Origin: a bacterium
GTDB lineage: Bacteria; B130-G9
NCBI GenBank assembly: GCA_035527515.1
Contig: DATLAJ010000057.1
Location: 858 to 64,857, forward strand
Direction of reading: 5' to 3'
Length of the DNA stretch: 64,000 bases
The position numbers and the translations under genes are program-made. Every line of letters starts with the position of its first letter. Positions within the stretch are counted from its first letter, which is position 1. Positions 1 through 64,000 of this stretch are shown here, piece by piece. The notes beneath the pieces were generated by a model. It saw only the letters and a program-made list of their open reading frames with translations. It had not been told where the DNA came from and did no database searches.

Positions 1-2096
1 CCGAGCCGTTTTTGGACAAGAACCTCAATGGTGAATACGACGCGGGCGAGCCGTTCACGGACCAGAGCGACAATGGTCAGTGGGACGACGCGGAGCCGTT
101 TGTTGACACCAATGGTGACGGCGTCCGCAATCCCGCGGAGCCGTTCATCGATGAGAATGGCAATAACGCCCGAGACCGCTGCGTATTCTATTTCGGCGGG
201 GACGACGGTCGGCTATACGCCATGTACAGCGAGATATGCGAGGAGCCTTACGTTGACCGTGACGGCAATGGCGAATACACTGATGGCGAGACCTTCATTG
301 ACTGGAACGGAAACGGCAAGTGGGACAGGGTCAGGATGAAATGGTCGGTCGCAACCGGAGGCAAGATCACTTCCTCGCCCGTCGTTAATGTGCAGGAGCC
401 TTTCTGTGACCTAAACGGCAACAACTGGCATGATGCCGGCGAGCCCTTCCTGGACGTTTTTCAGGACCTTCAGTGGAACCCTGGCAGCGAGGAACCATAT
501 CAGGACCTCAACCGCAATGGCCGCTTCGACGGCGACTTTCCCGAGCCTTACATGGACGGAAATCACAATGGAAGGCATGATGGTGTTATGGTCTATGTCG
601 GCTCCCACGATGGCCGCATCTATGGCGTGAGCCAATCAGGCAAGGTGATGTGGACTTACCGCACGGGCAGCTGGATCTCCTCTTCACCCGCCGTCAGCGT
701 GGACGGCAAGGTCGTCTATTGCGGCTCGGACGACCATTACCTCTACGCAATCGACGGGGCGAACGGGTATCTGATCTGGCGTCGGTATCTCGGAAGTCCT
801 GTGCACGCCTCGCCCGCGGTTGGCATAAACGGCAACATCTACATTGGCTCAGACAGCCCCGATAACCGGCTCTTTGCCTTCGCCCCCGACGGCTCTCTGC
901 TTTGGAGTCGCTCGGTTGGGACGTGGGTCCACTCCTCGCCGGCAATCAGCGTTTACGGCGACATCTATTGCGGGACGTATTACGACGGTCCCGGCCAAGA
1001 GCAGCCTTTAGGTAAGCTCTTCTCGGTTATGTCTAACGGGCGTGAATCGGGCTTTACGGAAGACCCGAACTTGCAGGGCATCACGTTGGGCAGCTGGGTT
1101 CAGTCGTCTCCGATGCTCGACGCGGACGGCAATATCTACATGATTGGGGGGGACAACACGGTCTTCTCGCTCTCGATGGATGGCGTCATCATAGGCAGGA
1201 TGTTCATCCCGACCGGCAGCGATCAGTTCCCCCAGAAGGGCGAATACTGGATACGGCCCACGCCGGCCATAGGTCCGGACAGAACGCTTTACGTCGGCTG
1301 CTGGGACGGTGTGATGTATGCTCTCCAGAGAGATATCTATCCATCATCCGACGAGCCCAACATCCTCATTGCCGGCTATATGGACAGCGAGGTCTCCGCA
1401 TCAGCTGATAGTGTGCTAAAAGTCCGAGCGCTTGTTACCGATCCTGAGAACAACGTTGTGAACGTCTGGGTTCTCTACGAGGGCATCGACCTGGGATGGA
1501 CGCTGGAGCGAGAGGGCTATGACGACGTAGCAGATGCGATGATCTTCTCTAGTGAGTTCGTAATTCCCGCATCTTGCATCGACGCGACCAAGGCCTATGC
1601 TCTTCAGCTTGTAGCAGAGGATGCGGTCGGCAACAGGAGCCAGATGTGGCCCAACTTCTTCATAACTAAGGAAGGCCATCTGCCAGCCAGCCTCGCACCG
1701 GATTGGCGGAGAACTCGCGCCATGGCGATCGAGGGCGCCGAATACACGCGCGCGGCCGGCGACTCAGCACCAATTGTCCTCATGGCCGGCAATCCGTACA
1801 GCAGGGTAACGTACGAGACCGGTGGGCGACTGTGCGTTGCGGCGCTCGTGACCGACCCCGATGGTATCTACGACATCGCCTCGGTAAGATGGAAGTATCA
1901 TCCACTTGGCGTGTCGCAAGGCGTCGATATCACGCCTTACGCGATTTATGGTCTCTACAAAGACGCGGTGCTCTACTACTACAGCCTCCAAATCAACCCT
2001 GGTGTTGAGCCGATCGCTCTGGAGAACTACATACTGGCGGTTGACAAGGAAGGACATGCGAGCACTCAGTTCCCCGCGATTACCGTTGTGCCGTAG
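1..2096 (+). CDS. Secreted PQQ-like beta-propeller repeat protein with Ca-binding D-x-N-G-N-G/EPF repeats. It is 5' partial because the ORF runs off the window start.
   Basis: The frame is open to position 1 and the upstream codons read EPF, continuing the repeats. Repeated DxNGNGxxDxxEPF motifs resemble thrombospondin type-3 Ca-binding loops. Multiple YAIDGANGYLIW...SSPAV propeller blades resemble PQQ_2/BamB repeats. Confidence 0.6.
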   Translation, partial: EPFLDKNLNGEYDAGEPFTDQSDNGQWDDAEPFVDTNGDGVRNPAEPFIDENGNNARDRCVFYFGGDDGRLYAMYSEICEEPYVDRDGNGEYTDGETFIDWNGNGKWDRVRMKWSVATGGKITSSPVVNVQEPFCDLNGNNWHDAGEPFLDVFQDLQWNPGSEEPYQDLNRNGRFDGDFPEPYMDGNHNGRHDGVMVYVGSHDGRIYGVSQSGKVMWTYRTGSWISSSPAVSVDGKVVYCGSDDHYLYAIDGANGYLIWRRYLGSPVHASPAVGINGNIYIGSDSPDNRLFAFAPDGSLLWSRSVGTWVHSSPAISVYGDIYCGTYYDGPGQEQPLGKLFSVMSNGRESGFTEDPNLQGITLGSWVQSSPMLDADGNIYMIGGDNTVFSLSMDGVIIGRMFIPTGSDQFPQKGEYWIRPTPAIGPDRTLYVGCWDGVMYALQRDIYPSSDEPNILIAGYMDSEVSASADSVLKVRALVTDPENNVVNVWVLYEGIDLGWTLEREGYDDVADAMIFSSEFVIPASCIDATKAYALQLVAEDAVGNRSQMWPNFFITKEGHLPASLAPDWRRTRAMAIEGAEYTRAAGDSAPIVLMAGNPYSRVTYETGGRLCVAALVTDPDGIYDIASVRWKYHPLGVSQGVDITPYAIYGLYKDAVLYYYSLQINPGVEPIALENYILAVDKEGHASTQFPAITVVP

Positions 2097-2213
2097 CTCT
2101 TTGCACAGCGGCGGCCGTGACATCAACAGGTGTGGCGAGGGTTGACTTCGCGATGACCGGCGCCTGAGGTTGACGGTTCAACGATTAGCTTATCACAATG
2201 GAGGAATGAGCCG

Positions 2214-5200
2214 ATGTGCAGAAATCGAGTTTTGATAGGTATGTTTTTTGTCCTCTTGCCGCTTGTGGTTTCTCTCGCCCAGCCCGCGCAAGTTGGCGAG
2301 TTTCGGGCGACTCAGGCAAGCGGGCCCCTGCTGGTGCAACAGAGTGCCCAAGACATTTTGGCAGACATTGATTGGAACGAGGTTATCTCAGAGCTAGACG
2401 CAGGCTTCGAGCAGGAGCCCCCCCTAACTCTCGACCCCGCCGATGTCCTCTGGTATTTCAAGGCTGGCAACTGGATCGCCTGCAAGCCGCTCGTTGATGC
2501 AGACGGCTCGGTCTATTTCGGCTCTGGCGACGGCAACTTCTACGCGCTCGACTCCTCTGGTAATGAAACTTGGAGATACAACGTAGGGGCGCCAATAGTC
2601 GCCGATCCAACCTTCGACAATCAGGACAGAATCATCTTCGGAGCGCTCGATGGCGCCCTTTACTGCCTCAATAAGGATGGCACGTTTGTCTTCAGCTACT
2701 GGACCGAGGGTCCCATCTTCTCTACGGCTTCCGTCGATCTTGAGGGGAACATCTACTTCGGGTCGGACGACTTCTATGTCTATAAACTGGATTCATCCGG
2801 CGAAATTCTTGGCAGATTTAAGACGGGCGGCTGGGTCGATAGCAGGCCGACGTTTCTCTCCGACGGCCGGCTTTCATTCTCCTCTTATGATGGTGTGGTC
2901 TATGTAGTTGATCAGGGTCTGAACGAGCTCGCAAGATACGAGACTGATACTTGGCTCACTCGCGCCTTCAGTGTGGGGAACGACGACACCATCTACGCCG
3001 GCGGGATGGACGGCGTCCTATACGCCGTCGATCCGTCGGGCGCTCTCAAGTGGGAATTCGATACCGGTCGGGCCATCTTCTCGTCTCCGGTCGTAGTGGA
3101 TACGGGCGTGTTCTTTGGCAGTAATGGGGGTGTTTTCTACAGCGTTGACGTCGTCTCTGGAAACCAGAGGTGGAGGTATAGCATCTCATCGATCGAGATC
3201 ATCTCGAGTCCGCCGGCTCTCGGACCAGACAGTGCCGTTTATTTCGGCGTAAGCAACCACAAGGTTTACGGCCTTTCGCTGGCTTCTGAGCCTCCATGGT
3301 CTTTCGATACAGGCGTTGAGATCGACGGGACTGCATTGACCGGCAAGCCTATCCTGGGTGGTATCACAATGACGGACGACGGCGTCGCCTACTTCGGGAA
3401 CTGTGGAGGTGTTCTCTTCGCGGTCGATACGAACATGAGACGAACCTCTTTCCCAGACCGCCACTCTTTGGATGCCTGCGCGTTCGGCGCCTCCCCCGCA
3501 CGACTCGAAAGGCTCACGGATTCTCCCGTTCACTTCGACGGAGTAGAAATGAAGCGTGGGCGCCGTCTGCCGTCTGCTGAGCCCAACGCGGTCGATATGG
3601 CTCTCAAGACGATGTGTATGAGCCGTAAGTCTCTCGACAGGCCGACGGAGGGTTACTACGGCCCGTATCCCTACATCGAGAAGTGCGTCCTGAGTATAAC
3701 TGAAGAGGTCCTTGACGACGCTTTCGCTGGGCCGCCTTTCGCCAAGGAACTTACCGATCAGATTATGTTCGCGGACCAGGAGCTGCAGGAATACGTCCTG
3801 ACGGCTGCGTCGCCGCTTGGCCCCACTGTCCTACCCGCCAACTACGACCACTTCCTTTCCGACACGCCGCTTCAGGACGCGATCGTTCAGATTTATAGCC
3901 GCAATCACGAGACGCTTTCGCCCTCGCAACGTGACGAGCTGGCCGCGCAGGCCGGTCACCTCTCTTTAGAGCTCCGCAAGGCGATGGCCATGGTTCTCTT
4001 CGCGATGAACGACGCCTCCGCTAGGCTGGACAGCGCTTTTGCCGGAGTTACGCCCAACATGAGGAGCCAGATATACACCAACGTCCTGAACGCCTACGCG
4101 CTCTGTTACTACAATGGCTCGTTCCTGAGCGGCGTGTTTGACGAATGGCTTGACCACGTTGACTTCGAGCAGCTCTTGAATGCTGGCGCTACGCTTCTGT
4201 CCGGCGTCAGGCGCGCCGAGGACTTCTTCGGCAGTGTCTATGACTCGTCAACCGAGCCGATTCTCTTCAGGTTCGACACTCCCATCGGCTTCGTCATGGT
4301 GGGTGGAGCTGGGGAGAACCTCTTCGACAGCACCACGAACGGCGTGCGCGAGAGGAATGCGCTTTTAGTCGATATCGGCGGAAACGATGTTTATTATGGC
4401 CGAACGGCCGGTGCGGCTGGGGATGATACTCCGATTTCCGTCAGCATCGACCTCTCAGGGGACGACACTTACGAATCGGCCAGCGACGGCTGCCAGGGGT
4501 GGGGGCTCTTCGGGATCGGCGTTCTGATAGATGCTTTCGGGGACGACACGTATATCGCGCAGAACCACTGCCAGGGCGCGTCCACATTCGGGATCGGTGT
4601 TCTTCAGGACATGTATGGTGATGACATCTTTCTGGGCAAGGAGATGTCCCAGGGCGCCGCCGCATGTGGAATCGGGCTTCTGAGCAACGAATCGGGCAAC
4701 GACATCTACTTCTCGCCCGAGTACAGCCAGGGCTTCGGGTTCACGTTTGGCTCAGGTGTCCTTCGCGACAGGGAGGGCGATGATTACTACTTCATCGGTG
4801 GCACCGATGTCGATTTCAGAGAGGGCACGGCCGGCCAGGAACGCTACGTCTGCATGGGTCAGGGCTTCGGATTCGGTCCGCGACGCGATGAAGAGGGTTG
4901 GCAAGGCGCGGGCGGCATCGGCATTCTCACGGATGGCGCTGGCAATGACTACTACCTCGGCGACTACTTCGCTCAAGGTTCTAGCTACTGGTTCTCGACA
5001 GGTATCCTCGACGACAAGGCCGGCGACGACGTCTATGTGGCGAGGCGCTATTCTATCGGCGCAGGTATCCACAACAGCGTCGGCATTCTCGTTGACGAGG
5101 CGGGCAACGACGAATACTGGAGCTGGATAGTTGGGATCGGTCACGGGCTCGACGCCTCGGTCGGCATTGTGGTTGACGTGATGGGCGACGATTACTACTC

Positions 5201-5474
5201 CGCCAAGGGCTGGTATGCTATGGGCCACGGGGGCGACGGCGTTGGCGTCCTGCTCGACAATGCCGGCAATGACCTCTATAGCCAGATCGATGTTGCGTGC
5301 CTGGGGTATGCCGGACCTTACGATAGAGGGCTTCGCCGGCCGCTTGGGATATTCATCGACGCCGATGGCGAAGACGCCTACACAACGAAGGGAAACAACA
5401 GGTGCTGGGTGGCGGATGAGACCGGCGTGGGCATTGACATGTCCGGCGGAGATACCGGCTGCCTGATGCCGTGA
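2214..5474 (+). CDS. Large secreted protein of 1086 aa. It has an N-terminal signal peptide, PQQ-like beta-propeller blades, and a C-terminal domain of ~13 degenerate ~22-aa repeats ending in G[DN]DxY.
   Basis: The hydrophobic N-terminus MFFVLLPLVVSLAQPA reads as a signal peptide. Blades have the form YFGSxDGxxYAxD...W...SSP. Residues ~720-1080 show periodic GxGxLxDxxG(D/N)DxY(Y/F). An RBS-like ggagg lies upstream. Confidence 0.6.
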   Translation: MCRNRVLIGMFFVLLPLVVSLAQPAQVGEFRATQASGPLLVQQSAQDILADIDWNEVISELDAGFEQEPPLTLDPADVLWYFKAGNWIACKPLVDADGSVYFGSGDGNFYALDSSGNETWRYNVGAPIVADPTFDNQDRIIFGALDGALYCLNKDGTFVFSYWTEGPIFSTASVDLEGNIYFGSDDFYVYKLDSSGEILGRFKTGGWVDSRPTFLSDGRLSFSSYDGVVYVVDQGLNELARYETDTWLTRAFSVGNDDTIYAGGMDGVLYAVDPSGALKWEFDTGRAIFSSPVVVDTGVFFGSNGGVFYSVDVVSGNQRWRYSISSIEIISSPPALGPDSAVYFGVSNHKVYGLSLASEPPWSFDTGVEIDGTALTGKPILGGITMTDDGVAYFGNCGGVLFAVDTNMRRTSFPDRHSLDACAFGASPARLERLTDSPVHFDGVEMKRGRRLPSAEPNAVDMALKTMCMSRKSLDRPTEGYYGPYPYIEKCVLSITEEVLDDAFAGPPFAKELTDQIMFADQELQEYVLTAASPLGPTVLPANYDHFLSDTPLQDAIVQIYSRNHETLSPSQRDELAAQAGHLSLELRKAMAMVLFAMNDASARLDSAFAGVTPNMRSQIYTNVLNAYALCYYNGSFLSGVFDEWLDHVDFEQLLNAGATLLSGVRRAEDFFGSVYDSSTEPILFRFDTPIGFVMVGGAGENLFDSTTNGVRERNALLVDIGGNDVYYGRTAGAAGDDTPISVSIDLSGDDTYESASDGCQGWGLFGIGVLIDAFGDDTYIAQNHCQGASTFGIGVLQDMYGDDIFLGKEMSQGAAACGIGLLSNESGNDIYFSPEYSQGFGFTFGSGVLRDREGDDYYFIGGTDVDFREGTAGQERYVCMGQGFGFGPRRDEEGWQGAGGIGILTDGAGNDYYLGDYFAQGSSYWFSTGILDDKAGDDVYVARRYSIGAGIHNSVGILVDEAGNDEYWSWIVGIGHGLDASVGIVVDVMGDDYYSAKGWYAMGHGGDGVGVLLDNAGNDLYSQIDVACLGYAGPYDRGLRRPLGIFIDADGEDAYTTKGNNRCWVADETGVGIDMSGGDTGCLMP

Positions 5475-5544
5475 ATCGCCCTTCGGTGTTTAGGTGCTCA
5501 AGTCCCATCTCTGGTGCTTGCGAAGATAAGAAGGAGCTGACGCT

Positions 5545-6747
5545 ATGAAACAAGAAAGCCCGTTCACACCGGGTAGCCCGGTGCCCTATGAGTTCTTCGT
5601 TGGTCGGCAAAAGGAGATTGAAGAGATCCTCACCTCTGTCAGGCGGGCTGCATCCGGGAGGCAGCAGAACGTTTTCTTGGTCGGCGAAAGAGGGATAGGT
5701 AAGAGCTCGCTTGCCCACTACGTGAGAGACCTGGCTGTCAAACAGTACAACTTCCTGACCGTTCACGTTCTCTTGGGCGGAGTAACTACTCTAGAAGAAC
5801 TTGTCCGGAGGGTGTTCGAGCGAATCGCTAATGAAGCTCATGCTCGACGCTGGTTCGAGAAGATTAGCGATGTATTCGGGGGCCGCATACAACAAGTGGG
5901 GTTTTTTGCCGTTTCCCTAGGTTTCAATGCACCCGAGAGTGATCTATCTCACCTGGTTAGAGATTTTCCGGAGGCTATCAACAAAATCAACGAGAAGATA
6001 AAAGATAAAATAAAGGGCATTCTTGTCGTTCTGGACGACATAAACGGGATTTGCAAGAAGGACGATTTCGCAAATTGGTACAAAAGCTGTGTGGACCACA
6101 TAGCGCTCCATTATAGGGGTTTCCCCGTGCTCATCATGCCGGTCGCGATACCGGAGATCAGACTCAGGCTAGGGGAACAACAGCCTTCGCTTATGAGAGT
6201 TTTCAAGGTGGTGGAGATAGAAGGACTCTCTGATGATGAGGTGAGAGCCTTTTTAACGAGAGCATTTGAGAGTGTCGGCGTCAAGGCATCCAGCGAAGTG
6301 ATTGGGGTGATGGTCTCCTATTCAGGTGGGCTACCGATTGTCATGCAGGAGATCGGCGACGCCGTATTCACGGCGAACAAGGATGATCTCATAGACGAAG
6401 ACGACTCAATAAAGGGACTGATGACCGCCGCCGAGACAATGGGGCAGAAGTATCTCGAGCCGAGGGTCTATCAAGCAATTCGTAGCAAGCGTTATCGCTC
6501 AATCTTGCGAAAACTGGGGAGCCTGCGTCCCTTGGCCCATTTCAAGAAAGCAGAGATTCAAAGTAAGCTGAATGTAGATGAGAAGAAGGTTCTCCATAAC
6601 TTTCTGAGAAGGATGAGAGAATTAGGCGTCGTTCTTCAGGATAAGGAAAGGGAACGAGGCTGGTATAAGTTCACGAACCCTCTTTATCCGCTTTACATCT
6701 CGATGGAAGGAATCCGCTACCGCGAGCGCCCCCGGAATAGGAGATAA
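5545..6747 (+). CDS. P-loop NTPase (AAA+ / archaeal-type ATPase-like) with a C-terminal winged-helix-like region.
   Basis: Walker A is LVGERGIGKSSLAHYV and Walker B-like is ILVVLDDINGI. The gene is visibly AT-richer than its neighbours, and a GGAG RBS lies upstream. Confidence 0.5.
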   Translation: MKQESPFTPGSPVPYEFFVGRQKEIEEILTSVRRAASGRQQNVFLVGERGIGKSSLAHYVRDLAVKQYNFLTVHVLLGGVTTLEELVRRVFERIANEAHARRWFEKISDVFGGRIQQVGFFAVSLGFNAPESDLSHLVRDFPEAINKINEKIKDKIKGILVVLDDINGICKKDDFANWYKSCVDHIALHYRGFPVLIMPVAIPEIRLRLGEQQPSLMRVFKVVEIEGLSDDEVRAFLTRAFESVGVKASSEVIGVMVSYSGGLPIVMQEIGDAVFTANKDDLIDEDDSIKGLMTAAETMGQKYLEPRVYQAIRSKRYRSILRKLGSLRPLAHFKKAEIQSKLNVDEKKVLHNFLRRMRELGVVLQDKERERGWYKFTNPLYPLYISMEGIRYRERPRNRR

Positions 6748-6907
6748 TAGAGCAAAATGTCCATCACAGAGACACAGAGAGCACAGAGAAGAACCTAGCA
6801 GATCATGCAGCTGGCATCATGTTCTCTGAGCCTTTTGCGTTCATTAGTGGCGGCGCTCTCTTTCCTCTCTGCGCCCCTGTGGCGCAGGCTCAGAAATTGA
6901 AGGCATC

Positions 6908-7219
6908 TTGACTGAGGCGGCGAGAACGGGGTATAACCGAGGCGTGGAAGTCAGCGACGTCAGGGTTTATCCGTTCGAGTCTAAAGAGGGAGCGAGCCAG
7001 GTTCACGCCTACGCGGATGTAACCTTTGACGGGGAGCTCTTGGTCAAGGGCTTCAAGGTGGTGATCAAGCCCAATGGGGCGCTGTTCGTGGGCTATCCCT
7101 CCGCGAGGCAGCAGGGCGGCGAGTTTGTGCCGACCGTGGCCGCGCTTTCGCCCGAGCTGAGGAGCAAGATACGCGAGGCTGTCGTGGCCAAGTACAGGGA
7201 GTATTTTCCGAAGGAGTAG
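6908..7219 (+). CDS. spoVG: SpoVG family protein.
   Basis: The sequence DVRVYPFE...HAYADVTFDGELLVKGFKVVIKPNGALFVGYPSARQQGGEFVPTVAALSPELRSKIREAVVAKY matches the conserved SpoVG core (ITLD..FVIHDIRVI.G.NGLFVAMPS.R...GEF.DI.HPI....R..I). Confidence 0.8.
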   Translation: MTEAARTGYNRGVEVSDVRVYPFESKEGASQVHAYADVTFDGELLVKGFKVVIKPNGALFVGYPSARQQGGEFVPTVAALSPELRSKIREAVVAKYREYFPKE

Positions 7220-7297
7220 GCAATGCGCTGGCGCAGGCTAACGTCGAAAACAGATTGTGGGACGAGGTTTTAAGCACGGCTTGGAGGGTGAGGTGCC

Positions 7298-7666
7298 ATG
7301 TTCGAGTTGACCGTCAGGAGCTCGTTTGCGGCGGCCCATCGATTGCGGGAATACGACGGCAAGTGCGAGAACCTGCACGGGCATAACTGGGTGGTCGAGG
7401 TGCGGGTGCGGGCAGAATCGCTGAACGACATTGGGCTTGCGATAGACTTCAAGGACCTCAAGGCTGCGACTGACGCGGTTTTGGACCGCTTGGACCACAA
7501 GCTCCTAAACGATGTTGAGCCGTTCAAAGAGATGAACCCCTCAAGCGAGAACATCGCTCGGTGGATTTTTGAGTCTCTGAAGGAGCGTTTAGGCGGCCTA
7601 GTCGTCGGCCTGCGAGAGGTCTCGGTCTGGGAGAACCCCAATTGCTGCGCTACGTATTGGGAATGA
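7298..7666 (+). CDS. queD: 6-carboxy-5,6,7,8-tetrahydropterin synthase (QueD / PTPS family).
   Basis: It carries the CENLHGHNW zinc-binding CxxxHGH signature and the FAAAHRL motif. The length of 122 aa is typical. Confidence 0.8.
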   Translation: MFELTVRSSFAAAHRLREYDGKCENLHGHNWVVEVRVRAESLNDIGLAIDFKDLKAATDAVLDRLDHKLLNDVEPFKEMNPSSENIARWIFESLKERLGGLVVGLREVSVWENPNCCATYWE

Positions 7667-7667
7667 G

Positions 7668-8777
7668 ATGATGCACGAGGGCGCCCGCGAGTTGGACGAA
7701 AGGGCGATCCAGAGCTTCTTTTTCCGCTACCCTCAGATAGTCGAGTCGTTCCTTGTGAAAAAGCACCTGCCAGTCTCGGGCCTTGAGGCCACAAGGTGCG
7801 AAGACGCGTGCGCCTCAGGTAGAGTTGACCTTGCCTTCAGACAGAGAGCGAGCAACTCGATGGTTCTATTGGAGCTGCAATTGGGCCGCGCCAACAGGGA
7901 CCACTACGACCGGCTCGCCTCGTACGTCAACGACTACTCGGAGCGCTTCTCGTTCTCGCGGGTGATCGGCGTTCACTTTGCCGAGGCGTTTCCCAAAACG
8001 CTCCCTCGTTACAGCCCTCCGCTTTACAGGGTTCGTTTTGCCCCGAGCAAAGTGGCGAGACTGGCCGAGGAGCTCCAGGCCCAGGAGGAGAGGCTCTTGG
8101 GACTGAGTTGCCCAAAGCCGCCCGTCTCTGCCTTTGCCAGACTCTCATACCTCAACGGGTTCTTCGCATTTATGAGGAAGCGCACGTTCGCCACGTTCCG
8201 CGAGGTGGTCGAAAACGTTGCGAACCTCGCCAAGAACCCTCGTCAGATACGCAATCCCGAATACCGCGCGCGGCTCTGGGTGAAGTTTGGGGAGAGTTTT
8301 GGGCTTCTGATTCGGCAAGAGGGCAGGATAGTGCTGACGGAGCTGGGGAGGGCATACGCCGCCTCGCTGGACGCCTCGTTCCCGTGGGCGCTCACGGCTC
8401 GGCAGAGGCGGATACTGATCGCCGGGCTCTCTGCCGCTCGCTGCACAAACGGCCACAAGTTTGGCATTTTCTGCATCCTGAAAGCTGCGGAGCAATCGGA
8501 GGAGAGGGCGCTCGAGACGGCTGATTCGCAGATGCAGAGCTTCGTGTCGTTCTGCCGCTCCAGTCGCCGATGGGTGAGAGTCTCGCAGCGTGCGTCGTTT
8601 GTTTGGTATGGCAATTACGCTAGGGAGTTGGGGCTTTGCCCGGACAGCGGACTTTCGGGCGCAAGGCTTCAGCTGACCGCGTTCGGGCGAGAGGTCCTTG
8701 CGCTATTCTCGAGGCAGTTTGCGGCGTTTGAGATGGAGCGGCGATTGCTTTTGAGAGGGACAGGCGGTATCCTTTGA
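7668..8777 (+). CDS. Hypothetical protein with a possible PD-(D/E)xK-like nuclease fold at its N-terminus.
   Basis: This is a 369-aa ORF in the coding frame directly upstream of the array. The N-terminal GRVDLAF...VLLELQLG pattern loosely resembles restriction-endonuclease-like motifs. I could assign no confident family. Confidence 0.3.
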   Translation: MMHEGARELDERAIQSFFFRYPQIVESFLVKKHLPVSGLEATRCEDACASGRVDLAFRQRASNSMVLLELQLGRANRDHYDRLASYVNDYSERFSFSRVIGVHFAEAFPKTLPRYSPPLYRVRFAPSKVARLAEELQAQEERLLGLSCPKPPVSAFARLSYLNGFFAFMRKRTFATFREVVENVANLAKNPRQIRNPEYRARLWVKFGESFGLLIRQEGRIVLTELGRAYAASLDASFPWALTARQRRILIAGLSAARCTNGHKFGIFCILKAAEQSEERALETADSQMQSFVSFCRSSRRWVRVSQRASFVWYGNYARELGLCPDSGLSGARLQLTAFGREVLALFSRQFAAFEMERRLLLRGTGGIL

Positions 8778-8794
8778 GTAGGATGAGGCACAAC

Positions 8795-10048
8795 ATGTGG
8801 CTCTTAATAACGACTAAGACGACGCATTACTGGTGGGCCAACTACAGCTGCGCTGACGGGAAGAATTTCATGTTGGCGCTGGGTTTGCAGCGAGTTCTGC
8901 GCGTGGACGGCACCATCGGCGAATGGGACCCCGGAACGAGTCCGGAGCATCCGGACGGGGACCGCGAGTGGAAGGAGCACAAGCTGCTTCACTGCAAGGC
9001 CACCTCGAACTTCAGGGAGTACGCGCAGGGGAACAGGGGGCATGAGCGATTTAGGATTTCAGTCTCACAAACCGCGCGGCAGATCGAGTTCAAGGTCAGA
9101 CTTGAGTCTGTTTGGCCGCAGCCGATTCCCTTCCCGGTGCCGGTGCCTTTCCCGCAGCCAGTCCCTTTGCCGGAGCCGCCGGTCATACCGGTCACGCCGG
9201 TCACCCCAGTTACGCCGGTCACACCGGTCACACCAGTCACGCCGGTCGTGGAGCCGGGTGCGGAGCGGGTACCCACGGGGGTTCTGAGGCCGACTCCGTT
9301 AAAAGGGAAGTTCAAGGTCTATCTTCGGTCAAGAGCCCTGAATAGATACAAGCCTAGGCTCCCACGAGACGGGAACAGGGACATATATATACACGGACAG
9401 CCGCTCTGGGAACGGGAGGCCGAGGCGGCCTTTGAGCAACCGCCTGAGGCAACGATCAAGCTCCGTGATGTGCCGATCGGGTGGGCAGTGCTCGAGGTGT
9501 GGGCAGAAGATGACCACGGGCATGATCTCAGCAAGAAGAAGACGATGCAGGTGTTTGTGTATCCTGAGATCTGGTGCAGGCGTGCGCTGGTTCCGGTATT
9601 TGGTCCCCATCTTGGGTATCGGACGAGGTGGGTGCTGCTGCCGCCGAGGGCGGAGCTGCCGCCGGTCACGCCGTTGCCGGAAGGTCCGCAGCCGCTGGTG
9701 GAGCCGATTGTCGAGCCGATACTCCCCGACGAGAAGGGCGTCTATCACATCCGCGCCGCCCTCTGGAAGCAGTCCGACGGCTACTTCGTTGTCGGTAATC
9801 CTGAAGACCGCTACGACCCCAGCAAGATCAAGGACTACAAAGTCCAATCCGACTTCAAAGTCGATGAGCAGAGGTTGACCCCGGAAGACCAACCACTTAT
9901 ATCTTGCGGGCCCTGGCAGACGGGTACAGAGGACTCGCGTTGCGCTCTTCCGGAACACGAAAGCGAACGAATAGACGTCATTGTTCTGGAGCCTGCCGAG
10001 GTAAAAGCGCTCACTGACGAGGTGCTGCCCATTCAGAAGCTGAAATAA
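8795..10048 (+). CDS. Array gene A1, full length. It has a conserved N-terminal domain, a Pro-rich (PFPVPVPF / (PVT)6) linker, and a conserved C-terminal module with a Cys-bounded variable loop.
   Basis: ATG at 8795 is where homology with copy A2 begins (caacatgtggctcttaataacg). The stop is 4 nt before the RBS of B1. The C-terminal 170 aa are shared with the downstream cassettes A3', A4' and A5'. Confidence 0.65.
   Translation: MWLLITTKTTHYWWANYSCADGKNFMLALGLQRVLRVDGTIGEWDPGTSPEHPDGDREWKEHKLLHCKATSNFREYAQGNRGHERFRISVSQTARQIEFKVRLESVWPQPIPFPVPVPFPQPVPLPEPPVIPVTPVTPVTPVTPVTPVTPVVEPGAERVPTGVLRPTPLKGKFKVYLRSRALNRYKPRLPRDGNRDIYIHGQPLWEREAEAAFEQPPEATIKLRDVPIGWAVLEVWAEDDHGHDLSKKKTMQVFVYPEIWCRRALVPVFGPHLGYRTRWVLLPPRAELPPVTPLPEGPQPLVEPIVEPILPDEKGVYHIRAALWKQSDGYFVVGNPEDRYDPSKIKDYKVQSDFKVDEQRLTPEDQPLISCGPWQTGTEDSRCALPEHESERIDVIVLEPAEVKALTDEVLPIQKLK
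9178..9249 (+). repeat. In-frame 9-bp tandem repeat (ccggtcacg)n, about 7 units, encoding (PVT)n in A1.
   Basis: The repeat is read directly from the sequence and is absent from A2. Confidence 0.8.
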
Positions 10049-10058
10049 GGAGGTGGAA

Positions 10059-11441
10059 ATGACTTGGCTGCGACTGGCGATGGTCGTTCTGTTGTCCGCG
10101 GTATTTGCGTTGACGTCTTGCGCCGTAGGGCAAGCGGCTGATTATCCCTGGGTCTATTACTTCGAGAGGCCGGACTTCCCGCAGATACACTGTGCCTTCG
10201 CGGATACGGACGGGAGCGTGGTTGTCTCTACGGGAGACTGGCTTGACACTGGGTATGATTGGGTGACCGGGGATATCGTGTACTACTACCGCTCAGCGGG
10301 ACTGTATCGGATCATTTGCGGGACTGTTGAACCTATTGAGTGCCCTGCGAATACCTTTGTTCTCGACGCGGCCGTCGATTCAGAAGGCACGACTTGGCTG
10401 CTTATTGCGCATGGGCGTAATGGATATGTCGAGACCGGCAGTTTGGCCGGTCCGACTTGCGCAGACACGCTCGGGTCCGCTGTCGGTTATCGGAATTTCG
10501 GACTTTACCTCGAGAACTACAGGTTTGCGCGCCTCGAAGGGGCTACAGTGATTGAGGATAAGCAGATAACGGAGGCAGTGCCGACGACCCCTATCACAAT
10601 GTGTTGCGACCCGTGGGGGAGGGTGTATGTTTTCAGTTGGCGGTGGTCGGACAATAGGGATATTGAGGAGAGAAGGAGCTTTGTTTCTTGGTGGTCGGGC
10701 GGCAATCCGGATGACTTACACGTCTCCGAAATCTCGAACATCCTCCATGGCGCAAACATGGATTACTATGGGGCTCGTTATCCCGCCTTCGGGCCGGACG
10801 GTCTGGCCTACTTCGTTGTGGGGAACGCGTGGGACTTCGCAGCCTCCACAGAATACGCGGTCCTATGCCTTGACCCTAAAACTCAGTCTTGGGAGGTCTA
10901 CGACGAACAGGTCTGCAGCTTGCTAGGCTGCGCAATACGCTACTTCTGCGTGGATTCAATGAACGTCAAGTGGTTCGGGACAGAAGACGGGCTGGTTCGG
11001 TTTGATGGCCAGAGCTGGTCTCGGTACACAACGGGGAACACTGGGCTTCCTCACAATCTAGTGCGGCAAATTCAATACGATCAGGCCGAGGGAGTGTATT
11101 ATGTTGTCACGCAGGCCGACCCACAGTATCGGACAGCCTTCAGCGTTCTCTCCCCCGGAGGCCGACTTGTTGGGGGTCCTTTGTCGTCCCCGCGGGAAGG
11201 GCTCCCTTGGTACCTACCCCAGATTTACAGGGATGTGAGGGGAACGTGGTGGCTGCTGTTGCCTCCCAACTACAGGGCGACAACAACACCATACGATGTG
11301 TATGCGTACGACGGCCGGGGCGTGTTTCGTTGGGACAGCAGGGTCTCGTTCGATAGGCCAGACGTCCACATCGGATTCATCGGGAGCGACGCAGAGGGAC
11401 GCGACTTCTGTGTGGGGCCTACATGCGTGATGATCTGGTAG
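10059..11441 (+). CDS. Array gene B1. It is a beta-propeller lipoprotein (Reg_prop-like repeats) ending in CVMIW.
   Basis: An aaggagg RBS lies 6 nt upstream of ATG. The lipobox reads ALTSC. Motifs DYPWVYYF, NVKWFGTEDGLVRFDGQSW..TGNTGLPHN.VRQIQYD resemble two-component-regulator propeller repeats. The C-terminus is FCVGPTCVMIW. Confidence 0.65.
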   Translation: MTWLRLAMVVLLSAVFALTSCAVGQAADYPWVYYFERPDFPQIHCAFADTDGSVVVSTGDWLDTGYDWVTGDIVYYYRSAGLYRIICGTVEPIECPANTFVLDAAVDSEGTTWLLIAHGRNGYVETGSLAGPTCADTLGSAVGYRNFGLYLENYRFARLEGATVIEDKQITEAVPTTPITMCCDPWGRVYVFSWRWSDNRDIEERRSFVSWWSGGNPDDLHVSEISNILHGANMDYYGARYPAFGPDGLAYFVVGNAWDFAASTEYAVLCLDPKTQSWEVYDEQVCSLLGCAIRYFCVDSMNVKWFGTEDGLVRFDGQSWSRYTTGNTGLPHNLVRQIQYDQAEGVYYVVTQADPQYRTAFSVLSPGGRLVGGPLSSPREGLPWYLPQIYRDVRGTWWLLLPPNYRATTTPYDVYAYDGRGVFRWDSRVSFDRPDVHIGFIGSDAEGRDFCVGPTCVMIW

Positions 11442-11731
11442 GAGGATTGCTGGCCTTGGCTGAGAAGATTGACGTGAGTCGCGTGGTGACCGCGATCGTG
11501 TCGCGGATTCCGGAGTATCTTAGGACGTGCGAGGTTTGCCTTCGCACGCAGGACGACGTCACGGCTCAGGAGTCCACGCTGCTCTATGGGTCGAAGTTCT
11601 GGGCCGTGATGAATGACACCGACCGCGCTGGCAACATAACTGGGAAGCAGCGGCTGTTCCTGGAGATCGGCACGCCTCTTCAGTATTTCCTTGCGCACGA
11701 TAACGAGAGCGGCCAGCTTCAGAAGTTCAAC

Positions 11732-13129
11732 ATGTGGCTCTTAATAACGACTAAGACGACGCATTACTGGTGGGCCAACTACAGCTGCGCTGACGGGAAG
11801 AATTTCATGTTGGCGATGGGTTTTCAGCGAGTTCTGCGCGTGGACGGCACCATCGGCGAATGGGACCCCGGAACGAGTCCGGAGCATCCGGACGGGGACC
11901 GCGAGTGGAAGGAGCACAAGCTGCTTCACTGCAAGGCCACCTCGGACTTCAGGGAGTATGCACGGGGGAACAGGGGGCATGAGCGATTCAGGATTTCAGT
12001 CTCACAAACGGCGAGGGAGATCGAGTTCAAGGTCAGACTTGAGTCTATTTGGCCGCAGCCGATCCCCTTCCCGGTGCCAGTGCCTTTCCCGCAGCCGGTC
12101 CCTTTCCCGCAGCCGGTCCCTTTCCCGCAGCCGGTCCCTTTCCCGCAGCCGGTCCCTTTCCCACAGCCGGTCCCTTTGCCGCAGCCGGTCCCTTTCCCAC
12201 AGCCGGTCCCTTTCCCACAGCCGGTCCCTTTGCCGCAGCCGACCCCTTTGCTGGAGCCGACCCCTTTGCTGGAGCCGCCGGTCACGCCGGTCGTGGAGCC
12301 GGGTGGGGAGCGGGTACCCACGGGGGTCCTGAGGCCGACTCCGTTAAAGGGGAAGTTCAAGGTCTATCTTCGGTCAAGAGCCCTGAATAGATACAAGCCT
12401 GGACTCTCCCCGGACGGGAATAGGGACATATATAGACATGGACAGCCGCTCTGGGAGCGGGAGGCGGAGGCCCCCTTTGAGCAACCGCCTGAGGCAACGA
12501 TCAAGCTCCGTGATGTGCCGGTTGGTTGGGCAGTGCTCGAGGTGTGGGCGGAGGATGACCACGGGCATGATCTCAGCAAGAAGAAGACGATGCAGGTGTT
12601 TGTGTATCCTGAGATCTGGTGCAGGCGTGCGCTGGTTCCGGTACTTGGTCCCCATCTTGGGTATCGGACGAGGTGGTTTTTGCTGCCGCCGAGGGCGGAG
12701 CTGCCGCCCGTGACGCCGCTGCCGGAAGGTCCGCAGCCGCTTTTGGAGCCGATTGTGCAGCCGATACTCCCCGACGAGAAGGGCGGCTATCACATCCGCG
12801 CCGCCCTCTGGAAGCAGTCCGACGGCTACTTCGTTGTCGGTCCTGGGGGCTCCCGCTACGACCCCGCAACAATCACCGACTACAACGTCCAATCCGAATT
12901 CAGCGTCGATGCGCAAGAAGTGAGAGACTCGGAGGGCAATTTCTTGGGCTATTGCGGGCCGAACAATGAGGACCCAGTGACCGGCCAGCCGTCAGATAGG
13001 TGTGCAAACACTCTCCCGCAACACGAGAGCGAGCGAGTAGATGTGATCCAGCTCAAGCCCCTGGAAGTGAAAAGCCCCTTTCCAACGATCGTGTCCGATG
13101 AAAAGCTGATACAAGGAGGGAAGAAATGA
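11732..13129 (+). CDS. Array gene A2, full length. Its Pro-rich linker is expanded to ~12 PQPVPF repeats.
   Basis: ATG at 11732 is where homology with A1 begins. The reading frame is open upstream to 11423, but that stretch has no similarity to A1. An 18-bp in-frame tandem repeat runs 12085-12280. The stop TGA overlaps the ATG of B2. Confidence 0.6.
   Translation: MWLLITTKTTHYWWANYSCADGKNFMLAMGFQRVLRVDGTIGEWDPGTSPEHPDGDREWKEHKLLHCKATSDFREYARGNRGHERFRISVSQTAREIEFKVRLESIWPQPIPFPVPVPFPQPVPFPQPVPFPQPVPFPQPVPFPQPVPLPQPVPFPQPVPFPQPVPLPQPTPLLEPTPLLEPPVTPVVEPGGERVPTGVLRPTPLKGKFKVYLRSRALNRYKPGLSPDGNRDIYRHGQPLWEREAEAPFEQPPEATIKLRDVPVGWAVLEVWAEDDHGHDLSKKKTMQVFVYPEIWCRRALVPVLGPHLGYRTRWFLLPPRAELPPVTPLPEGPQPLLEPIVQPILPDEKGGYHIRAALWKQSDGYFVVGPGGSRYDPATITDYNVQSEFSVDAQEVRDSEGNFLGYCGPNNEDPVTGQPSDRCANTLPQHESERVDVIQLKPLEVKSPFPTIVSDEKLIQGGKK
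12085..12280 (+). repeat. In-frame 18-bp tandem repeat (ccgcagccggtccctttc)n, about 9 copies plus 2 variant units, encoding (PQPVPF)n.
   Basis: The repeat is read directly from the sequence. A1 has only ~2 units at the equivalent place. Confidence 0.85.
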
Positions 13130-14457
13130 AAAAACGGTCGCTGGTCATGCTGATTGCGCTGTGCGCGGTGATCGGTTCGCCGCCTTTTGGGCTGTCCCAG
13201 CAAGTAGATTACCCCTGGGTGCATTATTTCGACCGTCAGATAGGTTGCGTCTATGCCGACGCGGAATGGAACGTGCTCGTGTCCACCGGGGACTGGAACT
13301 ACACCACCGGCGACGGTACTGGGGCCATCACGTATTGGTATTTGTCCGACGGAGTGTTCAAGATTTGGGAGGGCGAGATTGACAAGATCGAGTTCCCCGC
13401 CGGCACCTTGGTCTTGGGTTTTGCGACCGATTCGGGGGGAACTACATGGGCGCTCTTCGGAGAAGGTCAGAACCACACGCAACACGCGGAGGATCTGCCC
13501 TGGAAGTGTCAGGCGACGGTCTTGGACTCCGTTTCCCGATCTCCGCTCATTGCCAATCCCAGGTTAGCACGCATCCAGGGAACAGGCATTGTCGTGGATA
13601 GTGAGCTGACCGCTTCGATCCCGGGGAAGCCGGTTGCCATCGTTTCGGACGTTTGGGGCACAGTCTTTGTGATCAGTTACCAGGTCAGTTACCGGGACGT
13701 TGACTCGGGTGGTGCGAGGTACTTCGTTTCTTGGTGGCCTGGGGCTGAGCCGGGCTCGCTCCGTATTCAAGAGGTCCCCCATGTTTTTGACTACGTCATC
13801 ACTTCGCGTCGACCGTCTTTTGGACCAGACGGCCTAATGTACCTGCTCGCGAGCAACACGGAGGGGATCTACTACGCTCGGTCTCCCTCTGGGGTGCTGG
13901 CGTTGGACCCCCAGGATGAGGAATGGTGTGTCTATTATGGAGGCGATAGGGCGATCTATTGCGTTTATGTGGATCAGTTTAACGTGAAGTGGTTCGGGAC
14001 TCAGGACGGCCTCTTCCGGTTGGATGCCGGAAACTGGGCCTCCTGGACGACCGCGAACAGCGGACTGCCCTATAACGGCGTGCGACAGATAACCTATGAC
14101 GAGATCGACAACGTGTATTACGTGGTCTCACAGTATTGCGACAGCGCAGTTGGAGACTGCTACGGAGCTTTCGCGGTGCTTTCCGGTGATGGGCAACGTG
14201 TCGGGCCACCGCTGAACCTCCCCGACTGCACCGATCTGTGGATACCGAAGGCGCACCGATCCGGAGCCACTTGGTACTTGATGCCTTATGTCATCTACGA
14301 CGTGATCTACTCTTATGATCACAGAAACGTACGAGCTTGGCACCTCCGGGATTGGGTCAGCGTTGGCGCCGACACGTTCGACTTATCCATCGGCCCGGTC
14401 GGGGACCGGCGCACCTTTCTTGCCCTGCACCTGTGCAGCTGCGTTATGATCTGGTAA
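13126..14457 (+). CDS. Array gene B2. It is a beta-propeller secreted protein (Reg_prop-like) ending in CVMIW.
   Basis: It starts with the signal peptide MKKRSLVMLIALCAVIG. The DYPWVHYF, NVKWFGTQDGLFRLD and LPYNGVRQITYDEIDNVYYVVS motifs are conserved with B1, B3 and B4. The C-terminus is LHLCSCVMIW. Confidence 0.65.
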   Translation: MKKRSLVMLIALCAVIGSPPFGLSQQVDYPWVHYFDRQIGCVYADAEWNVLVSTGDWNYTTGDGTGAITYWYLSDGVFKIWEGEIDKIEFPAGTLVLGFATDSGGTTWALFGEGQNHTQHAEDLPWKCQATVLDSVSRSPLIANPRLARIQGTGIVVDSELTASIPGKPVAIVSDVWGTVFVISYQVSYRDVDSGGARYFVSWWPGAEPGSLRIQEVPHVFDYVITSRRPSFGPDGLMYLLASNTEGIYYARSPSGVLALDPQDEEWCVYYGGDRAIYCVYVDQFNVKWFGTQDGLFRLDAGNWASWTTANSGLPYNGVRQITYDEIDNVYYVVSQYCDSAVGDCYGAFAVLSGDGQRVGPPLNLPDCTDLWIPKAHRSGATWYLMPYVIYDVIYSYDHRNVRAWHLRDWVSVGADTFDLSIGPVGDRRTFLALHLCSCVMIW

Positions 14458-14460
14458 CCG

Positions 14461-15015
14461 ATGAGCATCACGCAGGTGTTTGTGTATCCGGAGATACGAT
14501 GTGCAAAAAAGCTGGTATTCGAGCGTGATCCGCTTGGACTGGGATTTATCAGGATGAGGTGGAAGTTGCTGCCGCCGACAGAGCTGGTGCCGCCGGTGAC
14601 GCCGCTGCCGGAGGGTCCGCAGCCGGAGGTGGGACCGATTGTGCAGCCGATACTCCCCGACGAGAAGGGCGGCTATCACATCCGCGCCGCGCTCTGGAAG
14701 CAGTCCGACGGCTACTTCGTTGTCGGTCCTGGCGGCTCCCGCTACGACCCGGAAACCATCACCGGCTACAACGTCCAATCCGACTTCAGCGTCGATGAGC
14801 AAAAACTCGGCCGAATTGAGGATTCGGACAAGATCTGGCGGATGCTGTACTGCGGGCCAAACAACATGGATCAGAGATTTCACCCTCCGGAGCTTTCCAC
14901 CGACTGCGTCAACGCCATTCCTATATATGAAAGCGAGCGGATAGACGTTATTACATTGAAGCTTGAAGTAAAACCGCTCATTGACGAGGGCCTGCCCGTT
15001 AAGAAGCCGAAATAA
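14461..15015 (+). CDS. Array cassette A3'. It is a 5'-truncated copy of gene A containing the C-terminal module only (184 aa).
   Basis: ATG lies 4 nt after the B2 stop. It begins MSITQVFVYPEI, homologous to the internal KTMQVFVYPEIW of A1 and A2. It has its own variant of the CGP...C loop, and the gene-A N-domain and Pro linker are absent. Confidence 0.55.
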   Translation: MSITQVFVYPEIRCAKKLVFERDPLGLGFIRMRWKLLPPTELVPPVTPLPEGPQPEVGPIVQPILPDEKGGYHIRAALWKQSDGYFVVGPGGSRYDPETITGYNVQSDFSVDEQKLGRIEDSDKIWRMLYCGPNNMDQRFHPPELSTDCVNAIPIYESERIDVITLKLEVKPLIDEGLPVKKPK

Positions 15016-15041
15016 GGAGGTCGAAGACGACTAGGCTGGAA

Positions 15042-16421
15042 ATGGCCATTCTGGTTCTGCTGTCCGCGGTATTTGCGTTGACATCTTGCACTGTAGCGCA
15101 AGCAGGTGATTACCCCTGGGTGCATTACTTCGATACTCCCAGCTGCGCGGATCATCCTTCGATCCACTTCGCGTTCCCGGATGGCGAGGGCAATGTCATC
15201 GTGTCAACGGGTGACTGGGTCCCCGATTACTGGCCTAATGAGAAATACTATGACTACCGCCCGGGAGCTTTATACCGAGTGAATGAGGGGGTCAAGCAGA
15301 CAATCGACGCACCCGAGAACACGTATGTGCTTGACGCTGCCGTGGACGGTCAAGGCAGGACCTGGATTATATCTGCCGAGGCGAGCAGTTACCACGTGTA
15401 TTACCGGAACGGCCTGTGCGTTGAGGATAAGGGGTACCCTCTTCCCCAGAGTTTCGGCTATGGGCGATACCGATTCCCGGAGTCTCCCCTTGCCGAGGCC
15501 TACGGCGGTCTTGACAAGCCAGCCTTGGGAACGCTCCGGGCTGGGCGCTTTGTCCGACTTCCTGAAGTGACCGAGGCGATTCCCGGGACACCACGTGGGA
15601 TTTGCGTTGACGCTCAGGGTCACGTCTTCTTGATGACCTCGGAATGGGATCCTTGGGAGTTCACCGCATACTTCGTCTCGTGGTGGGGAGCCGAAGGGCC
15701 TGAATCACTTCGAACTCTCGACCTGTGGCAGATCATTCCGAACTCCTGGCTTCGAGATTATCCGCAGTTTGCTCCGGATGGCGTCGCATATCTTCTCATC
15801 GTGTATAATGCGGGCGGTCCGGGGGCTGGTTACGACTACGCCCTTCTCCGCCTCGATCCTAAGACCGGCGAGTATTGTGTTTACCGGAATACCGATTATG
15901 CGTATCTTGACTCCGAAGTTCGATGCTTCTACATAGACCCAATGGGCATCATCTGGCTCGGCACCGAAGATGGCCTTGTTCGTTTCGATGGGCAGACGTT
16001 GAGTCGTTGGACGACTGAAAACAGCGGCCTTCCCTATAATGCCGTCAGGCAAATCGTGTACGATGAGATCGATGACGTCTATTATGTGATCTCAGAAAAG
16101 GATATCGGTTGGGACACCTCTATGCTATTCAGCATGCTGTCACCGGTGGGCGACGCGATAGGTGCCCCTTTTATCCTACCTACGGTCGCAAACCGACTCT
16201 TTCAATTCTCCAAGGTGTTTCGTGACGGCAGAGGCGTGTTCTGGCTCTGTCCCTATGAGGCGAGCAGGGCTTACTCCTATGACCATGAACGAGTCATGCA
16301 GTGGTACGCAGCCGACTGGATGGAGCTCGTGAGCAACGTCCACTACGTCGGCTCGACTGCTTCAGGCCGGACATTCTGCGTAGCGGGAGGATACGGCGCC
16401 TCGTGCGTGATGATCTGGTAG
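15042..16421 (+). CDS. Array gene B3. It is a beta-propeller lipoprotein ending in CVMIW.
   Basis: It shares the signal-peptide motif AILVLLSAVFALTSC with B4. The ATG of B4 reads ACG here, so the start shifts to 15042. Reg_prop-like motifs are present and the C-terminus is GASCVMIW. Confidence 0.6.
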   Translation: MAILVLLSAVFALTSCTVAQAGDYPWVHYFDTPSCADHPSIHFAFPDGEGNVIVSTGDWVPDYWPNEKYYDYRPGALYRVNEGVKQTIDAPENTYVLDAAVDGQGRTWIISAEASSYHVYYRNGLCVEDKGYPLPQSFGYGRYRFPESPLAEAYGGLDKPALGTLRAGRFVRLPEVTEAIPGTPRGICVDAQGHVFLMTSEWDPWEFTAYFVSWWGAEGPESLRTLDLWQIIPNSWLRDYPQFAPDGVAYLLIVYNAGGPGAGYDYALLRLDPKTGEYCVYRNTDYAYLDSEVRCFYIDPMGIIWLGTEDGLVRFDGQTLSRWTTENSGLPYNAVRQIVYDEIDDVYYVISEKDIGWDTSMLFSMLSPVGDAIGAPFILPTVANRLFQFSKVFRDGRGVFWLCPYEASRAYSYDHERVMQWYAADWMELVSNVHYVGSTASGRTFCVAGGYGASCVMIW

Positions 16422-16435
16422 CGGAGAAGAAGAGG

Positions 16436-16963
16436 ATGCAGGTGCTTGTGTACCCGCAGATTAGGTGCAGGCGTGCGCTAGTTCCGGTATTTGGTCCTCA
16501 TCTTGGGTGGCGCACGAGGTGGGTTCTGCTGCCGCCGAGAGAGAAGGTGCCGCCCGTGACGCCGCTGCCGGAGGGTCCGCATCCGGTGGTGGGGCCGATT
16601 GTGCACCCGACACCCCCGGACGAGGAGGGCGTCACCACAATCGAGGCCGCGCTCTGGAAGCAGTCCGACGGCTACTTCAAGGGCGATAGATACGACCCCG
16701 CCGGCATCACTGGCTACTGGTACCAGAGGTTTCACTTCAGCGTCGATGAGGAATGGCTGAATGCGGATGCACACAGAGACCGTGGTGATCCCTTGATCGC
16801 GTGCGGGCCAAATGACGGCGAACCGGGGGGGGAAGGCCTGTGCGGCCTTCCGGAGCATGAGAGCGAGCGGATAGACGTTATTACCCTCAAGCGCGCCCCG
16901 ATAATAGCCCTCACTGACGAGGCGCAGCCCGTTAAGAAGCTGAAAAAAGGCGGTCGAAGATGA
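16436..16963 (+). CDS. Array cassette A4'. It is a 5'-truncated gene A C-terminal module (175 aa).
   Basis: ATG at 16436 lies 15 nt after the B3 stop. It begins MQVLVYPQIRCRRALVPVFGPHLGWRTRW and carries a variant CGPNDGEPGGEGLC loop. Its stop overlaps the ATG of B4. Confidence 0.55.
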   Translation: MQVLVYPQIRCRRALVPVFGPHLGWRTRWVLLPPREKVPPVTPLPEGPHPVVGPIVHPTPPDEEGVTTIEAALWKQSDGYFKGDRYDPAGITGYWYQRFHFSVDEEWLNADAHRDRGDPLIACGPNDGEPGGEGLCGLPEHESERIDVITLKRAPIIALTDEAQPVKKLKKGGRR

Positions 16964-18327
16964 CTAGGCTGGAAATGGCCATTCTGGTTCTGCTGTCCGC
17001 GGTATTTGCGTTGACATCTTGCACTGTAGCGCAAGCAGGTGATTACCCCTGGGTGCATTACTTCAAGCCGCCTGATATGCGGCAAGTCCACTGCGCGTTT
17101 GCTGACGCCGAGGGGAACGTGATCGCTGCTACTGGTGACTGGAATTACAGCACATACAACTGGGGCACCGGGGATACCACCTATTGGTATCTGTCCGATG
17201 GGATATTCCAGATTCGCGAGGGAGACATAGAGGCCGTGCAGTGCCCGGCGTCCACATTCGTCCTGGACTGCGCGACAGATTCTGCCGGAAGGACGTGGGT
17301 GTTGTTCGCCGAAGGTCATGATTATAGGCAACACGTGTGGGATCCCTGGCGGTCTGCTGCGCTGAGAGGTCCTTGTGCGGCATCCGACGTGGGCTATAGG
17401 CACTTTCGCTGGCCGACCGGTATGTGGTCGTATCTAACCGACTATAGGCTGGCTACAATCGAGGAAGGCGGCTTGCGAGAGCAGCGTGAGCTATTGGACA
17501 GAGTGCCGGCCGAACCGGTCGTAATGGCAGCCGACCCTCAGGGCCGGATATACGTCATGAGTTGCGAGGACTGTGACGACCGCATTGCTGATTTCTTCAT
17601 TTCTTGGTGGTCTGGACATGACTCCAGTTGCATACGTACAATATGTTTGTGGGATCTTATTCCAGATTCCTGGGCCGCTGACTATCCTAAGTTCGGTCCA
17701 GACGATCTTGTGTACTTCCTCATAAGGATCGCGGCCGGAGATGCGAACTCTAGGTTCGCCGTGCTCTGCCTTGATCCAGAGACTGAGGAGTATGAGATTT
17801 GGAGGGCCTCCGATTACGCATTTCTCGATTCGGAGGTCTATTGCTTCTACGTGGACCAGTTCAACGTTAAGTGGTTTGGGACCGACGATGGCTTGGTTCG
17901 GTTTGACGGCGAGACCTGGATGCGCTTCGCGTCGGAAAACAGCCCACTGCCTTACGATCGGATTAAACAGATCCAATATGATGAGATCGACTATGTCTAT
18001 TACATCGTCTCGGCAGCAGAGGATTGGAGAGAACATCCAGACGACTACGTGGCGCTCAGTGTATTCTCCCCAACGGGGCGGGCGATATATGAGCCATCGT
18101 ATATGCCCGGGGGACCGTTGCTGCGGCGCGGATCAGGCAACATATGGTATCTCATGCCGGGCTGGGATGATGATCTAGTTTACGTCTATGATCACGTGAG
18201 ACTCAGCGAATTCAGCTTGCGAGATTGGGTGGACGTCCCGGAATACTCCGCTTGGGATTTCGCCATATCTCCTACGACCTTAGGGCAGACATTTTTTGCT
18301 AATGACTACTGCGTAATGATCTGGTAG
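16960..18327 (+). CDS. Array gene B4. It is a beta-propeller lipoprotein ending in CVMIW.
   Basis: It starts MTRLEMAILVLLSAVFALTSC. About 110 nt of its 5' end are near-identical to B3. Reg_prop-like motifs are present and the C-terminus is ANDYCVMIW. Confidence 0.6.
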   Translation: MTRLEMAILVLLSAVFALTSCTVAQAGDYPWVHYFKPPDMRQVHCAFADAEGNVIAATGDWNYSTYNWGTGDTTYWYLSDGIFQIREGDIEAVQCPASTFVLDCATDSAGRTWVLFAEGHDYRQHVWDPWRSAALRGPCAASDVGYRHFRWPTGMWSYLTDYRLATIEEGGLREQRELLDRVPAEPVVMAADPQGRIYVMSCEDCDDRIADFFISWWSGHDSSCIRTICLWDLIPDSWAADYPKFGPDDLVYFLIRIAAGDANSRFAVLCLDPETEEYEIWRASDYAFLDSEVYCFYVDQFNVKWFGTDDGLVRFDGETWMRFASENSPLPYDRIKQIQYDEIDYVYYIVSAAEDWREHPDDYVALSVFSPTGRAIYEPSYMPGGPLLRRGSGNIWYLMPGWDDDLVYVYDHVRLSEFSLRDWVDVPEYSAWDFAISPTTLGQTFFANDYCVMIW

Positions 18328-18335
18328 CGAAGACG

Positions 18336-18650
18336 ATGCAGGTGTTTGTGTATCCTGAGATCTGGTGCAGGCGTGCGCTGGTTCCGGTATTTGGTCCCCA
18401 TCTTGGGTATCGGACGAGGTGGGTGCTGCTGCCGCCGAGAGAGAAGGTGCCGCCCGTGACGCCGCTGCCGGAGGGTCCGCATCCGGTGGTGGGGCCGATT
18501 GTGCACCCGACACCCCCGGACGAGGAGGGCGTCACCACAATCGAGGCCGCGCTTTGGAAGCAGTCCGACGGCTACTTCAAGGGCGATAGATACGACCCCG
18601 CCCTGGTTGCCCGGCATCCTACGGATCAGCACATTGTTCGGCTCAATTGA
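18336..18650 (+). pseudogene. Array cassette A5'. It is a terminal, doubly truncated remnant of the gene A C-terminal module.
   Basis: The first ~105 nt are 100% identical to A1 at 9541-9650. Homology to A4' ends abruptly at 18603 after GDRYDPA, and the frame then runs into unrelated sequence and stops at 18650. The Cys loop and the ESERIDVI end are missing. Confidence 0.5.
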
Positions 18651-19053
18651 CACGTTTACCACAGAACTATGCCATACGTTAATCAATGAGGCCAAAGAGA
18701 GCTCCTGCGGTAGTTGGCGATGCGTAATCCTTGACCTGGAGGCCGAGGTGATGTAAATACACCATGTGTTTTTCGGGCAGCGATTGAGGCAAACTTCTAC
18801 GGATTGGTCACGAACAGGAACGAGCGTTCAAAGCGGGAATCTCTCACTTCTTTTCGCCCCGTTTCCGCTGGCGCAAACTCCTCCCAAGAAAAGACTTGAA
18901 CGCTGTGAGAAATAAGGTATGTTAGAACAGGCTGTATCGACAGCAGATTGATAAGTTTACATATTCTGAGGCTATATAGATGGGCGAACCGCCCTGAGTC
19001 GCGGAGCTGCGACTGATGGGTGGAGTGTCTCGTTATTTTATGGAGGACCGCAA

Positions 19054-22000
19054 ATGTCATTGAGATGGGTCACGATCGTATGTTCGGTGTTCGTCTTTGT
19101 CATCGTTGGTTTGACCGTGTGCCGTGCTGGCGAATGGTCGGACTATGAGATCACACAGGATACAACTTGGGACCCGAGCGAGAACCCAATTGTCCTGATG
19201 CGTGATCTTACTATCCACAAGGTGAATCCTGATGATCCTAGCGACAGAGTTAAGCTGACGATCAATCCTGGGGTTGTAGTAAAGCTTGCCTCACACGTTG
19301 ACATATTTGTTGAGGGGCTTGTGGTCGCGGAGGAGGCGCTTTTTACCTCGATAAATGACGACAGCACGCCTGACGGAGCGTGGGAGGACAGTTCAGGAAC
19401 GCCACAGATAGGTGATTGGAACTCTGTCCACATCTACAACTACAATGCCATCTTCTCGGGCTGCACGTTTCGCTACGGCAAGTCAATAGAGATCGATGAT
19501 TGCTCGCCCACTTTTTACGGCAACCTGATCGAGCAATTCAGTCGATATGGTCTGTATATTGTTGCCCAGGACACGCTTGTCAGCCCGGTCATCGAGTGCA
19601 ACAAGATATTTGACATCGGCGAGCCTTACACCGATGACAATCCTGAGAACGGGAAGTTCGACCCCGGCCAGGAGGAGTATCAAGACCTCGACATGAACGA
19701 CCAGTATGACGCTGGCATCGGCATCTATTGCTACACACCACCTTTCTATTTTGGCCCGTGCGTTCCGCTGATTCGGTTCAACCAGATTGTTATGAGCACC
19801 GATCGCAGCGTCGCTCGGGGCAGCTTGCCAATAGTGTTTGAGAACACTCTGCCGATCATGCTCGACGTCGGGGGCTCACCGGAGAATCCGGTCCCTGATG
19901 GTAACCTGATTCGGCAAAGGGCGGATGATGACCGCTTCGTCTCGGCCATCGGCATAAAGGGCTATGTCAAGCCTGGCGAGCTGGACGATGATACCGGCGC
20001 TTACAAATACGTGGACTACTTCCTCCCGCTCGTTGACGACAGAGCGGTGGCCTCGGACCAGGTCTCGCCGACAAACCAACATCTCCCCTACATAGTTCTG
20101 GAAGACCTCGTCATCGCCGATGGCTGCGACCTATCCGTGCCGCCCAATTGCGTTGTCAAGTTCAGCGCGGACACGAGCGTCGAGATTCTGGGGACGATCG
20201 AGACCTCCAACCTGTCCGCATCCCGCAGCTATTTCACATCGCTTCATAACGACGTTTACGGGCTGAGGGTGCCTGGCAGCAACAGCCACCCCGCTCCTGG
20301 CGACTGGTATCAGTTCAGGATTTGCTGCGAGGATTGCCTGATCCAGAACAGCAACTTCAGCTACGGGACGTTCGTCAAGATCGATCAGTGCTGTCCGACA
20401 ATCATCAACAACACGGTCTCCAACTTCTATCTTTATGGTCTTTATGTATATGCCGAGTCGCACGCAGCAAAGCCGGAAATATCGCGAAACGTGATACAGG
20501 ACTGCGGCCACGTGGTCGATGCGGCAAGCGGCATTTACGAGGGCGGTGGCATCTGCCTCGAGACGGGGCGCGATTATTTGGGCCCGTGCGAGCCGACGCT
20601 TCAGGGCAACAGGCTGCTTAGTAATCATGGCTATCCATTGACGCTTCTTGGGACGTGCGACCCTGTTTACATCAACAACACCTTGATGGGCAACTCCTAC
20701 CGAGCCGTCGCGATAGGCGGGACTATACGCGGCCGGGGAGCGACGTGGGATGATGTAACCGGCTATCACTATCCTTACGTGGTCATAGACCCCGTGGTGG
20801 TGGCGGGAGGCTACAGGGCCGCCAACGGGCTTTCTACTGCCATCATCTCGAGCGACACGCTTGATGGCATCCTGGACACCCTCGTTGACGAGACCGCCGA
20901 CTGGAAGGCGAACGTCCTGACTGGCTCGATGCTGACTCCCAACACCGACCGGCCCGAACAGTTCGAGATAGTGTCCAACACCAGAACCTCGATTGTGGTT
21001 GGCTCCGACGTGTCCGGCATCGCCCAAGGCGGAGACCCCTACGAGTTCGTCGTGAAGGATACGGTCGTGGAAGTCCCTCTTGGAACGATAGTCAAGTTCG
21101 CCAAGGGGATGAGCATTTATGTGAAGGGTCAGCTCGAGCTCAACGGCACGACCCGCGACAGAGTCTATTTCACCTCTTTCAATGACGATTCCGCCGGCGG
21201 CTCCGTTCTTCTGTCGGGCTCAACGCCGATGCCTCAGCCGGGCGATTGGGAATACTTCAAGGTCGAGAACGACAACAACAAGATCGAGGAATGCATCTTC
21301 AAATACGGCACTTCGATCTACATAGATAGCTGCTCGCCGTTGCTCCAGCACAACGCCATCGCGATGTTCTCACGGGCGGGTATCCACTGCTACGCGCACA
21401 GCGCGAAGGCCTCGCCCTCCATCCTCAACAATGCGATCATGTGCAATCGCAATGGCGTTCGTTGTGAGACGGACACTGGGTTTACCGATCCCAATGGCGC
21501 GATGCCGATGATCCACTCCAATGACATCGTCAGCAACGAGGAGTATGGGGTCGTGAACCTCCAAGAGGGGGCAGAGATCGACGCCGTGCTCAACTGGTGG
21601 GGCGCCGTCGATGGCCCATCGGGAGATGCACCCGGAAGCGGAGACGGCATATATGACGTGTCCCTCTACAAACCATTCCAGGGCGAGCCCAACTTCGAGG
21701 CCGATTCGGCCCCTCCGGTGTTCTCGGATGTGTTCCCTGCGCCGTATTCGGTCGATGTGCAGACGACCACTATCATCATGTTGACGGTTACGGACGTCGG
21801 CAAGGGCATTGACACTAATTCTGTCTCGATAAAGGTCGATCATGGCGACGGTGAGGGCTTCGTGTCCGTGATGAAGGACGGCGAAGACCTCCACTACAAC
21901 GGGGGCTATGTGAGCCGCGAGAACGTCGCGAACGGCTACCGTTACAGCTATGTTCCCGGACGGTCATTCGCCGCAAACAGGCAGGTGTGCGTCAAGATGC

Positions 22001-24594
22001 AGATCGGCGATCTCGAGCTCTGCCCCAACAAGGCTCAATACACCTTCTGCTTCTGGACTGGTAGAAACATTGGGCTCACCTTTGGCCGAGTGGAGCCTGA
22101 GATCGGAACGGTCAAGACGCAGTTCACATACAGCGTTGACTTCTTCGACAGGGACCTTGCGGCTCCCGCATCTGCGCTGCTCTATATAGACAACATGCCA
22201 CGCAGCATGAGCCTCGTGGCGGGCGACCCGTGGGAGGGAACATACTCATACACCACGTCGTTGAAGGTCGGCTATCACACCTTCTACTTCGAGTTTGAGG
22301 GCGGCGGTGGCGCTGGCACGGTGCGGCTGCCCGAGCTCGGCGACGTGCCGCCATACTTCTACGGTCCGACTGTCCTATCGGAGGATACGACCAACACCTG
22401 GCCGATGTTCAGGCACGACCCCGTTCACAGCGGCAGGTCCCCGATCGCTGCGACCTCCGCACCGACGCTCAACTGGAGCTTCACCGCGGGCGATTACATT
22501 ATCTCCTCACCCGTGGTCGATGCTGACAACACCGTCTATTTCGGATGCTATGACGGCAACGTTTATGCAATGAACACTGATGGGACGGTCAAGTGGGCTG
22601 CCAGCACTGGGGATTACATCGCCAGCACGCCCGTCATCGACGAAAACGGGAACCTATACGTCGGCTCGGGCGACCATTATTTCTACAGCTTCAATCCGGA
22701 CGGCTCGCTCAACTGGACCTATAAGACCGGCGGCGAGATCGACTCTTCGCCTACAATAGGGATTGATGGAAATATCTACTTCGGGTGCGACGACGGTTAC
22801 CTGTACTCGATGACGTCAGACGGCAACCTGCGCTGGCAGTTCCACACTGGCGGCTGGGTAACGTCCTCGCCGGCGATATGGTTCGACGGGACGGTCTTTT
22901 TCGGCTCGGACGACAACAAACTCTACGCAGTCCGGCACGACGGCAACCTGCGCTGGAGCTATAATACTGGCGCGGTAATTACCTCATCGCCGGTCGTTGG
23001 ACCTGACGAGACGGCCTATGTCGGCGCTGGCTACCAGATACTCGCCATCAACTCCGACGGGACACTGAAGTGGCGCGTCAATGCCGACAACATTGTTCAC
23101 TCCTCGCCCGCGCTTTCTGATGACGGCGTGCTCTATGTCGGCTCCTATGACCACAACCTCTACGCAATAGAGACGTCAACGGGCACGGTCAATTGGACCT
23201 ACGTTGCCAACAACGTGATCCATACCTCCCCCGCGATCGACGCCAACGGGGACATCCTGTTCGGCTCCCACGACGGGAACCTCTACTGCCTGGGCAAGGA
23301 CGGGTCGCTACTGTGGCGCTTCTACGACCCGTTGAGGCCGGGATATGGCTTCAACGTCCACAGCTCGCCCGCAATCGGCCCGGACGGCAGCGTTTATTTC
23401 GGCTCCGAGGAGAAGCTCTATGCGCTGGCGGAGCTGCCCGTTCTCAACACGGCGCCCACGCTCTCCGATGCGTCTTGCGCGCCTTCAGGCAAGAGCACAA
23501 CTCGATATACGTTCAAGATCCACTACTTCGACCGCGAGCAGGAGCCGCCATCGGTGGCAAAGGTAATCGTGGACGACGCCGAGTATGCGCTCGCATTCGA
23601 TTCCGGGGAGGCGGCAGACGGCTACTACTCCGCTCGCATAATGCTCACGCCCGGGGAACACACCCACTACTACCTGTTCGCCGATGCGACAAGCAAGACG
23701 ACAAGGTATCCCGCGGTCGGCTCAATCGATGGCCCAAACATCGAGGAGGGTTCGCCAGGAACACCGCCGTTCACCCGCTCCGCGCCTCCAACAGTCTGGA
23801 TGGCCGGTTATTTCGGCTCTCACGTCTCTCAGCGGCTTGGCGGCAAGCTGCACGTTGTGGCCTATTGCACCGACCCGGACGACGACATCGCACGGGTTGA
23901 ACTGTGCTACGACGGCGAGCCACTTGTCCCACTCAACGACGATGGCCAGTCTCAGGACGGTCTCGCTGGAGATGGGGTTTACGGCTGTTTCGTCGATGTT
24001 GAGCCGGGCTATCCTGCCGGCTGCTACCTATTGGAGGTGGTGGCGACCGACGCCGAGGGCAACACGAGCAACGTCTGGCCCTATGTCACGATCGATGATT
24101 ATCCGCGGTTCGACCTCCCGGGACTTGCAGGCGTATCGTCCGCGGCAGTCTCGAACAGCGAGGTCATGCCGGTCGGCGGCAAGCCCGCATCGAATCTGAG
24201 CCTCAACCTACAGAACTACATCCTAGATTCAATACGCGGGGTCACCAGCCGAGATGTCGGCCCTGAGCCAGAGATACTCATGGCCGGCTATGGCAACTGC
24301 AAGATCGACCAGAATACGGGTGGCACGCTCTTTTTGAACGTCATAGTTAATGATCCAGATGGCCTCTCGAACATCGCCTCGGTCGAGGCGCACAGATCGC
24401 TTCAGGACCATGGTGATTTCTCGTTTGGCGGCGTCGAACTCAGCCGGCTTACTGCTGATGGACAGAGAGGCTACTACGGGGCGAACTGCCATATTGCTGG
24501 CGGCGAGCGAGGCCATCATCTAATAGAGGTCCAGGTGGCCGACAAGGACGGTAATTACAGCACATTCTTCCCGTACCTTGTCGTGACCCAATAG
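19054..24594 (+). CDS. Giant (1846 aa) secreted surface protein. It has a signal peptide, a right-handed beta-helix-like region (PbH1-like NNT/ISxN repeats), Ca-binding DxNxNG motifs, an 8-10 blade PQQ-like beta-propeller, and C-terminal Ig-like/CARDB-like segments.
   Basis: The N-terminus IVCSVFVFVIVGLTVCRA reads as a signal peptide. The EPYTDDNPENGKFDPGQEEYQDLDMNDQYDAG motif is shared with the proteins at 1-2096. Blades at residues ~1120-1480 have the form SSPVVDADNTVYFGCYDGNVYAMNTDGTVKW. An AT-rich promoter-like region lies upstream. Confidence 0.6.
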   Translation: MSLRWVTIVCSVFVFVIVGLTVCRAGEWSDYEITQDTTWDPSENPIVLMRDLTIHKVNPDDPSDRVKLTINPGVVVKLASHVDIFVEGLVVAEEALFTSINDDSTPDGAWEDSSGTPQIGDWNSVHIYNYNAIFSGCTFRYGKSIEIDDCSPTFYGNLIEQFSRYGLYIVAQDTLVSPVIECNKIFDIGEPYTDDNPENGKFDPGQEEYQDLDMNDQYDAGIGIYCYTPPFYFGPCVPLIRFNQIVMSTDRSVARGSLPIVFENTLPIMLDVGGSPENPVPDGNLIRQRADDDRFVSAIGIKGYVKPGELDDDTGAYKYVDYFLPLVDDRAVASDQVSPTNQHLPYIVLEDLVIADGCDLSVPPNCVVKFSADTSVEILGTIETSNLSASRSYFTSLHNDVYGLRVPGSNSHPAPGDWYQFRICCEDCLIQNSNFSYGTFVKIDQCCPTIINNTVSNFYLYGLYVYAESHAAKPEISRNVIQDCGHVVDAASGIYEGGGICLETGRDYLGPCEPTLQGNRLLSNHGYPLTLLGTCDPVYINNTLMGNSYRAVAIGGTIRGRGATWDDVTGYHYPYVVIDPVVVAGGYRAANGLSTAIISSDTLDGILDTLVDETADWKANVLTGSMLTPNTDRPEQFEIVSNTRTSIVVGSDVSGIAQGGDPYEFVVKDTVVEVPLGTIVKFAKGMSIYVKGQLELNGTTRDRVYFTSFNDDSAGGSVLLSGSTPMPQPGDWEYFKVENDNNKIEECIFKYGTSIYIDSCSPLLQHNAIAMFSRAGIHCYAHSAKASPSILNNAIMCNRNGVRCETDTGFTDPNGAMPMIHSNDIVSNEEYGVVNLQEGAEIDAVLNWWGAVDGPSGDAPGSGDGIYDVSLYKPFQGEPNFEADSAPPVFSDVFPAPYSVDVQTTTIIMLTVTDVGKGIDTNSVSIKVDHGDGEGFVSVMKDGEDLHYNGGYVSRENVANGYRYSYVPGRSFAANRQVCVKMQIGDLELCPNKAQYTFCFWTGRNIGLTFGRVEPEIGTVKTQFTYSVDFFDRDLAAPASALLYIDNMPRSMSLVAGDPWEGTYSYTTSLKVGYHTFYFEFEGGGGAGTVRLPELGDVPPYFYGPTVLSEDTTNTWPMFRHDPVHSGRSPIAATSAPTLNWSFTAGDYIISSPVVDADNTVYFGCYDGNVYAMNTDGTVKWAASTGDYIASTPVIDENGNLYVGSGDHYFYSFNPDGSLNWTYKTGGEIDSSPTIGIDGNIYFGCDDGYLYSMTSDGNLRWQFHTGGWVTSSPAIWFDGTVFFGSDDNKLYAVRHDGNLRWSYNTGAVITSSPVVGPDETAYVGAGYQILAINSDGTLKWRVNADNIVHSSPALSDDGVLYVGSYDHNLYAIETSTGTVNWTYVANNVIHTSPAIDANGDILFGSHDGNLYCLGKDGSLLWRFYDPLRPGYGFNVHSSPAIGPDGSVYFGSEEKLYALAELPVLNTAPTLSDASCAPSGKSTTRYTFKIHYFDREQEPPSVAKVIVDDAEYALAFDSGEAADGYYSARIMLTPGEHTHYYLFADATSKTTRYPAVGSIDGPNIEEGSPGTPPFTRSAPPTVWMAGYFGSHVSQRLGGKLHVVAYCTDPDDDIARVELCYDGEPLVPLNDDGQSQDGLAGDGVYGCFVDVEPGYPAGCYLLEVVATDAEGNTSNVWPYVTIDDYPRFDLPGLAGVSSAAVSNSEVMPVGGKPASNLSLNLQNYILDSIRGVTSRDVGPEPEILMAGYGNCKIDQNTGGTLFLNVIVNDPDGLSNIASVEAHRSLQDHGDFSFGGVELSRLTADGQRGYYGANCHIAGGERGHHLIEVQVADKDGNYSTFFPYLVVTQ

Positions 24595-24618
24595 AAGGCC
24601 CTAGGGCCGCTGGATAGG

Positions 24619-27387
24619 TTGTCATCTTTCAGCGGGGGCCCACGCCGAAACAACCGACCTAGTGCGGTCAGGTCGGCGCTCGGGCCTATGCTGTTCCTGC
24701 TGGCGTTCTTCACCTATCTGAAGACCCTCTGCCCCACTATCTATGTCGGCGACAGCGGGGAGCTCGTCACGGCCGCAAGCTGCCTGGGCATACCTCATCC
24801 GCCGGGCTACCCGATCTTCGTTATCTTGATCAGGCTCACAAGCATTGTCTTCCCGTTTGGCTCGCTCGCCGAACGGTGTGCCCTCGCCTCGGCGCTGTTC
24901 GGGGCGGCGAGTGTGTTCGTTCTCTTCAGAATCTGCCTTTGCGTATCCGAAAGCGATCGCCGTAATAACCCGCCGCCACGCTTCGCTGTCCTGGGCTCGA
25001 CGATAGCTGCCGTTGCCTTCACATTCTCCCTCACTTTCTGGTCGCAGACAACGATCGCAGAGGTCTATGCGCTTACTCTTCTGATGATTCTCTTGATACT
25101 CTATCTCGTTGTGCTGTGGCAGCGTGAACCAGATGGAAAGAGGGACCACAGGTTGCTCCTTGCCGCTGCGTTCATAGGCGGCCTGGGGCTGTCGAGCCAC
25201 CACACAGTCGCCCTAATCCTCGCAGCGCTAGTCGTCTATGTAATATACAGATCCCCCCGACTGCTCCGAAACAGCGGCGTAGTCTTCGGCGCAACGGTGC
25301 TCGGCGTTCTCGGGGCATCGGCCTACCTCTATCTCGCGTTCCGCGCCTCGACCAACCCACCGCTCAACTGGGGCATGCCAGAGACGCTCTCGCGATTTTG
25401 GGACCATATCCTACGCCGCGAATACGGCAGTTCGAGTCACACTGAGCGAACGTTCGCCCTTGTCATCAAACAGCTGGGCTTCTACGCTTCCATGCTCGTC
25501 AGACAGTTCACGCCGCTGGGCGTCATCCTCTCGGCAATCGGGCTCGCAGCTGCGGTCCGACGCCGAAACAAGGCGCTGCTCATGCTTCTTGCGTGCTTCT
25601 TGCTCAGCAGCCTGTTCTTCATCCTATATACCAATTACAGGCTCATCCCCCGCGACAAGTCCCTAGTCGAGGTCTTCTTCATCCCATCCTTCGCCGTCGC
25701 CGCCATCTTCCTCGCCCTCGGCGCCTCATCCGTGCTGCGGAAGGTTTGTGACCTGATAAAGTCGCGCAGCATGTCCGCTGTTGCGGCCATCGCCTTAGCG
25801 GTCTTGGTGTGTGCGCTGCCGTTGTTTGCCAACTACTTCTACAACGACAAGAGCCGCAACTTCCTCACATACGACTACGGCGTCAACGTCATTAAATGCT
25901 TGCCAAGCGACGACGCCATCGTTTTCGTTGACCGGGACATGGAGGTCTTCACGCTGCTCTTTCTGAAGGATGTCGAGCGCACCTGTCCAAACATCGAAGT
26001 AATCGACCGCTCAGGCATCTTGAGGCGTGATTTTTACGTCAAGGACATGAGGCTGATGCCCGAAAAGCAGCGCCAGGTCGCTCAGTTGCAGGCGGAGCAT
26101 CGGCTGTTTGGGGAGGAGACGAGGCCTATATGCTACGTGCCGGGCGTCGATCTCGGCGGCATCAAGGAGTTCAAGCTCAAGCCGGTCGGCGTCGCAACGC
26201 TGCTCGTTCCGGCCAAAGATGCGGGCGAGTTCTCTGAACGTGAGCGAGATGTGCCCGATACTCTCGTCAGCAGGAGCCTCGAAGACCCCACCATCTTCAA
26301 GGACTACACGTCTCGGTGCGTGGCCATGGTTTGGCAGCTACAGCTCGGCGACTCTTACTACTGGCAGGGCGATCGCGACAAGGGGAAGAGGTTATGGAGC
26401 GATTCAAGCAGGACTGCGGGGGACATTATGATCCTGCACACAATGCTGGCGGAGAAGGCTGTTGGCTGCGGAGAGACACAAGTTGCAATAGAAGAGTACA
26501 AAAAGATCGCAGATATCAGGCCCCAAGACCAGCTCGTCCGCATGAACCTCGGCATGTTGCTCGAGCGCGAGGGGAGGCTTCGCGAGGCGCTCGACGCGTT
26601 TGACAGCGTGCGCCGGGCAGACCCCACGTTCCTGCCAGCCCTCAAAGCCTGCGTCAACATCGAGGTCAGGCTCAAAAACTTCAAGAAAGCGATAGGGACG
26701 GCGAACCAGATCGCAAAGCTAGCGCCTCGCGACCCGAACTCGCTTCGCAATCTTGGCATCGTGCACGAGCTTGCCGGCGAATACCAGGAGTCGCTCGCTG
26801 CGTATCGGCGTTCTGTGGCGGTGAGTCCCACGTTTGCTCTGGCCTACGCGGATATAGCGCTTCTTCAGGAGAAGATGGGGGATGAAGACGCGGCAAGAGA
26901 TGCGATGCGGCGTGCGCTTGCGCTCGATCCTGACCTTCCGACGAGGGATGCGCGGTTGAGTCAGAGCAGCTTGGCCGTGGAGCTGCTGGCAGAGGGCGAG
27001 GCGTCAGGGACGGAGGACCTTGAGAGCCTTTCGGCTGATCAGCTCCAGAGGAGGATGAGAGCCCTCGTCGCTGCCAAGCGTTATTCGCTGGCGATTGAGG
27101 TGTGCAAGCGCCTTGCACAGCTCAGGCCTAACAGCCCGCAACCGATGGTTGAGATGGGAATGCTGCTCGACCAGACTGGCAGGTTGCCGCAGGCCGAGGC
27201 GGCGTTCAAGAAGGCGCTTTCGATCGATCCTGATTCTGTCGAGGCGCACAATGCGCTTGGCGTCGTCTATGCTAAGCGCAAGCAATACAAAGATGCGCGG
27301 CGCGAGTGGGAGGCGGCGCTTAAGCTGAAGCCGGATTCCGCGGGCACGCTGAGCAATCTCAAGCAGCTCGAGCAGCTCGGGTATTAA
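24619..27387 (+). CDS. DUF2723-type polytopic membrane protein (putative glycosyltransferase, PMT/ArnT-like) with C-terminal TPR repeats.
   Basis: The N-terminus TIYVGDSGELVTAASCLGIPHPPGYPIF is typical of the DUF2723 family. There are about 11 TM segments. The C-terminal 350 aa contain multiple TPR-like units (AxxxLGxxYxxxGxYxEA). Confidence 0.55.
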   Translation: MSSFSGGPRRNNRPSAVRSALGPMLFLLAFFTYLKTLCPTIYVGDSGELVTAASCLGIPHPPGYPIFVILIRLTSIVFPFGSLAERCALASALFGAASVFVLFRICLCVSESDRRNNPPPRFAVLGSTIAAVAFTFSLTFWSQTTIAEVYALTLLMILLILYLVVLWQREPDGKRDHRLLLAAAFIGGLGLSSHHTVALILAALVVYVIYRSPRLLRNSGVVFGATVLGVLGASAYLYLAFRASTNPPLNWGMPETLSRFWDHILRREYGSSSHTERTFALVIKQLGFYASMLVRQFTPLGVILSAIGLAAAVRRRNKALLMLLACFLLSSLFFILYTNYRLIPRDKSLVEVFFIPSFAVAAIFLALGASSVLRKVCDLIKSRSMSAVAAIALAVLVCALPLFANYFYNDKSRNFLTYDYGVNVIKCLPSDDAIVFVDRDMEVFTLLFLKDVERTCPNIEVIDRSGILRRDFYVKDMRLMPEKQRQVAQLQAEHRLFGEETRPICYVPGVDLGGIKEFKLKPVGVATLLVPAKDAGEFSERERDVPDTLVSRSLEDPTIFKDYTSRCVAMVWQLQLGDSYYWQGDRDKGKRLWSDSSRTAGDIMILHTMLAEKAVGCGETQVAIEEYKKIADIRPQDQLVRMNLGMLLEREGRLREALDAFDSVRRADPTFLPALKACVNIEVRLKNFKKAIGTANQIAKLAPRDPNSLRNLGIVHELAGEYQESLAAYRRSVAVSPTFALAYADIALLQEKMGDEDAARDAMRRALALDPDLPTRDARLSQSSLAVELLAEGEASGTEDLESLSADQLQRRMRALVAAKRYSLAIEVCKRLAQLRPNSPQPMVEMGMLLDQTGRLPQAEAAFKKALSIDPDSVEAHNALGVVYAKRKQYKDARREWEAALKLKPDSAGTLSNLKQLEQLGY

Positions 27388-27468
27388 GGCCCAAATCGCG
27401 CAGCCCCGGCGGACGAATGTTGCAGGCAATTACGGCAGCTGGGGCCGAGCACAGAGAAATCTCCCCGC

Positions 27469-27903
27469 TCACTCAATAAATAGGTTGACGCGGGTCTTGC
27501 CCTTCTCGTCCTCGATCTCGATGATGTTCTCGTCCTCGAGGTCATCCAGATGCGCCACGAGCGCCTCAATGTCTATGTCGAGTCCCTCGATCTTGGTCTT
27601 GCCCGCCTTGGAAAGGAACTTCCCACCGAGTTTGGCCAGCGACAGCGGAAGCTTGATGTTCACCTTGGGCTTCTCCTGGTCGCCCTCAAAGACCTGTATC
27701 CGTAGCTTCTTGCCCTTGAGCGATTTTTTGTCTTTAACCTTGACGGCTCCAGCGGAACTTGTGCCCGTCGTGAAGTGAACCGCGCCGCCTCCAACGGATT
27801 TCAGCAGCCCAGCCGCATCGTCCGCAGATATCTTGCCGTCCTCGACCATCTTCAGGATGCGCATGCGCTCCTCGTGAACGGAATCCTGGTTCTCAATTGC
27901 CAT
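27469..27903 (-). CDS. Hypothetical acidic 144-aa protein with an N-terminal SHOCT-like motif ILKMVEDGKISADDAAGLL.
   Basis: The ORF has good coding appearance and lies between the membrane protein and gatB. I could assign no confident family. Confidence 0.35.
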   Translation of the reverse strand: MAIENQDSVHEERMRILKMVEDGKISADDAAGLLKSVGGGAVHFTTGTSSAGAVKVKDKKSLKGKKLRIQVFEGDQEKPKVNIKLPLSLAKLGGKFLSKAGKTKIEGLDIDIEALVAHLDDLEDENIIEIEDEKGKTRVNLFIE

Positions 27904-27915
27904 CTTTCTCTCCCT

Positions 27916-29412
27916 CTATTTGTTATTCTCCACAATTACTTCTCTAACGAGGCGATTGATAGTCTCGGGATCAGCCTGCCCCTTGGTGCGCTTCATCACC
28001 TGCCCAACGAAGAACCCGAGCACGTTGAGCTTGCCCTTCTTTATCTTCGCAAGGAGGTCCGGCCTTGAATCGGCGACCTCGCGGATTATGTCGCAGATGA
28101 GGCCCTCGTCCGAAACCGTTGACAGATTCTGTTCGGTGACGATCGTCTTGGGAGCTTTGCCCGTCTCGAGGACCTGCTCGAAGACATCCTTCGCGATCTT
28201 GCCGCTGATCTTGCCGTCCTTAACCAGGGCGAGAAGCTCGGCCAGATGTTCGGGCGATACTGGGCACTCATTGATGCTGATGTTGCGCTCTTTGACGACC
28301 CGGAGAACTGATCCCATGACCCAATTGCTGACCGCTTTGCCGTCGCCGTGAAGCGAGGCGGCTTTCTCGAAGTAGTCCGCGACCTCCTGGCTGGCCGTGA
28401 GGACAGAGGCGTCGTAGTCGGAAATGCCATACTGCTCGATCAGTCGCCGGCGCTTTGCATCCGGGAGCTCCGGCAGCGTCCGCCCTATCTCCGCTGTCCA
28501 CTCGTCGTTCGCGTCGAGAAAGACCAGGTCAGGCTCCGGGAAATACCTGTAGTCGTGTGACTCCTCCTTGCTCCTCATCAGGAAAGTCCTGCCTGAGGCG
28601 GCATTGAACCCATAGGTCGCCTGCTCGACTGCCCCACCGGCCTCGATGACGTCCTGGTGCCGCATCATCTCGTATTCAAGCGCGCGCTTGGCGAACCTGA
28701 ACGAGTTGAGGTTCTTGATCTCGCATCTGGTCCCCAGGCTGCCGTCCTCGTTGCGAAGTGATATGTTCGCATCGCACCTGAGGCTGCCCTCCTCCATGTT
28801 GCAGTCGCTCACGCCGCAGTATCGCATGATCGTCCTGAGTTTCAGCAGGTATTGTCGGGCCTCCTCTGGGCTTTCGAGGTCTGGCTCGCTCACTACCTCA
28901 ATGAGAGGCACGCCGCAGCGGTTGAAATCGATCAGGCTTGTCCCCTCGAGGTTGACCTGCTCGTTATGCAGCGACTTGCCAGAGTCCTCCTCGAGGTGGA
29001 GGCGGTTTATGCGGATGCGTTTCTGCCTGACGTTTCCCGCCTCGTCCTGAACATCGATGCTTATGTAGCCGTCTGTCGCGAGCGGCAGCTCGAACTGCGT
29101 GATCTGAAAGCCTTTCGGGAGATCAGGATAGAAATAGTTCTTGCGGGCAAACTGGCTCCGTGGACTTATCTTGCAGTTGAGGGCGAGGGCCGCCTTGATC
29201 GCCAGCTCAACTGCCCTTTTGTTGAGAACGGGAAGCACGCCCGGCAGACCCAGGCAAACCGGACAGGTGTTGGAGTTTGGCTTGGCGCCGAACTGGGTGC
29301 TGCACGAGCAGAATATCTTGCTCGCGGTTTTGAGCTGGACATGAACCTCGATACCGACGACGGGTTTGGGTTTCATGGCAATAGATTCTATGGTGCGGGG
29401 CTTAAAGTTCAA
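27916..29412 (-). CDS. gatB: Aspartyl/glutamyl-tRNA(Asn/Gln) amidotransferase subunit B.
   Basis: The N-terminus VVGIEVHVQLKTASKIFCSCSTQFGAKPNSNTCPVCLGLPGVLPVLN and the C-terminal GatB/YqeY domain are present. The true start may be the internal MKPKP at ~29376. Confidence 0.85.
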   Translation of the reverse strand: MNFKPRTIESIAMKPKPVVGIEVHVQLKTASKIFCSCSTQFGAKPNSNTCPVCLGLPGVLPVLNKRAVELAIKAALALNCKISPRSQFARKNYFYPDLPKGFQITQFELPLATDGYISIDVQDEAGNVRQKRIRINRLHLEEDSGKSLHNEQVNLEGTSLIDFNRCGVPLIEVVSEPDLESPEEARQYLLKLRTIMRYCGVSDCNMEEGSLRCDANISLRNEDGSLGTRCEIKNLNSFRFAKRALEYEMMRHQDVIEAGGAVEQATYGFNAASGRTFLMRSKEESHDYRYFPEPDLVFLDANDEWTAEIGRTLPELPDAKRRRLIEQYGISDYDASVLTASQEVADYFEKAASLHGDGKAVSNWVMGSVLRVVKERNISINECPVSPEHLAELLALVKDGKISGKIAKDVFEQVLETGKAPKTIVTEQNLSTVSDEGLICDIIREVADSRPDLLAKIKKGKLNVLGFFVGQVMKRTKGQADPETINRLVREVIVENNK

Positions 29413-29484
29413 GGTCTCCCGCAGCCCCCGAAATGAGATTGACTGTTATCGGTCTAGAACGTTGATTACCAGGGACAACACAGA

Positions 29485-31953
29485 TCAGCGCCGGCGCGTC
29501 GATAAAACTGGCTTTATATGCCAGATATCCTGCGCGTACTCCCGGATGGAGCGGTCGCTCGAGAACTTGCCCATCCGGGCCACGTTCAGTATCGCCTTCT
29601 TCGTCCAAGTGGCGACATCAGCGAACGTTTCCGAGGCACGGCGCTGCGCCTCGAGATAGGACGGGAAGTCGGCGAGGTGGTAGTATCTGTCGTTGTGGTC
29701 AAGAAGGTTGTGAAATACCCACCTAAACAGGCCGGGTTCGTTGGCCGAGAACATGTCACCGTTGATCGAATCCAACACTCTCTTGACATCCGGATTCGTC
29801 TGGTAGTGCTCCCGCGGGTTATATGACCTTTCCCGGTCTAGCCTCTGAACGTCAGCGATTTTCAGGCCAAAAATGAAGATGTTGTCCTCTCCAACCTCCT
29901 CCCGAATCTCTATGTTCGCTCCGTCCAGCGTGCCGATGGTCAGCGCCCCGTTCAGCGCGAACTTCATGTTCCCTGTGCCCGAGGCCTCCATGCCGGCGGT
30001 AGATATCTGCTCGCTCAGGTCGGTCGCTGGCACGATCACCTCAGCGAGCGAGACGCGGTAGTCAGGGACGAAGGCGACTTTTAGAAGGCCATCTACCCTC
30101 GGGTCATTGTTGATGACGCGCGCCACGTTGTTTATGAGCTTGATGATCATCTTGGCAACCCAGTATCCGGGCGCGGCCTTGCCGGCGAAAACGAACGTGC
30201 GAGGGACGGCGGGGACCTTTCGGTCTTCCACGAGGATCAAATACTCGCGAATAATATGCAGGACATTCAGTAGCTGGCGCTTGTATTCGTGAATCCGCTT
30301 TGCCTGCACGTCGAACAGGGAGTTCGCGTTCACCACGACAGAGGTAGTGTCCTTGATCACCTTCGCTAGCCTCTCCTTGTTGGCAAGCTTGACTCGTCGG
30401 AATCGCTCCTGAAACCCCGCGTCGTCTGCGCAGGGCTCGAGCCTGGCTAGCTGGTCGAGGTCCTTGATCCAATCATCGCCAATCCGCTCCGTGATCAGGT
30501 CTGCCAGCCCGGGGTTCGCAAGTTTCAGCCACCGACGAGGCGTTATTCCGTTGGTCTTGTTGTTGAACTTCTCTGGCCATATCTCGTAGAAGTCGGGGAA
30601 GAGAACTGTCCTGACGAGTCCCGAATGAAGGGCGGAGACGCCATTGACGGAATGGCTTCCGATTGTGGCGAGATGCGCCATTCGAACCTGCTTTTGCTCG
30701 CCCTCCTCGACAATCGATGTTCGGCGGAGTTTGTCCACATCGCCGGGGTAGAGTGTGGCGATGTCATCCAGGAAACAGCGGTTTATCTCATAGATGATCT
30801 GTAGGTGGCGTGGCAGAACTCGTTCGAACAACGCGACAGGCCACCTCTCGAGCGCCTCTGGCAGCAGAGTGTGGTTTGTGTAGGCCATTGTCCTGCAAGT
30901 GACGTCCCACGCGCTTTCCCATGGCACCGATTTCTCGTCAACAAGTATCCGCATAAGCTCCGCAACTGCCAACGCAGGGTGCGTGTCGTTAAGCTGGATG
31001 GCGACCTTTTCGGGGAACATCTCGAAGGATGCGTGTGCGATCTCGTATCTCCTGACGATGTCCCTGACCGCGCACGCTACAAGGAAATACTCCTGTATGA
31101 GTCGCAATTCGCGGCCCTCGGCCTTGGCATCTGAGGGATACAGAACTTTCGACACGGTCTCGGAGCCGATCTTCTGCTCGACCGCCTTGAAGTAGTCCCC
31201 ATCGTTGAATATCTCCATGTCGAACTCCTGAGAGGCGCGGGCGGAGTAAAGCCTGAGGCAGTTGACAGTTTCACCTCCGTAACCGGCTATTGGCATGTCG
31301 TAGGGCACGCCGATGATGAGCTGCCAATCCAGCCACATCGGGTTGTCGGCGCCATCTTTGGCCCGATAGTTCTCGACCCGGCCGTAGATTGGCACGGGGC
31401 AGGCCTTGCCGTATCGCTCGAGCTCCCACGGCGTCTTGTAGGCAAGCCAGCTGTCTGGCTTCTCCTTCTGATACCCGTCGGCTATCTCCTGCCTGAACAG
31501 CCCATATTCATAGTTGATACCATAGCCGTAGCCCGGTAAGTCGAGCGTCGCCAGAGAATCAAGAAAACAAGCCGCCAGCCGGCCGAGCCCGCCATTGCCG
31601 AGCGCAGCGTCGAACTCACTGTTCTCAACCGCTAGAGGGTCTGCGCCGAGCTTGAGAATGACATCTTGGCAGATGTCGGAGAGACCCAGATTGCAGAGGT
31701 TATTGCCAAGTGAGCGGCCCATGAGGAACTCGGCGGAAAGGTAGTGCACCCTTTTGGCGTCGGCCTTACTGTGGCGTAGTCTGGTCTTGAGCATCCTATC
31801 GACGAGCAGGTCCCTGACGGCAAGAGAGACGGCCCAAAAAAAGTCTTTTGCTCGTGCCTCCTTGAGAGCCTTGCCCAGAGAAAACTTGATATGCTGTCGA
31901 ACTGACCGCTCAAACGCCGCAGCTGATACTTCACTTCTCACGTCCGTTATCAT
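29485..31953 (-). CDS. glgP: Glycogen/alpha-glucan phosphorylase.
   Basis: The PLP-site region EASGTGNMKFALNGALTIGTLDGANIEI is present. The protein is 822 aa with typical family motifs throughout. Confidence 0.85.
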   Translation of the reverse strand: MITDVRSEVSAAAFERSVRQHIKFSLGKALKEARAKDFFWAVSLAVRDLLVDRMLKTRLRHSKADAKRVHYLSAEFLMGRSLGNNLCNLGLSDICQDVILKLGADPLAVENSEFDAALGNGGLGRLAACFLDSLATLDLPGYGYGINYEYGLFRQEIADGYQKEKPDSWLAYKTPWELERYGKACPVPIYGRVENYRAKDGADNPMWLDWQLIIGVPYDMPIAGYGGETVNCLRLYSARASQEFDMEIFNDGDYFKAVEQKIGSETVSKVLYPSDAKAEGRELRLIQEYFLVACAVRDIVRRYEIAHASFEMFPEKVAIQLNDTHPALAVAELMRILVDEKSVPWESAWDVTCRTMAYTNHTLLPEALERWPVALFERVLPRHLQIIYEINRCFLDDIATLYPGDVDKLRRTSIVEEGEQKQVRMAHLATIGSHSVNGVSALHSGLVRTVLFPDFYEIWPEKFNNKTNGITPRRWLKLANPGLADLITERIGDDWIKDLDQLARLEPCADDAGFQERFRRVKLANKERLAKVIKDTTSVVVNANSLFDVQAKRIHEYKRQLLNVLHIIREYLILVEDRKVPAVPRTFVFAGKAAPGYWVAKMIIKLINNVARVINNDPRVDGLLKVAFVPDYRVSLAEVIVPATDLSEQISTAGMEASGTGNMKFALNGALTIGTLDGANIEIREEVGEDNIFIFGLKIADVQRLDRERSYNPREHYQTNPDVKRVLDSINGDMFSANEPGLFRWVFHNLLDHNDRYYHLADFPSYLEAQRRASETFADVATWTKKAILNVARMGKFSSDRSIREYAQDIWHIKPVLSTRRR

Positions 31954-32044
31954 CTCCGCTCATTGTATGACTAACAAGCCGCATTCACTACAGACCACCT
32001 GTATGCGCTGTCGGCGCCCATTGCCGCTCGTCAGTCAAGCAGCC

Positions 32045-32896
32045 CTATTCGAAGGCCTTGACCGCCTCGTCAACAGTTTCGAAAGACTCGCAGATTCTGT
32101 GCATTCTGACTACCTCAAACAGGGCGCGGACCGCCTTGGTCATCCCTGCTATCTTCAGGTCGCCTCCTCTCGCGTTCAATATCCTCAAACAGGAAAGAAA
32201 AGCGCCCAGCCCAGAACTATCGACAAAATCGAGGTTCCCGATGTCTAGAACAACTTGGCCGCTCTCGTTCAGGATTGGCAAGATATCCCGCTTGAACTCT
32301 TCAACATTACTCGCCTCCAGAGAGCGTCCTGGCAGCTTTACAACAGAAACATCTCCGACCTTCTCAACCTTCAGTTCCATTACTATTGCTCCTTGGCTGA
32401 ATTTCCTGCGATTCTGTTTTTTCTGACCGTCGTTCCTATATTTAGCCAGAACAATGCAGTTCCGACCATCCTTTCCCCGCAAATACATCACCTTATCTAC
32501 GCTGTGTTCGATGATGTAAAGCCCGTAACCGCCCTCACGACCCTTGTCCAACATCGGCAACTGCTGGGGCTCGGGGTGAAACTCGACGCCCCAGTGATAT
32601 AACTTCATCACAACCCGATCAGCATAGGTGTCAGCTGATATCTCAATGCGCCCATCGGTGCGCCCATTATACGCATGCCTGATGATATTGCTCGTGGTCT
32701 CAGTCAAAGCTAGTTCAAGCAAGTTGGTAGCTTCCTCATCGAGCACAGAGGCATCACAGACGTGTCGGACGAAGTCGCGGACCGCGGCCAGCTCAGCAAG
32801 GTCGCTGGTTACTTTTTTCTCTGCATGAGATAAGAGCTCAGGTTCCTGTCGGTTCTGACTGCTGACAGCGTTTGACATCTTGCCCAAACGTTTCAA
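32045..32896 (-). CDS. Fusion protein. The N-terminal part is an anti-sigma-factor serine kinase (RsbW/SpoIIAB-like HATPase_c). The C-terminal part is a STAS anti-sigma-factor antagonist domain (RsbV/SpoIIAA-like).
   Basis: The N-box is TTSNIIRHAY and the G-box is GGYGLYII. These are followed in the same ORF, with no stop, by MELKVEKVGDVSVVKL...LDFVDSSGLGAFL (STAS with the conserved DSSG phospho-Ser motif). Confidence 0.6.
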   Translation of the reverse strand: MKRLGKMSNAVSSQNRQEPELLSHAEKKVTSDLAELAAVRDFVRHVCDASVLDEEATNLLELALTETTSNIIRHAYNGRTDGRIEISADTYADRVVMKLYHWGVEFHPEPQQLPMLDKGREGGYGLYIIEHSVDKVMYLRGKDGRNCIVLAKYRNDGQKKQNRRKFSQGAIVMELKVEKVGDVSVVKLPGRSLEASNVEEFKRDILPILNESGQVVLDIGNLDFVDSSGLGAFLSCLRILNARGGDLKIAGMTKAVRALFEVVRMHRICESFETVDEAVKAFE

Positions 32897-32972
32897 CTCT
32901 TAATGCCTTCCCTTACCTTGTGAGACCAGTGCAAAAAACAGCAAGCCCTAAAAACCGCTACCCGCCAAGAGT

Positions 32973-34292
32973 TCAAGACTCATTATCAATCTTATCAAAC
33001 GGCGTTTCCGAGTCAACGCTTATATCTCGATCGCTTCCAGCGTCTCTCATACGCCGGTTAATGAACTCATTGGCAGCATCAAGCCAGTGCGCCAGCATAT
33101 TGCATAGATCAACAAAACCCGCGCAGCGCCGGGCGGCCTTAAGGGCGTTTGCGAGCGCGCGTGGGACATAGCGCACGAGTTCAGACTCGCCTCGCTGCCC
33201 AACCAAGGATACATAGGTGCCTGCCGCCTTGAGGCATCTTTGGACCGCGCACACACAAAGCGCCCTGCTCAAGCCAAGCCGGCGCAGAGTGTTACGAGGC
33301 CTTGCCGGCAGTAGCGAGAAATAATGGTCAAAGAGCTCCTGTTGATCGTCACGCTCAAGCGGCACGTAAGGGTCAAAGATGAGCGAGGCAATGTCGTAGA
33401 GAATCGGGCCTAGCCGCGCATCCTGAAAATCGATCACATGAGGCCTGGCGTTTCTAATCATGAGGTTGCGCGAGTGGTAGTCGCGGTGCGTAAAGACCAG
33501 TTCCTGGCTCATCATCTCCCTGCATATCGCCTGGAAGTCTCTCTCGATGATGCTTCTTTCCGACCGGCTTAACTTTCTCCGTAGCACGATGTGCGAGAAT
33601 GAGTCTAAGAAGCTGTTCAACTCCCATAAGAATCGATCGGCTGAGAATGAGTAGCTGTAGGCCGTGCAGTCTCGGGGGACTTCCGGGGGCGGAAACTGCA
33701 TGTAAACGAGATATTCGATAGCGGTTCGGTAGATGTCCTTGACGTTCTCCGTGCCGGCCTGGCCGATCAGATCGAAAAGCCTCGTATCCCCCAGGTCCTC
33801 TATGACAAGAAAGCCCAGGTGGTGGATGGCGAGATACATTTTCGGCACTGGCACACCACAGTTTTCGATGTAGCGCCCAACATCCACGATGATGCGGCTT
33901 GCTCTAGCCGAGCCATTGCCCGGCAGCAACATTGCGATTAGGGAGCATTCCTGAGGCCTGTCCAGGCCGCCGAAATCCTGGCCCAGTTCTGCGGCTTCGG
34001 AGCAGCTTTGGAGAAACCGTTGAGCCTTCTCCGTATCGGCAAACTCTAACCTGAAGAACTGTCTGGTCGAGACATCGCCTCTTAGTTTGGTGAGGACAAG
34101 GCCTGCGGTAGCGTCAGCAACCTGCTCGATGTGGGGTGGAAACGTTGAGTGCTTCGACATCACCGTTGGACAGGCACAAGAGAATACTTGTCTTGTCCAC
34201 AGAGGAGCTGCCGTAGGCACAAGAACATGGCGGCGCTTGAGGTCACCCCGTGACCCTGGGCGCCGCCAGCATCCACATCCTCGGTTGCGCAA
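32973..34292 (-). CDS. Phosphotransferase enzyme family (APH/ChoK-like kinase fold) protein.
   Basis: It carries the Brenner/catalytic motifs FTHRDYHSRNLMI and VIDFQDARLGPILYDIASL. The protein is 439 aa with an unassigned N-terminal ~120 aa. Confidence 0.55.
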   Translation of the reverse strand: MRNRGCGCWRRPGSRGDLKRRHVLVPTAAPLWTRQVFSCACPTVMSKHSTFPPHIEQVADATAGLVLTKLRGDVSTRQFFRLEFADTEKAQRFLQSCSEAAELGQDFGGLDRPQECSLIAMLLPGNGSARASRIIVDVGRYIENCGVPVPKMYLAIHHLGFLVIEDLGDTRLFDLIGQAGTENVKDIYRTAIEYLVYMQFPPPEVPRDCTAYSYSFSADRFLWELNSFLDSFSHIVLRRKLSRSERSIIERDFQAICREMMSQELVFTHRDYHSRNLMIRNARPHVIDFQDARLGPILYDIASLIFDPYVPLERDDQQELFDHYFSLLPARPRNTLRRLGLSRALCVCAVQRCLKAAGTYVSLVGQRGESELVRYVPRALANALKAARRCAGFVDLCNMLAHWLDAANEFINRRMRDAGSDRDISVDSETPFDKIDNES

Positions 34293-34316
34293 ATCCGCAC
34301 AAGATATGACCTGCTC

Positions 34317-34589
34317 TTAGGTAAGAGCCTCCTGCAGCTTTGAGCCTGCTTTGAACTTAGCCTTCTTCGAAGCTGGAATGGTCATTGGTTTCTTGGTGTT
34401 GGGATTGAAACCTTTGCGAGCCTTCTGCTTCTTGACCATGAAGGTGCCAAATCCAATGAAAGTCACCTTATCGTTGCCTTTGAGCGTGTCAATGATTCCG
34501 TCTAGCAAAGCGGTCAACGCGGCATCTGCCTGTCCCTTGGTAATGTTCGCCTTGGCTGCCATGTGGTTAACAGCGTCCTTACGATTCAT
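34317..34589 (-). CDS. hup: HU family nucleoid-associated DNA-binding protein.
   Basis: It carries the characteristic HU arm motifs MNRKDAVNHMAAKANITKGQADAALTALLDGIIDTLKGNDKVTFIGFGTFMVKKQKARKGFNPNTKKPMTIPASKKAKFKAGSKL. I chose the internal Met as the start; the ORF is open to 34610. Confidence 0.8.
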   Translation of the reverse strand: MNRKDAVNHMAAKANITKGQADAALTALLDGIIDTLKGNDKVTFIGFGTFMVKKQKARKGFNPNTKKPMTIPASKKAKFKAGSKLQEALT

Positions 34590-35076
34590 GCTCTCACCTC
34601 CTTCCGTCAAATAACTCCAAATCCTTTAGTTCATCTTTACACAAAGATCGAACCAATTGACTTAAACATATACGGCATGTTGCCCATTTACAACCTATAT
34701 GCAACCATTTTAGCAACGAAGATGTCTCTAAAGACGAATTATGTCAAGCTCTTGTTAGAGAATTTTTCGTAATAGCTTTCGCTTCGGCTGGTTGGGCAAG
34801 AGCTGGCCTAACACAAATCCCACCTTTCCCAAGCCATAAAGCGATAAAGCCGTCCTATCAAGGCCGAGGAGTACAGGAGTTTTCGTAATCACTCGATTTG
34901 GGCGCTTTGATGCTCGCAGTCAGGGCTTGGATTAGGGGTCATGCGCTACAAAACCTCAACAATCTGAGAATCGGCGTCGATGAAATTCGACGGCCATGCC
35001 TGAATGCCCCAAAGGGGCATAATTTGAGTAGCCGCAGGTGCAACCTGCGGATCGAAATGGGCGACAACCAAGAAAT

Positions 35077-35123
35077 CCCCTCGCCATCCGCCAATCGCAA
35101 AGCGATTGGCGGATGGCGAGGGT
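35077..35123. other. Perfect ~20-bp inverted repeat (cctcgccatccgccaatcgc aaa gcgattggcggatggcgagg), preceded by two smaller perfect hairpins at 35004-35020 and 35032-35050.
   Basis: It is read directly from the sequence in the 800-nt hup / GT2 intergenic region. No T-tract follows, so it is not a canonical intrinsic terminator. Confidence 0.6.
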
Positions 35124-35431
35124 AGCTAGGAGCAGTGTAGTCGGCTATATACCCCGCGTTTCACACGGGGCTACTCACGTGGTCCCCTTTCAGGGGACTC
35201 AAGCAATAGCCACCAGAACTGCATCCCACTTCCTTCATGCCCTGAAGCCCACCATATAGCCACACACCCCGTCAACCAGCACAGGGAAATACGAAAACTC
35301 CTGCGAGGAGTATCGAGACTTTTGTCTGCTGCCAACCGTTGACAACCAACCGGACTAGGCTTAGATTGGGGCGTCCAATTGCGTGTCCAGGTATTTGGCT
35401 CAATTCTCACATTGAAGGTTCTTTTTAACTT

Positions 35432-36304
35432 GTGACCAACGAAGATGTTTACGTCAGCATAATCGTTCCCGCCTACAACGAGGCCGGCGCCATTGAGACC
35501 GACCTCGAGGCGATAATCGCCGCGATGGACTCTTCACGTTACACATACGAGGTGATCGTGGTCGATGACGGCTCAACGGATGGGACGGGCGATTTGGCGG
35601 AGGCCATGGGCGTTACGGTTCTTCGCCATCCGGAGAATAAGGGCGTAGGAGTAGCACGAACCAACGGCGTCAGGGCCGCCTCGGGCGAGATCATAGTCAT
35701 GACGGACGCAGACAACACGTATCCGAACGAAGACATTCCGAGACTGTTGGAGCTTATGGACCGCTACGACATGGTCATCGGCGCCAGAACAAACGAGGCG
35801 GGAACGGTCCCATGGCTCAGAAAACCTGTCAAGGAAATAATCCGCAGGCTTGCTGAATACATCACGTCTGAGCACATCGAGGACCTCAACTCGGGCTTCA
35901 GGGCGATGAGGAAGGACGTCGTCATGAGATACCTCAACATCACACCGGAAGGTCATTCCTGGGTGGGAACGATGACCCTGGCGTTTCTGAGCGAGAAGCG
36001 CGACGTCGCGTTCATCCCGATCGACTACTGGCCCAGAACGGGCAGATCGACTTTCCACCCCATTGCGGACACCTACGGCTACCTGATGTTCATTATGAAG
36101 ACCATCATGTATTTCAAGCCGCTGAAGGTCTTTGTCCCACTCTCGGTCTTGTTCTTGACGCTTGGAGTCATCAAGGGCCTTTACGACTCGTTCATCCTGC
36201 ACGACTTCAAAGAGTCGGAGATAGTCATCCTACTAACCGGCGTCATCATCGGCGTGCTCGGCCTCCTCGCGGACCTGGTCGTCAAGCTGCACAAGGGCGC
36301 CTGA
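35432..36304 (+). CDS. GT2 family glycosyltransferase (polyprenyl-phosphate sugar synthase-like) with C-terminal TM helices.
   Basis: It carries the motifs VSIIVPAYNEAGAIE...YEVIVVDDGSTDGT and DAD. The C-terminal hydrophobic segment is typical of DPM/GtrB-like enzymes. Confidence 0.7.
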   Translation: MTNEDVYVSIIVPAYNEAGAIETDLEAIIAAMDSSRYTYEVIVVDDGSTDGTGDLAEAMGVTVLRHPENKGVGVARTNGVRAASGEIIVMTDADNTYPNEDIPRLLELMDRYDMVIGARTNEAGTVPWLRKPVKEIIRRLAEYITSEHIEDLNSGFRAMRKDVVMRYLNITPEGHSWVGTMTLAFLSEKRDVAFIPIDYWPRTGRSTFHPIADTYGYLMFIMKTIMYFKPLKVFVPLSVLFLTLGVIKGLYDSFILHDFKESEIVILLTGVIIGVLGLLADLVVKLHKGA

Positions 36305-36613
36305 CCGGCATCCTGCGCCGCAGAAGGCCCCCCCCGACACGAGACGTAAAGGAGTGTATTGCCTCGGGGACAGCCACAGCGTGTCCCCGAACCCCTCCGC
36401 TGCTTCTGTGCCATGCGCTCGCTCTTTTCGCTTGAAGCAAGGTCATATAGTCGGCACTATCGTGGAGATGCGATTTTGATGGCACAAACACAACTCGGAG
36501 GCAAATATGATGAGGAGTCAAGACGCGATCGCCGATAAGCGCCGAGCATGAAGGGCTCGGAGAAATACTCGATCGAGACCAAGCGTTCCGCTGAGAAAGA
36601 AAGGAGTTGGCAA

Positions 36614-36940
36614 ATGACAAGGCACCAATTCGCTGTAGTGATAGAAAAAGATAAGGATGGCTGGTTCGCAATGTGTCCTGACCTCCAGGGCTGCTACACC
36701 CAAGGGGATACTTACGAGGAAGCCCTCGAGAACATCAAGGACGCCATCCGGCTACACGTTGAGGACAGGATAGAGATAGAAGTCTCTATGTCGGACGAAG
36801 ACCTGATCGAGCAGCGCCGTGATGAGCCTCCCGTCCGTTTAGGGAATTCCTGGCTGAGAGGAAGGAGGGGCGACGGGCCAGCCTCGAAGAACCGTGATTC
36901 GCGGTTCAGCTATACCGATTCAAAGCCCGAAGTGTTTTAG
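36614..36940 (+). CDS. HicB-like (UPF0150) antitoxin-family protein, apparently orphan.
   Basis: The sequence FAVVIEKDKDGWFAMCPDLQGCYTQGDTYEEALENIKDAIRLHVE is a canonical HicB N-domain. An aaggag RBS lies 7 nt upstream of ATG 36614. No HicA-like ORF is adjacent. Confidence 0.6.
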   Translation: MTRHQFAVVIEKDKDGWFAMCPDLQGCYTQGDTYEEALENIKDAIRLHVEDRIEIEVSMSDEDLIEQRRDEPPVRLGNSWLRGRRGDGPASKNRDSRFSYTDSKPEVF

Positions 36941-37615
36941 CAACGAGGCAAAAAGGGTGGATAGGAACGCGAGGAGCAGAAAGCCAAATCCCACATTTAT
37001 GGCCACCTTCTGTTTGCGCATCCAGAGCCTATAGAGGGCAGTCGGGGTGATGTTATCTGTGCCCCCTCCTGAGCCACCGTAAATTATGGGATGATACCTG
37101 TCCTCCATTTTGATTCGTTCCTGCCAGCCCCACATAAGCATCAGGCCTGCAAACAAGCCGATTAAGGCTGAGTAAAGCTCCAGTACAAAGCTAAATTTGG
37201 GCGAGGGCCATGCATAGAAATGCCAGAAAGACAACACGGATGAGCATGCAAGAAAACTGAGAAGCGCAAGGCTGAACAACTGAGCATGGATGAAGCGTAC
37301 TCGCAGTAACCATGAGATGGTCGCACCAATGAGTTTTGCTGCAGTCTGGGTGCAATCTCTGGGACCCACCTTGAACCTGAGCGCTTTCTGATCAGATTCA
37401 GACAGATTCACCCAAGGTAAGTTTGAATTCCCGCCTCCGCTATGAATGCGTTGGACCAGAATATACCTCCTCCGACCATTCCAGTGGAGCTTCAGTGCTC
37501 TGTCTTGACGCAGGCTTTGTTCACCAGGCGGCGTTCGTATGATGCACCACCTTGGGGGAAGCTCTTCCGATGACCTCTGTACTCTGGCGATTTCAACTGT
37601 GATTCTTGATTGCAT
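36920..37615 (-). CDS. Hypothetical membrane protein of 231 aa with 3-4 predicted C-terminal TM helices.
   Basis: Only the ORF and the hydrophobic segments FSLALLSFLACSSVL and LIGLFAGLMLMWGW are visible. No family was recognised. Confidence 0.3.
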   Translation of the reverse strand: MQSRITVEIARVQRSSEELPPRWCIIRTPPGEQSLRQDRALKLHWNGRRRYILVQRIHSGGGNSNLPWVNLSESDQKALRFKVGPRDCTQTAAKLIGATISWLLRVRFIHAQLFSLALLSFLACSSVLSFWHFYAWPSPKFSFVLELYSALIGLFAGLMLMWGWQERIKMEDRYHPIIYGGSGGGTDNITPTALYRLWMRKQKVAINVGFGFLLLAFLSTLFASLLKHFGL

Positions 37616-37716
37616 ATATATTCCTCGATAGGCAATTTAATCTTTGCTGCGAAGTCCGACAAGCTAAGAATGAACTTACTTTCGTGTCTTCTGCCTTTTC
37701 CCTGTAAGATGAGCTT

Positions 37717-37956
37717 ATGAAGACAACTCGTTACTTTGAAGAGCAGGTTCTGCGAAAACGGCCCTATATCAGGCTAGAATGGTGCGTTCAAGCGATTCGC
37801 GAGCCGATTCACCGGTCAGTTCAGCCGGACGGGCGCATTCGGTGCTTTACATTTGTGCCTGAAGTAGGCAAGTACTTGAGGGTGGTCACGCTTGAAGACG
37901 GAGAGACGATCCTCAACGCCTTTTTTGACCGAAGGTTTCGGGAGGATGGAAGTTGA
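37717..37956 (+). CDS. DUF4258-family small protein (putative toxin of a DUF4258/DUF2283 pair).
   Basis: It is 79 aa and overlaps the next gene by 4 nt (ATGA). The pairing with a DUF2283-like gene is characteristic. Confidence 0.45.
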   Translation: MKTTRYFEEQVLRKRPYIRLEWCVQAIREPIHRSVQPDGRIRCFTFVPEVGKYLRVVTLEDGETILNAFFDRRFREDGS

Positions 37957-38180
37957 AGCTCCATTATTATGAAGAGACCGACTCGCTCTACATTGACCTG
38001 AGCGAGAGGCCGGGCGCCGAATCGAAAGAGGTGGCGCCGGGCGTGGTCCTGGATTTTGACGGGGAGGGGCGTCTGGTTGGTATCGACGTCGATCACGCGA
38101 GCGAGGTCATAGACCTGTCGCGGCTTGAGATAGAGTCGCTGCCCGTCGGCTCGGTGGCGATGAAGGGGGCAAGCAGCTAG
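37953..38180 (+). CDS. DUF2283-family small protein (putative antitoxin partner).
   Basis: The sequence MKLHYYEETDSLYIDLSERP...VVLDFDGEGRLVGIDVDHAS matches the YDxExDxLYI...D.D..G.lvGIEi signature. Confidence 0.5.
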   Translation: MKLHYYEETDSLYIDLSERPGAESKEVAPGVVLDFDGEGRLVGIDVDHASEVIDLSRLEIESLPVGSVAMKGASS

Positions 38181-38406
38181 GGATCGAGGGCGGTTCGTGA
38201 ACCGCCCCTACGGCAGGGATCCGGCGTTCCTGTCACCCAACCTCCCGGTAACCACATCACGAGCCGAAGCAGACCGTTCTGCCTCGCCGTCAGATTGCGC
38301 AGCAATATGTCGGCCCATGCTTCGAAAATCGCGGAGGGGGGGCGGGGGACGAGCGATTGCGTCCCCCGATCTAATCAATCACACCATAGAATTGTAGAGT
38401 GATTGG

Positions 38407-38745
38407 CTATCCGCCGACTATCTCGTTTAGTCCCTCGATTAGCTGCTCCATCTGCTCAGGAGACAGCGAATCTACTAGATCGCCGATTCGCTCGACCGAA
38501 AACGTTCGGACCTGGCTTATCTTGGCCCAAGACGGCTTGGGCAGCTTCGATGGGTCCAGGGCGAGCGTTAAGGGGAAGCCTGCTCGTTGAGGCTGGCTGG
38601 TTATCGCCATCGCGATGACGGTGCCCGAACGTTCATTGAACACATCGTGGCTGATTATTATGACCGGGCGTTTTCCGCCTTGTTCACGTCCCCGGACGGG
38701 GTTGAGGTCGGCCCACCGTATCTCTCCCCTTAGTATTCGGGCCAT
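38407..38745 (-). CDS. mazF: MazF/PemK-family type II toxin (mRNA interferase).
   Basis: It carries the family motifs [27 protein letters not shown] and AMAITSQ. The protein is 112 aa. Confidence 0.7.
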
Positions 38746-38972
38746 CGAGCCAGCTCCTCGAACAGACCTTCCTCTGCTATCGCCTGTTCAGCGACCGGGT
38801 CCAGCTTCGCGCACTCCTGCGCGAGGCGCGTGCGCTCCAGACGGTTGAGCTTATCCTCAATTGCCTCTTGAATTGCCCTGCTCCGACTGGGGAAAACCCG
38901 GTTCTTGACGAGATGGTCGAGGCGCTTGAGCGTCTTTTTGTTGATACTGATTGCGACTTTTGCAGTTTGCAT
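38730..38972 (-). CDS. Ribbon-helix-helix (CopG/MazE-like) antitoxin.
   Basis: It is 80 aa, overlaps the toxin start by 16 nt, and has an N-terminal [18 protein letters not shown] beta-strand/helix pattern. Confidence 0.55.
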
Positions 38973-39202
38973 ATCTCACCTCCAGTATTACCATAAGTCA
39001 TACTGGAGATGCTGTCAACATTGGCATAATCTATGCCGGTCAGCTCGCACGTGGAATAAGAAGATAAGAACGCGAAGTGACTTATTGGACACCCTCTTGA
39101 TGGCCGTTAGCTACGACGCGAGCCTATCAAGATATTATGGCGAGATGCCTCAAACCAGAGCGGTCTCGAGATGCGATGCTGACGCTAGCCCTGCGGCGAG
39201 CC

Positions 39203-41410
39203 CTAGGGGAAGGCAAAGTATCTGCCAGGGTGCTCGGTGGGGAACATGAGAGGGACTTTGCCCAGCGGCGTGTCACTTCTCAGCGCTGGCCCAAGCTGCG
39301 TTGACCAAGGCGGAAGCGTGAGCCGCGAACTCGAGATTAAGCCCTGCGATTGCACAAGCTGCGCCTCGCGGATTGGAACGCTGCGACCCCTGTCGAGAAC
39401 TGTAACGCGAACCTCGTCGATGTGGCCAGCGAGCAGCCACTTCTCGTTTTGCTCGAGGCGCACGGTGGCCTCGGTCGCCTCGAAGCTAGCTGGAAGCGTG
39501 AGCAGGGTGTGGGAGTTGTTTGAAATGAGCTCGAGTTGCGCGGTGACGTTTTCCAGTGGTCTATCAGCGACGATATCGAGCCGGTCGATCAGGCCCACAT
39601 CGGTATCAAGGGGCAACCGAACCTGGTCGCCCGGAGATGTGCTGTCAGCGAATCTTGCATGCACCACGTCGTGACGCAGGTTCAAGTAGGACCGCTGACG
39701 AGCGAGCACGCGGGCCGAGAGGTCTGGGAGCTCCAGAGCCTTTTGACCATCGAACGCAAAAGCCCGAACAGACATCCCAGCCGGGATGGATTTGTATTGA
39801 AAGCTGCTCACCCAGTCACTGAAGGGCAGAGAATCGACGCGTTTGCCATATTCCGCACGTATTGGCGCCCGTATGTTCCAGCAAGATGAGCTCCTGTCGA
39901 TTAGGGACTTGTCGCGGAAGACGATGAGAACGAGAGTGTTGTCCGGGACCTCAGGCTGCGCCGCCACAATCGCCTTGGGAAGACGAGCACACTCGCTCGC
40001 CTCATCGACAAACATCGCGAAGAGCTTCAGGAAGCCGGCCATGTAGGCGCCCACTAATAGTAGGACAATCCCAACGATCAAGAACTTGAGCGGAGCGCGA
40101 GACATTCTCGGTGAAAGCCGTCGGCGCAAAGCGCATCTTGTCGCAACGGCGGCGGCCGCGACAAGGGCGATGGCATACCTTGTGGTCGCGGTGCTCGCGC
40201 TCGAGGCCCCCTGGGCGAAAAAATCGGTCCAACCTGCCCGAATCAGCGCGAACACCCAATAGATTACTGAGGCGGCTATCACCCAATCGAGAGCTGCGGA
40301 GAGCATGGAGCGTCTTTGGCGGTCGAGAATCGTCTCCGGCAGCAGCACAAGAAGATAAGCCATCAGGCCCGCGACGCCAAACGAGCAGAGCAAGACGCGA
40401 TGGTGGCCAACCCCCGCAAGGGGGAACGCCAAAGCTGGCGTGATAGCTATCCATAACACCAGGAAGAGCGTCAACCTCCAATTGGCCCTGAAACCCACGT
40501 AAAGGATGATCACGGCTACTACGCAGAGCAGGGGTGAGAACTTCAGCGGGAATACGTTTGTGTAGAGGATTGTGGGCAGCCTCCTAATGGCCTGGAGGAA
40601 CGTGAGTTCCCTTACGCACGCGAAGTAGTAGTTGTTGATGACGACGTTCGTGCTGAGCAACAGCGCTCTGAGGCCGAGAAGGGCGGCAGCCATGACCCAC
40701 AGCGGCAGATTGACCTTCAAAAGGCGTCGGAAGAGACTTCTTCTGCCCTTTTCCTCTCTCCATATCAGTTCGTAGATCAATAGCAGAAGCGGCATGAAGA
40801 TCGCGGACTCGTAGAAGAGAAAGCTGGCTGCGTATGTAATGCAGGCTAGGACAATCCTGGTGCGAGATGGGCTCTTGCGGTAGCCGGGTCCCACAAGCCA
40901 GAACGTAAGAAGCGCAAACAGCGCTGAGTTGAGGCCCTGTATCTGTGACATCCAGAACACAGGCTCGACGTGGCATGTCATCACGGCAAATATCAGCGAG
41001 CCGAGCGCCCCTACGAGAAAAGATCGGGACAGCGCCTCGAGGCTCAGAAATACCAGAAGGCATATCATGGCATAGACGGCAGAGTTGATCGCCCTGGGCA
41101 AGACTGTGTTTGTCCCGAACAGCTTATACTCGGTCGCCTGCATCATTGCGGCTAGCGGCCGGTAGTACTGCGATCCGTAATGCCTCTGGAGAACGACTGG
41201 ATAGTGCGCTATCTGCCCCCAAGTCTGCGGTCTGAAGGACACCCAGCTCTCTGTCAAGTAGTATGCTTTCAGACCCGAGGCGGTCATCGCGATCGGAAGC
41301 AGCACGATCGCGACAATGAACCATCGCCTGGCTTTGGCGCCCGGCGATTGAAGTCTGTCAGGCCAGAACTGCACGCGCTCTCCGATCTCAACAGAGTTTT
41401 CTTGCCGCAC
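39203..41410 (-). CDS. Large polytopic membrane protein. It may be a GT39/ArnT-like or DUF2079-like glycosyltransferase with a C-terminal periplasmic domain.
   Basis: The N-terminal ~430 aa contain about 12 TM segments and the C-terminal ~300 aa are soluble. It has a GTG start, and the upstream region contains paired 38-nt repeats. Confidence 0.35.
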   Translation of the reverse strand: MRQENSVEIGERVQFWPDRLQSPGAKARRWFIVAIVLLPIAMTASGLKAYYLTESWVSFRPQTWGQIAHYPVVLQRHYGSQYYRPLAAMMQATEYKLFGTNTVLPRAINSAVYAMICLLVFLSLEALSRSFLVGALGSLIFAVMTCHVEPVFWMSQIQGLNSALFALLTFWLVGPGYRKSPSRTRIVLACITYAASFLFYESAIFMPLLLLIYELIWREEKGRRSLFRRLLKVNLPLWVMAAALLGLRALLLSTNVVINNYYFACVRELTFLQAIRRLPTILYTNVFPLKFSPLLCVVAVIILYVGFRANWRLTLFLVLWIAITPALAFPLAGVGHHRVLLCSFGVAGLMAYLLVLLPETILDRQRRSMLSAALDWVIAASVIYWVFALIRAGWTDFFAQGASSASTATTRYAIALVAAAAVATRCALRRRLSPRMSRAPLKFLIVGIVLLLVGAYMAGFLKLFAMFVDEASECARLPKAIVAAQPEVPDNTLVLIVFRDKSLIDRSSSCWNIRAPIRAEYGKRVDSLPFSDWVSSFQYKSIPAGMSVRAFAFDGQKALELPDLSARVLARQRSYLNLRHDVVHARFADSTSPGDQVRLPLDTDVGLIDRLDIVADRPLENVTAQLELISNNSHTLLTLPASFEATEATVRLEQNEKWLLAGHIDEVRVTVLDRGRSVPIREAQLVQSQGLISSSRLTLPPWSTQLGPALRSDTPLGKVPLMFPTEHPGRYFAFP

Positions 41411-41501
41411 AGTAAACTAACACTGTGCGTAGTATCAGTCTCCATAGGGAGTTATGACAGTCAAGAGTTTTCTTGCCGCACAGCAAACTAACACTGTGCG
41501 T
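41393..41501. repeat. Two 38-nt direct repeats (agagttttcttgccgcacag[t/c]aaactaacactgtgcgt) separated by 33 nt. Each contains a 7-bp inverted repeat (cgcacag...ctgtgcg).
   Basis: The repeats are read directly from the sequence. The first copy overlaps the GTG start of the 39203-41410 gene. Confidence 0.7.
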
Positions 41502-42187
41502 GGCGCTCCGCAATCTCCCCGCGACCAGAGAATCTCACTCTTACCCAGGCGGGAAATCACGCTAAAGGTCAATGACAATCCAGGTGGGAGATGTTCTACT
41601 GAGTCGCGTGTCAGCGTGCCTCTTGCGTCTGGCAACCAAAAATGGTCGGGGCGGGAACGCCACCGGGAGGCTTTGTCCCCGCCCCTAAAACCACAAACCA
41701 AAAGGAGGGTAACACGCCGCATGAATCTCCGGGGCGGGAAACCCACGCGGTTTAATGAGGCTATCTAATCCTGAAACAAATGTGGGTGCCAGTTGGTTTC
41801 GTGGCGCATTAGTTTTCTTGCCACGGGCGCCGTATCTGCCGCTAGGACGTCCATGGATGGCGGGCTGGCATGTTTGGGTGTTGGGTGGTTTGGAGTGCGG
41901 TGGCTTGACACCGCTTTGGCTCGCCGCGGCCTGACGCGGCGTGCGCTCTGTTAAGGAGCTATGGTTTACTGTCATCTCGGCCGCGTTTCAACGCGGTTGA
42001 GTTAAAGGCGGACGTTCGAGACAAAGGCTATACGAGCCGGCCCTATGATGCCCACTACGGCTCTGGGGACAGCCTTTTCAATCCGGGGTCAACCCCAGGA
42101 GGTTGGGAACCTTGACACGATATTTCGCTCGGCGATAATAGCCCACGTTGATGCGTGGCTTGTTGACTGCCTTACTCTACAGGGGTT

Positions 42188-43321
42188 TTGAAGGAATTGC
42201 ACACTGTTACTAAGGCTTATGTAAGCTTGGGTGCGCTTGAACACAATTTGTCCCAGGCCCGCTTCTTGGTCGGCGAGTCGGTAGAGATAATGCCGGTGGT
42301 CAAGGCTAACGCTTATGGGCACGGGATGCTTCCGATCTGCGACAGGCTCCATGCAGTCGGTATTGGCACGTTTGGCGTGGCAACAATAGACGAGGGGATA
42401 TGCCTAAAAGAGCATATCCCGAGCGCAACGGTCGTTCTTCTTGGTGGCTCGCTGCCAGAGCAGGCTGAGGCGGTGATCCAGGCTGGGCTGGTGCCGGTAA
42501 TTTACGACCTTGACCAGGCTTATGCGCTTGACTGTGAGGCGAGGCGCAAGGATAAGGATGTGCCTGTCCACCTCAAGATCGACACAGGCATGATGCGACT
42601 TGGGGTGCGTTATGACGAGGGGCTGGCGTTTCTCGAGAGACTCCAGACTCTTCACAGGTTAGCCGTAGTGGGGCTGATGACACACCTTGCGACTGCCGAT
42701 GCCCAGGACAGCAGCTTCGCGATGCTCCAGCTCGACCGGTTCGATAGTTTTCTGGCGTCCTCTGGCCTTCGCAACCAGGCCATGGTGCATGCGGCCAACA
42801 GCGCGGCGACCATGAAGCACTCACGGTCGCATTATGACATGGTTCGGCCTGGCCTCATGCTCTACGGGCTTTCTCCAACTGGCGCGACGCCGCCGGGCGT
42901 TACGCTTAAGGCTGTGCTGAGGCTGACGTCGAGGGTTCTGAGGGTGGCACGCATGAGGCCGGGAGAGAGCGTTGGGTATGGGCGAAAGTTTTTAGCGAAG
43001 AGGAACATGCAGATTGCGATCGTGCCGCTCGGCTATGCGGACGGCTATTGCCATCGGCTTTCAGGGCGGGCGGAGGTGCTCATCCGGGGCGTCCGGTCGC
43101 CGGTGATCGGCGCTGTCTCAATGGACATGATCGCGGTTGAGATCAAGGAGCACTGCGAGGCCTCGCTGGGCGACGAGGTGGTCATCATTGGCCGGCAAGG
43201 CACGGAGTCGATCAGTGTGAACGAGCTGGCCTTTCTAGCAGAGACGATACCCTACGAGATTCTCTGTGGGCTTGGCGACAGGATCGACAGAGTCTTCGTC
43301 GAACAGACTTGGAATGAATAG
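42188..43321 (+). CDS. alr: Alanine racemase.
   Basis: It carries the PLP-site motif MPVVKANAYGHG. The protein is 377 aa with a TTG start. Confidence 0.8.
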   Translation: MKELHTVTKAYVSLGALEHNLSQARFLVGESVEIMPVVKANAYGHGMLPICDRLHAVGIGTFGVATIDEGICLKEHIPSATVVLLGGSLPEQAEAVIQAGLVPVIYDLDQAYALDCEARRKDKDVPVHLKIDTGMMRLGVRYDEGLAFLERLQTLHRLAVVGLMTHLATADAQDSSFAMLQLDRFDSFLASSGLRNQAMVHAANSAATMKHSRSHYDMVRPGLMLYGLSPTGATPPGVTLKAVLRLTSRVLRVARMRPGESVGYGRKFLAKRNMQIAIVPLGYADGYCHRLSGRAEVLIRGVRSPVIGAVSMDMIAVEIKEHCEASLGDEVVIIGRQGTESISVNELAFLAETIPYEILCGLGDRIDRVFVEQTWNE

Positions 43322-43892
43322 GCCAGCTGCCCGGACAACGCAATCCGTCTCGCGACCATCCATGATGCAGGTCTCGATGCTGACGGCACTGGCCGTCGCA
43401 TTCAGGGCCGCGGAGCTCTTCATCCCCACGCCTCTGCCGTGGCTTCGCCTCGGTCTTGCAAACGTTGTGATCTTGATAGTGCTAGTCTCGTTCGGGGTGA
43501 GGGCCGCGCTTCTGGTCAACGTCGCGAGGATATTGCTTGCTTCCTTCGTCATCGGGACGTTTCTGTCGCCTGGGTTCTGGCTAAGCCTGTGTGCCGGCGT
43601 TGTATCATGCCTCTCGATGGCAGTTGTGTGGTATTGTTTCGGAGGGTGGCTCTCTTATGTCGGAACAAGTGTGGTTGGGGCATATTTTCACACTATGTCG
43701 CAGTTCTTCGTTGCATATCTGATATTCGTGAGACACGTGGCAATACTGAAGCTGATGCCATACTTCCTCCTGTTCTCACTTGGCACTGGAGCTTTGACCG
43801 GGGTTGCTGCGACGGCAATCCTCGTGTGGGCGAGGCGCCACGGCGTCCTGACCCCGCGAGCTTTTGATCACAGATCGGCTAACAGATGCTGA
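43314..43892 (+). CDS. Gx-transporter family (formerly heptaprenyl diphosphate synthase component I-like) small membrane protein.
   Basis: It has 4-5 TM helices and the LGLANVVILIVLVSFG, LLASFVIGTFLSPGF pattern. Its ATG overlaps the alr stop. The start is uncertain, with alternatives at 43266 and 43362. Confidence 0.4.
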   Translation: MNRPAARTTQSVSRPSMMQVSMLTALAVAFRAAELFIPTPLPWLRLGLANVVILIVLVSFGVRAALLVNVARILLASFVIGTFLSPGFWLSLCAGVVSCLSMAVVWYCFGGWLSYVGTSVVGAYFHTMSQFFVAYLIFVRHVAILKLMPYFLLFSLGTGALTGVAATAILVWARRHGVLTPRAFDHRSANRC

Positions 43893-45028
43893 GAATCCTT
43901 CAGGTCTATAAAGATTACTGTCCGCCGATATTCGGTGGGATCGAGAAGCATATCGCCCTCTTGTGCAACAGGCTTTCGAGGGTTGCCAATGTCGATGTGC
44001 TGGTCGCGAATCGGGGGTTACGGACTGAACTTGAGGTCATAGACGGCATCGAGGTTACAAAGGTTGGAGAGCTCGGGCGGTTCCTTTCCGCACCGGTCTC
44101 CCTCCCATTTGGCTATTATTTGGGCCGAAAGCGATATGACATCCTTCATTTCCATCTTCCAAATCCAACAGCGGTCATCTCATATCTGATCGTTCGGCCT
44201 ACGGGCAAAGTAGTCGTTACGTGGCACAGCGACATAGTTCGGCAGGCCAAGTTCCTGCCCTTCTATCGGCCATTCTTGGTGAGGTTCTTGCAGGTCTGCG
44301 ATGTGGTCTTGCCCACGTCTGAGCGTTATGCGCGGTCTTCAGCGTATCTTTCGAGCTTCATGACCAAATGCCATCCGATCCCGCTCGGCATCGATGTGTC
44401 TCACTTCTCCCTGACGGATAAGGTCGCCCAGAAGGTCAAGGAGCTGAGAGCGAGATTCGGCGACCGCATAGTCCTATTTGTGGGGCTTCTCCGCTACTAC
44501 AAGGGGCTGAAGTTTCTGATCGATGCGATGCGCCTCGTTGATGCGAGGCTTTTGATTGTCGGCGACGGCCCGATGCGGGCAGAGCTTGAGAGCCACAGCA
44601 GGTCGCACGAGTTGGTCGAGAAGGTCTTTTTTGTGGGCGAGGTTGATGAGGCCAGCCTGCCAGCTTACTACCACAGCTGTGATGTCTTCTGCCTGCCGTC
44701 GATCTACAGGAGCGAGGCGTTTGGGGTGTCGCAGCTTGAGGCGATGGCCTGTGGCAAGCCGGTCGTAAGCACGGCGCTAGATACGGGCGTCGCGGAGGTC
44801 AATCTCGACGGCATCAGTGGTCTTGTTGTGCCGCCGATGGATTCGCAGTCGCTTGCGCGCGCTATTGGTCTGCTCCTATCGGATAAGGCGCTCGCGGCTC
44901 GGTTAGGCGGATTCGCCAAAGCGAGGGTATTGGAACAGTTCACGGCGGACCGAATGGCTCGGTCCGTGCTCTCGATCTACAATCGGCTGCTCATGCAGAA
45001 GCAGTCAGGAGCGGGGGACAGTGTCTAG
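43886..45028 (+). CDS. GT4 family glycosyltransferase (glycosyl transferase group 1).
   Basis: The C-terminal motif reads FVGLLRYYKGLKFLIDAM...FCLPSIYRSEAFGVSQLEAMACGKPVVST, an EX7E-like region. Confidence 0.7.
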   Translation: MLRILQVYKDYCPPIFGGIEKHIALLCNRLSRVANVDVLVANRGLRTELEVIDGIEVTKVGELGRFLSAPVSLPFGYYLGRKRYDILHFHLPNPTAVISYLIVRPTGKVVVTWHSDIVRQAKFLPFYRPFLVRFLQVCDVVLPTSERYARSSAYLSSFMTKCHPIPLGIDVSHFSLTDKVAQKVKELRARFGDRIVLFVGLLRYYKGLKFLIDAMRLVDARLLIVGDGPMRAELESHSRSHELVEKVFFVGEVDEASLPAYYHSCDVFCLPSIYRSEAFGVSQLEAMACGKPVVSTALDTGVAEVNLDGISGLVVPPMDSQSLARAIGLLLSDKALAARLGGFAKARVLEQFTADRMARSVLSIYNRLLMQKQSGAGDSV

Positions 45029-45575
45029 CACCTCCGGGGCGAACCATCAGGTTATTGCCTATGCACTTTTGGTCGTGTCGGCTCTCACTGTCCAGACGGC
45101 GATACTGCATTTCTCGCCGTTTGAGATGGTGTTTGTTGATCTGGGTCTGATAGTTGTCATTTGGACTGGCATGGTCAGAGGGGCACGGGCAGGCATGAGC
45201 GTTGGCTTCATCGCGGGTCTGCTCGAGGATTGCCTTTCTGGCTGTGCGCTAGGCACGAACGCACTTGTGAAGACACTAATTGGTGTATTCTGTGGCCTTC
45301 TGGGCCAGAGACTGCTGCCGAACAGCCCTGTGGCACACCTGCTGGCGCTGTTTACCTGCTCGCTCCTCAACTATATTCTGTTATATGTGCTCCAGATGAC
45401 CGTATCTCCGTCTAGCATCGACCCCGGAAGATTCGCAATGCTGATGATCGCTGGTGTGCTCTCCACAACTGTTCTGGGGATGATCGTTTTCCGGGCTCTT
45501 TCAAAAAATAGGTTCTTCAAGCCTCCCCGCGTCCCGGAGGACGTGATAGACCAGGGCTCGCTAAGTGCCGATTGA
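45021..45575 (+). CDS. mreD: Rod shape-determining protein MreD-like membrane protein.
   Basis: It is a 184-aa polytopic membrane protein immediately upstream of, and overlapping, mrdA-rodA. The hydrophobic pattern matches MreD. No mreBC is found upstream. Confidence 0.45.
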   Translation: MSSTSGANHQVIAYALLVVSALTVQTAILHFSPFEMVFVDLGLIVVIWTGMVRGARAGMSVGFIAGLLEDCLSGCALGTNALVKTLIGVFCGLLGQRLLPNSPVAHLLALFTCSLLNYILLYVLQMTVSPSSIDPGRFAMLMIAGVLSTTVLGMIVFRALSKNRFFKPPRVPEDVIDQGSLSAD

Positions 45576-47382
45576 CCTTGGCGAGGACGCAAGCCTCTTG
45601 AGGCGGCTGCGGCGGAAGTCCGGCCTTGTCTTCATAGCATTCGTCATTTTCTCAACTCTGATAGCTGCCAGGTTGTGGTTCCTTCAAGTAGTGAAGGCTG
45701 ACTACTACGAAGAGTTGAGCGAGCAGAACAGGATACGGATCGTCGTGGACGAGGCGCTGAGGGGATTGATTCTCGATAGAGAAGGACGGCAATTGGTGGG
45801 CAACAGGCCGTCATTCGACGTTCTTGTCGATAGCGTTCGCCGCGCTGCCCTTGATAGTTTGAAGGCGTTCTCGCGAATGGCGGGAATACCTGAGCACAAC
45901 ATCGTCCAAGTCTCTCGAGGCAAGATGCGTGGACACACCGTTAGGGCCGTGCAAGATGTTAGTTTCAAGGCCCTCTCCGTTCTCGAGGAGCACAGGGTTG
46001 ACCTCCCTGGCCTTGAGGTAGCGATTCGGCCCAAGCGGCGCTTCATAGACCCCACGCTTGCGTGTCATCTCGTCGGATACCTGGGTGAGGCAACCAAGGC
46101 CGAGATAGAGCGGTCCGGGGGCCGCATCAAGCTGGGAGACAAAATGGGACGCTCAGGTATCGAGCTTTTCATGGATGAATGCTTGAGGGGCTCCGATGGG
46201 CGGCGCCTGGTGGAGACGAACGCAATGGGTCGGATTCTGAGGACACTTAAACGGGCGGAGGTGCCCGTTGCCGGCAGCAACGTCGTTCTCACCTTGGACT
46301 TGGAGCTTCAATCCGCGATTGAAAAGCTCTTTGATGCTAAGAAGGGTGCTGTTGTTGTGATGAACCCGAGGACAGGAGGGATTCTGGCCATGGTCTCCAG
46401 GCCCGCGTTCGACCTTGCCGCCTTCGAGTGTCAGATATCCCCGGACGATTGGCAAAAACTGAGGGACGATCCGGATGCGCCCATGAACAACAGATGTGTT
46501 GCAGGTCAGTATCCCCCGGGCTCCACGTTCAAAGTCTTCGTGGGCCTCGCCGCGCTTCAGTCACAAGCCATAACGACGGATGACCAGTTTGAGTGCACAG
46601 GCGTGATGAAATTGGGCGACGGGGAGTTTCATTGCTGGAAGAAGGAGGGGCACGGGGAGCTCTCAATCAGCCCTGCCATCGTCCATTCGTGCAACATATT
46701 CTTCTATAAAACTGCGCTTGCATGCGGGATAGGCCCCATTGCCAACATGGCGAGAGAGTTTGGGTTTGGAAGCCCGACCGGCCTCGAGGTCTTGCACGAG
46801 CGAGGCGGATACATCCCGACTGCCCAAGATTTCCTAAACTATTGGCCGGGCGACGTCGTCGCGGCCTCGATTGGGCAGGGGAGGATTCTGGTAACGCCTC
46901 TGCAAATGGCGGTCGCGTTGTGCGCCCTTGTCAACGGAGGACATGTCCTCAGGCCGTTTGTCGTCTGGCGCACGGAGTCCCCGGACGGAGAGGTTCTCAA
47001 GCGGTTCGGGCCGCGCGTCGTGGGTCATGTCTCGGTTGATGCACGATACATCAAGCTAGTTCGGGACGCGCTGTTCGGCGTCGTCAACCGGCAGGGAGGG
47101 ACAGGCTGGCGAGCGAGGCTGGATTTCCCGAAAATAGCGGGCAAAACTGGCACCGCCCAGGTTGTTCAGCGAGTTGACGACGAGGAGACGATTCTCGAGG
47201 ACATACCCTACGACAGACGGCCTCATTCGTGGTTTATGGGATATGCCCCGGCGGATGAGCCCGAGATAGCCTTCGCTGTCTTGGTCGAACATGGTGGCGC
47301 AGGAGGCCAAGCGGCTGCGGTCTTAGCCAAGAAGATCGTTGCTGCGGCGTTTCGGGAGTATGATTTGGAGGGCGAGCACTGA
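45565..47382 (+). CDS. mrdA: Penicillin-binding protein 2 (peptidoglycan D,D-transpeptidase).
   Basis: The STFK, SCN and KTGTA motifs are present, with an N-terminal TM segment and a PBP dimerisation domain. Confidence 0.85.
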   Translation: MPIDLGEDASLLRRLRRKSGLVFIAFVIFSTLIAARLWFLQVVKADYYEELSEQNRIRIVVDEALRGLILDREGRQLVGNRPSFDVLVDSVRRAALDSLKAFSRMAGIPEHNIVQVSRGKMRGHTVRAVQDVSFKALSVLEEHRVDLPGLEVAIRPKRRFIDPTLACHLVGYLGEATKAEIERSGGRIKLGDKMGRSGIELFMDECLRGSDGRRLVETNAMGRILRTLKRAEVPVAGSNVVLTLDLELQSAIEKLFDAKKGAVVVMNPRTGGILAMVSRPAFDLAAFECQISPDDWQKLRDDPDAPMNNRCVAGQYPPGSTFKVFVGLAALQSQAITTDDQFECTGVMKLGDGEFHCWKKEGHGELSISPAIVHSCNIFFYKTALACGIGPIANMAREFGFGSPTGLEVLHERGGYIPTAQDFLNYWPGDVVAASIGQGRILVTPLQMAVALCALVNGGHVLRPFVVWRTESPDGEVLKRFGPRVVGHVSVDARYIKLVRDALFGVVNRQGGTGWRARLDFPKIAGKTGTAQVVQRVDDEETILEDIPYDRRPHSWFMGYAPADEPEIAFAVLVEHGGAGGQAAAVLAKKIVAAAFREYDLEGEH

Positions 47383-47415
47383 GACGAGTGAGTTGGAACG
47401 TGGGACTTTGGTTTA

Positions 47416-48510
47416 GTGTTAGATAGACGCCTCGTCCAGAACATCAATTGGTGGCTGGTACTGGTTGCTGTGGCGCTCTCCCTAATTGGGGTCGCGACGA
47501 TCTACGCGGCGACCAGCGACGTCGAATCGCAGGCAAACATGGCTTACAGGAGCCAGATAAGGTGGCTTGTGTTGGGTCTAGTAGCCATGACGGTTACGAT
47601 GTTCGTGGATTACAATCGCCTGATAAAGGCCGCATATCAGATCCAACTTGCCGCCTCGCTAGTTCTCGTCGCTGTCCTCCTGTTTGCAGAACCGATCGCG
47701 GGCTCCAAACGATGGCTCGACCTCGGCTTTGTGAAGTTTCAGCCGTCCGAGCTCGCCAAGATCACCACTGTCCTCGCACTTGTGAAGCTGTTCTCATCGG
47801 AGCGACTACGCGGGCGCCCCTGGCTACAGATACTCGGAGGCCTCGTCATTGTGGCAGTGCCCGCCGCACTCATCGTCAAGCAGCCCGACTTCGGCACCGC
47901 AGTAACTTTCCTCATACCGTTCATCGTCTTGGCGTTCGTGGCGCAGCGCCGCCTCTGGCCTATCATTTTCACAGTTCTCGCTGGGGCGTTGTCGGCCTTA
48001 CCGGGCTGGTTCTTTCTCAAGCACTACCAGCGCCGGCGCATCATCGCATTCATAGACCCCTCCTACGACGAACTCGGGTCAGGCTACCAGGCGATACAGT
48101 CCAAGATAGCAGTCGGGTCGGGCGGTGTGGTCGGGAAGGGGTTTGGCAAGAGCACTCAGGTCAGGCTCCACTTTCTACCCGCGCAGCACACTGACTTCGT
48201 CTTCTCGGTGCACGCTGAGGAGCAGGGCTTTCTTGGCTCCCTACTCGTGGTCGGGCTCTTCATGTTACTTGTGGGGATCGCCTTCTCCATCGCGAGGCAC
48301 GCCAAGAACCGAGCCGGACTACTGCTGGCAGTCGGCTGCGCCTCGTTGATCGCAGGGCAGTTTCTCGTCAACGTCGCGATGGTCATAGGCGTTCTGCCGA
48401 TAACCGGCCTTCCATTGCCCTTCATGAGCTACGGCGGCTCGTCGCTTACTGCTCTGTTTGTCATGCTTGGCCTCCTAGAGAGCGTTCAGATGCGCAGGTT
48501 CGCCTTCTAA
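47416..48510 (+). CDS. rodA: Peptidoglycan glycosyltransferase RodA (SEDS family).
   Basis: The N-terminus is INWWLVLVAVALSLIGVATIY. It has 10 TM helices and the C-terminal PLPFMSYGGSS motif. Confidence 0.85.
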   Translation: MLDRRLVQNINWWLVLVAVALSLIGVATIYAATSDVESQANMAYRSQIRWLVLGLVAMTVTMFVDYNRLIKAAYQIQLAASLVLVAVLLFAEPIAGSKRWLDLGFVKFQPSELAKITTVLALVKLFSSERLRGRPWLQILGGLVIVAVPAALIVKQPDFGTAVTFLIPFIVLAFVAQRRLWPIIFTVLAGALSALPGWFFLKHYQRRRIIAFIDPSYDELGSGYQAIQSKIAVGSGGVVGKGFGKSTQVRLHFLPAQHTDFVFSVHAEEQGFLGSLLVVGLFMLLVGIAFSIARHAKNRAGLLLAVGCASLIAGQFLVNVAMVIGVLPITGLPLPFMSYGGSSLTALFVMLGLLESVQMRRFAF

Positions 48511-48571
48511 GAGCTGCGCCATGTCCAGGCGCCATGCAAGAACCTGGATACAAAAACGCCCGATTGCGCGG

Positions 48572-48880
48572 TCAGGTTGTCTGCGCCTCGATATCTTGCC
48601 GCATAGCGTCGAGAATCTCCGCCAGTGCGTCTCCGGCCTCAGGAGCACCAATCCCATACGACTTCAGAATGGCGCGGGCCTCGTCGTGATAGCCGCTTGT
48701 GGCCGGTGCGAGGTCTTCGATCGTCTCGACCAGACGCGACACGAGCGCGATGCGCCTCGCCAGGAATGCGTCTGCGCCGAGCGCCTGATGTGTGAGAAAC
48801 TGCCAGTGCCCCCTAAAGCTCCTCCACTCGTCAATCGCATCGTCGATCTTATTGAGAGCGTCCCGCGGATCATTGGGCAT
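48572..48880 (-). CDS. Hypothetical small protein.
   Basis: It is a 102-aa ORF on the opposite strand between rodA and the wbqC-like gene. No motif was recognised. Confidence 0.2.
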   Translation of the reverse strand: MPNDPRDALNKIDDAIDEWRSFRGHWQFLTHQALGADAFLARRIALVSRLVETIEDLAPATSGYHDEARAILKSYGIGAPEAGDALAEILDAMRQDIEAQTT

Positions 48881-48981
48881 AATAGTCTCTTTTTACCGGT
48901 TTTAAGTTCAGAGCACAATAAGAAGCGCTCGGCCAGCAAATCCTGTTGACCATCACCGGCGCAGCACATAACCTAAGTTGC

Positions 48982-49704
48982 ATGAGGGCTGTGATACTCC
49001 AGCCGGGATATCTGCCTTGGATAGGCTTTTTTGACCTGGCGGCGAAATCGGACATCTTCGTGATCTTGGACTGCGTCCAGTTCGACAAGCGCTCGTGGCG
49101 CAACCGTAATCGGATTCGGACGGAGACGGGCTGGCAGTGGTTAACTGTGCCGGTGCTAACGAAGGGCAGGTTCACGCAGCGTGTTGACGAGACGATGATC
49201 GACAACACGCGGAATTGGGCGCACAAGCACCTCGCTGCGATCAGGACCTGCTATGCGAGGGCGCCCTATCTGAAGGAGTTTTGGCCGCTGCTTGACGAGG
49301 CGCTCGGCCGGAAGTGGGCCAGATTGCTGGACCTCGACATGTATCTAATCAAGATGCTCGACCGTGCTTTTGAGCTGGGCACGAACTACGTGATGGCGTC
49401 AACCTTATCGCCGGCCGACAAGAAGGCGGACCTGATCCTTGAGATATGCAAGATGGTTGGCGCTGACCACTACCTGAACGGGGACATGGGACGCACATAC
49501 CTGGCGCCTGAGCCGTTTGAGGCCAACGAGATCAAGCTGGAGTTTCACAATTACACGCATCCGATCTATCGTCAGTGTTATGATGGTTTCGAGTCGCACA
49601 TGTCGGCCATTGACCTGCTCTTGAACTGCGGCGCAGATGCAACGCAATACCTCCTGAGGCCAGATGAGGCGCCAGAAGAACGTGTTATAGGTCCCGCGAG
49701 GTGA
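48982..49704 (+). CDS. WbqC-like family protein.
   Basis: The sequence MRAVILQPGYLPWIGFFDL...FVILDCVQFDKRSWRNRNRIRTETGWQWLTVPV is a canonical WbqC N-terminus. Confidence 0.7.
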   Translation: MRAVILQPGYLPWIGFFDLAAKSDIFVILDCVQFDKRSWRNRNRIRTETGWQWLTVPVLTKGRFTQRVDETMIDNTRNWAHKHLAAIRTCYARAPYLKEFWPLLDEALGRKWARLLDLDMYLIKMLDRAFELGTNYVMASTLSPADKKADLILEICKMVGADHYLNGDMGRTYLAPEPFEANEIKLEFHNYTHPIYRQCYDGFESHMSAIDLLLNCGADATQYLLRPDEAPEERVIGPAR

Positions 49705-51233
49705 CGAAGTTCAAGGTCTGTCTGGTTGCTCTTTACAACACCGAGCTCTCGGGCGTTCGATACATTCATTCGTTGTTGAAGTCGAAGGGGTTTGACGCCT
49801 CGATCATTTTCTTCAAGCGGCTGAACATAAACGACGGAACGCCTCCGACCGACAAGGAGCTTGCGCTGTTCACCGGCCTTCTCGCGCGCATCAAGCCGGA
49901 CCTTTTGGGCATCAGCATCGGGTGCTCGACGTTCCGCAACACGGCGGTCGAGCTGACCAAGCGAGCCCGAAGCGAGGTAAATTGCCCTATCGTCTGGGGA
50001 GGCGTGCACGTAACAGTTACCGCGGACCGGACGCTTTCAGAGCACGACATGCTCGTGATCGGCGAGGGCGAGGGCGCTATGCTCGATCTCTCGCAGCGGC
50101 TCGAAAGCGGCGAGAGCATAGCTGACATCAAGAACTTATGGCTTAGGCAGAACGGCAGCGAGGTAAAGAATCCTGTCCGGCCACCGATTCAGGACCTCGA
50201 CTCGCTTCCATTCCACGACTTCACGAATGACGGCAAGTTTTTTATTAACGCCGACCAGCTGTTTGAGTTCGACCCGCTCGTTAAGGAACACGATCTCTAC
50301 CAGATAATGACTACCCGCGGCTGCCCGTTTGACTGCACATACTGCGCAAACAGCGTCTATCACCGCCTTTACAAGGGGATGGGCAAGACCGTCCGCACGC
50401 GGTCTGTCCCGAACGTGATAGAAGAGCTCAACTACGCCCTGGAGATGCTGCCCGAGATAAAACAGATCGCCTTCTACGATGATGTGTTTGGATTGGACCT
50501 TGATTGGACGCGGGAGTTTTGCGAGCAATACAAGGCCAAGGTCGGCATTCCATACTGGGTCTATGTCCACCCTAAGACCGTAACGGAGGAGCTCGTCCGG
50601 ATGCTCAAGGACAGCGGCCTCGTTTACGCGGACATGGGCGTTCAGAGTGGCTCGCAGCGTGTTCGGAACCAATACTTCAAGCGGATGGACACGAACGAGG
50701 ACGTTCAGAGAGCTATGTCCATCCTCAGCAAGCTGAAGGTTAAACCGCGGCTTGATTTCATCATGGACAACCCTTTCGAGAACTCCCAGGACAAGCAGGA
50801 GATGCTCGACCTTCTCTTGAGCTTCAAACGCCCGTTCGAGTTTCGCCTTTATTCGCTGGCCTATTTCCCCGGCGTTGAGCTGACGCAGATGGCGCTAGAC
50901 CGCAGTTTCATAACGGAAAGCGACGTCGAAGATATCGCCTGCAAGACCATGACCCAGTGGTTCGTCTCGTCCAATTTCAAACGCTCCAAGGAGGACGTCT
51001 TCTTCAACAGCCTCGTCTCTTTGACGGGCAAGTCCTTCGTGCCCAGGTCTCTCATCCGCGCTCTTTCCAGGGTTAGCCTGCTGCGACAATTCCCCACGCC
51101 TCTGGTCATTCTATCGACGGTCGCAAACGTGATCCGCTTCTTCTGGACTGGGACGAAACTTGCTCTGAAGGGCGAGGTCTCCTTTGCGATGATCAGAAAG
51201 CACGTCAAGTTCGTTCTCACCGTCAACAGATGA
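49701..51233 (+). CDS. B12-binding domain radical SAM protein.
   Basis: The N-terminal cobalamin-binding region is followed by the CPFDCTYCAN (CxxxCxxC) motif. The GTG start overlaps the wbqC-like stop. Confidence 0.7.
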   Translation: MTKFKVCLVALYNTELSGVRYIHSLLKSKGFDASIIFFKRLNINDGTPPTDKELALFTGLLARIKPDLLGISIGCSTFRNTAVELTKRARSEVNCPIVWGGVHVTVTADRTLSEHDMLVIGEGEGAMLDLSQRLESGESIADIKNLWLRQNGSEVKNPVRPPIQDLDSLPFHDFTNDGKFFINADQLFEFDPLVKEHDLYQIMTTRGCPFDCTYCANSVYHRLYKGMGKTVRTRSVPNVIEELNYALEMLPEIKQIAFYDDVFGLDLDWTREFCEQYKAKVGIPYWVYVHPKTVTEELVRMLKDSGLVYADMGVQSGSQRVRNQYFKRMDTNEDVQRAMSILSKLKVKPRLDFIMDNPFENSQDKQEMLDLLLSFKRPFEFRLYSLAYFPGVELTQMALDRSFITESDVEDIACKTMTQWFVSSNFKRSKEDVFFNSLVSLTGKSFVPRSLIRALSRVSLLRQFPTPLVILSTVANVIRFFWTGTKLALKGEVSFAMIRKHVKFVLTVNR

Positions 51234-51357
51234 CGGCTGAAGTGGTCTTATGTCCCTTAGCAGTTCGGAGTTGCCGTTTGTGCCTGCAAAGCCTCTTGGC
51301 AGAGGTGTGGGTCTTTTTTCTATTCCGAAGTTCTGACTGAGTTAGGGGGATCTAGTA

Positions 51358-54300
51358 TTGAATAAGCAGTTCGTTCACCTTCACGTCCACACAGATTACA
51401 GCGTCCTCGACGGGATGTGCGCAATCGACAAGCTCGTCAGCAAGGCGCTAGAGTGGAAGATGCCCGCAATCGCGATAACAGACCACGGCAACCTGTTCGG
51501 GGCGATCGAGTTTTATCAGGCATGCACCGCCGCTGGCATAAAGCCGATAATCGGCTGTGAGGTCTATGTTGCGCCTCGTGGGATGTCGGACCGGGACAGC
51601 CAGATGGACAGGCAGACCGAGACCTCGCACCTTGTGCTCTTGGCGAGGGACTTCGAGGGTTACCTGAACCTCGCCAAGCTCTCATCCGAGGCATACATCA
51701 ACGGCTTTTTTTACAAACCCAGGATCGATAAGAGGCTATTGGAGCAGCACTCATCGGGGCTAATTGGGCTCGCCGCCTGCGCCAAGGGCGAGGTGAGTCG
51801 GTTTCTCAAGCGCAGCGAGCACAGCAAGGCGCGGGCGGCCGCGGCCTACTATCAAGACCTCTTCGGCCCGGGCAACTTCTTCATCGAGATAATGAATAAC
51901 TGCGCCGTTCAGAGGGAGCTGATGGGCCGGCAGGTCGCGCTGGCAAGGGAGATGAACATCCCGCTGGTTGCGACGAACGACTGCCATTACGTTGAGAAGA
52001 ACGACGCCAGGGCCCACGATGCTCTGCTTGCATTGCAGCAGAAGAAGAAGGTCGTGGACGAGGACCGGCTCAAGTTCCCGACCGAGGAGTTCTACTTCAA
52101 GTCGCCGGGGCAGATGTTTAGCGAGTTCGCGGAGTTTGCTGATGCTCTTGAGAACACGGTGCGGGTGGCCGAGATGTGTGAGGATAACATCCTGGCGCCG
52201 GCATTGGGCCGGTATCTCACGCCGGAGTTCAAGGTCCCCAACAGCTATGATCTCGACAGCTATCTAGTGCATCTGGTGAGCGACGGCCTGAACAGAAGAT
52301 TGGCTGCGCAGAAGGAGCGGATGAGCGCGGAGGAGCTCGAGCGACTCGCAAGAGAATATCGCGAGCGCCTTGAGATGGAGATGGGCGTGATACGTGAGAC
52401 CAAGTTTGCTGGCTATTTTCTGATCGTCTGGGATTTTATTCGTTTCGCTCGCGAGCAAGGCATCTCGGTTGGCCCTGGCCGAGGCTCTGCTGTTGGCAGC
52501 CTGGTCTGTTACTGTCTTGGCATCACCGACATCGACCCGATCAAGTATGGCCTGTTGTTCGAGCGCTTCCTGAACCCGGAGCGGATCGGGATGCCGGACA
52601 TTGACATCGATCTCTGTCAGGAGCGTCGGGAGGAGGTTTTCAAGTACCTTCGAGACAAGTATGGCGAGCAAAACGTGGCACAGATAATCGTGTTCCACAA
52701 GTTCAAGACCGATTCGGTGATCTTGGACATGGCGCGGGTGCTATCGATCCCTTCTCAGAAGGCAAGCCTTGTCAAATCACTTATCCCGCCGGGCATGAAG
52801 TTGGAGGACGCCATTGAACAGGTGCCAGGCCTTGAGGCCTCGATGAGGGAGGACCCGCAGGTAGCCCAGCTAGTCGATATGGGGCGGAGGCTAGATGGCC
52901 TGACGAGGCACGTTGGCAAACACGCCTGCGGCGTCGTCATCTCGCCCAAGCCGCTCTCGGAGACCATCCCGCTCTATAAGCCATCGGATAAAGACGAGAT
53001 AATGACGCAGTTCCACATGGAATCGATCGGGGAGCTTGGGCTTCTGAAGATGGACCTCTTGGGGCTGAAGACACTAACCATGATCACAAGGTGTGTCGCC
53101 CTGGTCGAGGAGAGCCGTGGTATCAAGATCGACATCACTCAGATTCCGCTCGACGACAAGGACACGCTCGGGCTCTTTGTGTCGGCCGACACTATGGGGG
53201 TGTTCCAGTTCGAGAGCTCCAGCATGAGAAACCTTCTGAAACAAATAAAGCCAGATTGCTTCGAGGACCTCGTCGCCTGCAATGCTCTTCATCGCCCCGG
53301 CCCCATGAAGTCCGGGATGGTTGAGGATTACGCAGAGCGCAAACATCGCCGGCAGAAGATCGACTACCTGGGGTTTGACCAGCTGAAGGATGTCCTGGCC
53401 GAGACGAACGGCGTTGTTGTCTATCAGGAGCAGGCAATGCTCATCTCCAACGTGATCGCTGGTTTCACCTATGGTCAGGCGGACGTACTCCGCAGGGCAA
53501 TGGGCAAGAAGAAGATGAAGGAGATGGAGTCGATGCGCAAGAAGTTCGTCTCTGGCGCCGTGGAGCGCGGGACGGACGAGAGGCGCGCTGACAAGCTGTT
53601 CGACCTTTTGGCTGGCTTTGCCGAATACGGCTTCAACAAGTCTCACTCGACAGCCTACGCCTACCTCGCCTATCAGTGCGCCTACCTAAAGGCGCACTAT
53701 CTCCCTGAGTTCGTGGCGGGCATCCTGAGCATCAACCGCGGCGACTATGCATCCTTGCGCTCAAAGCTGGCCGAGCGCCGCGGGCTGGGCATAACGCTTC
53801 TTCCGCCGGACATCAACAGAAGCAAGGCCGACTTCTCGGTCGTCGAGGGCTCGATCCTCTTTGGCCTATCCGCTATCAAGGGGATCGGCCAGGGAGTCGT
53901 CTCGGAGATTATCGCCGCCCGCGATGAGGCCGGCCCGTTCAAGTCAATGATCGATTTCTGCAAGAGAGCGCCTCAAGGGGTTGCTAAGCGGAACGTCCTT
54001 GAGAGGCTCATTCAGGCCGGCGCCCTTGACAGTTTCGGGCTATCGAGAGCGCAGCACACAAAGATGATTGACGCCGCGCTGAGCCTTACCGCGGCGTCCC
54101 GCGACGAGCAGGAGAGTGGGCAGCAGACGCTCTTTGGTGGGATGCAGGTCGGAGCTAAGGACGCGTCGGAGATCGCTCCGCCAGAGGTCCCGGATTGGGA
54201 TATTGACGAGCTTCTCGCCAAGGAGCACCAGGTGCTGGAGGCGTATCTCTCTGGCCACCCCCTGGAGAGATATGCCTCGCTCCTCAAGAAGTTCACGGTG

Positions 54301-54873
54301 CGGCCGATAACGGAGGTTATCGAAAACGCCGGGTCGCTCAAGCCGGGCGAACGTGTTCGACTTGCGGGCGTGGTCATCGAGAAGACTATCAAGACGACGA
54401 GAAACAAGGAGAGAATGGCCATCGTGCTCGTTGAAGACCTCACTGGTCTGTTCCGGGTCGTGGTTTTCCCCAACCTTTACAGGCAGATAGCGGGGCGCTT
54501 AAGCGAATCGGTTCCGCTGTCCATAACCGGGACAGTGAAGGTCGGGAGCTCTGAGAACGATGAGGGCGACACTGTCGAGATATTCGCCGACGAGATATTC
54601 CCGCTGGATAGGCTTAGAGAGCGGTTCCTCCAGGAGATAAGAGTCAAGCTCACATCGCGGCTTGTCAATCAAGAGCAGCTGAGGCTTTTGCAGGATGTCG
54701 TCAGGAGCTACCCCGGCCAGTGCGCCTTGTCCATTCAGATGGAGCAGCTCGAGAGCAACGGGATCGATTCAGTCGTCATCCTGACCGGCGAGAGCTATCG
54801 CGTCTCACCGTCCGAGGCGTTCCTCGAGCGGCTCAAAGGTATTGGCTCGGTCATTGAGACCATCGAGATATAA
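51358..54873 (+). CDS. dnaE: DNA polymerase III alpha subunit.
   Basis: The PHP domain is HLHVHTDYSVLDG. The polymerase core motifs GRGSAVGSLVCYCLGITDIDP and PDIDIDL are present, and there is an OB-fold tail. The protein is 1171 aa. Confidence 0.9.
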   Translation: MNKQFVHLHVHTDYSVLDGMCAIDKLVSKALEWKMPAIAITDHGNLFGAIEFYQACTAAGIKPIIGCEVYVAPRGMSDRDSQMDRQTETSHLVLLARDFEGYLNLAKLSSEAYINGFFYKPRIDKRLLEQHSSGLIGLAACAKGEVSRFLKRSEHSKARAAAAYYQDLFGPGNFFIEIMNNCAVQRELMGRQVALAREMNIPLVATNDCHYVEKNDARAHDALLALQQKKKVVDEDRLKFPTEEFYFKSPGQMFSEFAEFADALENTVRVAEMCEDNILAPALGRYLTPEFKVPNSYDLDSYLVHLVSDGLNRRLAAQKERMSAEELERLAREYRERLEMEMGVIRETKFAGYFLIVWDFIRFAREQGISVGPGRGSAVGSLVCYCLGITDIDPIKYGLLFERFLNPERIGMPDIDIDLCQERREEVFKYLRDKYGEQNVAQIIVFHKFKTDSVILDMARVLSIPSQKASLVKSLIPPGMKLEDAIEQVPGLEASMREDPQVAQLVDMGRRLDGLTRHVGKHACGVVISPKPLSETIPLYKPSDKDEIMTQFHMESIGELGLLKMDLLGLKTLTMITRCVALVEESRGIKIDITQIPLDDKDTLGLFVSADTMGVFQFESSSMRNLLKQIKPDCFEDLVACNALHRPGPMKSGMVEDYAERKHRRQKIDYLGFDQLKDVLAETNGVVVYQEQAMLISNVIAGFTYGQADVLRRAMGKKKMKEMESMRKKFVSGAVERGTDERRADKLFDLLAGFAEYGFNKSHSTAYAYLAYQCAYLKAHYLPEFVAGILSINRGDYASLRSKLAERRGLGITLLPPDINRSKADFSVVEGSILFGLSAIKGIGQGVVSEIIAARDEAGPFKSMIDFCKRAPQGVAKRNVLERLIQAGALDSFGLSRAQHTKMIDAALSLTAASRDEQESGQQTLFGGMQVGAKDASEIAPPEVPDWDIDELLAKEHQVLEAYLSGHPLERYASLLKKFTVRPITEVIENAGSLKPGERVRLAGVVIEKTIKTTRNKERMAIVLVEDLTGLFRVVVFPNLYRQIAGRLSESVPLSITGTVKVGSSENDEGDTVEIFADEIFPLDRLRERFLQEIRVKLTSRLVNQEQLRLLQDVVRSYPGQCALSIQMEQLESNGIDSVVILTGESYRVSPSEAFLERLKGIGSVIETIEI

Positions 54874-54939
54874 CGCCGAATTAGCATTCCCGGCCGCGCA
54901 CCGCACCTTGCGGGTCGCTCATCTGCTACGGGCGCTGGC

Positions 54940-57294
54940 ATGAGCCGAGCCAGACCGATAACTGCTCTCGCCCAGGACCTGGCTGTCCTGGGCTGTCTCC
55001 TCGTTATGCCGGTGTTAATGACACCTCAAGCCGCACAGCCCTTTGTTCGGCCCAAGTGGTTGGCTCTGGAACTGGCCTCTTTCGCTGTTCTCGTCCTGTC
55101 TGCATTTGACAGGCGGAGACGCTCTGCGCCGCTCATGGCCGCTCCGCTCGACCTGTGTGCCCTACTGCTTCTACTCGCGCTTGGCCTCGCCTCGGCAAGG
55201 TCTCTCGGAACATGGACAGGATTGCAGTCTCCCGCTCACATACTCGCACTTTGGGTCATATACCGGACCGTTGCGCAGGGGAACCTGTCTCACGAGCCTC
55301 GAAAGCTCTTTACCGTGGCGCTTGCCCCGGCGCTTTTCTTGTCGCTCGGTGCCATTGCAGCGGTTTTTCTGCGCGATCAATCAGCCTCGCTTCTTAGCGC
55401 TGCGCTGCTGGGTCACGGCAATTACGCTGGGCAGTGGGGCGTGCTCATCCTGCCGATCTCAGCTGCGCTATTCCTGTCGGTTTCTGGCAAAGCCAAGACC
55501 CTCCTTGCCGGCATCGCTTCCGGACTCATCTTGAGCTATCTTCTCATCTCAAACTGCCGAGGGGCGTGGGTCGCTCTGGCGGCAGCGACAGCTCTCGTGT
55601 TGCCTCTTCGGCGAGCCCGGCGAGCATTGAGAGCGACCTCCGGAAAGCGACTCCTGGCGCTGGGCGCGATCGCTGCCTTATCACTCTTATTCTCCGTCAA
55701 GGCTGGCTTCTTAGGCGATCGGCTGCGCTCTTCTTTCGGGCCCAGCGACACGGGTATGAAGTTCAGAAAGCTCACCTGGAAAAGCACACTAAACATGATA
55801 GCGTCCGAGCCACTCCTAGGCGTTGGCTCCGACAGCTTTGCCGCCTATTACCCGCTCTATCGCTCGGACAAGGAGCGATCGCTGTTTACGGAGAGAAGGT
55901 TCGTTAAAAGCCCTCACAACAGCTACCTACTTGCAGCGGCAGAGGCGGGCCCCCTGGGTCTTTTTGCGATCATCTTCTTGGCCGGTGCGGCCCTTCGAGT
56001 GTCGCTTGCATCGGTCAATCGTGCGGCTGATGAGGACCGGATGTTGAGAGCAGGGGCGGCGGTGGCGGTCTGCGGAACGCTCATTCACACTGCCTTCAGC
56101 TTCAATCTGGAGAGTCCGGCCCCGGCGTTTTACTTCTGGGTGTTGGCGGGCGTTCTGTCCTCGCGAGCGAGGTCGGACAGCGCGTGTAGGCCAGCTTCTC
56201 GCCGAAGGCAGGCTACAGGCTTGGGTCTCATACTGCTGGCTGCCGCGTTTTTGGGCACGGTATCTTTCGTTGACGCTGAAAGGATCGTGGCCTCAGCTGA
56301 CGCACGGGCCGGCTCATCGGACAAGCAAGCCGGGGACCTTGCCCGGGCCGAAGAGAGCTTCCGCGCATCGCTGCGACTGTGGCCCGAATCGGCCAACACG
56401 TGCCAGCTGTTAGCAAGGGTGATGATGCAGAAGGGCGATCTGGATGCCTGCCGGAAACTCAACGAACAGGCGCTCGATGTCTGGCCCTACTTCCGGGACT
56501 CGCTGCTGGACCTCGGCCTCGTAAACTGGCGGCAAAATAGGCTTGAGGAGGCGGAGATGTTCATGAGGAAGGCGCTCGATGTCGATCCTGCCTTTATGAG
56601 GGGTCGCATCGCCCTGGGCAACCTATTCGCCTCGCATGGGGACTATGGCTCTGCGATCGAGCAATACAAGTGTGCTCTTGGCCGCAGATGGTCGCGAGAG
56701 CAGGCGCTCTACTACATCGCGGCCGCCAATGCGGCCCAGGGAAAGATGCAAGAGGCACTGCTGGCGGCGGAGAAAGTAGCCTCGAGCAAGCTACTGTTTC
56801 TCGACAAACAACTCACGGCCTCGATAACGGCGGAGACTATCCTGACCACACTATCCCCCGGAGAGAAGTCCTTTTATATTGTCGCAAGGGACCGCGACCT
56901 GTGGCCCGTCTGGAAGAGCAAGACGCCGGGCAGAGCTCGGATTGAGGCATCTCCGCCCACAGTCAAGCTGTTGGTACCCTCGGACGGTGTAACCATTCGC
57001 ACCCGATCGGACGGCGGAATTATAGAGCTCCGGTTCAGGAGGGTGAAGGACTCCCGCGTTCAGGTCTATTCGCTTGCCGTGGACGAACACGGCGTCGAGC
57101 AATCGTTCGATTTCCTTGCCGATGCCGAGTTCCACTCGAAGGCGCTCGCTCTTTATGGTCAGATTCTGGCCGCTCTGGGCGAGACTGACGAGGCAAAACA
57201 GATGCTGCGCGATGCGCTCAGGATAGACCCAAGCAATGCCCAGGCCCGCCAATCGCTGTCCGCAGAACAACAAGCACATGAGACGAGGGATTGA
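54940..57294 (+). CDS. O-antigen ligase (Wzy_C) family membrane protein with a C-terminal TPR-repeat domain.
   Basis: The Wzy_C signature ISNCRGAWVALAAATALVL...SPHNSYLLAAAEAGPLG and about 10 TM helices are present. TPR-like repeats follow in residues ~470-620. Confidence 0.6.
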   Translation: MSRARPITALAQDLAVLGCLLVMPVLMTPQAAQPFVRPKWLALELASFAVLVLSAFDRRRRSAPLMAAPLDLCALLLLLALGLASARSLGTWTGLQSPAHILALWVIYRTVAQGNLSHEPRKLFTVALAPALFLSLGAIAAVFLRDQSASLLSAALLGHGNYAGQWGVLILPISAALFLSVSGKAKTLLAGIASGLILSYLLISNCRGAWVALAAATALVLPLRRARRALRATSGKRLLALGAIAALSLLFSVKAGFLGDRLRSSFGPSDTGMKFRKLTWKSTLNMIASEPLLGVGSDSFAAYYPLYRSDKERSLFTERRFVKSPHNSYLLAAAEAGPLGLFAIIFLAGAALRVSLASVNRAADEDRMLRAGAAVAVCGTLIHTAFSFNLESPAPAFYFWVLAGVLSSRARSDSACRPASRRRQATGLGLILLAAAFLGTVSFVDAERIVASADARAGSSDKQAGDLARAEESFRASLRLWPESANTCQLLARVMMQKGDLDACRKLNEQALDVWPYFRDSLLDLGLVNWRQNRLEEAEMFMRKALDVDPAFMRGRIALGNLFASHGDYGSAIEQYKCALGRRWSREQALYYIAAANAAQGKMQEALLAAEKVASSKLLFLDKQLTASITAETILTTLSPGEKSFYIVARDRDLWPVWKSKTPGRARIEASPPTVKLLVPSDGVTIRTRSDGGIIELRFRRVKDSRVQVYSLAVDEHGVEQSFDFLADAEFHSKALALYGQILAALGETDEAKQMLRDALRIDPSNAQARQSLSAEQQAHETRD

Positions 57295-57336
57295 GCCTTG
57301 TGTGTCCGTCCTGTGATCTCTCGGCCTGACCTGCGC

Positions 57337-58704
57337 TCAGAAGGTGTCCTTGAGCGTGGCGACGCTCATCCCGATGTCTATGAGCCAGCCAATAGCGAAA
57401 AACAGTATCAATGATGCGGCCACAATCGCTCGCCTCTTGGCCAGCCGGTCTGAACCCGCCCTCCTGACGTCCGAGAGTATCTCCTTTCGCCTCAGGATTG
57501 CATACGCTGCGAAGCAGCAAAGAAAAGGCAGGAGCGGATACCGCTGGCGATAGAATAGGAAAGCCACGAATGCGATGGCGCTAAAGTAGCCGAAAAGGAC
57601 AAGTATGAGTTTGAGGTAGAGGTTCTCTTTTTTCATATACACGAAGCCGATCACGGCAAGGGGCAGCAGGAGCAGAAACGGCAGGCCCATGTATGGTCCG
57701 GCGAGGGGAAGCAGCCATTTGGGCACAATGCCATAGTAGCCCTGACGAAGGTTCACGAAGAACGTCCGCTCCAGCGAGTATAGGTTCCACTGCATCCTGA
57801 CGCCCTTGAAGACGAACAGGTGCGGGTTATGAAATATCCATTTGAGCGCGAGCTTCTGGCAGACCTTGCCCAGCTTGAGCTCGTCTATGTGACCATTTCG
57901 GTCCGTCGCCAGCCTGTCCGCCTCATCCTCGCCCGGCTCATCCGACAAGTTGCGAATGATGTAGTAGATACCTGAGTGGTTGTGCTGAAAGAAATCCCAG
58001 CCGACCTTGGTGTTAATTGGGACGAAGGCGTCGAGAACGACGTAGTTGCGGATAGTCCACGGAACGACCGTGGCCAGCATCAGCAGCGTTACGAGGATGC
58101 TTTTTTTGATCATCTCCCTGTCTCGTTTGAAGATGAGAAAGAAGCCGATAACTAGCGGCAGGTAGAATAAACTGATGCTGCGCACAAGAGCGGCAATGCC
58201 AAAGAGTAGGCCTGCGGCGACGAGGCTCGGCCACGAGGCGCCCTTGAGCGTCCGCACAAAGAGGAGCATCGCCAGCAGAAAGAAGAATAGGAAGACGGTC
58301 TCAGTTTGCATTAGGTCGGCGAACTGGACAGACTGGGGGTAGAAGGCGAGTATCCATGCGCCGAGTTTGGCCACCCTTTGGCCGAACATGTGCACGCCGA
58401 GCAGGTATGCAAGGACGACGCTGAGCGCCCCAAGCACAGCCTGAATCAACCTAACCGCGAAAAAACTGTGGCCGAAGAGCCAATATACGCCGGCGAGGAA
58501 GAAGGAGTATCCCGGTGGGATAAACGCCCGGTAGCCGCGCTGCTGAACGCAGAGAAACCCCTTGCCAGCAAGCATTGACCGGGCCGCATAGTCGTAGCCG
58601 TTCATCTCGTGAACGAGCTTCACGTCGGTGTGAATAAAAACGAGCAAGAGCCGCACGATCAGCGAGGCCAAAAAGAGCCAAAGCACCGCCCTATTCTTGA
58701 CCAC
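57337..58704 (-). CDS. Glycosyltransferase family 39 / ArnT-like polytopic membrane protein.
   Basis: The protein has 12-13 TM helices. The N-terminal DxD-like loop HTDVKLVHEMNGYDYAAR and the general architecture fit PMT_2. Confidence 0.5.
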   Translation of the reverse strand: MVKNRAVLWLFLASLIVRLLLVFIHTDVKLVHEMNGYDYAARSMLAGKGFLCVQQRGYRAFIPPGYSFFLAGVYWLFGHSFFAVRLIQAVLGALSVVLAYLLGVHMFGQRVAKLGAWILAFYPQSVQFADLMQTETVFLFFFLLAMLLFVRTLKGASWPSLVAAGLLFGIAALVRSISLFYLPLVIGFFLIFKRDREMIKKSILVTLLMLATVVPWTIRNYVVLDAFVPINTKVGWDFFQHNHSGIYYIIRNLSDEPGEDEADRLATDRNGHIDELKLGKVCQKLALKWIFHNPHLFVFKGVRMQWNLYSLERTFFVNLRQGYYGIVPKWLLPLAGPYMGLPFLLLLPLAVIGFVYMKKENLYLKLILVLFGYFSAIAFVAFLFYRQRYPLLPFLCCFAAYAILRRKEILSDVRRAGSDRLAKRRAIVAASLILFFAIGWLIDIGMSVATLKDTF

Positions 58705-59169
58705 TCGTAGCTCCCAGTGTCAATCCGTTGCTCAACTGTTCATCCGCCCAGCCGTTGTCAATGCTTGATGGAGCGAGATTCTTAGCCTCCCATGGCTCCC
58801 GTTTGACATGGGACCCCGCCGGCGCTGAGGCGAGCGGCACGAGTTGGGCGCAGGCCGGTATGTTACAACTGGCGGACTATGTGCGTCGATGTCGATATGG
58901 TATGAAAACACATTCTGATTACACGTCAATCAGGCTCAGTTTTCAAGCGCAACGCGGCATAGCTTCGACCCATTAACGACGGCGGTAACATGCGTTCCTC
59001 ACGGGTCAACGGAGGGGCTTCGTCTAGGCTGCTCGCTCTCTATCGTTGGGCGTTGTCGCGGCGGCCATGATTGGATTTTGTGAACACCTTTGAGTTACAG
59101 CCACATGCTGGTATTCTCTGAAACGGTCTATTGCGAATCTGCCTTTTTGGTTGATCGGGAGATACGAGA

Positions 59170-61332
59170 TTGCAGGGCAAAAAAATACTCGTTACGGGCG
59201 GAGCGGGCTACCTCGGCTGCCTGCTCTGTCCGCTACTCATTGAGCGAGGCGCCCAGATCCGGGTCTTTGACCGGCTCTATTTTGGCGAGAGCGGCCTGCT
59301 GAGCGTTTTGCAGCGGGACAGTTTCGAGCTAGTCAAGGGGGACGTGCGGTCGATAGAGAAGTTCCCTTGGCTTCTGGACGATGTTTGGGCGGTAGTGCAT
59401 TTGGCGAGTTTGGCGAACGACCCATCTTGCGACCTCTCGCCGACTATGGCCGAGCAGATCAATCACGTAGGGACAGTGAAGCTCGCTCAGATGGCACAGT
59501 CGCGGGGGGTCGAGCGGTTTGTTTTCGCGTCATCTGCGAGCGTTTATGGGGCGTGTGGTGACAAGTTAGTGAGCGAGGTGTCGCCGCTTTCGCCGGTCTC
59601 GCTTTACGCCAGGCTCAAGATCAAATCGGAGCGGGCGCTTTTGGGGATGTCGGACGAGCACTTCGCCGTCACGGTGCTTCGGCAGGCGACGCTCTATGGG
59701 TATTCACCGAGGATGCGTTTTGACCTCGCGATCAACCTGATGACGCTGAGCGCAGTTGAGAAGCACGAGATAATCGTGATGGGCGGCGGCGCACAGTGGC
59801 GGCCGTTTCTGCACGTGAGGGATGCGGCGATTGCGATTGCGACTGTTCTTTCCGCCGAGCGGAATTTGGTGGATTCCGAGGTCTTCAACGTTGGCTCAAA
59901 CGAGCATAATTTCATGATTCGGGACCTGGCGGAGATAGTGGCCGCGGAGGTTCCCGGGACTAGGATTAAGGTTGCGCCGGACGACGCCGATAGGAGGTCA
60001 TATCGAGTTAGGTTCGACAGGATCAAGGAAAGGCTCGATTACAGGGCCAGCTTGTCGCCAGCTGAAGGGGTGAGTGAGATCGTAACGGCGATGCGGGAAG
60101 ACCGTCTGTCCGAGCCTTACAGCAGCAGATACTTCAACGTCATACACTTGAAGCACTTGATGAACATCCCCGTCGCTGAGGGTGGCGAGACTTCGAGGAC
60201 CACCATGCTCAAGAACCGGCTGCCGGCGATCAGCAGCTCGGACAGGGAAAGGCTTTCGGACCGGCTGAAGAGCGTGGCCGACGGCCAACTTGGAGACCCG
60301 ATCGGTGGTTTCGAGAGCTCGCTGCGCGAGACGTTCGAGGTCTCGGCGGCGCTATTGCTGCACTCGCACTACCTCGCTCTTCTAGGGGCTTTCTCGCTTC
60401 TGGACCGCAGTTCATTCAAGCGCATTATCGTCCATCCCTTTGCGGATGCGAGGGTCTATGCCGCCGCCTCGCAGCTGGGGTTGAGCCCGATAATCTGCGA
60501 GATCGATGAGCGGACGCTGTGCTTTGACCTGGCCAAGCTTGAACAGCACGTAGAGAAGGGTGTTTCGGCCATCGTGGCTGGTTCCATACTCGACGTGCCT
60601 GAACCGCTGGAGACGCTCCAGTCGATGGCGGACGAGGCGCGGTGCGCGCTGATTGTTGACGCACACAATCTTTTGGGCGCGACCGTTCTTGACAGAGACA
60701 TCGCGTCTTATGGGTCGGTTGCGGTGCTTGACTTTGGGGTCGATCAGACCGTAACCACGCTTGGCGGCGGTGCCATGTTGCTGGACGATCCGTCACTGAA
60801 AGAGCGGGTTTGGGACTTTCTCGCATGTCGTCTAGCTGAGGGTCCCCAACCGTTTGTGCAGAGGCAGCTGGGGCTAGCCCCGCTCTCTGCAATGCTGGGG
60901 GCATCGAACCTCGAGCGGCTGTACGACACAGCGGCAACCTGTCGCAACTTGCAGGCCGTGTATGACGAGCTGCTATCGGATTCCCCCTATGTCCGGACCG
61001 CTCATCCGCTCGAGGGAACACAGCGATCAGGCAGCCGCTATCCCGTGTTCGTTGATTTTCACAAACTAACCCTTGATGCGTGGCGGGTCGAGCAGCTGAT
61101 GATAGCGGAGAAGGTCGAGGCCTCCCGACCGGGAGATTGTGCGGTCCAGATGGCGATCGCAAGGTCGCGCGGCCAGACCAGGAAGCGGCCAACCAATATC
61201 TCACCAGTGGCGGCGGGATTGCTCTCTCAGCTCATCTTTCTCCCACTTTACTCGGGTATGACAGCCGACGACGTTGCCGATGCCGCCCAGGCTTTGCTGA
61301 AGCTGATAAGCTACTTCGTTCGCTCAGAATGA
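59170..61332 (+). CDS. Two-domain protein. The N-terminal part is an NAD-dependent epimerase/dehydratase (SDR). The C-terminal part is a DegT/DnrJ/EryC1-like aminotransferase-fold domain.
   Basis: The Rossmann motif VTGGAGYLG and a YxxxK-like region are present. The C-terminal ~370 aa resemble the PLP-dependent sugar aminotransferase fold, but the position of the Schiff-base Lys reads DFGVDQTVTT (Gln). Confidence 0.5.
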   Translation: MQGKKILVTGGAGYLGCLLCPLLIERGAQIRVFDRLYFGESGLLSVLQRDSFELVKGDVRSIEKFPWLLDDVWAVVHLASLANDPSCDLSPTMAEQINHVGTVKLAQMAQSRGVERFVFASSASVYGACGDKLVSEVSPLSPVSLYARLKIKSERALLGMSDEHFAVTVLRQATLYGYSPRMRFDLAINLMTLSAVEKHEIIVMGGGAQWRPFLHVRDAAIAIATVLSAERNLVDSEVFNVGSNEHNFMIRDLAEIVAAEVPGTRIKVAPDDADRRSYRVRFDRIKERLDYRASLSPAEGVSEIVTAMREDRLSEPYSSRYFNVIHLKHLMNIPVAEGGETSRTTMLKNRLPAISSSDRERLSDRLKSVADGQLGDPIGGFESSLRETFEVSAALLLHSHYLALLGAFSLLDRSSFKRIIVHPFADARVYAAASQLGLSPIICEIDERTLCFDLAKLEQHVEKGVSAIVAGSILDVPEPLETLQSMADEARCALIVDAHNLLGATVLDRDIASYGSVAVLDFGVDQTVTTLGGGAMLLDDPSLKERVWDFLACRLAEGPQPFVQRQLGLAPLSAMLGASNLERLYDTAATCRNLQAVYDELLSDSPYVRTAHPLEGTQRSGSRYPVFVDFHKLTLDAWRVEQLMIAEKVEASRPGDCAVQMAIARSRGQTRKRPTNISPVAAGLLSQLIFLPLYSGMTADDVADAAQALLKLISYFVRSE

Positions 61333-61521
61333 GTGGACGCGTTTTGGGCCTGGCCGAGACGGCCGTTGGCTCTCACCGGACGAGTATGCTGCATACCAGC
61401 CACGTTGAGGCACCGCTTTCGGGTGATTGACTCACCCCGGGCGTCTTATTATAATTTAGCGGCAGAATCATAATAACGATCAGCGCAATTACAAAATTTT
61501 TAATAAGCGAAAGTGGCAACA

Positions 61522-61761
61522 ATGAAGAGAGCGAGTGGGAATTATATCACTATTTCAAGAACTGGGGGTGAAGAGTGCCATGCCTTCGTGCCCTACCCGC
61601 TGCCTCCGAAGCCACCTCTTGAGATTGATGGCGATCTCCAGGACCTAATTGATCGCGCCCTGCTTGCGCTGGGCCGCCTCGACTACAGGTGCAGCGATTG
61701 TCCCTCGGCGTCAGAAATAATTGGACACGTCATTGAAGTTGCGTCTGCTCCTTGTATGTAA
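61522..61761 (+). pseudogene. Fic-family protein N-terminal fragment (truncated remnant).
   Basis: HAFVPYPLPPKPPLEIDGDLQDLIDRALLALGRLD matches the conserved Fic N-terminal motif (fIP..LP...L...l..a..ALgrLdG). The ORF stops after ~80 aa, with no Fic core (HPFx[DE]GNGR). It sits beside an AT-rich patch. Confidence 0.45.
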
Positions 61762-61892
61762 CCGAAAGGACATAGACTACCCGCCTTCGAGGCACGTCAA
61801 CGTGGTGTTCAAGAAGGCCCGAAGGCTGACAGGCCAGTCCGAGAGACGGCGAAGCTGGGATTTGAAGCAGACGAAAGTGGAGGTAATCACCG

Positions 61893-62648
61893 ATGAAATG
61901 CCCACATTGCGGAATCGAGATCTACTGGGGACAGCGGGGGGCATGTAAAAGTCAGCAAGTCCTCGTTGTTGCGGGTGCCCCCTGGGTTGTTGAGGCTCAG
62001 TGTTGTCCTGCTTGCAGTGAGCCGATCCTACAACTTAGTATTCAAGTGAGAGGTACTAGCCAGTCGCTCCATCGAGATCTGAGTGGGGAGACGAGAACGA
62101 AGATCACAGAGGAGACGCGGCCGCCAGAAATAATAGAAGCGGTAAATGGGAGGCTGCTCTTGTATCCAAAGGGGCGGTTTCGGGAGGCGTGCCCCGAAGA
62201 GGTGCCCGCCGAGGTCGCAGCGGACTACAACGAGGCGTGCAAGGTCATAGATATCAGCCCAACCGCAGCGGCCGCTCTCGCGAGGCGTTGTATGCAGTTC
62301 ATCCTTGTGAAGGCGGGAGGTGCTCCTGAGAAGAAAATGGTCAAAGACAAGTCGGGTGGACAGAGAGAAGTGGATAGCACGCTCTTTGATCAGATAGGAT
62401 TTGTTATCAACAACAAGAGGGCGCCGGAATGGGTGCTTGAACAGCTCCAGCCCACGAGAAAGGTCGGGAATTTCGCGGCTCATGCCAAAAAGGATGTAAC
62501 GGGACAGATCCTCAGGACAGAGCCAGACGAGGCCGAGTGGACGCTTGAGGTACTCAAGACACTGTTTGATTTCTACTATGTGGCTCCCGCAAAGGCCAAA
62601 CAACGGCTATTGGCAGTGGAAAAGAAACAACAGAAGGCAGAAAAGTGA
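61893..62648 (+). CDS. Hypothetical protein with an N-terminal zinc-ribbon (CPHCG...C..C) and a C-terminal DUF4145-like domain.
   Basis: Paired Cys motifs MKCPHCG and CCPACS are present. The C-terminal VGNFAAHAKKD...LFDFYYVAP resembles the DUF4145 R.GN.AAH signature. Confidence 0.4.
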   Translation: MKCPHCGIEIYWGQRGACKSQQVLVVAGAPWVVEAQCCPACSEPILQLSIQVRGTSQSLHRDLSGETRTKITEETRPPEIIEAVNGRLLLYPKGRFREACPEEVPAEVAADYNEACKVIDISPTAAAALARRCMQFILVKAGGAPEKKMVKDKSGGQREVDSTLFDQIGFVINNKRAPEWVLEQLQPTRKVGNFAAHAKKDVTGQILRTEPDEAEWTLEVLKTLFDFYYVAPAKAKQRLLAVEKKQQKAEK

Positions 62649-64000
62649 CAAGTAGTAGCGAGAACGAACTGACGGTCGAGGGGCTGAGGCCCGAGCTGAA
62701 ACGGACGCACTACTGCGGAGACCTCTCGCAGAGCGACGTCGGCAAACAGGTTGTTGTCAACGGGTGGGTGCATAAGGTTCGGGACCTCGGTGGGCTTGTG
62801 TTCGTCGATTTGCGGGACAGAAGCGGCATCGTTCAGCTCGCGGTTGACGTGCAACAAAGGCCCGAGCTGGCGGAGAGATGCAAACAGCTGCGCTCGGAGT
62901 TCGTGGTCTCGGCCGCTGGCAAGGTTGAGCTCAGGCCCCAGGAGACCAAAAGGGATGAGGCGGGCGCGGGAGCGATCGAGGTTCGGCTCGAGTCGCTAGC
63001 CCTTTTCTCAAGAGCCGATGTTCCGCCTTTCGTGATACAGGACGATGTCAAAGCGAAGGACGAGCTTCGGCTGAGGTATCGCTACCTCGACCTAAGGCGT
63101 CCCGTGATGGCCAAGCGGCTGACGACCCGCCACGTCGCGATGCAGGAGACGAGGCGCGTGCTGTCCGAGGCGGGCTTCCTTGAGGTCGAGACGCCCTTTT
63201 TGATAAGAAGCACCCCCGAGGGGGCGCGCGATTACCTGGTCCCGAGCCGTGTCAGGCAGGGCAGTTTCTACGCGCTTCCACAGTCGCCTCAGCTGCTAAA
63301 GCAGCTCCTGATGGTGGGTGGCATCGACCGCTATTTTCAGATCGCACGCTGCTTTCGGGACGAAGATTTAAGGGCTAATCGGCAGCCTGAGTTCACTCAG
63401 ATAGACATCGAGATGTCGTTTGGCGACGAGTCCGACGTTTTCGACGTAGCGGAACGGGTAGTTTGCGCCGTTTACAAGAAAGTCCTTGGCGTCGAGATGA
63501 CCCGTCCGTTTCTGACCATGACATTCGATGAGGCGATGAGTCTGTATGGGTCTGACTGCCCTGACGTTCGGTATGAACTGAAGTTGAGTGATGTTACAGA
63601 GCGATTCCGGGACAGCAGTTTCGTCCCATTTGCCGAAGCTGTGGGAGCGGGAGAGCGCGTCGTGGGCTTGTGCGTCCCGGGTGGGTCTGGCTATTCCCGG
63701 AAGGTCATCGATTCTCTATCGGCAATTGTGCGTCCGCTCGGTGTCTTTGGACTTGTGTGGGTCAAGTTGAGCCCGGACGGGGTCAAGAGCTCTATGAAGA
63801 AGGAGACCGGGGGGTCATTCGCCGAAAGCCTTATCCAGAGCATAGGCGCCAAGCAGGGAGACATGCTGCTTTTGGGTTCGGGACCCAGGCTGAAGCTTCA
63901 GACTGCGATGGGTCGGCTGCGGCAGCATCTTGCGCGGGAGGCGAAGCTCATCCCAGAGGGTAGATACGTCCCGCTGTGGGTTACAGAGTTTCCGCTGTTC
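62644..64000 (+). CDS. aspS: Aspartyl-tRNA synthetase, 3' partial.
   Basis: It has a GTG start. The N-terminal OB-fold reads RTHYCGDL...GWVHKVRDLGGLVFVDLRDRSGIVQ. Class II motifs FYALPQSPQ and RCFRDEDLRANRQPEFTQID are present. The ORF runs off the window end. Confidence 0.85.

What the first reader, a model, noticed from the sequence alone, without database searches (positions are those of the whole stretch)
8795..18603. 9.8-kb tandem mosaic array of an A/B two-gene cassette: two expressed-type A genes, three promoterless-looking A C-terminal cassettes, and four divergent B propeller genes
The region is built from a repeated unit. The unit is a gene-A C-terminal module (~175 aa, starting MQVFVYPEIW) followed by gene B (~450 aa beta-propeller secreted protein). 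Only the first two units keep the gene-A N-terminal domain and proline-rich linker, so A1 and A2 are full length. In units 3 to 5 the A module begins right after the previous B stop codon (A3', A4', A5'). Nucleotide identity along the array is patchy. Some blocks are 100% identical between copies 9 kb apart, others are shared only by neighbouring copies, and the B bodies are only ~40-50% identical at protein level. Full-length genes followed by 5'-truncated cassettes with variable 3' regions, plus mosaic identity, is the layout of cassette-based variation loci (pilE/pilS, vls, tprK donor sites) and of orphan CT/immunity arrays in polymorphic toxin loci. I do not recognise the A or B protein family as belonging to any of those described systems. 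The A stop is translationally coupled to each B start (ATGA / 4-nt gaps), which suggests that A and B act together as a cognate pair.
Basis: seen in the sequence. Interest (0 to 1): 0.9.

Follow-up and report, generated by a model that had tools for sequence, protein, structure and literature searches.

The report
Recombining cassette array, unknown two-gene family
An uncultivated bacterium carries a tightly packed row of nested, front-truncated copies of the tail end of a very rare giant gene, each paired with its own exported propeller-shaped protein; the layout resembles the spare-cassette arrays of bacterial toxin/antidote loci, but both protein families are undescribed and the function is untested.

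Summary
The array at 8795-18650 is real. It runs A1-B1-A2-B2-A3'-B3-A4'-B4-A5', all on the + strand, and it is a recombination mosaic. One 111-nt block is identical in copies 8.8 kb apart, and breakpoint tests give p=0.0005.

One correction: A1 and A2 are not full-length genes. In other metagenomes, homologues of A form the last ~450 residues of proteins of ≥1097-1338 aa. Every A copy here is therefore truncated at the 5' end, at different points.

Each A module has a ~90-aa "head", similar among copies within a genome, and a ~80-aa variable "tail". Tail and B types are shared with distant genomes (B1 is 69% identical to a foreign B but 41-42% to its neighbours), and tail and B identities correlate (Mantel p=0.002).

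The short A' ORFs are intact, with pairwise dN/dS of 0.13-0.76. B is a signal-peptide Reg_prop β-propeller. A matches no Pfam, NCBIfam, PHROGs, PADLOC or PDB entry, and its family has 21 representatives among 1.84 billion.

Five independent assemblies carry the same array, so there is no sign of rapid switching.

Best reading: an orphan-cassette array of an undescribed polymorphic effector/partner system that works like polymorphic-toxin loci. Toxicity and immunity are inferred, not shown.

The parts
8795..10048 (+). A1, a medium-length 5'-truncated A fragment (417 aa). It contains an N-domain, a Pro-rich linker, a middle domain, then head and tail. It abuts the stop codon of the upstream 369-aa gene.
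   Evidence: ORF. It aligns to P0022 residues ~960-1338. Homology to relatives starts 9 nt before the ATG at 8795.
9116..9247 (+). Pro-rich linker of A1, encoded by 9-nt and 18-nt tandem repeats (PVT/PVPFPQ type).
   Evidence: Tandem Repeats Finder.
9545..9820 (+). Head repeat, copy 1 (MQVFVYPE...RYDP). This is the homology block shared by all A copies.
   Evidence: It is 111 nt identical to copy 5.
10053..11441 (+). B1, an exported β-propeller. It is the same type as the B that follows the 1338-aa gene in L002 (69% identical).
11442..11545 (+). Relic of a different A-type linker (EKIDVSRVVTAIVSRIPEYLRTCEVCLRTQ). It is joined at a short (~14-nt) imperfectly matching stretch to the longer A2 fragment.
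   Evidence: It aligns to the L058 A-big linker and to the sequence downstream of L058 B.
11546..13129 (+). A2, the longest A fragment in the window. It matches P0022 from residue ~890. The ORF can start at 11423, inside B1.
12053..12277 (+). 18-nt tandem repeat, ~12 copies, encoding (PVPFPQ)n in the A2 linker. One assembly has one unit fewer.
12590..12865 (+). Head repeat, copy 2.
13126..14457 (+). B2, an exported β-propeller. Its start overlaps the A2 stop as ATGA. Its C-terminal third is of the same type as the B in relative L001.
14461..15015 (+). A3', a short form (184 aa) consisting of head and tail. Its ORF is intact.
15042..16421 (+). B3, an exported β-propeller. Pfam Reg_prop scores 33 bits. 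The AlphaFold2 model has pLDDT 82.
16436..16963 (+). A4', a short form (175 aa). Its ORF is intact.
16960..18327 (+). B4, an exported β-propeller. Its start overlaps the A4' stop as ATGA. Its C-terminal third is of the same type as the L058 B.
18336..18650 (+). A5', a terminal head-only fragment (104 aa). It is a chimera of an A1-like and then an A4'-like tract. It is cut just after RYDPA, the same point as in other genomes.

Best explanation
**What it is.** The region is a displaced ("orphan") cassette array of a previously undescribed polymorphic two-gene system.

**Gene A.** Gene A is the 3' part of a very large gene with no signal peptide (1338 aa in L002; ≥1097 aa in L058, where it is interrupted). 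Its last ~170 aa form a module. A ~90-aa conserved head is followed by a Pro-rich stretch and a small Cys-containing C-terminal domain. The ~80-aa tail is variable.

**Gene B.** Each tail is translationally coupled to its own exported Reg_prop-type β-propeller, B.

**How the array arose.**
- Shown: new tail+B units have been exchanged by recombination in the head. The head is homogenised within a genome by gene conversion.
- Inferred: each exchange pushes older units downstream as 5'-truncated fragments of different lengths. A terminal head-only copy supplies the right-hand homology arm.

**What it does (inferred).** A is a secreted effector. Its tail acts outside the cytoplasm of a target cell. 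B is its cognate periplasmic binder, most likely an immunity-like neutraliser. The window would then hold a repertoire of four partner genes plus spare tails. It would work like the orphan CT/immunity arrays of polymorphic toxin loci. The short A'-B pairs are probably co-transcribed with the upstream genes rather than silent.
For: **Nested truncation.**
- P0022 (1338 aa) and P0028 (1097 aa) carry the A region at their C-terminus. Each is followed by B and by further A fragments: A'-B in L002, and a linker-start A fragment that runs off the contig in L058.
- The window copies start at P0022 residues ~890 (A2), ~960 (A1) and ~1170 (A3', A4', A5').
- The copy in relative L001 starts at ~911.
- The relic at 11442-11545 marks an older junction.

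**Recombination.**
- The maximum chi-square breakpoints have p=0.0005.
- There are exact blocks of 111-128 nt.
- The B proteins are also mosaic.

**Head tracks the genome; tail and B track the type.**
- Heads are 69-90% identical within the window and 88% within L002, but only 51-60% between the two.
- The A1 tail and B1 are 64-68% and 69% identical to the L002 pair, against 41-54% for their own neighbours.
- The A2 tail is 72% identical to that of L001.
- Across 12 tail/B pairs, Mantel r=0.47, p=0.002.

**Copies are maintained, not decaying.**
- All four B genes and the A1-A4' ORFs are intact.
- Pairwise dN/dS is 0.13-0.76. It is 0.13 for the closest cross-genome tail pair, A2 versus L001.

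**Topology.**
- A-big has no signal peptide and no TM segment.
- Each B has an N-terminal signal sequence.
- This is the arrangement of periplasm-acting effectors and their exported immunity proteins (my own knowledge of T6SS Tse/Tsi and Tle/Tli pairs).

**Coupling.** There are ATGA overlaps, and the Shine-Dalgarno sequence for B lies in the last A codons.

**Terminal fragment.** A head-only fragment cut after RYDPA is conserved in the window, L001, L015 and P0029.

**Framework.** The logic of toxin-immunity cassettes recombining onto a constant 5' gene body is described in PMC3482391.
Against: - No toxin domain, trafficking domain or secretion apparatus was found. Pfam, NCBIfam, PHROGs, PADLOC and PDB sequence searches were all negative for A, for P0022 and for its two small upstream genes.
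- The tails are homologous variants of one small domain, not unrelated toxin folds.
- B is large (~450 aa) for an immunity protein. Its closest structural relatives are glycan-sensing propellers.
- Tail/B co-variation is only partial. Only 4 of 12 units (two reciprocal pairs, plus A2's one-way match to L001) have the same nearest neighbour for tail and for B. The co-variation could also reflect physical linkage.
- No full-length A-big gene lies in the 64-kb window.
- The array is identical in five assemblies, so there is no evidence of ongoing exchange.
- The AlphaFold2 model of A failed (pLDDT 39), so the fold of the tail is unknown.
Confidence: 0.45

Rival explanations
1. **Diversified binding-protein family.** B is the payload: a secreted or periplasmic glycan- or ligand-binding propeller. 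The A module is a co-translated docking or adaptor partner. The array is a repertoire of binding specificities. It could target a larger A-big particle, as the β-propeller lectins of umbrella toxins do, or it could serve substrate capture. No immunity function is involved.
For: - B is a Reg_prop propeller. Its best structural matches are the glycan-sensing periplasmic domains of BT4663 and BT4673.
- The most variable part of B is the central region, 14-48% identical.
- All four B genes are intact and have good ribosome-binding sites.
- Umbrella toxin particles use diversified β-propeller lectins carried on partner proteins (PMC11062931).
- Giant secreted propeller proteins flank the array.
Against: - A has no signal peptide while B has one. 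The two would not meet unless A is exported by an unknown route.
- The nested 5'-truncated A fragments and the terminal head copy are not explained by a simple paralogue expansion.
- B1 is closer to a foreign B than to its neighbours.
Confidence: 0.22
2. **Neutral tandem duplicates.** An A-B pair was amplified by unequal crossing-over and is slowly diverging and decaying. Occasional gene conversion occurs between copies, and the cassette layout has no function.
For: - The array is static in five assemblies.
- A5' is a dead fragment, and a relic lies at 11442-11545.
- In relative L001/L061 the single B is split by a frameshift.
- dN/dS of 0.4-0.7 between paralogues is only moderately constrained.
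Against: - There is no stop codon or frameshift in any of the four B genes or in A1-A4', although dS between copies is 0.8-1.4.
- Units are older than the species split. B1 and its tail match L002. The B2 C-terminal third and its tail match L001. The B4 C-terminal third matches L058.
- The B-stop/A' junction and the Met at the head start are conserved across very divergent genomes.
Confidence: 0.12
3. **Programmed antigenic variation of the pilE/pilS, vls or tprK kind.** Silent A' cassettes donate their variable segments by gene conversion to one expressed A gene, changing a surface epitope at high frequency.
For: - The copies are 5'-truncated, with conserved and variable segments and clear conversion tracts.
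- The variable tail has two conserved cysteines flanking a hypervariable stretch.
Against: - The window holds no full-length A-big copy that could serve as an expression locus.
- Every cassette carries a full B gene with its own ribosome-binding site.
- The A' ORFs have start codons, and a short A'-B pair occurs with no B or long A within ~10 kb upstream in L066.
- Five assemblies from different samples are 99.9-100% identical. The only difference in the one assembly that spans the whole array is a single 18-nt linker repeat unit.
Confidence: 0.07
4. **Phage or tailocin host-range module.** A-big is a tail-fibre-like protein, with alternative receptor-binding tips and their accessory genes.
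For: - A-big is a large protein with a variable C-terminal tip.
- Mosaicism is typical of tail fibres.
- Two small paralogous genes precede A-big in L002 and L058.
Against: - There are no PHROGs hits.
- tblastn against 50,697 phage genomes found nothing.
- There are no true relatives in IMG/VR.
- B carries a Sec signal, which is unlike fibre chaperones.
- The window context is housekeeping genes, with no phage genes.
Confidence: 0.05

Closest known systems
Polymorphic toxin loci with orphan C-terminal-toxin/immunity cassettes (Rhs, CdiA-CT/CdiI, MafB-CT/MafI; Zhang et al. 2012, PMC3482391; Jamet & Nassif 2015, PMC4436062)
   Same: - A large gene has a variable 3' end that is followed directly by a partner gene.
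- Downstream lies a row of 5'-truncated 3'-end copies, each with its own partner.
- A conserved stretch just upstream of the variable part serves as the recombination substrate.
- Cassette types are shared across species.
- The large protein has no signal peptide, while the partner is exported.
   Different: - No known trafficking, repeat, processing or toxin domain is present.
- The tails are diverged versions of one domain rather than unrelated folds.
- The partner is a ~450-aa β-propeller.
- The array ends with a head-only copy, so each tail+B unit is flanked by homology on both sides.
- The window contains no full-length gene.
- Toxicity and immunity are untested.
Colicin E-type / S-pyocin nuclease-immunity pairs
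   Same: Homologous effector domains are paired with homologous partners that have diversified in parallel. This is a precedent for variable but related pairs (my own knowledge).
   Different: - Those are plasmid-borne or single loci without cassette arrays.
- Their immunity proteins are small and cytoplasmic.
- Their catalytic domains are known.
Gene-conversion antigenic variation loci (Neisseria pilE/pilS, Borrelia vlsE/vls, Treponema tprK)
   Same: Partial 5'-truncated copies carry conserved and variable segments, and the tracts are mosaic.
   Different: - Those have one expression site and truly silent cassettes with no partner genes.
- They vary within populations.
- Here the cassettes include complete B genes, and the array is invariant in five assemblies.
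Reg_prop (PF07494) periplasmic propellers of Bacteroides hybrid two-component sensors (BT4663, BT4673) and the β-propeller lectins of Streptomyces umbrella toxins (PMC11062931)
   Same: - B has the Reg_prop repeat, and its best fold matches are 4a2l, 4a2m and 3ott.
- Diversified extracytoplasmic propellers can confer binding specificity.
   Different: - B is a single stand-alone propeller with a signal peptide.
- It has no kinase or regulator part and no trypsin-like UmbA domain.
- It is always coupled to an A tail.

Membership tests
Polymorphic toxin system (sensu Zhang et al. 2012) | The full-length protein has a recognisable N-terminal secretion or trafficking domain, or presentation repeats (signal peptide, TPS, PAAR/VgrG, LXG/WXG, MuF, RHS, FilH and others). 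| tested here: not met
   P0022 and P0028 have no Pfam, NCBIfam, PHROGs or PADLOC hit and no signal or TM segment. An unknown route cannot be excluded.
Polymorphic toxin system (sensu Zhang et al. 2012) | The C-terminal domain is a toxin domain, replaced between strains by unrelated toxin domains. | tested here: not met
   All tails align as one family at 22-72% identity, with conserved CGP...C...LP.HESERID motifs. There is no match to any toxin family or to a PDB sequence.
Polymorphic toxin system (sensu Zhang et al. 2012) | A partner (immunity) gene lies immediately downstream and varies with the C-terminal domain. | tested here: inconclusive
   B always follows the tail, with an ATGA overlap or a short gap. 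Tail and B identities correlate (Mantel r=0.47, p=0.002), but nearest neighbours agree for only 4 of 12 units, so linkage is a confound. Immunity function cannot be tested here.
Polymorphic toxin system (sensu Zhang et al. 2012) | Downstream 5'-truncated C-terminal cassettes, each with a partner gene, share homology with the main gene. | tested here: met
   This is seen in the window array and in loci L002 and L063; L058 shows a further A fragment after its B that runs off the contig. Recombination tracts occur in the shared head.
Gene-conversion antigenic variation (pilE/pilS, vls, tprK type) | There is one complete expression locus plus silent cassettes that lack start codons. | tested here: not met
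   The window holds no full-length A-big copy that could serve as an expression locus. The A' copies have an ATG and intact ORFs, and a short A'-B pair occurs with no B or long A within ~10 kb upstream in L066.
Gene-conversion antigenic variation (pilE/pilS, vls, tprK type) | Sequence variation at the locus within a population. | tested here: not met
   Five independent assemblies are 99.9-100% identical. The only difference in the one assembly that spans the whole array is one 18-nt repeat unit. Minority variants cannot be tested without reads.
Reg_prop β-propeller (Pfam PF07494), for protein B | A Pfam match above the gathering score, and a propeller fold. | tested here: met
   B3 scores 33.2 bits against a cut-off of 20.4. 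B4 scores 20.3, B1 scores 16.9 and B2 scores nothing. The AlphaFold2 model has pLDDT 82 and is all-β. Foldseek matches BT4663 at E=1e-10. A profile search against PDB hits 3v9f and 4a2l.
Phage tail-fibre / host-range cassette systems (Mu Gin, P1 Cin, DGR) | Phage structural context, an invertase or reverse transcriptase, and inverted or template repeats. | tested here: not met
   There are no PHROGs hits and no phage or IMG/VR relatives. All copies are in direct orientation. The neighbours are housekeeping genes.

The most novel reading that the evidence does not exclude
This could be a new class of polymorphic extracellular recognition or antagonism system, with no relationship to any known toxin, pilin or secretion family. 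A giant effector without a signal peptide would present a small disulfide-containing hypervariable tip. That tip would be read by a matching exported β-propeller. Tip+propeller units would be flanked on both sides by a homogenised "head" repeat, so that whole units can be swapped, added or lost by homologous recombination. The export route would also be new.
Probability: 0.2. Interest if true: 0.8.

Novelty: new variant of a known kind. Interest (0 to 1): 0.6.

Why it matters
If the reading is right, this adds a polymorphic effector/partner system built from two protein families with no described relatives. A has 21 representatives among 1.84 billion, and all the loci recovered here come from uncultivated bacteria (MAGs and metagenome contigs).

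It would show that the cassette-displacement logic of Rhs, CDI and Maf loci has arisen on an unrelated scaffold. The partner would be a large exported propeller, and each cassette would have homology on both flanks.

It also gives a defined set of natural tail/propeller pairs (four in this window, at least eight elsewhere). These could be used to test how binding specificity co-evolves.

If the reading is wrong, the locus is still a clean natural example of concerted evolution in one segment beside ancient trans-species polymorphism in the next.

Tried and rejected
- **Structure of A2.** AlphaFold2 on A2 with an 8-sequence alignment gave pLDDT 39. The model was unusable, so no fold search was run on A.
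- **Family searches for A, P0022 and the two small upstream genes.** Pfam, NCBIfam, PHROGs and PADLOC found nothing.
- **PDB sequence searches.** P0022 found nothing. The A' profile gave only a chance-level sortase match at E~0.5.
- **First word-indexed search with A1.** It returned only 2 hits. The window's own A proteins were not among them (possibly because the Pro-rich repeat attracts unrelated candidates), and the exhaustive profile search was needed.
- **Search with the N-terminal 1005 aa of P0022.** It found only P0022 itself.
- **Longer A-big contigs.** Scans of metagenome and viral contigs with the P0022/P0028 alignment found nothing. The wider context of the full-length gene therefore stays unknown.
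- **Phage origin.** Rejected.
- **Integron-like or tRNA-island insertion.** There is no tRNA in the first 30 kb of the window. tRNAs lie next to the L066 pair only.
- **Defence-system membership of the upstream 369-aa and 400-aa genes.** Only weak hits to NucS-like, BrxD, SngB and PDC-S11 models. No link to the array is seen outside this lineage.
- **B-to-A' read-through fusion.** Rejected. Only one of the three junctions is in frame.


Full report
**1. What is in the sequence**

All genes from 5545 to 18650 lie on the + strand and are tightly packed. The array runs as follows:
- A1: 8795-10048
- B1: 10053-11441
- A2: ORF 11423-13129
- B2: 13126-14457
- A3': 14461-15015
- B3: 15042-16421
- A4': 16436-16963
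- B4: 16960-18327
- A5': 18336-18650

Self-BLASTN confirms patchy similarity. A1 and A2 are 92-96% identical. The first ~270 nt of each A C-terminal module, called the head here, are 84-93% identical between copies. Short blocks at the A 3' end and B 5' end reach 79-89%. Most of each B body cannot be aligned at DNA level.

Exact repeats include 111 nt shared by 9538-9648 and 18329-18439, 8.8 kb apart. There are also 128 nt shared by A4' and A5', and 103 nt shared by the 5' ends of B3 and B4. Each A' starts 3-14 nt after the preceding B stop. Two of the four A/B junctions are ATGA overlaps. The last A codons (GGKK, GGRR) lie where the Shine-Dalgarno sequence for B falls, although only the A2 junction carries a clear SD there. 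The observation therefore stands.

**2. A1 and A2 are not full-length genes**

Metagenome contigs L002-L004 encode a 1338-aa protein, P0022. Its last ~450 residues align with A1 and A2, including the sequence upstream of the MWLLITTK "start". P0022 is followed by B (461 aa), then A' (176 aa), then B (453 aa). A second, 44%-identical large protein, P0028 (≥1097 aa), heads a similar locus, L058.

Measured against P0022, the window copies begin at these residues:
- A2: ~890
- A1: ~960
- A3', A4' and A5': ~1170

The single A of the syntenic relative L001/L061 begins at ~911.

Between B1 and A2 lies a 104-nt relic, EKIDVSRVVTAIVSRIPEYLRTCEVCLRTQ. It matches the linker of the P0028-type protein and the sequence that follows B in L058. 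It is joined to the longer fragment at a short (~14-nt) imperfectly matching stretch.

The array is thus a stack of 5'-truncated 3' ends, cut at different points and each followed by its own B. No full-length copy lies in the window.

**3. Recombination and the head/tail split**

A5' is identical to A1 for its first ~110 nt and then follows A4'. The maximum chi-square test gives p=0.0005. A4' shows a similar breakpoint at the same place.

Heads track the genome. They are 69-90% identical within the window and 88% within L002, but only 51-60% between the two.

Tails and B proteins track a type that crosses genomes:
- The A1 tail and B1 are 64-68% and 69% identical to the L002 pair. They are only 41-54% identical to their own neighbours.
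- The A2 tail is 72% identical to that of L001.
- The B proteins are themselves mosaics. The C-terminal third of B2 is of the L001 type, that of B4 is of the L058 type, and B1 matches the L002 B along its whole length.

Across 12 tail/B pairs the two identity matrices correlate (Mantel r=0.47, p=0.002). Nearest neighbours agree for only four of the twelve units (two reciprocal pairs, plus A2's one-way match to L001), so linkage remains a confound.

A head-only fragment cut just after RYDPA ends the array in the window, in L001/L061, in L015 and in P0029. Every tail+B unit is therefore flanked by head homology on both sides.

**4. Are the short copies dead?**

All four B genes and A1-A4' are open, although dS between copies is 0.8-1.4. 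Pairwise dN/dS is 0.13-0.76. The lowest value, 0.13, is for the closest cross-genome tail pair, A2 versus L001.

The Met at the head start is conserved even inside the long forms (KKTMQVF, RKMTMKVF). The B-stop/A' junction is shared by very divergent genomes. In L066 a 174-aa A' plus B has no B or long A in the ~10 kb upstream, lying about 600 nt past two tRNA genes; the contig ends just after this B.

The array has no promoter-like or terminator-like excess. "Promoterless silent cassettes" is therefore not supported. Co-transcription with translational coupling is at least as likely.

In relative L001/L061 the only B gene is split by a frameshift, so decay does happen in some lineages.

**5. 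Population data**

Five independent assemblies from different samples (L006-L010) cover all or most of the array at 99.9-100% identity and in the same order. In L006, the one assembly that spans the whole array, the only difference is one 18-nt unit in the (PVPFPQ)n linker of A2; L008 differs at three single bases, and L009's few differences lie at its contig edge. At consensus level the array is static.

Between species, copy number does differ. L001 has one unit where the window has four, between the same flanking genes.

**6. What the proteins are**

- **B** has an N-terminal signal sequence and no other hydrophobic segment. It scores on Pfam Reg_prop (B3 33 bits). AlphaFold2 folds it as an all-β propeller (pLDDT 82, pTM 0.83). 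Its best PDB matches are the periplasmic glycan-sensing propellers of BT4663 and BT4673. The conserved N-terminal YPW and C-terminal CVMIW strands probably close the propeller; that is my inference.
- **A** has no match in Pfam, NCBIfam, PHROGs, PADLOC or PDB sequences. The same holds for P0022 and its two small upstream genes.
- **Rarity of A.** An exhaustive profile search of 1.84 billion representatives found 21 proteins.
- **Features of A.** The large forms have no signal peptide or TM segment. The module has three conserved cysteines, and its hypervariable stretch lies between conserved blocks.
- **Structure of A.** The AlphaFold2 model failed (pLDDT 39).
- **Phage link.** None was found.
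- **Context.** The window context is housekeeping genes plus several giant secreted propeller proteins.

**7. Interpretation**

Shown:
- The 5'-truncated copies are nested.
- A partner gene follows each tail.
- Gene conversion is confined to a homogenised head.
- Tail and B types are ancient and cross species.
- The reading frames are maintained.

Inferred: A is an exported effector whose tip works outside the cytoplasm. B is its cognate periplasmic binder or neutraliser, so the array works like the orphan CT/immunity arrays of polymorphic toxin loci (framework in PMC3482391).

The membership test for that family fails on two defining features. There is no known trafficking domain, and the tails are one homologous domain rather than swapped toxin folds. 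I therefore file the locus as "works like", not "is a member".

Rivals:
- B is the payload, as diversified binding propellers with A as a docking partner (compare the umbrella-toxin lectins, PMC11062931).
- The copies are neutral decaying duplicates.
- The locus is a pilS- or vls-like switching system.
- The locus is a phage host-range module.

The last three are each contradicted by specific results above.

**8. Verdict**

The feature is real and not an artefact. The novelty lies in the protein families and in the cassette arrangement with homology on both flanks, not in the general principle. Function remains untested.

Noticed in passing
window 12053-12277 (also 9116-9247): An 18-nt tandem repeat of ~12 copies encodes (PVPFPQ)n in the A2 linker. 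Assembly L006 has exactly one unit fewer, so there is a slippage polymorphism in the population. A1 has a shorter PVT/PVPFPQ repeat.
   Followed up: yes
window 5545-6747 and 7668-8777: A 400-aa STAND/AAA_16 ATPase has weak BrxD/SngB-like hits. A 369-aa protein has a weak NucS-like (PD-(D/E)XK) N-terminal match and faint PDC-S11 hits. The 369-aa gene is syntenic with the array in relative L001 and ends exactly where A1 begins. This could be a defence gene pair. The 369-aa gene is absent from the other array contexts recovered (L015, L063, L066), so no link to the array was shown.
   Followed up: partly
window 12-2096, 2214-5474, 19054-24594: Three very large proteins flank the array. They combine PQQ/BamB-like β-propellers with, in the 1846-aa one, β-helix and choice-of-anchor-like parts. 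The 1846-aa gene is conserved downstream of the array in L001.
   Followed up: partly
window 11442-11545: A relic of a different A-type linker sits directly after the B1 stop. The same sequence follows B in L058 and starts protein P0029. This indicates an older B-to-A junction that was overwritten by a later event.
   Followed up: yes
L001 10921-12255 and L061 2553-3887: In the closest relative the only B gene is split into ORFs of 309 aa and 120 aa at the same place in two assemblies. This is a likely frameshift pseudogene, unless both assemblies derive from the same reads.
   Followed up: partly
L002 1-1112 vs L058 1-1112: Two loci from the same metagenome share 91% identity over the two small upstream genes (151 aa and ~250 aa; paralogues with no database match). 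Identity then drops to ≤75% in A-big (44% at protein level). This is a sharp conserved-to-divergent boundary at the start of the giant gene.
   Followed up: partly
L066 9243-9401: tRNA-Glu and tRNA-Gln genes lie ~600 nt upstream of a short A'-B pair that has no B or long A within ~10 kb upstream, next to a flagellar gene cluster. There is no tRNA in the first 30 kb of the window.
   Followed up: partly
window 15029-15131 and 16962-17064: The 5' ends of B3 and B4, together with the last ~14 nt before the B3 start (signal-peptide region), are identical for 103 nt. The rest of the two genes is ~42% identical at protein level. Gene conversion also acts at the A-tail/B-start boundary.
   Followed up: yes
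L063 1416-3044: A divergent B homologue of 542 aa carries an extra ~100-residue N-terminal region. It ends in ELIVW instead of CVMIW. It is followed by an A fragment that starts further upstream (P0022 residue ~823) than any copy in the window.
   Followed up: no

Follow-up and report, generated by a model that had tools for sequence, protein, structure and literature searches.

The stretch of DNA analyzed here (the window) is 64,000 nt long and contains, between 8.8 and 18.7 kb, nine tightly packed ORFs on the same strand, in which two kinds of gene, A modules and B genes, alternate. The repeating unit comprises an A module, made of a conserved ~270-nt handle and a variable tail of ~90 amino acids, and the B gene that comes after it. 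Units of this tandem array recur with a period of ~1.9 kb, and the spacing between adjacent genes ranges from a 4-nt overlap up to 26 nt. On the forward strand, the array begins with A1 (8774–10048, a 424-aa ORF whose probable start is the ATG at 8795, MWLLITTK) and B1 (10053–11441, 462 aa), and continues with A2 (11423–13129, a 568-aa ORF) and B2 (13126–14457, 443 aa), the start of which overlaps the A2 stop codon by 4 nt. A3' (14461–15015, 184 aa) consists of a 5'-truncated handle and a tail, begins 3 nt past the B2 stop codon, and is an intact ORF; it is followed by B3 (15042–16421, 459 aa). A4' (16436–16963, 175 aa from the ATG at 16436; the mechanically called ORF extends from 16301 and overlaps B3) is also 5'-truncated, and its stop codon overlaps the ATG of B4 (16960–18327, 455 aa). 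The array ends with a terminal remnant, A5' (18336–18650, 104 aa), that holds handle sequence only.

The array is embedded in a chromosomal neighborhood. Upstream lie genes for a STAND-like ATPase, for SpoVG and QueD, and for a 369-aa protein that weakly matches NucS_C, and downstream lies a gene for an 1,846-aa beta-helix/PQQ-propeller protein; the position of the array, between SpoVG-QueD-369aa and the 1,846-aa gene, is conserved in three species. The other genes of the window are chromosomal housekeeping genes, encoding DnaE, PBP2, RodA, GatB, glycogen phosphorylase, alanine racemase, and glycosyltransferases. Phage, secretion-system, recombinase, and reverse-transcriptase genes were absent among window ORFs of at least 250 aa, and a scan for promoters and terminators returned no more sites than in shuffled sequence. 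A phage origin was rejected given the lack of a PHROG match, the housekeeping neighbors, and the chromosomal position conserved in three species. A diversity-generating retroelement, which is recognized by a nearby reverse transcriptase and by template and variable repeats with adenine-specific differences, was likewise rejected since those ORFs of at least 250 aa include no reverse transcriptase.

Loci in other contigs (designated L, with number) were found through B3 (P0008) and its homologues, and they put the A modules into a wider context. In L006–L008, a protein of 1,338 aa (the giant protein), intact in L006, has the A sequence as its last ~400 aa; in L010, the A sequence is part of a 1,097-aa ORF that is followed by a 218-aa ORF in another reading frame. 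Nothing in the window corresponds to the first 890 aa of the giant protein, and A1, A2, and A3'–A5' are therefore nested 5' truncations. A1 is composed, in order, of an N-terminal domain, a Pro-rich linker, a beta-sandwich, the handle, and the variable tail. A2 opens with a second type of handle, EKIDV...CEVCLR (11462–11572), which also opens modules in L004 and L011; next comes a stretch with homology to residues 890–1063 of the giant protein, and the remainder of A2 is like A1. A2 also contains an 18-nt tandem repeat encoding (PFPQPV)n (12017–12304), a region that holds a run of N in L005. All five A modules contain the ~270-nt handle (MQVFVYPEI...LWKQSDGYF), and identity drops sharply beyond it. 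A3', A4', and A5' share a truncation junction (a B stop codon, then ...ATGCAGGTG), and this common junction together with the tandem period indicates propagation through duplication. Their common start point corresponds to the last strand (MQVFVYPE) of the beta-sandwich, as judged with moderate confidence from AlphaFold2 (AF2). The AF2 model of A1 as a whole had a pLDDT of 40, and that of the tail, at a pLDDT of about 30, is unreliable. All three truncated modules keep an ATG, and their ORFs are intact up to the next B gene. The A tails are mutually alignable at 31–72% amino acid identity and have in common the motifs RYDP, FSVD, CGP, and ESERIDVI.

Neither A nor the giant protein gave a usable match in Pfam, PHROGs, NCBIfam, PADLOC, or PDB sequences, nor did the genes upstream of the giant protein in the same searches. 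The 1,338-aa protein of L006 and the 1,097-aa protein of L010 each lacked a Pfam, PHROG, NCBIfam, or PADLOC match and relatives among PDB sequences, and a search for homologues of the giant protein returned only itself. A profile search with A against 1.84 billion representatives retrieved 21 proteins, all of them unannotated and mostly short, module-like ORFs. Annotators should be cautious here: the short A' ORFs represent pieces of modules and should not be taken for separate genes of unknown function.

The B proteins are easier to place. They begin with a signal peptide, and a lipobox-like LTSC can be read in the sequences of B1, B3, and B4; B1 further combines a beta-propeller with a Reg_prop-type repeat and a C-terminal CVMIW. 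B3 scored 33.2 bits against Reg_prop (PF07494), above the cut-off of 20.4, and B4 (20.3) and B1 (16.9) fell just under it; B2 had no Reg_prop match. The AF2 model of B3 is an all-beta propeller (pLDDT 78, pTM 0.79), so that Reg_prop membership is indicated by the score of B3 and by the modelled fold alike. Fold searches returned generic propellers, the best PDB hits being the Bacteroides sensor propellers BT4663/BT4673 at a low TM. B is a secreted beta-propeller protein of ~450 aa, probably with a lipid anchor.

Four tracts of perfect or near-perfect identity connect units that are otherwise diverged. The initial annotation had listed all four; each of them exists, although three of the four coordinate pairs were out of register by 1 to 15 nt. 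On the forward strand, the handle tract of A1 (9538–9648) matches A5' 18329–18439 exactly over 111 nt, and A2 at 109 of 111 positions. The pairing given earlier (9541–9650 with 18331–18440) has an offset of 8790, at which a mere 26 of 110 positions agree; the exact 111-nt match appears at an offset of 8791. A1 and A5' do diverge downstream of this tract, as had been described, with identity dropping to ~83%, and A5' then becomes nearly identical to A4': 169 of 171 positions agree at the coordinates first proposed, and 176 of 177 in the refined pair of A4' 16526–16702 (+) and A5' 18426–18602. The refined A4'/A5' tract is made of two exact segments, 16526–16653 (128 nt) and 16655–16702 (48 nt). 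A5' is hence a mosaic: 18329–18439, beginning 2 nt past the B4 stop codon, is A1-type, 18426–18602 is A4'-type, and beyond 18602 there is no homology to other A tails. The third tract, A2 12749–12846 (+), is identical to A3' 14635–14732 at 97 of 98 positions, with exact segments at 12749–12804 and 12806–12846; its proper offset is 1886, not 1880. The last, at the 5' end of B3 (15029–15131, +), is an exact 103-nt match to B4 16962–17064 at an offset of 1933 rather than 1918, and spans the ribosome-binding region, the signal peptide, and DYPWVHYF. One base upstream of it stands the single C/T difference that had been reported (C at 15028, T at 16961), by which the ATG of B4 is ACG in B3. The bodies of B3 and B4 are diverged, as claimed, at ~42% protein identity.

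Could these tracts have been created during assembly? The same locus was recovered in three further assemblies, which are possibly not independent samples of one site. L002 (JGI 3300031539) is 100% identical across 7,009 nt. L001 (ENA, MEGAHIT k141) aligns to window positions 5024–26421 with 0 mismatches and one 18-nt gap, corresponding to one PFPQPV repeat unit in A2, at 12145. L003 (ENA, MEGAHIT k141) has 3 mismatches, two of them within ~50 nt of the end of its contig. The longest exact repeats between copies (128, 120, 111, and 103 nt) all fall below k = 141, which leaves the assembly graph unambiguous at the tracts. A collapsed or chimeric assembly, which the initial annotation had named as a possible explanation and which would here combine repeats of several strains, has some points in its favor: the source is a metagenome, the A2 18-nt repeat varies by one unit between assemblies, and a run of N interrupts the same A2-type repeat in L005. 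Given that L001, L002, and L003 agree save for one 18-nt unit and 3 bases, that the exact repeats are below k, and that related species have the same pattern of handle and cassette, we regard the idea that the tracts are graph switches as extremely improbable. The same three consensus assemblies revealed no turnover beyond that one unit and those 3 bases; the exchange is consequently not demonstrably ongoing or frequent.

Sliding-window comparisons across all five units confirmed that identity is strongly alternating rather than uniform. It falls from 100% to 83% for A1/A5', rises from 87% to 100% for A4'/A5', and goes from 60% through 95–98% to 50% for A2/A3'. For B3/B4, it is 100% across the signal peptide and then 30–65%. 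B2 and B4 are 65–72% identical in the first third of the gene, where other pairs reach 35–55%. A 3SEQ-type test (informative sites, maximum excursion, 5,000 permutations) identified A1 and A4' as the parents of A5' (P = 0.0002, the floor of 5,000 permutations), and several further triplets were significant at P ≤ 0.0002. Within A5', 13 consecutive informative sites are A1-type and are bounded on either side by A4'-type sites, which indicates a patch and not a single crossover. We also applied a GENECONV-type test, in which the longest run of concordant polymorphic sites is compared with column permutations that assume homogeneous divergence. This run spanned 45 sites for A1/A5', 49 for B3/B4, 17 for A2/A3', and 30 for A1/A2 (P = 0.0002 each), and 36 for A4'/A5' (P = 0.003). 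Permutation tests of the 3SEQ and GENECONV types are in this way significant for several pairs.

Synonymous divergence (Nei-Gojobori counts) contrasts sharply between tracts and bodies. The B bodies have a pS of 0.71–0.79, that is, saturation, and the first 29 codons of B3/B4 have 0 synonymous differences over 22.7 sites. Similarly, the first 35 handle codons of A1/A5' have 0 of 25, and the next 51 codons of A4'/A5' have 1 of 37. In the first of these A tracts, pS is 0.28 for A1/A4' and 0.56 for A1/A3'. The identity of the tracts is hence not due to constraint at the protein level.

The units themselves are old. B homologues are extremely rare (~15 among 5.8 billion proteins), and a full-length relative occurs in only 4 of 185,579 species genomes, namely MAGs labelled as uncultured bacteria and one Candidatus Coatesbacteria MAG. 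The four B paralogues of the window are mutually ~40% identical. B1, however, has 69–73% amino acid identity to proteins of L006 (L006a) and P0012, and the nearest relative of B2 is P0013, at 68%. B4 is itself a mosaic with respect to the B proteins of L004a and L011a: its last third is 68% identical to them, and its first two thirds 34–37%. Since B1, B2, and the last third of B4 are closer to other genomes than to their own array, the units must predate speciation, and since the paralogues are older than the split of lineages, the identical tracts are far younger. The array is an overlay of young, short patches on old and highly diverged copies.

We noted that the two parts of an A module follow different genealogies. 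For 12 A/B pairs from six loci, we compared the handle, the ~90-aa tail following it, and the B protein. Within a genome, handles are very similar (0.94 for A1–A2, 0.91 for the two L006/L007 handles); by contrast, the tails of the same pairs are at 0.45 and 0.42, and their B proteins at 0.40 and 0.42, respectively. Between genomes, window A1/B1 and L006 are at 0.63 in the tail and 0.69 in B, the A2 tail is at 0.72 to that of L005, and L011a and L004a are at 0.65 (tail) and 0.67 (B). At the DNA level, the 240–300-nt handles of related arrays are 89–95% identical, and B genes 79% at most. B directly follows each A tail and covaries with it (Mantel r = 0.54, P = 0.0002); the correlation of handle and B is r = 0.33 (P = 0.013). 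Across the six loci, handles thus group by genome, and tail and B group by type across genomes, from which it follows that the handle is in concerted evolution while the cassettes are kept diverse. A further example of patchwork is provided by L013, an A gene that comes from a study unrelated to the others. It starts with sequence that is 93–96% A1/A2-type, proceeds through A4'/A5'-type, A3'-type (95%), and A1-type (85–93%) segments, and the B start after it is 83–98% B4-like; L013 joins in one gene segment types that separate paralogues hold in the window. Taken with the handle comparisons, L013 points to a pool of old segment types that is being reshuffled. The earlier claim of recurrent segmental exchange, as opposed to one ancient duplication, is in sum borne out by five independent lines of evidence: topology shifts, the synonymous contrast, closer relatives in foreign genomes, the clustering of handles and cassettes, and the L013 patchwork.

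Our preferred reading, to which we assign a probability of roughly 80%, is that of a tandem array of old cassettes carrying young patches copied by non-allelic recombination (gene conversion). Short patches of ~100–180 nt have been copied between units, and they fall where the units stay similar, that is, in the A handle and in the ribosome-binding and signal-peptide region of B. The exchange was presumably non-allelic homologous recombination of the RecA type, and A1 or A2 may have been the donor to A5'. Such conversion would homogenize the handles and the 5' segments of B inside a genome (concerted evolution), and heterology, or selection against homogenizing the variable parts, may end the tracts at the tail and the B body. 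Handles might then act as portable homology arms, allowing cassettes of tail and B to be shuffled, duplicated, lost, and exchanged. The A tail and the B protein encoded downstream would be functional partners, by analogy to orphan CDI/Rhs toxin/immunity modules. As far as can be read from the sequences, the tracts fit non-reciprocal conversion, a double crossover, or import from another strain alike; the identity of A4' and A5' could in part reflect a recent (partial) duplication, and the correlation of tail and B could result from physical linkage alone. Import from other strains and intragenomic conversion are not mutually exclusive.

Other histories of the array were weighed against copying between paralogues. 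That the mosaic came mainly from homologous recombination with DNA of other strains (allelic or cassette replacement) is favored by segment types that several populations have in common (L013, L005, and L004), and by L006 and L010, which, in one sample, carry very unlike arrays behind a 91%-identical upstream flank. Nonetheless, intragenomic copying is the simplest account of 100% tracts shared by two paralogues of one chromosome, the handles group by genome, and we think it unlikely that import was the main source. A recent tandem duplication with very fast local divergence, driven by diversifying selection or by hypermutation of the retroelement type, would leave the tracts as unmutated leftovers. 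The tandem array with its ~1.9-kb period and the junction shared by A3', A4', and A5' agree with such a history, but it is very unlikely: B types are closer to other genomes than to their own array, synonymous sites in the B bodies are saturated, no reverse transcriptase or recombinase is found among window ORFs of at least 250 aa, and no single duplication history gives a mosaic like A5', which equals A1 and then A4'. Purifying selection at the nucleotide level, for instance for the sake of a regulatory RNA, a signal for ribosome binding or coupling, or constraints on codons, could be suspected because the tracts start at translation start regions (A5', B3/B4). However, where A1 and A5' are the same, A3' is only ~60% and A4' ~86% identical; the identical copies differ from tract to tract, so that there is no common constraint, and no conserved structure or motif common to all copies and related loci was seen at the tract positions. 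We give this explanation next to no weight.

Segmental gene conversion is the basis of antigenic variation in Neisseria pilE/pilS, Borrelia vlsE, and Treponema tprK, and, as in those systems, mosaics have arisen here from short tracts converted between paralogues that stand in tandem and are partly truncated. A programmed system of this kind, in which truncated A' modules are silent donors to expressed A genes, would be in keeping with the 5'-truncated cassettes downstream of longer copies, with the short segmental tracts, and with products that look surface-exposed or secreted. Each A' module nevertheless has a start codon and an uninterrupted ORF, the A' modules take turns with B genes that are themselves intact, the clearest tract appears to have had a long copy as its source and the terminal remnant as its recipient, A1 and A2 are invariant in the three consensus assemblies save for repeat number, and the window is without a full-length giant gene. 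We found no evidence for a single expression site with silent donors, and an expressed locus with silent cassettes and population variants was not seen in the three consensus assemblies. Programmed antigenic variation is in our view quite unlikely, and we retain gene conversion among tandem paralogues as the explanation of the tracts.

The array also invites comparison with Mycoplasma vsp/vlp lipoprotein families, in which the 5' non-coding region and signal peptide are near-identical and the mature parts diverged. B3 and B4, with 103 nt identical and bodies at ~42% amino acid identity, resemble them in this respect. They differ in that B is a globular propeller without internal tandem-repeat size variants, and in that no site-specific recombinase, among window ORFs of at least 250 aa, and no inversion sites were found here.

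The closest likeness is to the arrays of orphan modules in polymorphic toxin loci. Orphan cdiA-CT/cdiI and rhs-CT/rhsI modules are truncated C-terminal fragments that are exchanged from strain to strain (Poole et al. 2011, PMC3150448; Koskiniemi et al. 2014, PMC3967940), and those of the cdiA-CT/cdiI kind still share sequence with the main gene directly ahead of their variable part (PMC3150448). The window similarly has tandem, 5'-truncated C-terminal fragments of a very large protein, each with a partner gene and each retaining homology to the longer gene just before its variable part. As in those loci, modules recur, rearranged, in different strains, and their swapping is proposed to occur by recombination in a conserved stretch. 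Of the hallmarks of CDI, Rhs, and MafB proteins, this conserved stretch before a variable C-terminus, kept by truncated copies, is present. By contrast, we found no N-terminal delivery domain (TPS/haemagglutinin, Rhs/YD, PAAR, LXG, DUF1020) and no C-terminal toxin domains of unrelated folds. Domain searches detected no secretion, toxin, or immunity domain in the array proteins or the giant protein, the latter being without TPS, Rhs/YD, PAAR, LXG, or other delivery domain, and the motifs VENN and PxxxxDPxGL are absent. CDI and Rhs modules, moreover, have toxins of unrelated folds and a small immunity protein; here, every tail is a variant of a single small domain, and its partner, an exported beta-propeller, is 450 aa long. 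The truncated modules also have their own start codons, with no full-length gene at the locus. On these sequence features, the array appears to resemble a polymorphic cassette array, and membership in CDI, Rhs, or Maf is not supported.

Mechanistically, the locus is ordinary, a case of short-patch gene conversion among tandem paralogues; the mechanism is textbook, and the understanding of such mosaics is unchanged by it. The gene family, on the other hand, is new, undescribed, and very rare, with ~15–20 unannotated members among billions of public proteins. What the array adds is its anatomy: a conserved recombination handle placed before a covarying cassette of tail and partner, in nested truncations of a giant protein. 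By analogy, the array may be a store of orphan modules of an unrecognized polymorphic cassette system in Coatesbacteria-like bacteria, in which small C-terminal tails of a giant exported protein, swapped by recombination at the handle, and exported propellers matched to each tail would serve strain discrimination or antagonism and protection; we put this forward tentatively and consider it doubtful at present. The hypothesis is, all the same, testable and concerns a candidate phylum without cultured members; if true, it would describe a new polymorphic system of cassettes that is analogous to CDI/Rhs yet made of unrelated proteins.

The short, 5'-truncated A modules of the array (A3', A4' and A5') share a microhomology at their truncation junction, seen when window positions 9519-9545 in A1 are compared with 16410-16440 and 18316-18340. 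At this junction the B gene 3' end reads ...ATGATCTGGTAG, and the A-internal sequence directly 5' of the truncation point reads ...CATGATCTCAGCAAGAAGAAGACGATGCAG; ATGATCT is common to both. The same junction was found in all three short modules. ATGATCT may mark the illegitimate join behind the first short module.

The boundaries between short modules and their downstream B genes, which encode secreted beta-propeller proteins, were compared at 15013-15045 (A3'/B3) and 16946-16978 (A4'/B4). A3' ends in TAA, followed by GGAGG. By contrast, the corresponding positions of A4' read AAA and GGCGG, hence A4' extends five codons further (KGGRR), to a TGA that overlaps the ATG of B4. With no upstream ATG, B3 would begin at MAILV and carry a signal peptide lacking a charged n-region.

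A2, one of the two longer A modules, contains an 18-nt tandem repeat encoding (PFPQPV)n (12017-12304). The window and L001, another assembly of this locus, differ here by a single 18-nt unit, at 12145. Moreover, the repeat region of A1 (9080-9223) has fewer units than that of A2, plus a (TPV)n run, and a run of Ns lies within the same 18-nt repeat at 9705-10047 of the related contig L005. Collectively, these differences indicate that the repeat copy number is either variable or beyond short-read resolution.

L006 and L010, two contigs of one JGI sample that carry related arrays, are 91% identical over an upstream flank (1-1112 in both) containing two small paralogous genes. By contrast, the giant genes 3' of this shared flank, whose C-terminal part the A modules match, have just 39% protein identity, and the arrays that follow them also differ. 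The reading frame of the L010 giant gene changes at about 4640, directly after the conserved EKIDV handle. A frameshift, a genuine split of the gene or an assembly error could each account for the change.

Immediately 5' of A1 lies a conserved 369-aa gene (7668-8777) with weak NucS_C/PDC-S11-like matches only, the stop of which overlaps the A1 ORF start. Further upstream, a STAND/AAA_16 ATPase gene (5545-6747) with weak SngB/BrxD-like matches precedes SpoVG and QueD. In the syntenic loci L004 and L005 this ATPase gene is absent, and EF-G occupies its position. Elsewhere, a 735-aa ORF on the reverse strand (39203-41410) had no Pfam match at E<=1e-4.

All full-length B homologues end in (C/S)VMIW or VIMIW (encoded at 11427-11441, 14443-14457, 16407-16421 and 18313-18327 in the window) and have an N-terminal (D/A)YPW(V/I)(H/Y)YF motif. 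Both motifs are beta-strands in the AF2 model of B (27-30 and 454-458). Together, these two strands may make up the propeller's closing blade; another possibility is that the C-terminus acts as a signal for sorting or modification.

Follow-up and report, generated by a model that had tools for sequence, protein, structure and literature searches.

A Cys-bracketed variable loop in the C-terminal module of a polymorphic two-gene cassette family from uncultured bacteria

We identified four tandem copies of a two-gene cassette (genes A and B) in a 64,000-nucleotide stretch of bacterial DNA, which is referred to as a whole as the window. The cassettes are followed by a terminal A fragment and lie between genes for a 369-amino acid protein and an 1846-amino acid protein. 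The features of the locus are:

6908–7219, SpoVG, upstream of the left-flank gene
7298–7666, PTPS/QueD-like gene, upstream of the left-flank gene
7668–8777, + strand, left flank: 369-aa protein with a weak NucS_C-like match, kept at every syntenic locus
8774–10048, + strand, A1, 424 aa; likely start ATG at 8795 (MWLLITTK)
9545–9826, + strand, constant 5' part of the A1 module (MQVFVYPE..RYDP)
9827–10045, + strand, variable tail of A1, with the pre-loop at 9866–9904
9905–9943, + strand, Cys-bracketed loop of A1, translated as CGPWQTGTEDSRC; type I
10053–11441, + strand, B1, 462 aa; predicted signal peptide with lipobox-like LTSC, then a Reg_prop-type beta-propeller; ends CVMIW
11423–13129, + strand, A2, 568 aa; expanded PVPFPQ repeat
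12590–12871, + strand, constant 5' part of the A2 module
12872–13126, + strand, variable tail of A2
12953–13003, + strand, Cys-bracketed loop of A2, translated as CGPNNEDPVTGQPSDRC; type II
13126–14457, + strand, B2, 443 aa; start overlaps the A2 stop
14461–15015, + strand, A3', 184 aa; C-terminal module alone, starting 4 nt past the B2 stop
14851–14907, + strand, Cys-bracketed loop of A3', translated as CGPNNMDQRFHPPELSTDC
15042–16421, + strand, B3, 459 aa
16436–16963, + strand, A4', 175 aa from the conserved Met of MQVLVYPQ; C-terminal module alone
16802–16843, + strand, Cys-bracketed loop of A4', translated as CGPNDGEPGGEGLC; type IV (xxxxPGGxxx)
16960–18327, + strand, B4, 455 aa; start overlaps the A4' stop
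18336–18605, + strand, A5'', terminal fragment; constant 5' part alone, ending at RYDPA, before the loop
19054–24594, + strand, right flank: 1846-aa protein with beta-helix and PQQ-like propeller domains, kept in the window and at the related loci L001 and L002

The same flanking genes enclose one cassette in L001 and two in L002, and individual genomes carry between one and four. The remainder of the window consists of housekeeping genes, with no secretion-system genes among them, and a scan for promoters and terminators from 6700 to 19200 returned nothing above the shuffled background. The A/B cassette was found only in a few uncultured bacteria that are known only from metagenome assemblies, and relatives include Candidatus Coatesbacteria MAGs. 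One related Coatesbacteria contig encodes LptD, and that relative is therefore a diderm.

The A1 protein consists of an N-terminal domain, a proline-rich linker, a beta-sandwich, a further proline-rich linker, and a C-terminal knob that bears the loop. The N-terminal extension of A2 is real coding sequence, as VVTAIVSRIPEYLRTCEVCL is conserved in L002, P0015 and P0023. A3', A4' and A5'' do not have the N-terminal half of A. A5'' is 95% identical to A4' at the DNA level, and its breakpoint recurs in L001, L002, L003, L006, L007 and L010; the terminal A fragment stops at RYDPA(G) in seven loci. No N-terminal hydrophobic segment is present in A1, A2, A3', A4', P0001 or P0010, a 1338-aa homologue from locus L011 (maximum 12-residue Kyte-Doolittle value at most 1.6 in the first 40 amino acids). 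Sequence searches of Pfam, NCBIfam, PHROG, PADLOC and the PDB returned no match for A, its sub-domains or P0010. The 945-aa N-terminus of P0010 used as a query returned only P0010 itself, and the window contains no full-length gene with the ~900-aa P0010-type N-terminus. An AlphaFold2 model of A1 residues 178–424, built from an 18-sequence alignment, has a mean pLDDT of 64.5; its usable part is the beta-sandwich (model residues 1–117), and the pre-loop and loop (model residues 181–218) are at a pLDDT of ~40. A Foldseek search of this model against the PDB gave only generic Ig-like matches, all at E > 0.4.

Immediately 3' of A lies the B gene, which co-varies with the A tail; the A stop and B start codons overlap. 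From its sequence and modeled fold, B is predicted to be a Sec-exported, often lipobox-bearing beta-propeller of the Reg_prop type: a hydrophobic N-terminus is present, unlike in A, and a lipobox is frequent. Pfam family PF07494 scores 33.2 bits in B3, above its cut-off of 20.4, and falls below the cut-off in B4 (20.3 bits) and B1 (16.9 bits); B2 has no match at E <= 0.1. A B profile matches PDB entry 3v9f at E 4e-15 and also matches 4a2l. The AlphaFold2 model of B is all-beta (pLDDT 80), and its top Foldseek matches are the periplasmic domains of BT4663, BT4673 and BT3049 (E 3e-10 to 8e-8). These Bacteroides hybrid two-component sensors are the closest match of B in both sequence and fold. 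However, B consists of one propeller carrying a signal peptide or lipobox and contains no Y_Y_Y domain, transmembrane segment, kinase or regulator domain. B1 has a variable loop of its own at residues 128–146.

The cassette comprises the last 75–90 residues of A, which follow RYDP and include the pre-loop, the Cys loop, the ESERIDVI strand and a charged tail, together with the whole of the downstream B gene. Within the window, divergence steps up at RYDP: the 5' part of the module is 73–95% identical in DNA (dS 0.13–0.5) and the tail 53–65% (dS 0.8–1.3), while the B genes are ~50% identical with dS saturated. Each cassette is bracketed on the left by the 5' part of the A module and on the right by its copy or by A5'', and these brackets are homogenized within a genome. 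The constant part tracks the genome, with 93% identity between window cassettes 1 and 2 (w1 and w2), 95% between w4 and w5, 97% between the two L011 copies (L011a and L011b), and 57% between w1 and L011a. The tail and B track the type: w1 and L011a are 68% identical in the tail and 69% in B, compared with 53% and 44% for w1 and w2. The variable parts are old, as synonymous sites are saturated between cassettes and both loop and B types recur in different genomes.

The original prediction described a hypervariable loop between two cysteines, and its four loop sequences agree exactly with the + strand translation (4/4). All four fall within homologous C-terminal modules, those of ORFs 8774–10048, 11423–13129, 14461–15015 and 16301/16436–16963. 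A fifth A copy, the fragment A5'', had been overlooked. In an alignment of the 23 A tails from the window, related MAGs and metagenomes that reach this far, both Cys residues are present in every sequence and are separated by 8–18 residues. The first Cys is followed by G (20/23) and P (23/23). All 23 loop sequences are distinct despite the invariant Cys pair; since the copies are homologous, chance is not at issue in the resemblance. The loop is, as proposed, an indel-rich variable segment within the cassette-specific part of A. However, its length and sequence do not differ completely between copies. CGPN(N/D) opens three of the four loops in the window, the family as a whole has CGPNNEDP as its proximal-half consensus (N 14/23, N 15/23, E 12/22, P 14/22), and hypervariability is limited to the distal half (column entropy 2.2–3.2 bits, plus indels).

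The flanks had also been considered invariant. This is correct for WKQSDGYF, which is identical in all four copies, but the 13–23 residues that follow VD(E/A)Q and lead up to the first Cys, here termed the pre-loop, vary like the loop (mean pairwise similarity 0.25 and 0.27, respectively). Similar variability is seen in the linker upstream of RYDP (0.26) and in the C-tail that follows ..IDVIxL (0.25). The strand following the loop, ESER(I/V)DVI, is nearly rather than strictly invariant because A2 has V. Among the residues of "HESER", H (14/22), the first E (15/22) and R (15/22) are not conserved, and the spacing is far too short for an ART-like R-S-ExE or an RNase-like H/E/R arrangement; both of these readings were dropped.

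The loops sort into a few discrete types that recur in different genomes. Type I is shared by A1 and P0010 (CGPWDTGTVDSRC), type II by A2 and loci L001, L006 and L007 (CGPSNEDPLTGQPSDRC), and type IV by A4', L008 and P0013. Among loops of one type, strong purifying selection is evident from near-saturated synonymous divergence and few amino acid changes (w2 compared with L001a: pS 0.74, pN 0.06; w1 compared with L011a: pS 0.40, pN 0.12). High pS combined with low pN indicates that the loops are old, constrained alleles and not products of hypermutation. Whole-segment dN/dS between different cassettes (0.2–0.7) gives no sign of positive selection, although the loops cannot be aligned between types and so fall outside this comparison. 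Recombination breakpoints can lie immediately next to the loop. The pre-loop DNA of A3' and of the P0001 contig is ~97% identical while the loop itself is unrelated, and identity along the sequence runs from ~97% to ~40% and then to ~80%.

Loops that are more similar tend to precede more similar B proteins (Mantel r 0.37, p 0.0016, 14 pairs), and B identity likewise correlates with the pre-loop (r 0.45, p 0.0004) and the whole A tail (r 0.48, p 0.003); linkage alone would produce these correlations, because the A tail adjoins B. The pairing is not strict; loop type and B type correlate with exceptions. On the P0001 contig the start of a B4-type B follows a type III loop that is unlike the A4' loop, and in L009 the loop ahead of a B3-like B (51% identity with B3) has no relation to the A3' loop. 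The original prediction regarded the loop as the specificity determinant. The discrete shared types, the constraint within types and the correlation with B are consistent with such a role. However, the loop is not the sole determinant, because the pre-loop shows an equal or stronger correlation with B, and B is far more divergent between copies than A (42–44% compared with 61–63% identity).

The organization of the locus resembles orphan toxin-CT/immunity arrays such as CdiA-CT/CdiI, Rhs-CT/RhsI, MafB, and T7SS toxins with tandem immunity genes. In both cases a constant part with a variable C-terminus precedes a co-varying partner gene, downstream orphans retain a constant stretch with a different C-terminus and their own partner, and copy number varies between strains. 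The step in DNA identity at RYDP in the window, the truncated A3', A4' and A5'', and the mosaic P0001 contig conform to this arrangement. Published accounts of polymorphic toxin systems describe recombination through the constant region that the copies have in common (Zhang et al. 2012, PMC3482391; PMC9484751). There are also clear differences. No C-terminal toxin or pre-toxin domain is recognizable in A or P0010 by Pfam, NCBIfam, PADLOC, PHROG or PDB searches, and A1, A2 and P0010 contain no N-terminal trafficking or secretion domain (TPS, PAAR, VgrG, LXG or signal peptide). Classical polymorphic toxins swap unrelated toxin domains, whereas the A tails are homologous, with 40–70% identity to one another, and 75–90 amino acids long. 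The partner here is a 450-aa exported beta-propeller, and no secretion system is encoded nearby.

The absence of a hydrophobic N-terminus in A and its presence in B is also reminiscent of T6SS effectors that act in the periplasm and have exported or lipoprotein immunity partners (Tse1/Tsi1, Tle/Tli). In such systems the effector has no signal peptide, and its downstream partner has a signal peptide or lipobox (PMC13133936). However, we found no T6SS genes, no PAAR, VgrG or MIX marker, and no recognizable enzymatic domain in A. A further parallel concerns the scale of the variation. In the colicin E and pyocin S nuclease-immunity pairs and in Proteus IdsD/IdsE, homologous proteins carry cognate specificity in short variable patches, and discrete classes are kept in populations. 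Short variable patches and discrete types are likewise found in A/B, although the folds are unrelated, and binding is experimentally established in those systems but putative for A and B. A search of 2.9 million viral contigs found no relatives of A or B. A phage tail fibre with its chaperone (Mu S/U, R-pyocin Prf15/16) was rejected as a model given this result, the lack of PHROG matches, the signal peptide of B and the housekeeping genes that flank the array.

The loop had also been likened to the D-region of type IV pilins. The geometry is similar, as a hypervariable segment lies between two conserved Cys residues near the C-terminus (23/23 in A, a putative disulfide), and, as in Neisseria pilE/pilS, 5'-truncated copies occur downstream or elsewhere together with mosaic gene conversion (PMC3950515). 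However, the resemblance is an analogy only, since A has neither the prepilin leader (class III signal peptide) nor the hydrophobic alpha-1 helix (G/FTLIE-type) of a pilin, and no pilin Pfam domain matches it. It is rather unlikely that the array serves antigenic or phase variation, in which an expressed A gene would be converted from silent downstream cassettes with the loop as a minicassette between conserved Cys codons. The missing N-terminal halves of A3', A4' and A5'', the homogenized constant region, the breakpoint beside the loop in P0001 and the disulfide-bounded, hypervariable D-regions of pilins (PMC3950515) would all fit, but each cassette includes a complete, intact B (~450 codons) that has a separate signal peptide and an overlapping start, for which silent pilin copies have no equivalent. 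In addition, the types are ancient and constrained across genomes (pS up to 0.74), which speaks against high-rate de novo generation, no genome carries more than four cassettes, and host adaptive immunity as the selective agent is an unsupported assumption for uncultured organisms known only from metagenomes. Localized variability would be explained if a diversity-generating retroelement or a similar mechanism targeted the loop for hypermutation. We rejected the loop as such a target, and the probability of this mechanism is close to negligible: no YxDD reverse-transcriptase motif occurs in window ORFs of at least 200 aa, no template-like copy of any loop exists elsewhere in the window (best ungapped identity 53–67%), the loops differ in length whereas these elements substitute without inserting, and loop types are conserved across genomes.

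The array might simply consist of ordinary tandem A-B paralogues in which a tolerant, indel-prone surface loop is mounted on two structural Cys residues and has no role in specificity. Extracellular domains commonly contain variable loops between conserved Cys residues, three further stretches of the A tail vary to the same degree, and overall dN/dS is below one everywhere (0.2–0.7). We nevertheless consider this explanation unlikely, because a neutral loop would differ within a type where synonymous sites have saturated, whereas the observed loops are nearly constant and a few types recur across genomes. Likewise, a cassette design explains better than simple duplication and drift why constant and variable parts meet sharply at RYDP and why the terminal fragment is conserved. 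That the two Cys residues bind metal in a cytoplasmic protein, for instance as part of a Zn site, and form no disulfide is improbable. A has no export signal, and a third Cys (VYPEIWC, 17/19 sequences) and a His (LPxH, 14/22) could contribute ligands. However, invariance is limited to the two loop Cys residues, several homologues have Y, T, L or another residue at the positions of the candidate third and fourth ligands, and the spacing between the Cys residues is variable (8–18). Proline-rich stalks and an Ig-like sandwich, as in A, are typical of extracytoplasmic proteins.

Our best reading of the locus is that A and B belong to a new family of polymorphic cassettes in which the loop serves as a type-specific recognition element, and which may possibly be effector-immunity-like in function. 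We put the chance of this reading, in which the Cys loop contributes to the part that defines the type of a cassette, at a little short of even. The two Cys residues most likely staple a loop on the surface of the small C-terminal knob that ends the proline-rich stalk, although an oxidizing compartment for A is an assumption given that A has no signal peptide and B has one. The loop and pre-loop would jointly form the type-specific recognition surface, for which the cognate B propeller is the most likely partner. The bracketing homology would allow cassettes and sub-segments such as the loop to be exchanged by homologous recombination or gene conversion, and cassette exchange may in turn produce the arrays of one, two or four at the same chromosomal site.

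An effector acting in the periplasm together with an exported immunity protein would fit the cassette because A has no signal peptide, B is predicted to be exported, the genes overlap, and N-terminally truncated A'-B orphan pairs lie downstream. A more specific proposal, which we regard as possible but doubtful, is that A is a stalked protein that is not Sec-exported, with the stapled loop and pre-loop as an allele-specific key and the propeller lipoprotein B as the lock in immunity or self-recognition. This would be a new recognition system of a candidate phylum, with specificities spread by recombination of cassettes or sub-cassettes through the homogenized flanks.

The practical impact is limited for now, with approximately two dozen homologues in public data. 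Should our reading be wrong, the locus remains a clear example of constant segments that evolved in concert around variable alleles of great age. If it is correct, a Cys-bracketed loop of 10–20 residues and its neighboring stretch would be paired with a large propeller in a lineage without cultured members, providing a compact natural case of encoding and exchanging discrete recognition specificities and a small swappable element with which specificity could be probed by loop exchange. B would then be the first case of a beta-propeller serving as the immunity or recognition partner in a system of this kind, tied to a family without known relatives, and would widen the range of folds that serve as cognate partners in polymorphic cassette systems.

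The region is a head-to-tail array of A genes and downstream B (propeller) genes, with four homologous C-terminal A modules on the forward strand and overlapping A/B stop and start codons.

Components of the A/B array (window coordinates, forward strand)
8774-10048, forward, A1, full length
10053-11441, forward, B1
11423-13129, forward, A2, full length
13126-14457, forward, B2
14461-15015, forward, A3', C-terminal module only
15042-16421, forward, B3
16436-16963, forward, A4', C-terminal module only
16960-18327, forward, B4
18336-18605 (ORF to 18650), forward, A5'', fifth A fragment, after B4

The A5'' fragment was overlooked in the original prediction. It has 95% DNA identity to the start of A4', stops at RYDPA ahead of the loop, and is followed by unrelated sequence. 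RYDPA(G) is where the array-closing fragment stops, both here and in six related loci from MAGs or metagenomes (L001, L002, L003, L006, L007, L010), and the variable part of A starts at precisely this point. In those six loci the junction reads RYDPAG-ELFPM.. In L013 and L014 the closing fragment is broken at another point.

The four Cys-bounded segments reported earlier (9905-9943, 12953-13003, 14851-14907 and 16802-16843) translate exactly as described, and all lie in homologous C-terminal modules. We cut 23 A tails into segments for comparison. Both cysteines are present in 23/23, separated by 8-18 residues (most commonly 15), and the first is followed by G in 20/23 and P in 23/23. Within the protein, variability peaks in the distal half of the loop (mean pairwise similarity 0.18); the proximal half has the consensus CGPNNEDP. 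Mean pairwise similarity is 0.27 for the whole variable part of the loop, 0.25 for the pre-loop (the 13-23 residues between VD(E/A)Q and the first Cys), 0.26 for the linker before RYDP and 0.25 for the extreme C-tail, compared with 0.71 for WKQxDGYF, 0.84 for RYDP and 0.56 for ..ESERIDVIxL. The loop is thus real, with an invariant cysteine at either end. Three other patches are variable too, and the flank upstream of the loop lacks conservation. The original prediction of a hypervariable loop between invariant flanks was essentially right but overstated. An A sub-family (in L002, L013 and L014, and the homologous A proteins P0015, P0017 and P0026) has an acidic C-terminus with a conserved penultimate Cys (..DDGLCKD, ..DHDLCED, ..EDLCRD); tails of the window type are basic (..KKLK, ..GGKK).

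The loops fall into discrete types that recur across genomes, with several singletons outside them.

Recurring loop types
Type I: WQTGTEDSR / WDTGTVDSR; A1, P0010
Type II: NNEDPVTGQPSDR-like; A2, L001, L002b, L014b, P0021
Type III: NNENEIDPEVD-like; L011b, P0020, P0001, P0022
Type IV: xxxxPGGxxx; A4', L008, P0013

The types are under constraint. Across the pre-loop and loop, same-type pairs from different genomes gave pS 0.74 and pN 0.06 (A2 and L001) and pS 0.40 and pN 0.12 (A1 and P0010). This excess of pS over pN indicates that the types are old and held by purifying selection, which speaks against neutral drift as well as any hypermutation device. A DGR origin of the loops is excluded, as loop lengths differ, the YxDD motif is absent from every window ORF of at least 200 aa, and no template copy was found for any loop.

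DNA identity between window copies falls sharply at RYDP, from 73-95% in the 5' part of the A module (dS 0.13-0.5) to 53-65% in the A tail (dS 0.8-1.3) and about 50% in B (dS saturated). Within the window, B proteins are 42-44% identical, compared with 61-63% for A modules. The constant part follows the genome, with identities of 93% between the first and second A copies, 95% between the fourth and fifth and 97% between the two copies of L011, and only 57% between A1 and the first L011 copy. The tail and B follow the type: that same pair shares 68% in the tail and 69% in B, versus 53% and 44% for the first and second window copies. Together with the closing fragment, these patterns define the variable unit as the A tail plus B, with the loop in its variable half. 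Copies of one homogenised segment flank this unit on either side, an arrangement that would allow cassettes to be gained, lost and exchanged by homologous recombination.

The loop is also exchanged in mosaic fashion. Five sources can be distinguished in P0001: the constant part resembles that of A4', the pre-loop that of A3' and the C-tail that of A1, the loop is of type III, and B starts like B4. The DNA identity of P0001 to A3' is ~97% through the pre-loop, ~40% across the loop and ~80% afterwards, indicating that the loop is exchangeable on its own, which resembles a pilin minicassette.

Loop type is statistically associated with B type. In Mantel tests of tail-segment similarity against B identity for 14 A-tail/B pairs, r was 0.37 for the loop (p 0.0016), 0.45 for the pre-loop (p 0.0004), 0.34 for the post-RYDP segment (p 0.0046) and 0.29 for the C-tail (p 0.012). 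All three pairs with a common loop type are found among the three whose B proteins are closest (69, 65 and 51-57%). There are exceptions: in L009 a B3-like protein (51% identical to B3) lies behind an unrelated loop, and the P0001 contig has a B4-type start (55/57 mature residues identical) with a loop unlike that of A4'. Physical linkage by itself could produce the correlation between tail and B.

Several short sequences recur at gene junctions. All 15 B-gene copies in the window and related loci end in ATGATCTGGTRR (MIW plus stop; window 11430-11441, 14446-14457, 16410-16421 and 18316-18327), and the stop codon (TAG, TAA, TGA) and the preceding Cys/Val codons vary. The following A or A' frame begins within ATGATCTGGTRR or at most 15 nt away, MRDDLV.. 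being the same DNA in another frame. A similar string, CATGATCTCAGCAAGAAGAAGACGATGCAG, directly precedes MQVFVYPE in A1 and A2; these strings may be the scar of a founding duplication. A 36-nt stretch, CGCGTGGTGACCGCGATCGTGTCGCGGATTCCGGAG (encoding VVTAIVSRIPE), at 11480-11515 recurs with 0-1 base differences at L002 10001-10036 and 12137-12172. The genes around it are far more diverged, and it defines another class of B-to-A junction. L002 also carries a 33-codon A-module remnant (MNVLVYPEINCKYEDGRWW.., 7595-7693) ahead of its first A and a 42-codon B 3'-end remnant (..LMIW*, 9831-9959) between its first B and second A.

B has a hydrophobic signal sequence (with a lipobox-like LTSC in B1, B3 and B4), 9-13 cysteines and Reg_prop repeats, and is exported. 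The B1 model is all-beta (pLDDT 80, pTM 0.80), and the structures that match it best are the periplasmic propellers found in Bacteroides hybrid two-component sensors (E 3e-10 to 8e-8). The invariant ends DYPWVHYF and CVMIW probably close the propeller. Residues 128-146 of B1 (window 10434-10490) form its own indel-rich hypervariable loop (pLDDT 29-41); this stretch holds a Cys in 4/4 window copies (GPTCADT, WKCQAT, GLCVED, GPCAAS). The sole B gene of L001 has an in-frame TAG at 12441-12443 (GETWTR*TTENSGLPYN), where every other B protein has W, Y or F. L006 and L007 have this stop as well, which makes three assemblies in all, a MAG and two JGI metagenome contigs. The gene may be a pseudogene, or the stop a nonsense allele common to the three.

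No hydrophobic N-terminus was found in A, which is without a Sec signal. A consists of an N-domain, a Pro-rich linker, a beta-sandwich (pLDDT 75-86), a second Pro-rich linker and a ~95-aa knob carrying the loop. The knob is poorly modelled (pLDDT 40-70, about 40 in the loop region), and Foldseek with the A model gave nothing significant. An 18-nt tandem repeat encoding PVPFPQ spans ~11 overlapping registers in A2 (12017-12304); in A1 (9080-9223) it is short and followed instead by a 9-nt PVT repeat, and in P0001, P0002 and P0010 the linker at this position is non-repetitive. This variation is a stalk length polymorphism. In L011, from another metagenome, a complete A makes up the last 430 residues of the 1338-aa P0010 (1386-5402). 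The 900-aa N-terminus of P0010 matches nothing in Pfam, PDB or PHROG and has no counterpart within the window. P0023 is the sole other homologue of this N-terminus, and two small ORFs upstream of P0010 have in common a repeated motif at the N-terminus, ITYD..T.TV.TGGS...PYTMA.L.

Searches of Pfam, NCBIfam, PHROGs, PADLOC and PDB gave no match for A. A word-indexed search of 5.8 billion proteins returned two true A homologues, and 24 were recovered when 1.84 billion cluster representatives were searched exhaustively with a profile. Ten loci, all in uncultured bacteria, emerged from scanning one genome per species plus JGI metagenomes, and look-ups added six. An NCBI MAG with no label beyond 'bacterium' encodes a protein identical to B1. 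A Candidatus Coatesbacteria MAG has one full-length B homologue and is a diderm relative, since the same contig encodes LptD. No relatives of A or B were found in 2.9 million viral contigs.

The array occupies a fixed chromosomal site and varies in content. In the window, L001, L002 and L004 it comes after the same 369-aa gene with a weak NucS_C-like match; in the window and L004, SpoVG and a PTPS gene lie ahead of that gene. The same ~1850-aa beta-helix/PQQ protein follows the array in the window, L001 and L002. Between shared flanks there are four cassettes in the window, one in L001, L006 and L007, and two in L002. The remaining window encodes housekeeping functions (GatB, glycogen phosphorylase, Alr, PBP2, RodA, DnaE, glycosyltransferases). 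Upstream of the SpoVG-PTPS-NucS-like block, 5545-6747 encodes a 400-aa STAND/AAA_16-type ATPase with weak BrxD/SngB-like PADLOC hits; L004 lacks it at that position, so a connection with the array is unlikely.

The proposal that the loop is the specificity determinant of A is partly supported by the recurrence of types, the constraint within them and the association with B. The Cys pair may staple an exposed loop, which together with the pre-loop would form an allele-specific surface whose partner may be the cognate B. A and B could then act in the manner of an effector and its exported immunity protein, or of a self-recognition pair. Taken together, the signal-less A, the exported (often lipoprotein) B and the truncated A'+B pairs downstream match what is seen at periplasm-acting effector/immunity loci such as Tse/Tsi and Tle/Tli. 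Orphan CT/immunity arrays show this pattern as well (PMC3482391). Unlike in these families, the A tails here are homologous and short, no toxin or trafficking domain was found in A, and no secretion system in the window. With several defining features thus missing, we regard A/B as working like such a system and not as a member of it. The A and B families are new, and their organisation is a variation on an already known arrangement.

Follow-up and report, generated by a model that had tools for sequence, protein, structure and literature searches.

Four genes in one stretch of bacterial DNA (64,000 nucleotides, hereafter the window) encode related beta-propeller proteins, which we call B1 to B4, and all four proteins end in the same pentapeptide, C-V-M-I-W. 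The question is what keeps this ending the same in proteins that otherwise diverge: recognition of the C-terminus, a role of the underlying DNA in recombination, or the fold of the protein itself. The four genes, their endings, and the motif at the start of the mature proteins are located as follows.

10059..11441, forward strand: B1 gene, 460 aa; signal peptide plus an eight-bladed Reg_prop-like beta-propeller (predicted)
11424..11438, forward strand: pentapeptide CVMIW of B1, encoded by TGC GTG ATG ATC TGG; stop TAG at 11439-11441
10140..10163, forward strand: DYPWVYYF of B1, N-terminal motif right after the signal peptide; putative fourth-strand partner of the closing blade
13126..14457, forward strand: B2 gene, 443 aa; tag at 14440-14454, TGC GTT ATG ATC TGG; stop TAA; DYPWVHYF at 13207-13230
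15042..16421, forward strand: B3 gene, 459 aa; tag at 16404-16418, TGC GTG ATG ATC TGG; stop TAG; DYPWVHYF at 15108-15131
16960..18327, forward strand: B4 gene, 455 aa; tag at 18310-18324, TGC GTA ATG ATC TGG; stop TAG; DYPWVHYF at 17041-17064

The B genes are interleaved with genes of an unannotated family, A.

8774..10048, forward strand: A1, long form; no Pfam or NCBIfam match
11423..13129, forward strand: A2, long form; its longest open reading frame overlaps the B1 tag in the -1 frame, and its start is uncertain
14461..15015, forward strand: A3, short form with the C-terminal module only; starts 3 nt past the B2 stop
16436..16963, forward strand: A4, short form; ATG 14 nt past the B3 stop
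18336..18650, forward strand: A5, A module cut off after about 90 codons; its truncation marks the right-hand end of the array

Inspection of the open reading frames confirmed that CVMIW followed by a stop codon ends all four B proteins, with T, S, S, and Y as the preceding residue in B1 to B4, as the original prediction had stated. It had placed the ending of B1 at 11427-11441; this segment contains V-M-I-W and the stop codon but misses the Cys codon at 11424-11426. For B1 we used the ATG start preceded by a GGAGG Shine-Dalgarno site; the longest reading frame of this gene begins with GTG at 10053. The bodies of the proteins had been described as about 40-50% identical, and the measured pairwise identities to B1 are 42-44%. 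An alignment of the four copies has 462 columns, 82 of them invariant, which gives a chance of about 2e-4 for a run of five invariant columns at any fixed place; the shared ending is thus more than chance. The sole other invariant run of five is DYPWV, located just past the signal peptide. At the DNA level the endings of B1 to B4 read TGC GT[G/T/G/A] ATG ATC TGG TA[G/A/G/G]. The corresponding 17-mer TGCGTNATGATCTGGTA has four matches in the window, each at the end of a B gene, compared to 0.01 expected. Among the open reading frames of at least 100 aa in the window, none besides B1 to B4 ends in W.

To collect homologues, 5.8 billion proteins were searched with a profile and 1.84 billion cluster representatives exhaustively with an HMM. 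In addition, contigs were looked up, and scans of GTDB genomes and of JGI metagenomes gained just a few loci. The B family is very small, with about 19 full-length representatives among the 1.84 billion, all from uncultured bacteria (one of the genomes is labelled Candidatus Coatesbacteria). The thousands of other HMM matches are Reg_prop proteins that are hit through the canonical blade alone (profile positions 256-340). The terminal W is present in all 25 members with an intact C-terminus, and in every one the chain stops there. Upstream of it, I is found in 84% of these members (otherwise V), M in 80% (otherwise L, I, or V), V in 68% (otherwise I or M), and C in 56% (otherwise S, W, V, F, R, or A). 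The pentapeptide as such is therefore not strictly conserved beyond the four copies; the family ends in x-[VIM]-[MLIV]-[IV]-W-COOH, with YSVMIW, KWIMIW, SVIMIW, TCVMVW, TSVLVW, EAIIIW, KRIVVW, and GFVLIW as examples. In a ranking of five-residue windows according to family-wide conservation the tag is ninth, behind YSYDH, LVRFD, WFGTE, FGPDG, and others. Going by this ranking, the conservation of the tag is like that of an ordinary core strand.

The original prediction offered a choice between selection on the protein and selection on the DNA, and proposed a comparison of synonymous and non-synonymous variation to decide between them. We compared the codons in 15 distinct DNA sequences of the tag. 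The Val codon is GTT in four, GTG in three, GTC in three, and GTA in one, so that all four wobble bases are in use; the Cys codon is TGC or TGT, and the stop codon TAG, TAA, or TGA. Across the family the codon at position -5 varies (TGC, TGT, AGT, TGG, TTC, and GTC). Synonymous sites are thus not all as conserved as the residues, and the homologues retain the tag with conservative replacements while the Val and stop codons vary freely. Because conservative amino-acid replacement is combined with free synonymous change, selection acts on the protein. The identity of the tag DNA among the four copies can be attributed to the single codons of M and W together with codon bias. The constraint acts on the protein, which decides the alternative.

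One position departs from this pattern. All 14 distinct sequences compared have ATC as the Ile codon of the tag (window 11436-11438, 14452-14454, 16416-16418, and 18322-18324, and the homologues), compared to a background in which ATC makes up 48-55% of the Ile codons. The other conserved Ile column in the family uses three codons. Among 63 conserved degenerate columns, only two are without synonymous change: the Ile of the tag and the Phe of DYPWVHYF (TTC in 13 of 13). We considered three causes for the fixed ATC. A conserved methylation or restriction site GATC, formed by ATG-ATC, was rejected, as GATC is neither avoided nor enriched (305 observed vs 240-386 expected). A codon-context preference for ATC before TGG was rejected, as outside the tags the window has ATC five times, ATT three times, and ATA four times in this context. 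The overlapping A frame is not the cause either, since ATT would be tolerated there. The invariance may be the tail of the distribution over 63 columns, or it may reflect accuracy-driven codon choice.

The overlap with A also bears on the tag as a whole, whose identity could be a by-product of dual coding with a downstream A frame (-1, reading M-R-D-D-L-V...). The longest reading frame of A2 begins at an ATG at 11423, within the tag; no stop interrupts the frames of A4 and A5 there either; and a gene caller set an A start inside the tag in contig L001. However, the junction between B2 and A3 is in a different frame, and A begins with an ATG past the B stop in L007, L003, L009, L013, and L052. 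In the overlapping frame the Val wobble leads to non-conservative changes (D, Y, N, H), which indicates that this frame is unconstrained there. We consider dual coding an extremely unlikely cause. The open A frame through the tag (M/V-R/D-D/N-D-L-V-G-G...) is seen in several copies (11423-11445, 16403-16440, and 18309-18340, and L001 at 13619), and the overlap is probably incidental. A programmed frameshift or read-through that fuses B to A was also rejected: the frames between B stop and A start differ (0, +2, -1), and there is no slippery heptamer.

The DNA-level alternative had been framed as a recombination junction: the 15-17 nt of the tag would be kept as a site of recombination or gene conversion at which variable B bodies are swapped between conserved flanks. 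Units 3 and 4 of the array have an arrangement of this kind. Two pairs of segments, 14932-15138 vs 16865-17070 and 16540-16700 vs 18440-18600, have 97-100% DNA identity; between these near-identical flanks lie B3 and B4 bodies that are about 42% identical at the protein level. The 5' flank consists of the end of A and the B signal peptide up to DYPWVHYF, and the 3' flank of the following A module, which is 95-100% identical. The pattern suggests that the flanks have undergone gene conversion or that B bodies have been exchanged. The position of the tag in this pattern is not that of a sharp junction, however. On the 5' side the tract of 97-100% identity ends right after the DYPWVHYF codons. 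On the 3' side the increase is gradual: identity is 67% at the tag, becomes high about 100 nt downstream, and reaches 100% only at about 120 nt. Conversion tracts probably stop near the termini of B because the homology ends there.

Some family members are mosaic, which is also in line with exchange. The C-terminal approximately 110 residues of P0007 and P0008 are 68-69% identical to B4, compared to only 40% for the N-terminal approximately 310 residues. P0015 in turn is 66-74% identical to P0007 and P0008 in its N-terminal part and 26-27% in its C-terminal part; these mosaic paralogues are found on L001 and L005. The mosaics imply recombination inside the propeller, with a putative breakpoint near residue 345, away from the tag, and the array boundaries fall inside A modules. 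The invariant ATC codon would fit a junction kept at the DNA level. But with four bases at the Val wobble, a variable -5 codon, and a variable stop codon, the part that is constant across genomes is ATC TGG T, too short for homologous recombination, and by eye the 15-17 nt have no dyad or other signature of site-specific recombination. A recombination junction as the reason for the shared ending is very improbable, and this part of the original prediction was not upheld.

At the N-terminus of every B protein, a basic residue precedes some 15 hydrophobic residues and an A-x-A-like site, and a lipobox-like L-T-S-C is present in three of the four. The AF2 model of B1 is all-beta (pLDDT 81.5, pTM 0.82) apart from a low-confidence helix at residues 2-22 in the signal region, and it forms a toroid of four-stranded antiparallel blades. 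The best matches in Foldseek were Reg_prop sensor propellers, BT4663 and BT4673, and PorZ. In Pfam, the Reg_prop family (PF07494, cut-off 20.4 bits) gave 33.2 bits for B3, 20.3 for B4, and 16.9 for B1, and did not match B2; no Reg_prop match was found in the last approximately 40 residues in any of 14 members. As modelled, B is an exported propeller of about 430 residues with eight degenerate Reg_prop-type blades.

The DSSP string of the B1 model contains seven complete four-strand blades. Three further strands follow at the C-terminus, 440-443, 449-453 (R-D-F-C-V), and 456-459 (C-V-M-I), the latter two joined by a two-residue turn. An orphan strand, 31-34 (W-V-Y-Y of DYPWVYYF), is located directly before strand A of blade 1. 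At this orphan strand the pLDDT rises from 47 to 88; the last 20 residues have values of 86-88, with a mean of 88 for the last 10-residue block. In propellers, strand A of a blade is preceded in the chain by strand D of the blade before it, and the orphan N-terminal strand would thus be the fourth strand of the last blade. This assignment would make CVMIW strand C, between strand B and the N-terminal strand. Going by strand order, the closing blade is therefore predicted to draw on both chain termini, with three strands from the C-terminus and one from the N-terminus. We infer the pairing of the two terminal strands from strand topology, not from direct observation.

The shared ending would then be explained as follows. 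The C-terminal x-phi-phi-phi-W would be the third strand (C) of the last blade and form a tight hairpin with the preceding G-R-T-F-C-V strand. On its other flank it would pair with (D)YPWVHYF, the strand with which the mature protein begins and which would supply the missing fourth strand. Hydrogen bonds between the two chain ends would form a clasp that holds the ring closed, a "velcro" closure, and purifying selection for folding and stability would maintain the motif. A propeller blade is buried on both faces by its neighbours, which would account for a run of four hydrophobic residues that ends in an invariant aromatic. Of the invariant runs shared by the four paralogues, the two longest correspond exactly to the two terminal strands, which supports this closure. 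Velcro closure is the norm for propellers (PMC3797127), and in the solved structure of PorZ the N-terminal segment is beta4 of the closing blade, with the other three strands contributed by the C-terminal end (PMC5121618). We conclude that the shared ending is most likely the last strand, which closes the ring, an ordinary element of the fold and not a sorting tag or a recombination site.

Several observations count against this explanation. The strict stop at W is not required of a purely structural strand and would fit recognition of a free C-terminus as well. The invariant ATC hints at an extra constraint at the nucleotide or codon level, which the clasp does not predict. In an hhalign comparison of the joined termini (last 26 aa plus first 24 aa of the mature protein, 15 members) with internal blade 5, the E values of 0.14-0.26 were not significant; the gapless register placed by eye, in which W corresponds to F of RFD and YPW to SW, is conjecture.

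P0019 and P0055 have an extra domain of about 160 residues before the DYPW-like strand; their endings are still SVLVW and SVIIW. In these proteins the N-terminal partner strand thus lies within the chain and not at the mature N-terminus.

The original prediction compared the ending to an OMP beta-signal or a C-terminal secretion or anchoring tag. The beta-signal is a C-terminal strand that ends in an aromatic residue, alternates between polar and hydrophobic residues, and is read by BamA and BamD. B is likewise an exported beta-protein whose last strand ends in an invariant C-terminal aromatic. However, it is modelled as a soluble propeller, not a transmembrane beta-barrel, and V-M-I-W is a run of four consecutive hydrophobic residues in place of the alternation, though the terminal W is present. 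An anchoring tag does not fit a uniformly hydrophobic strand in a fold that reaches the last residue: the B proteins have no linker, transmembrane helix, basic tail, or C-terminal domain. Sortase- and exosortase-type domains (LPXTG, PEP-CTERM, GlyGly-CTERM, etc.) were rejected as nothing follows the W, leaving no place for a helix or basic tail. The T9SS C-terminal domain, a beta-sandwich of about 80-100 aa (PF18962 and relatives), was rejected as well: propeller strands reach the end, and Pfam gave no match to it in any B protein; just the distant Reg_prop relatives P0025, P0027, and P0029 carry PF18962. In a CaaX prenylation box the Cys is four residues from the end, but in B it is five from the end and is restricted to the 56% of members noted above. 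Searches for sorting-domain models with Pfam on the B proteins and with NCBIfam on two of them returned none; the only NCBIfam hit was a weak local match to PorZ (24 bits vs a cut-off of 260).

The ending could still be read by a partner specific to this lineage. In this reading phi-phi-phi-W-COOH would be a recognition signal for a PDZ-type periplasmic protease or chaperone, for a lineage-specific sorting or anchoring machine, or for an A protein, and it would be read before or after folding. The invariance of W and the end of the chain at this residue in all 25 members, with three different stop codons, are consistent with this. Across genomes an A gene follows B within 2-14 nt or overlaps it, which suggests co-expression. 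Lineages of this kind are diderm (LptD adjoins one homologue), so that an envelope quality-control system that reads C-terminal aromatics could exist. In contrast, the model places the motif in a confident strand inside the fold and not in a tail behind a linker, its conservation is no higher than that of internal core motifs, no sorting-signal model matches it, and no other open reading frame in the window has it. The A proteins have no signal peptide recognisable by eye and would thus sit in a different compartment, and the AF2 prediction for the A3 module (pLDDT 51) gave no fold that can be read as a peptide-binding domain. We regard a recognition signal as an unlikely explanation. It is rather improbable, too, that a free phi-phi-phi-W terminus serves as a lineage-specific recognition element in addition to the clasp, either as a quality-control or anchoring signal read while the clasp is open or as a peptide that docks A. 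The setting would be a small family of recombining surface propellers, amplified in tandem, in an uncultured phylum, and in this reading the ATC invariance would hint at an additional role at the RNA or translation level at the B-A junction.

Ring closure by the terminal strands, the reading we prefer, is familiar from the closest known systems. PorZ of P. gingivalis and the sensor propellers of the Bacteroides hybrid two-component systems, BT4663 and BT4673, resemble B in their four-stranded blades, in export, and in a last blade that, judged by the model topology of B, combines three C-terminal strands with one N-terminal strand. Blade 5 of B has a degenerate Reg_prop motif, W-F-G-T-x-x-G-L-x-R-F-D. 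Unlike these proteins, B is one eight-bladed propeller and not two seven-bladed ones, and it is without a Y_Y_Y domain, T9SS CTD, or kinase module; its chain ends at the closing strand, most of its blades are too diverged for Pfam, and the family is limited to a few uncultured genomes. BamB and further bacterial propellers with eight blades are similar in size, number of blades, export signal, and, as predicted for B, the velcro blade. B differs from BamB in that it is without the PQQ-type repeat signature (identity about 12%), and four tandem paralogues interleaved with the A family are unlike a housekeeping BAM component. A C-terminal Trp is also part of a genuine recognition tag, the motif of the eukaryotic CIA targeting complex, which a preprint gives as [LIM]-[DES]-[WF]-COOH (bioRxiv 10.1101/2025.03.25.645274). 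In contrast to the B ending, this motif is a cytosolic, eukaryotic, exposed tail, and it has an acidic residue or Ser at -2 where B has I or V.

The choice posed by the original prediction is thus settled in favour of the protein, and fold closure is the simplest reason. Since the clasp probably involves both termini of B, folding is likely to be lost when the C-terminus is tagged or truncated. The pentapeptide appears ordinary, but the wider locus may merit separate study for its tandem, divergent, secreted propellers and their A family in a few uncultured genomes, with apparent gene conversion of flanks and mosaic paralogues.

The tandem array A1-B1-A2-B2-A3-B3-A4-B4-A5 spans 8774-18650 of the window, and A and B alternate in every related contig (L001, L003-L008). 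In the window and in L001 the array is flanked by a 369-aa NucS-like protein and by a large beta-helix/PQQ-propeller protein, followed by a TMEM260-like glycosyltransferase. The 369-aa protein (7668-8777) has a weak NCBIfam match to a NucS C-terminal nuclease-like model; it is directly upstream of the array and syntenic in L001. Further upstream, at 5545-6747, is a STAND/AAA_16-type ATPase that also has weak BrxC/D and nSTAND matches.

The A proteins contain no domain recognised by Pfam or NCBIfam. A homologue search with full-length A2 was swamped by its proline-rich repeat and returned nothing useful, but the C-terminal module alone found 18 unannotated relatives. The repeat is an 18-nt tandem repeat (window 12017-12304) that encodes P-V-P-F-P-Q in about 11 in-register copies; it is much shorter in A1 (9080-9223), which makes it a proline-rich linker of variable length. 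A1 is without the first approximately 100 codons present in A2. The short forms, A3 and A4, consist of the C-terminal module alone and begin with MQVFVYPEI. The first approximately 26 nt of the short form, ATGCAGGTGTTTGTGTATCC[T/G]GAGAT, are near-identical across genomes, synonymous positions included. These sites are located at 14470-14495, 16436-16461, and 18336-18361 in the window, and just past the B stop in L003, L009, L013, and L052; the B proteins of the genomes that share this start are merely 33-45% identical.
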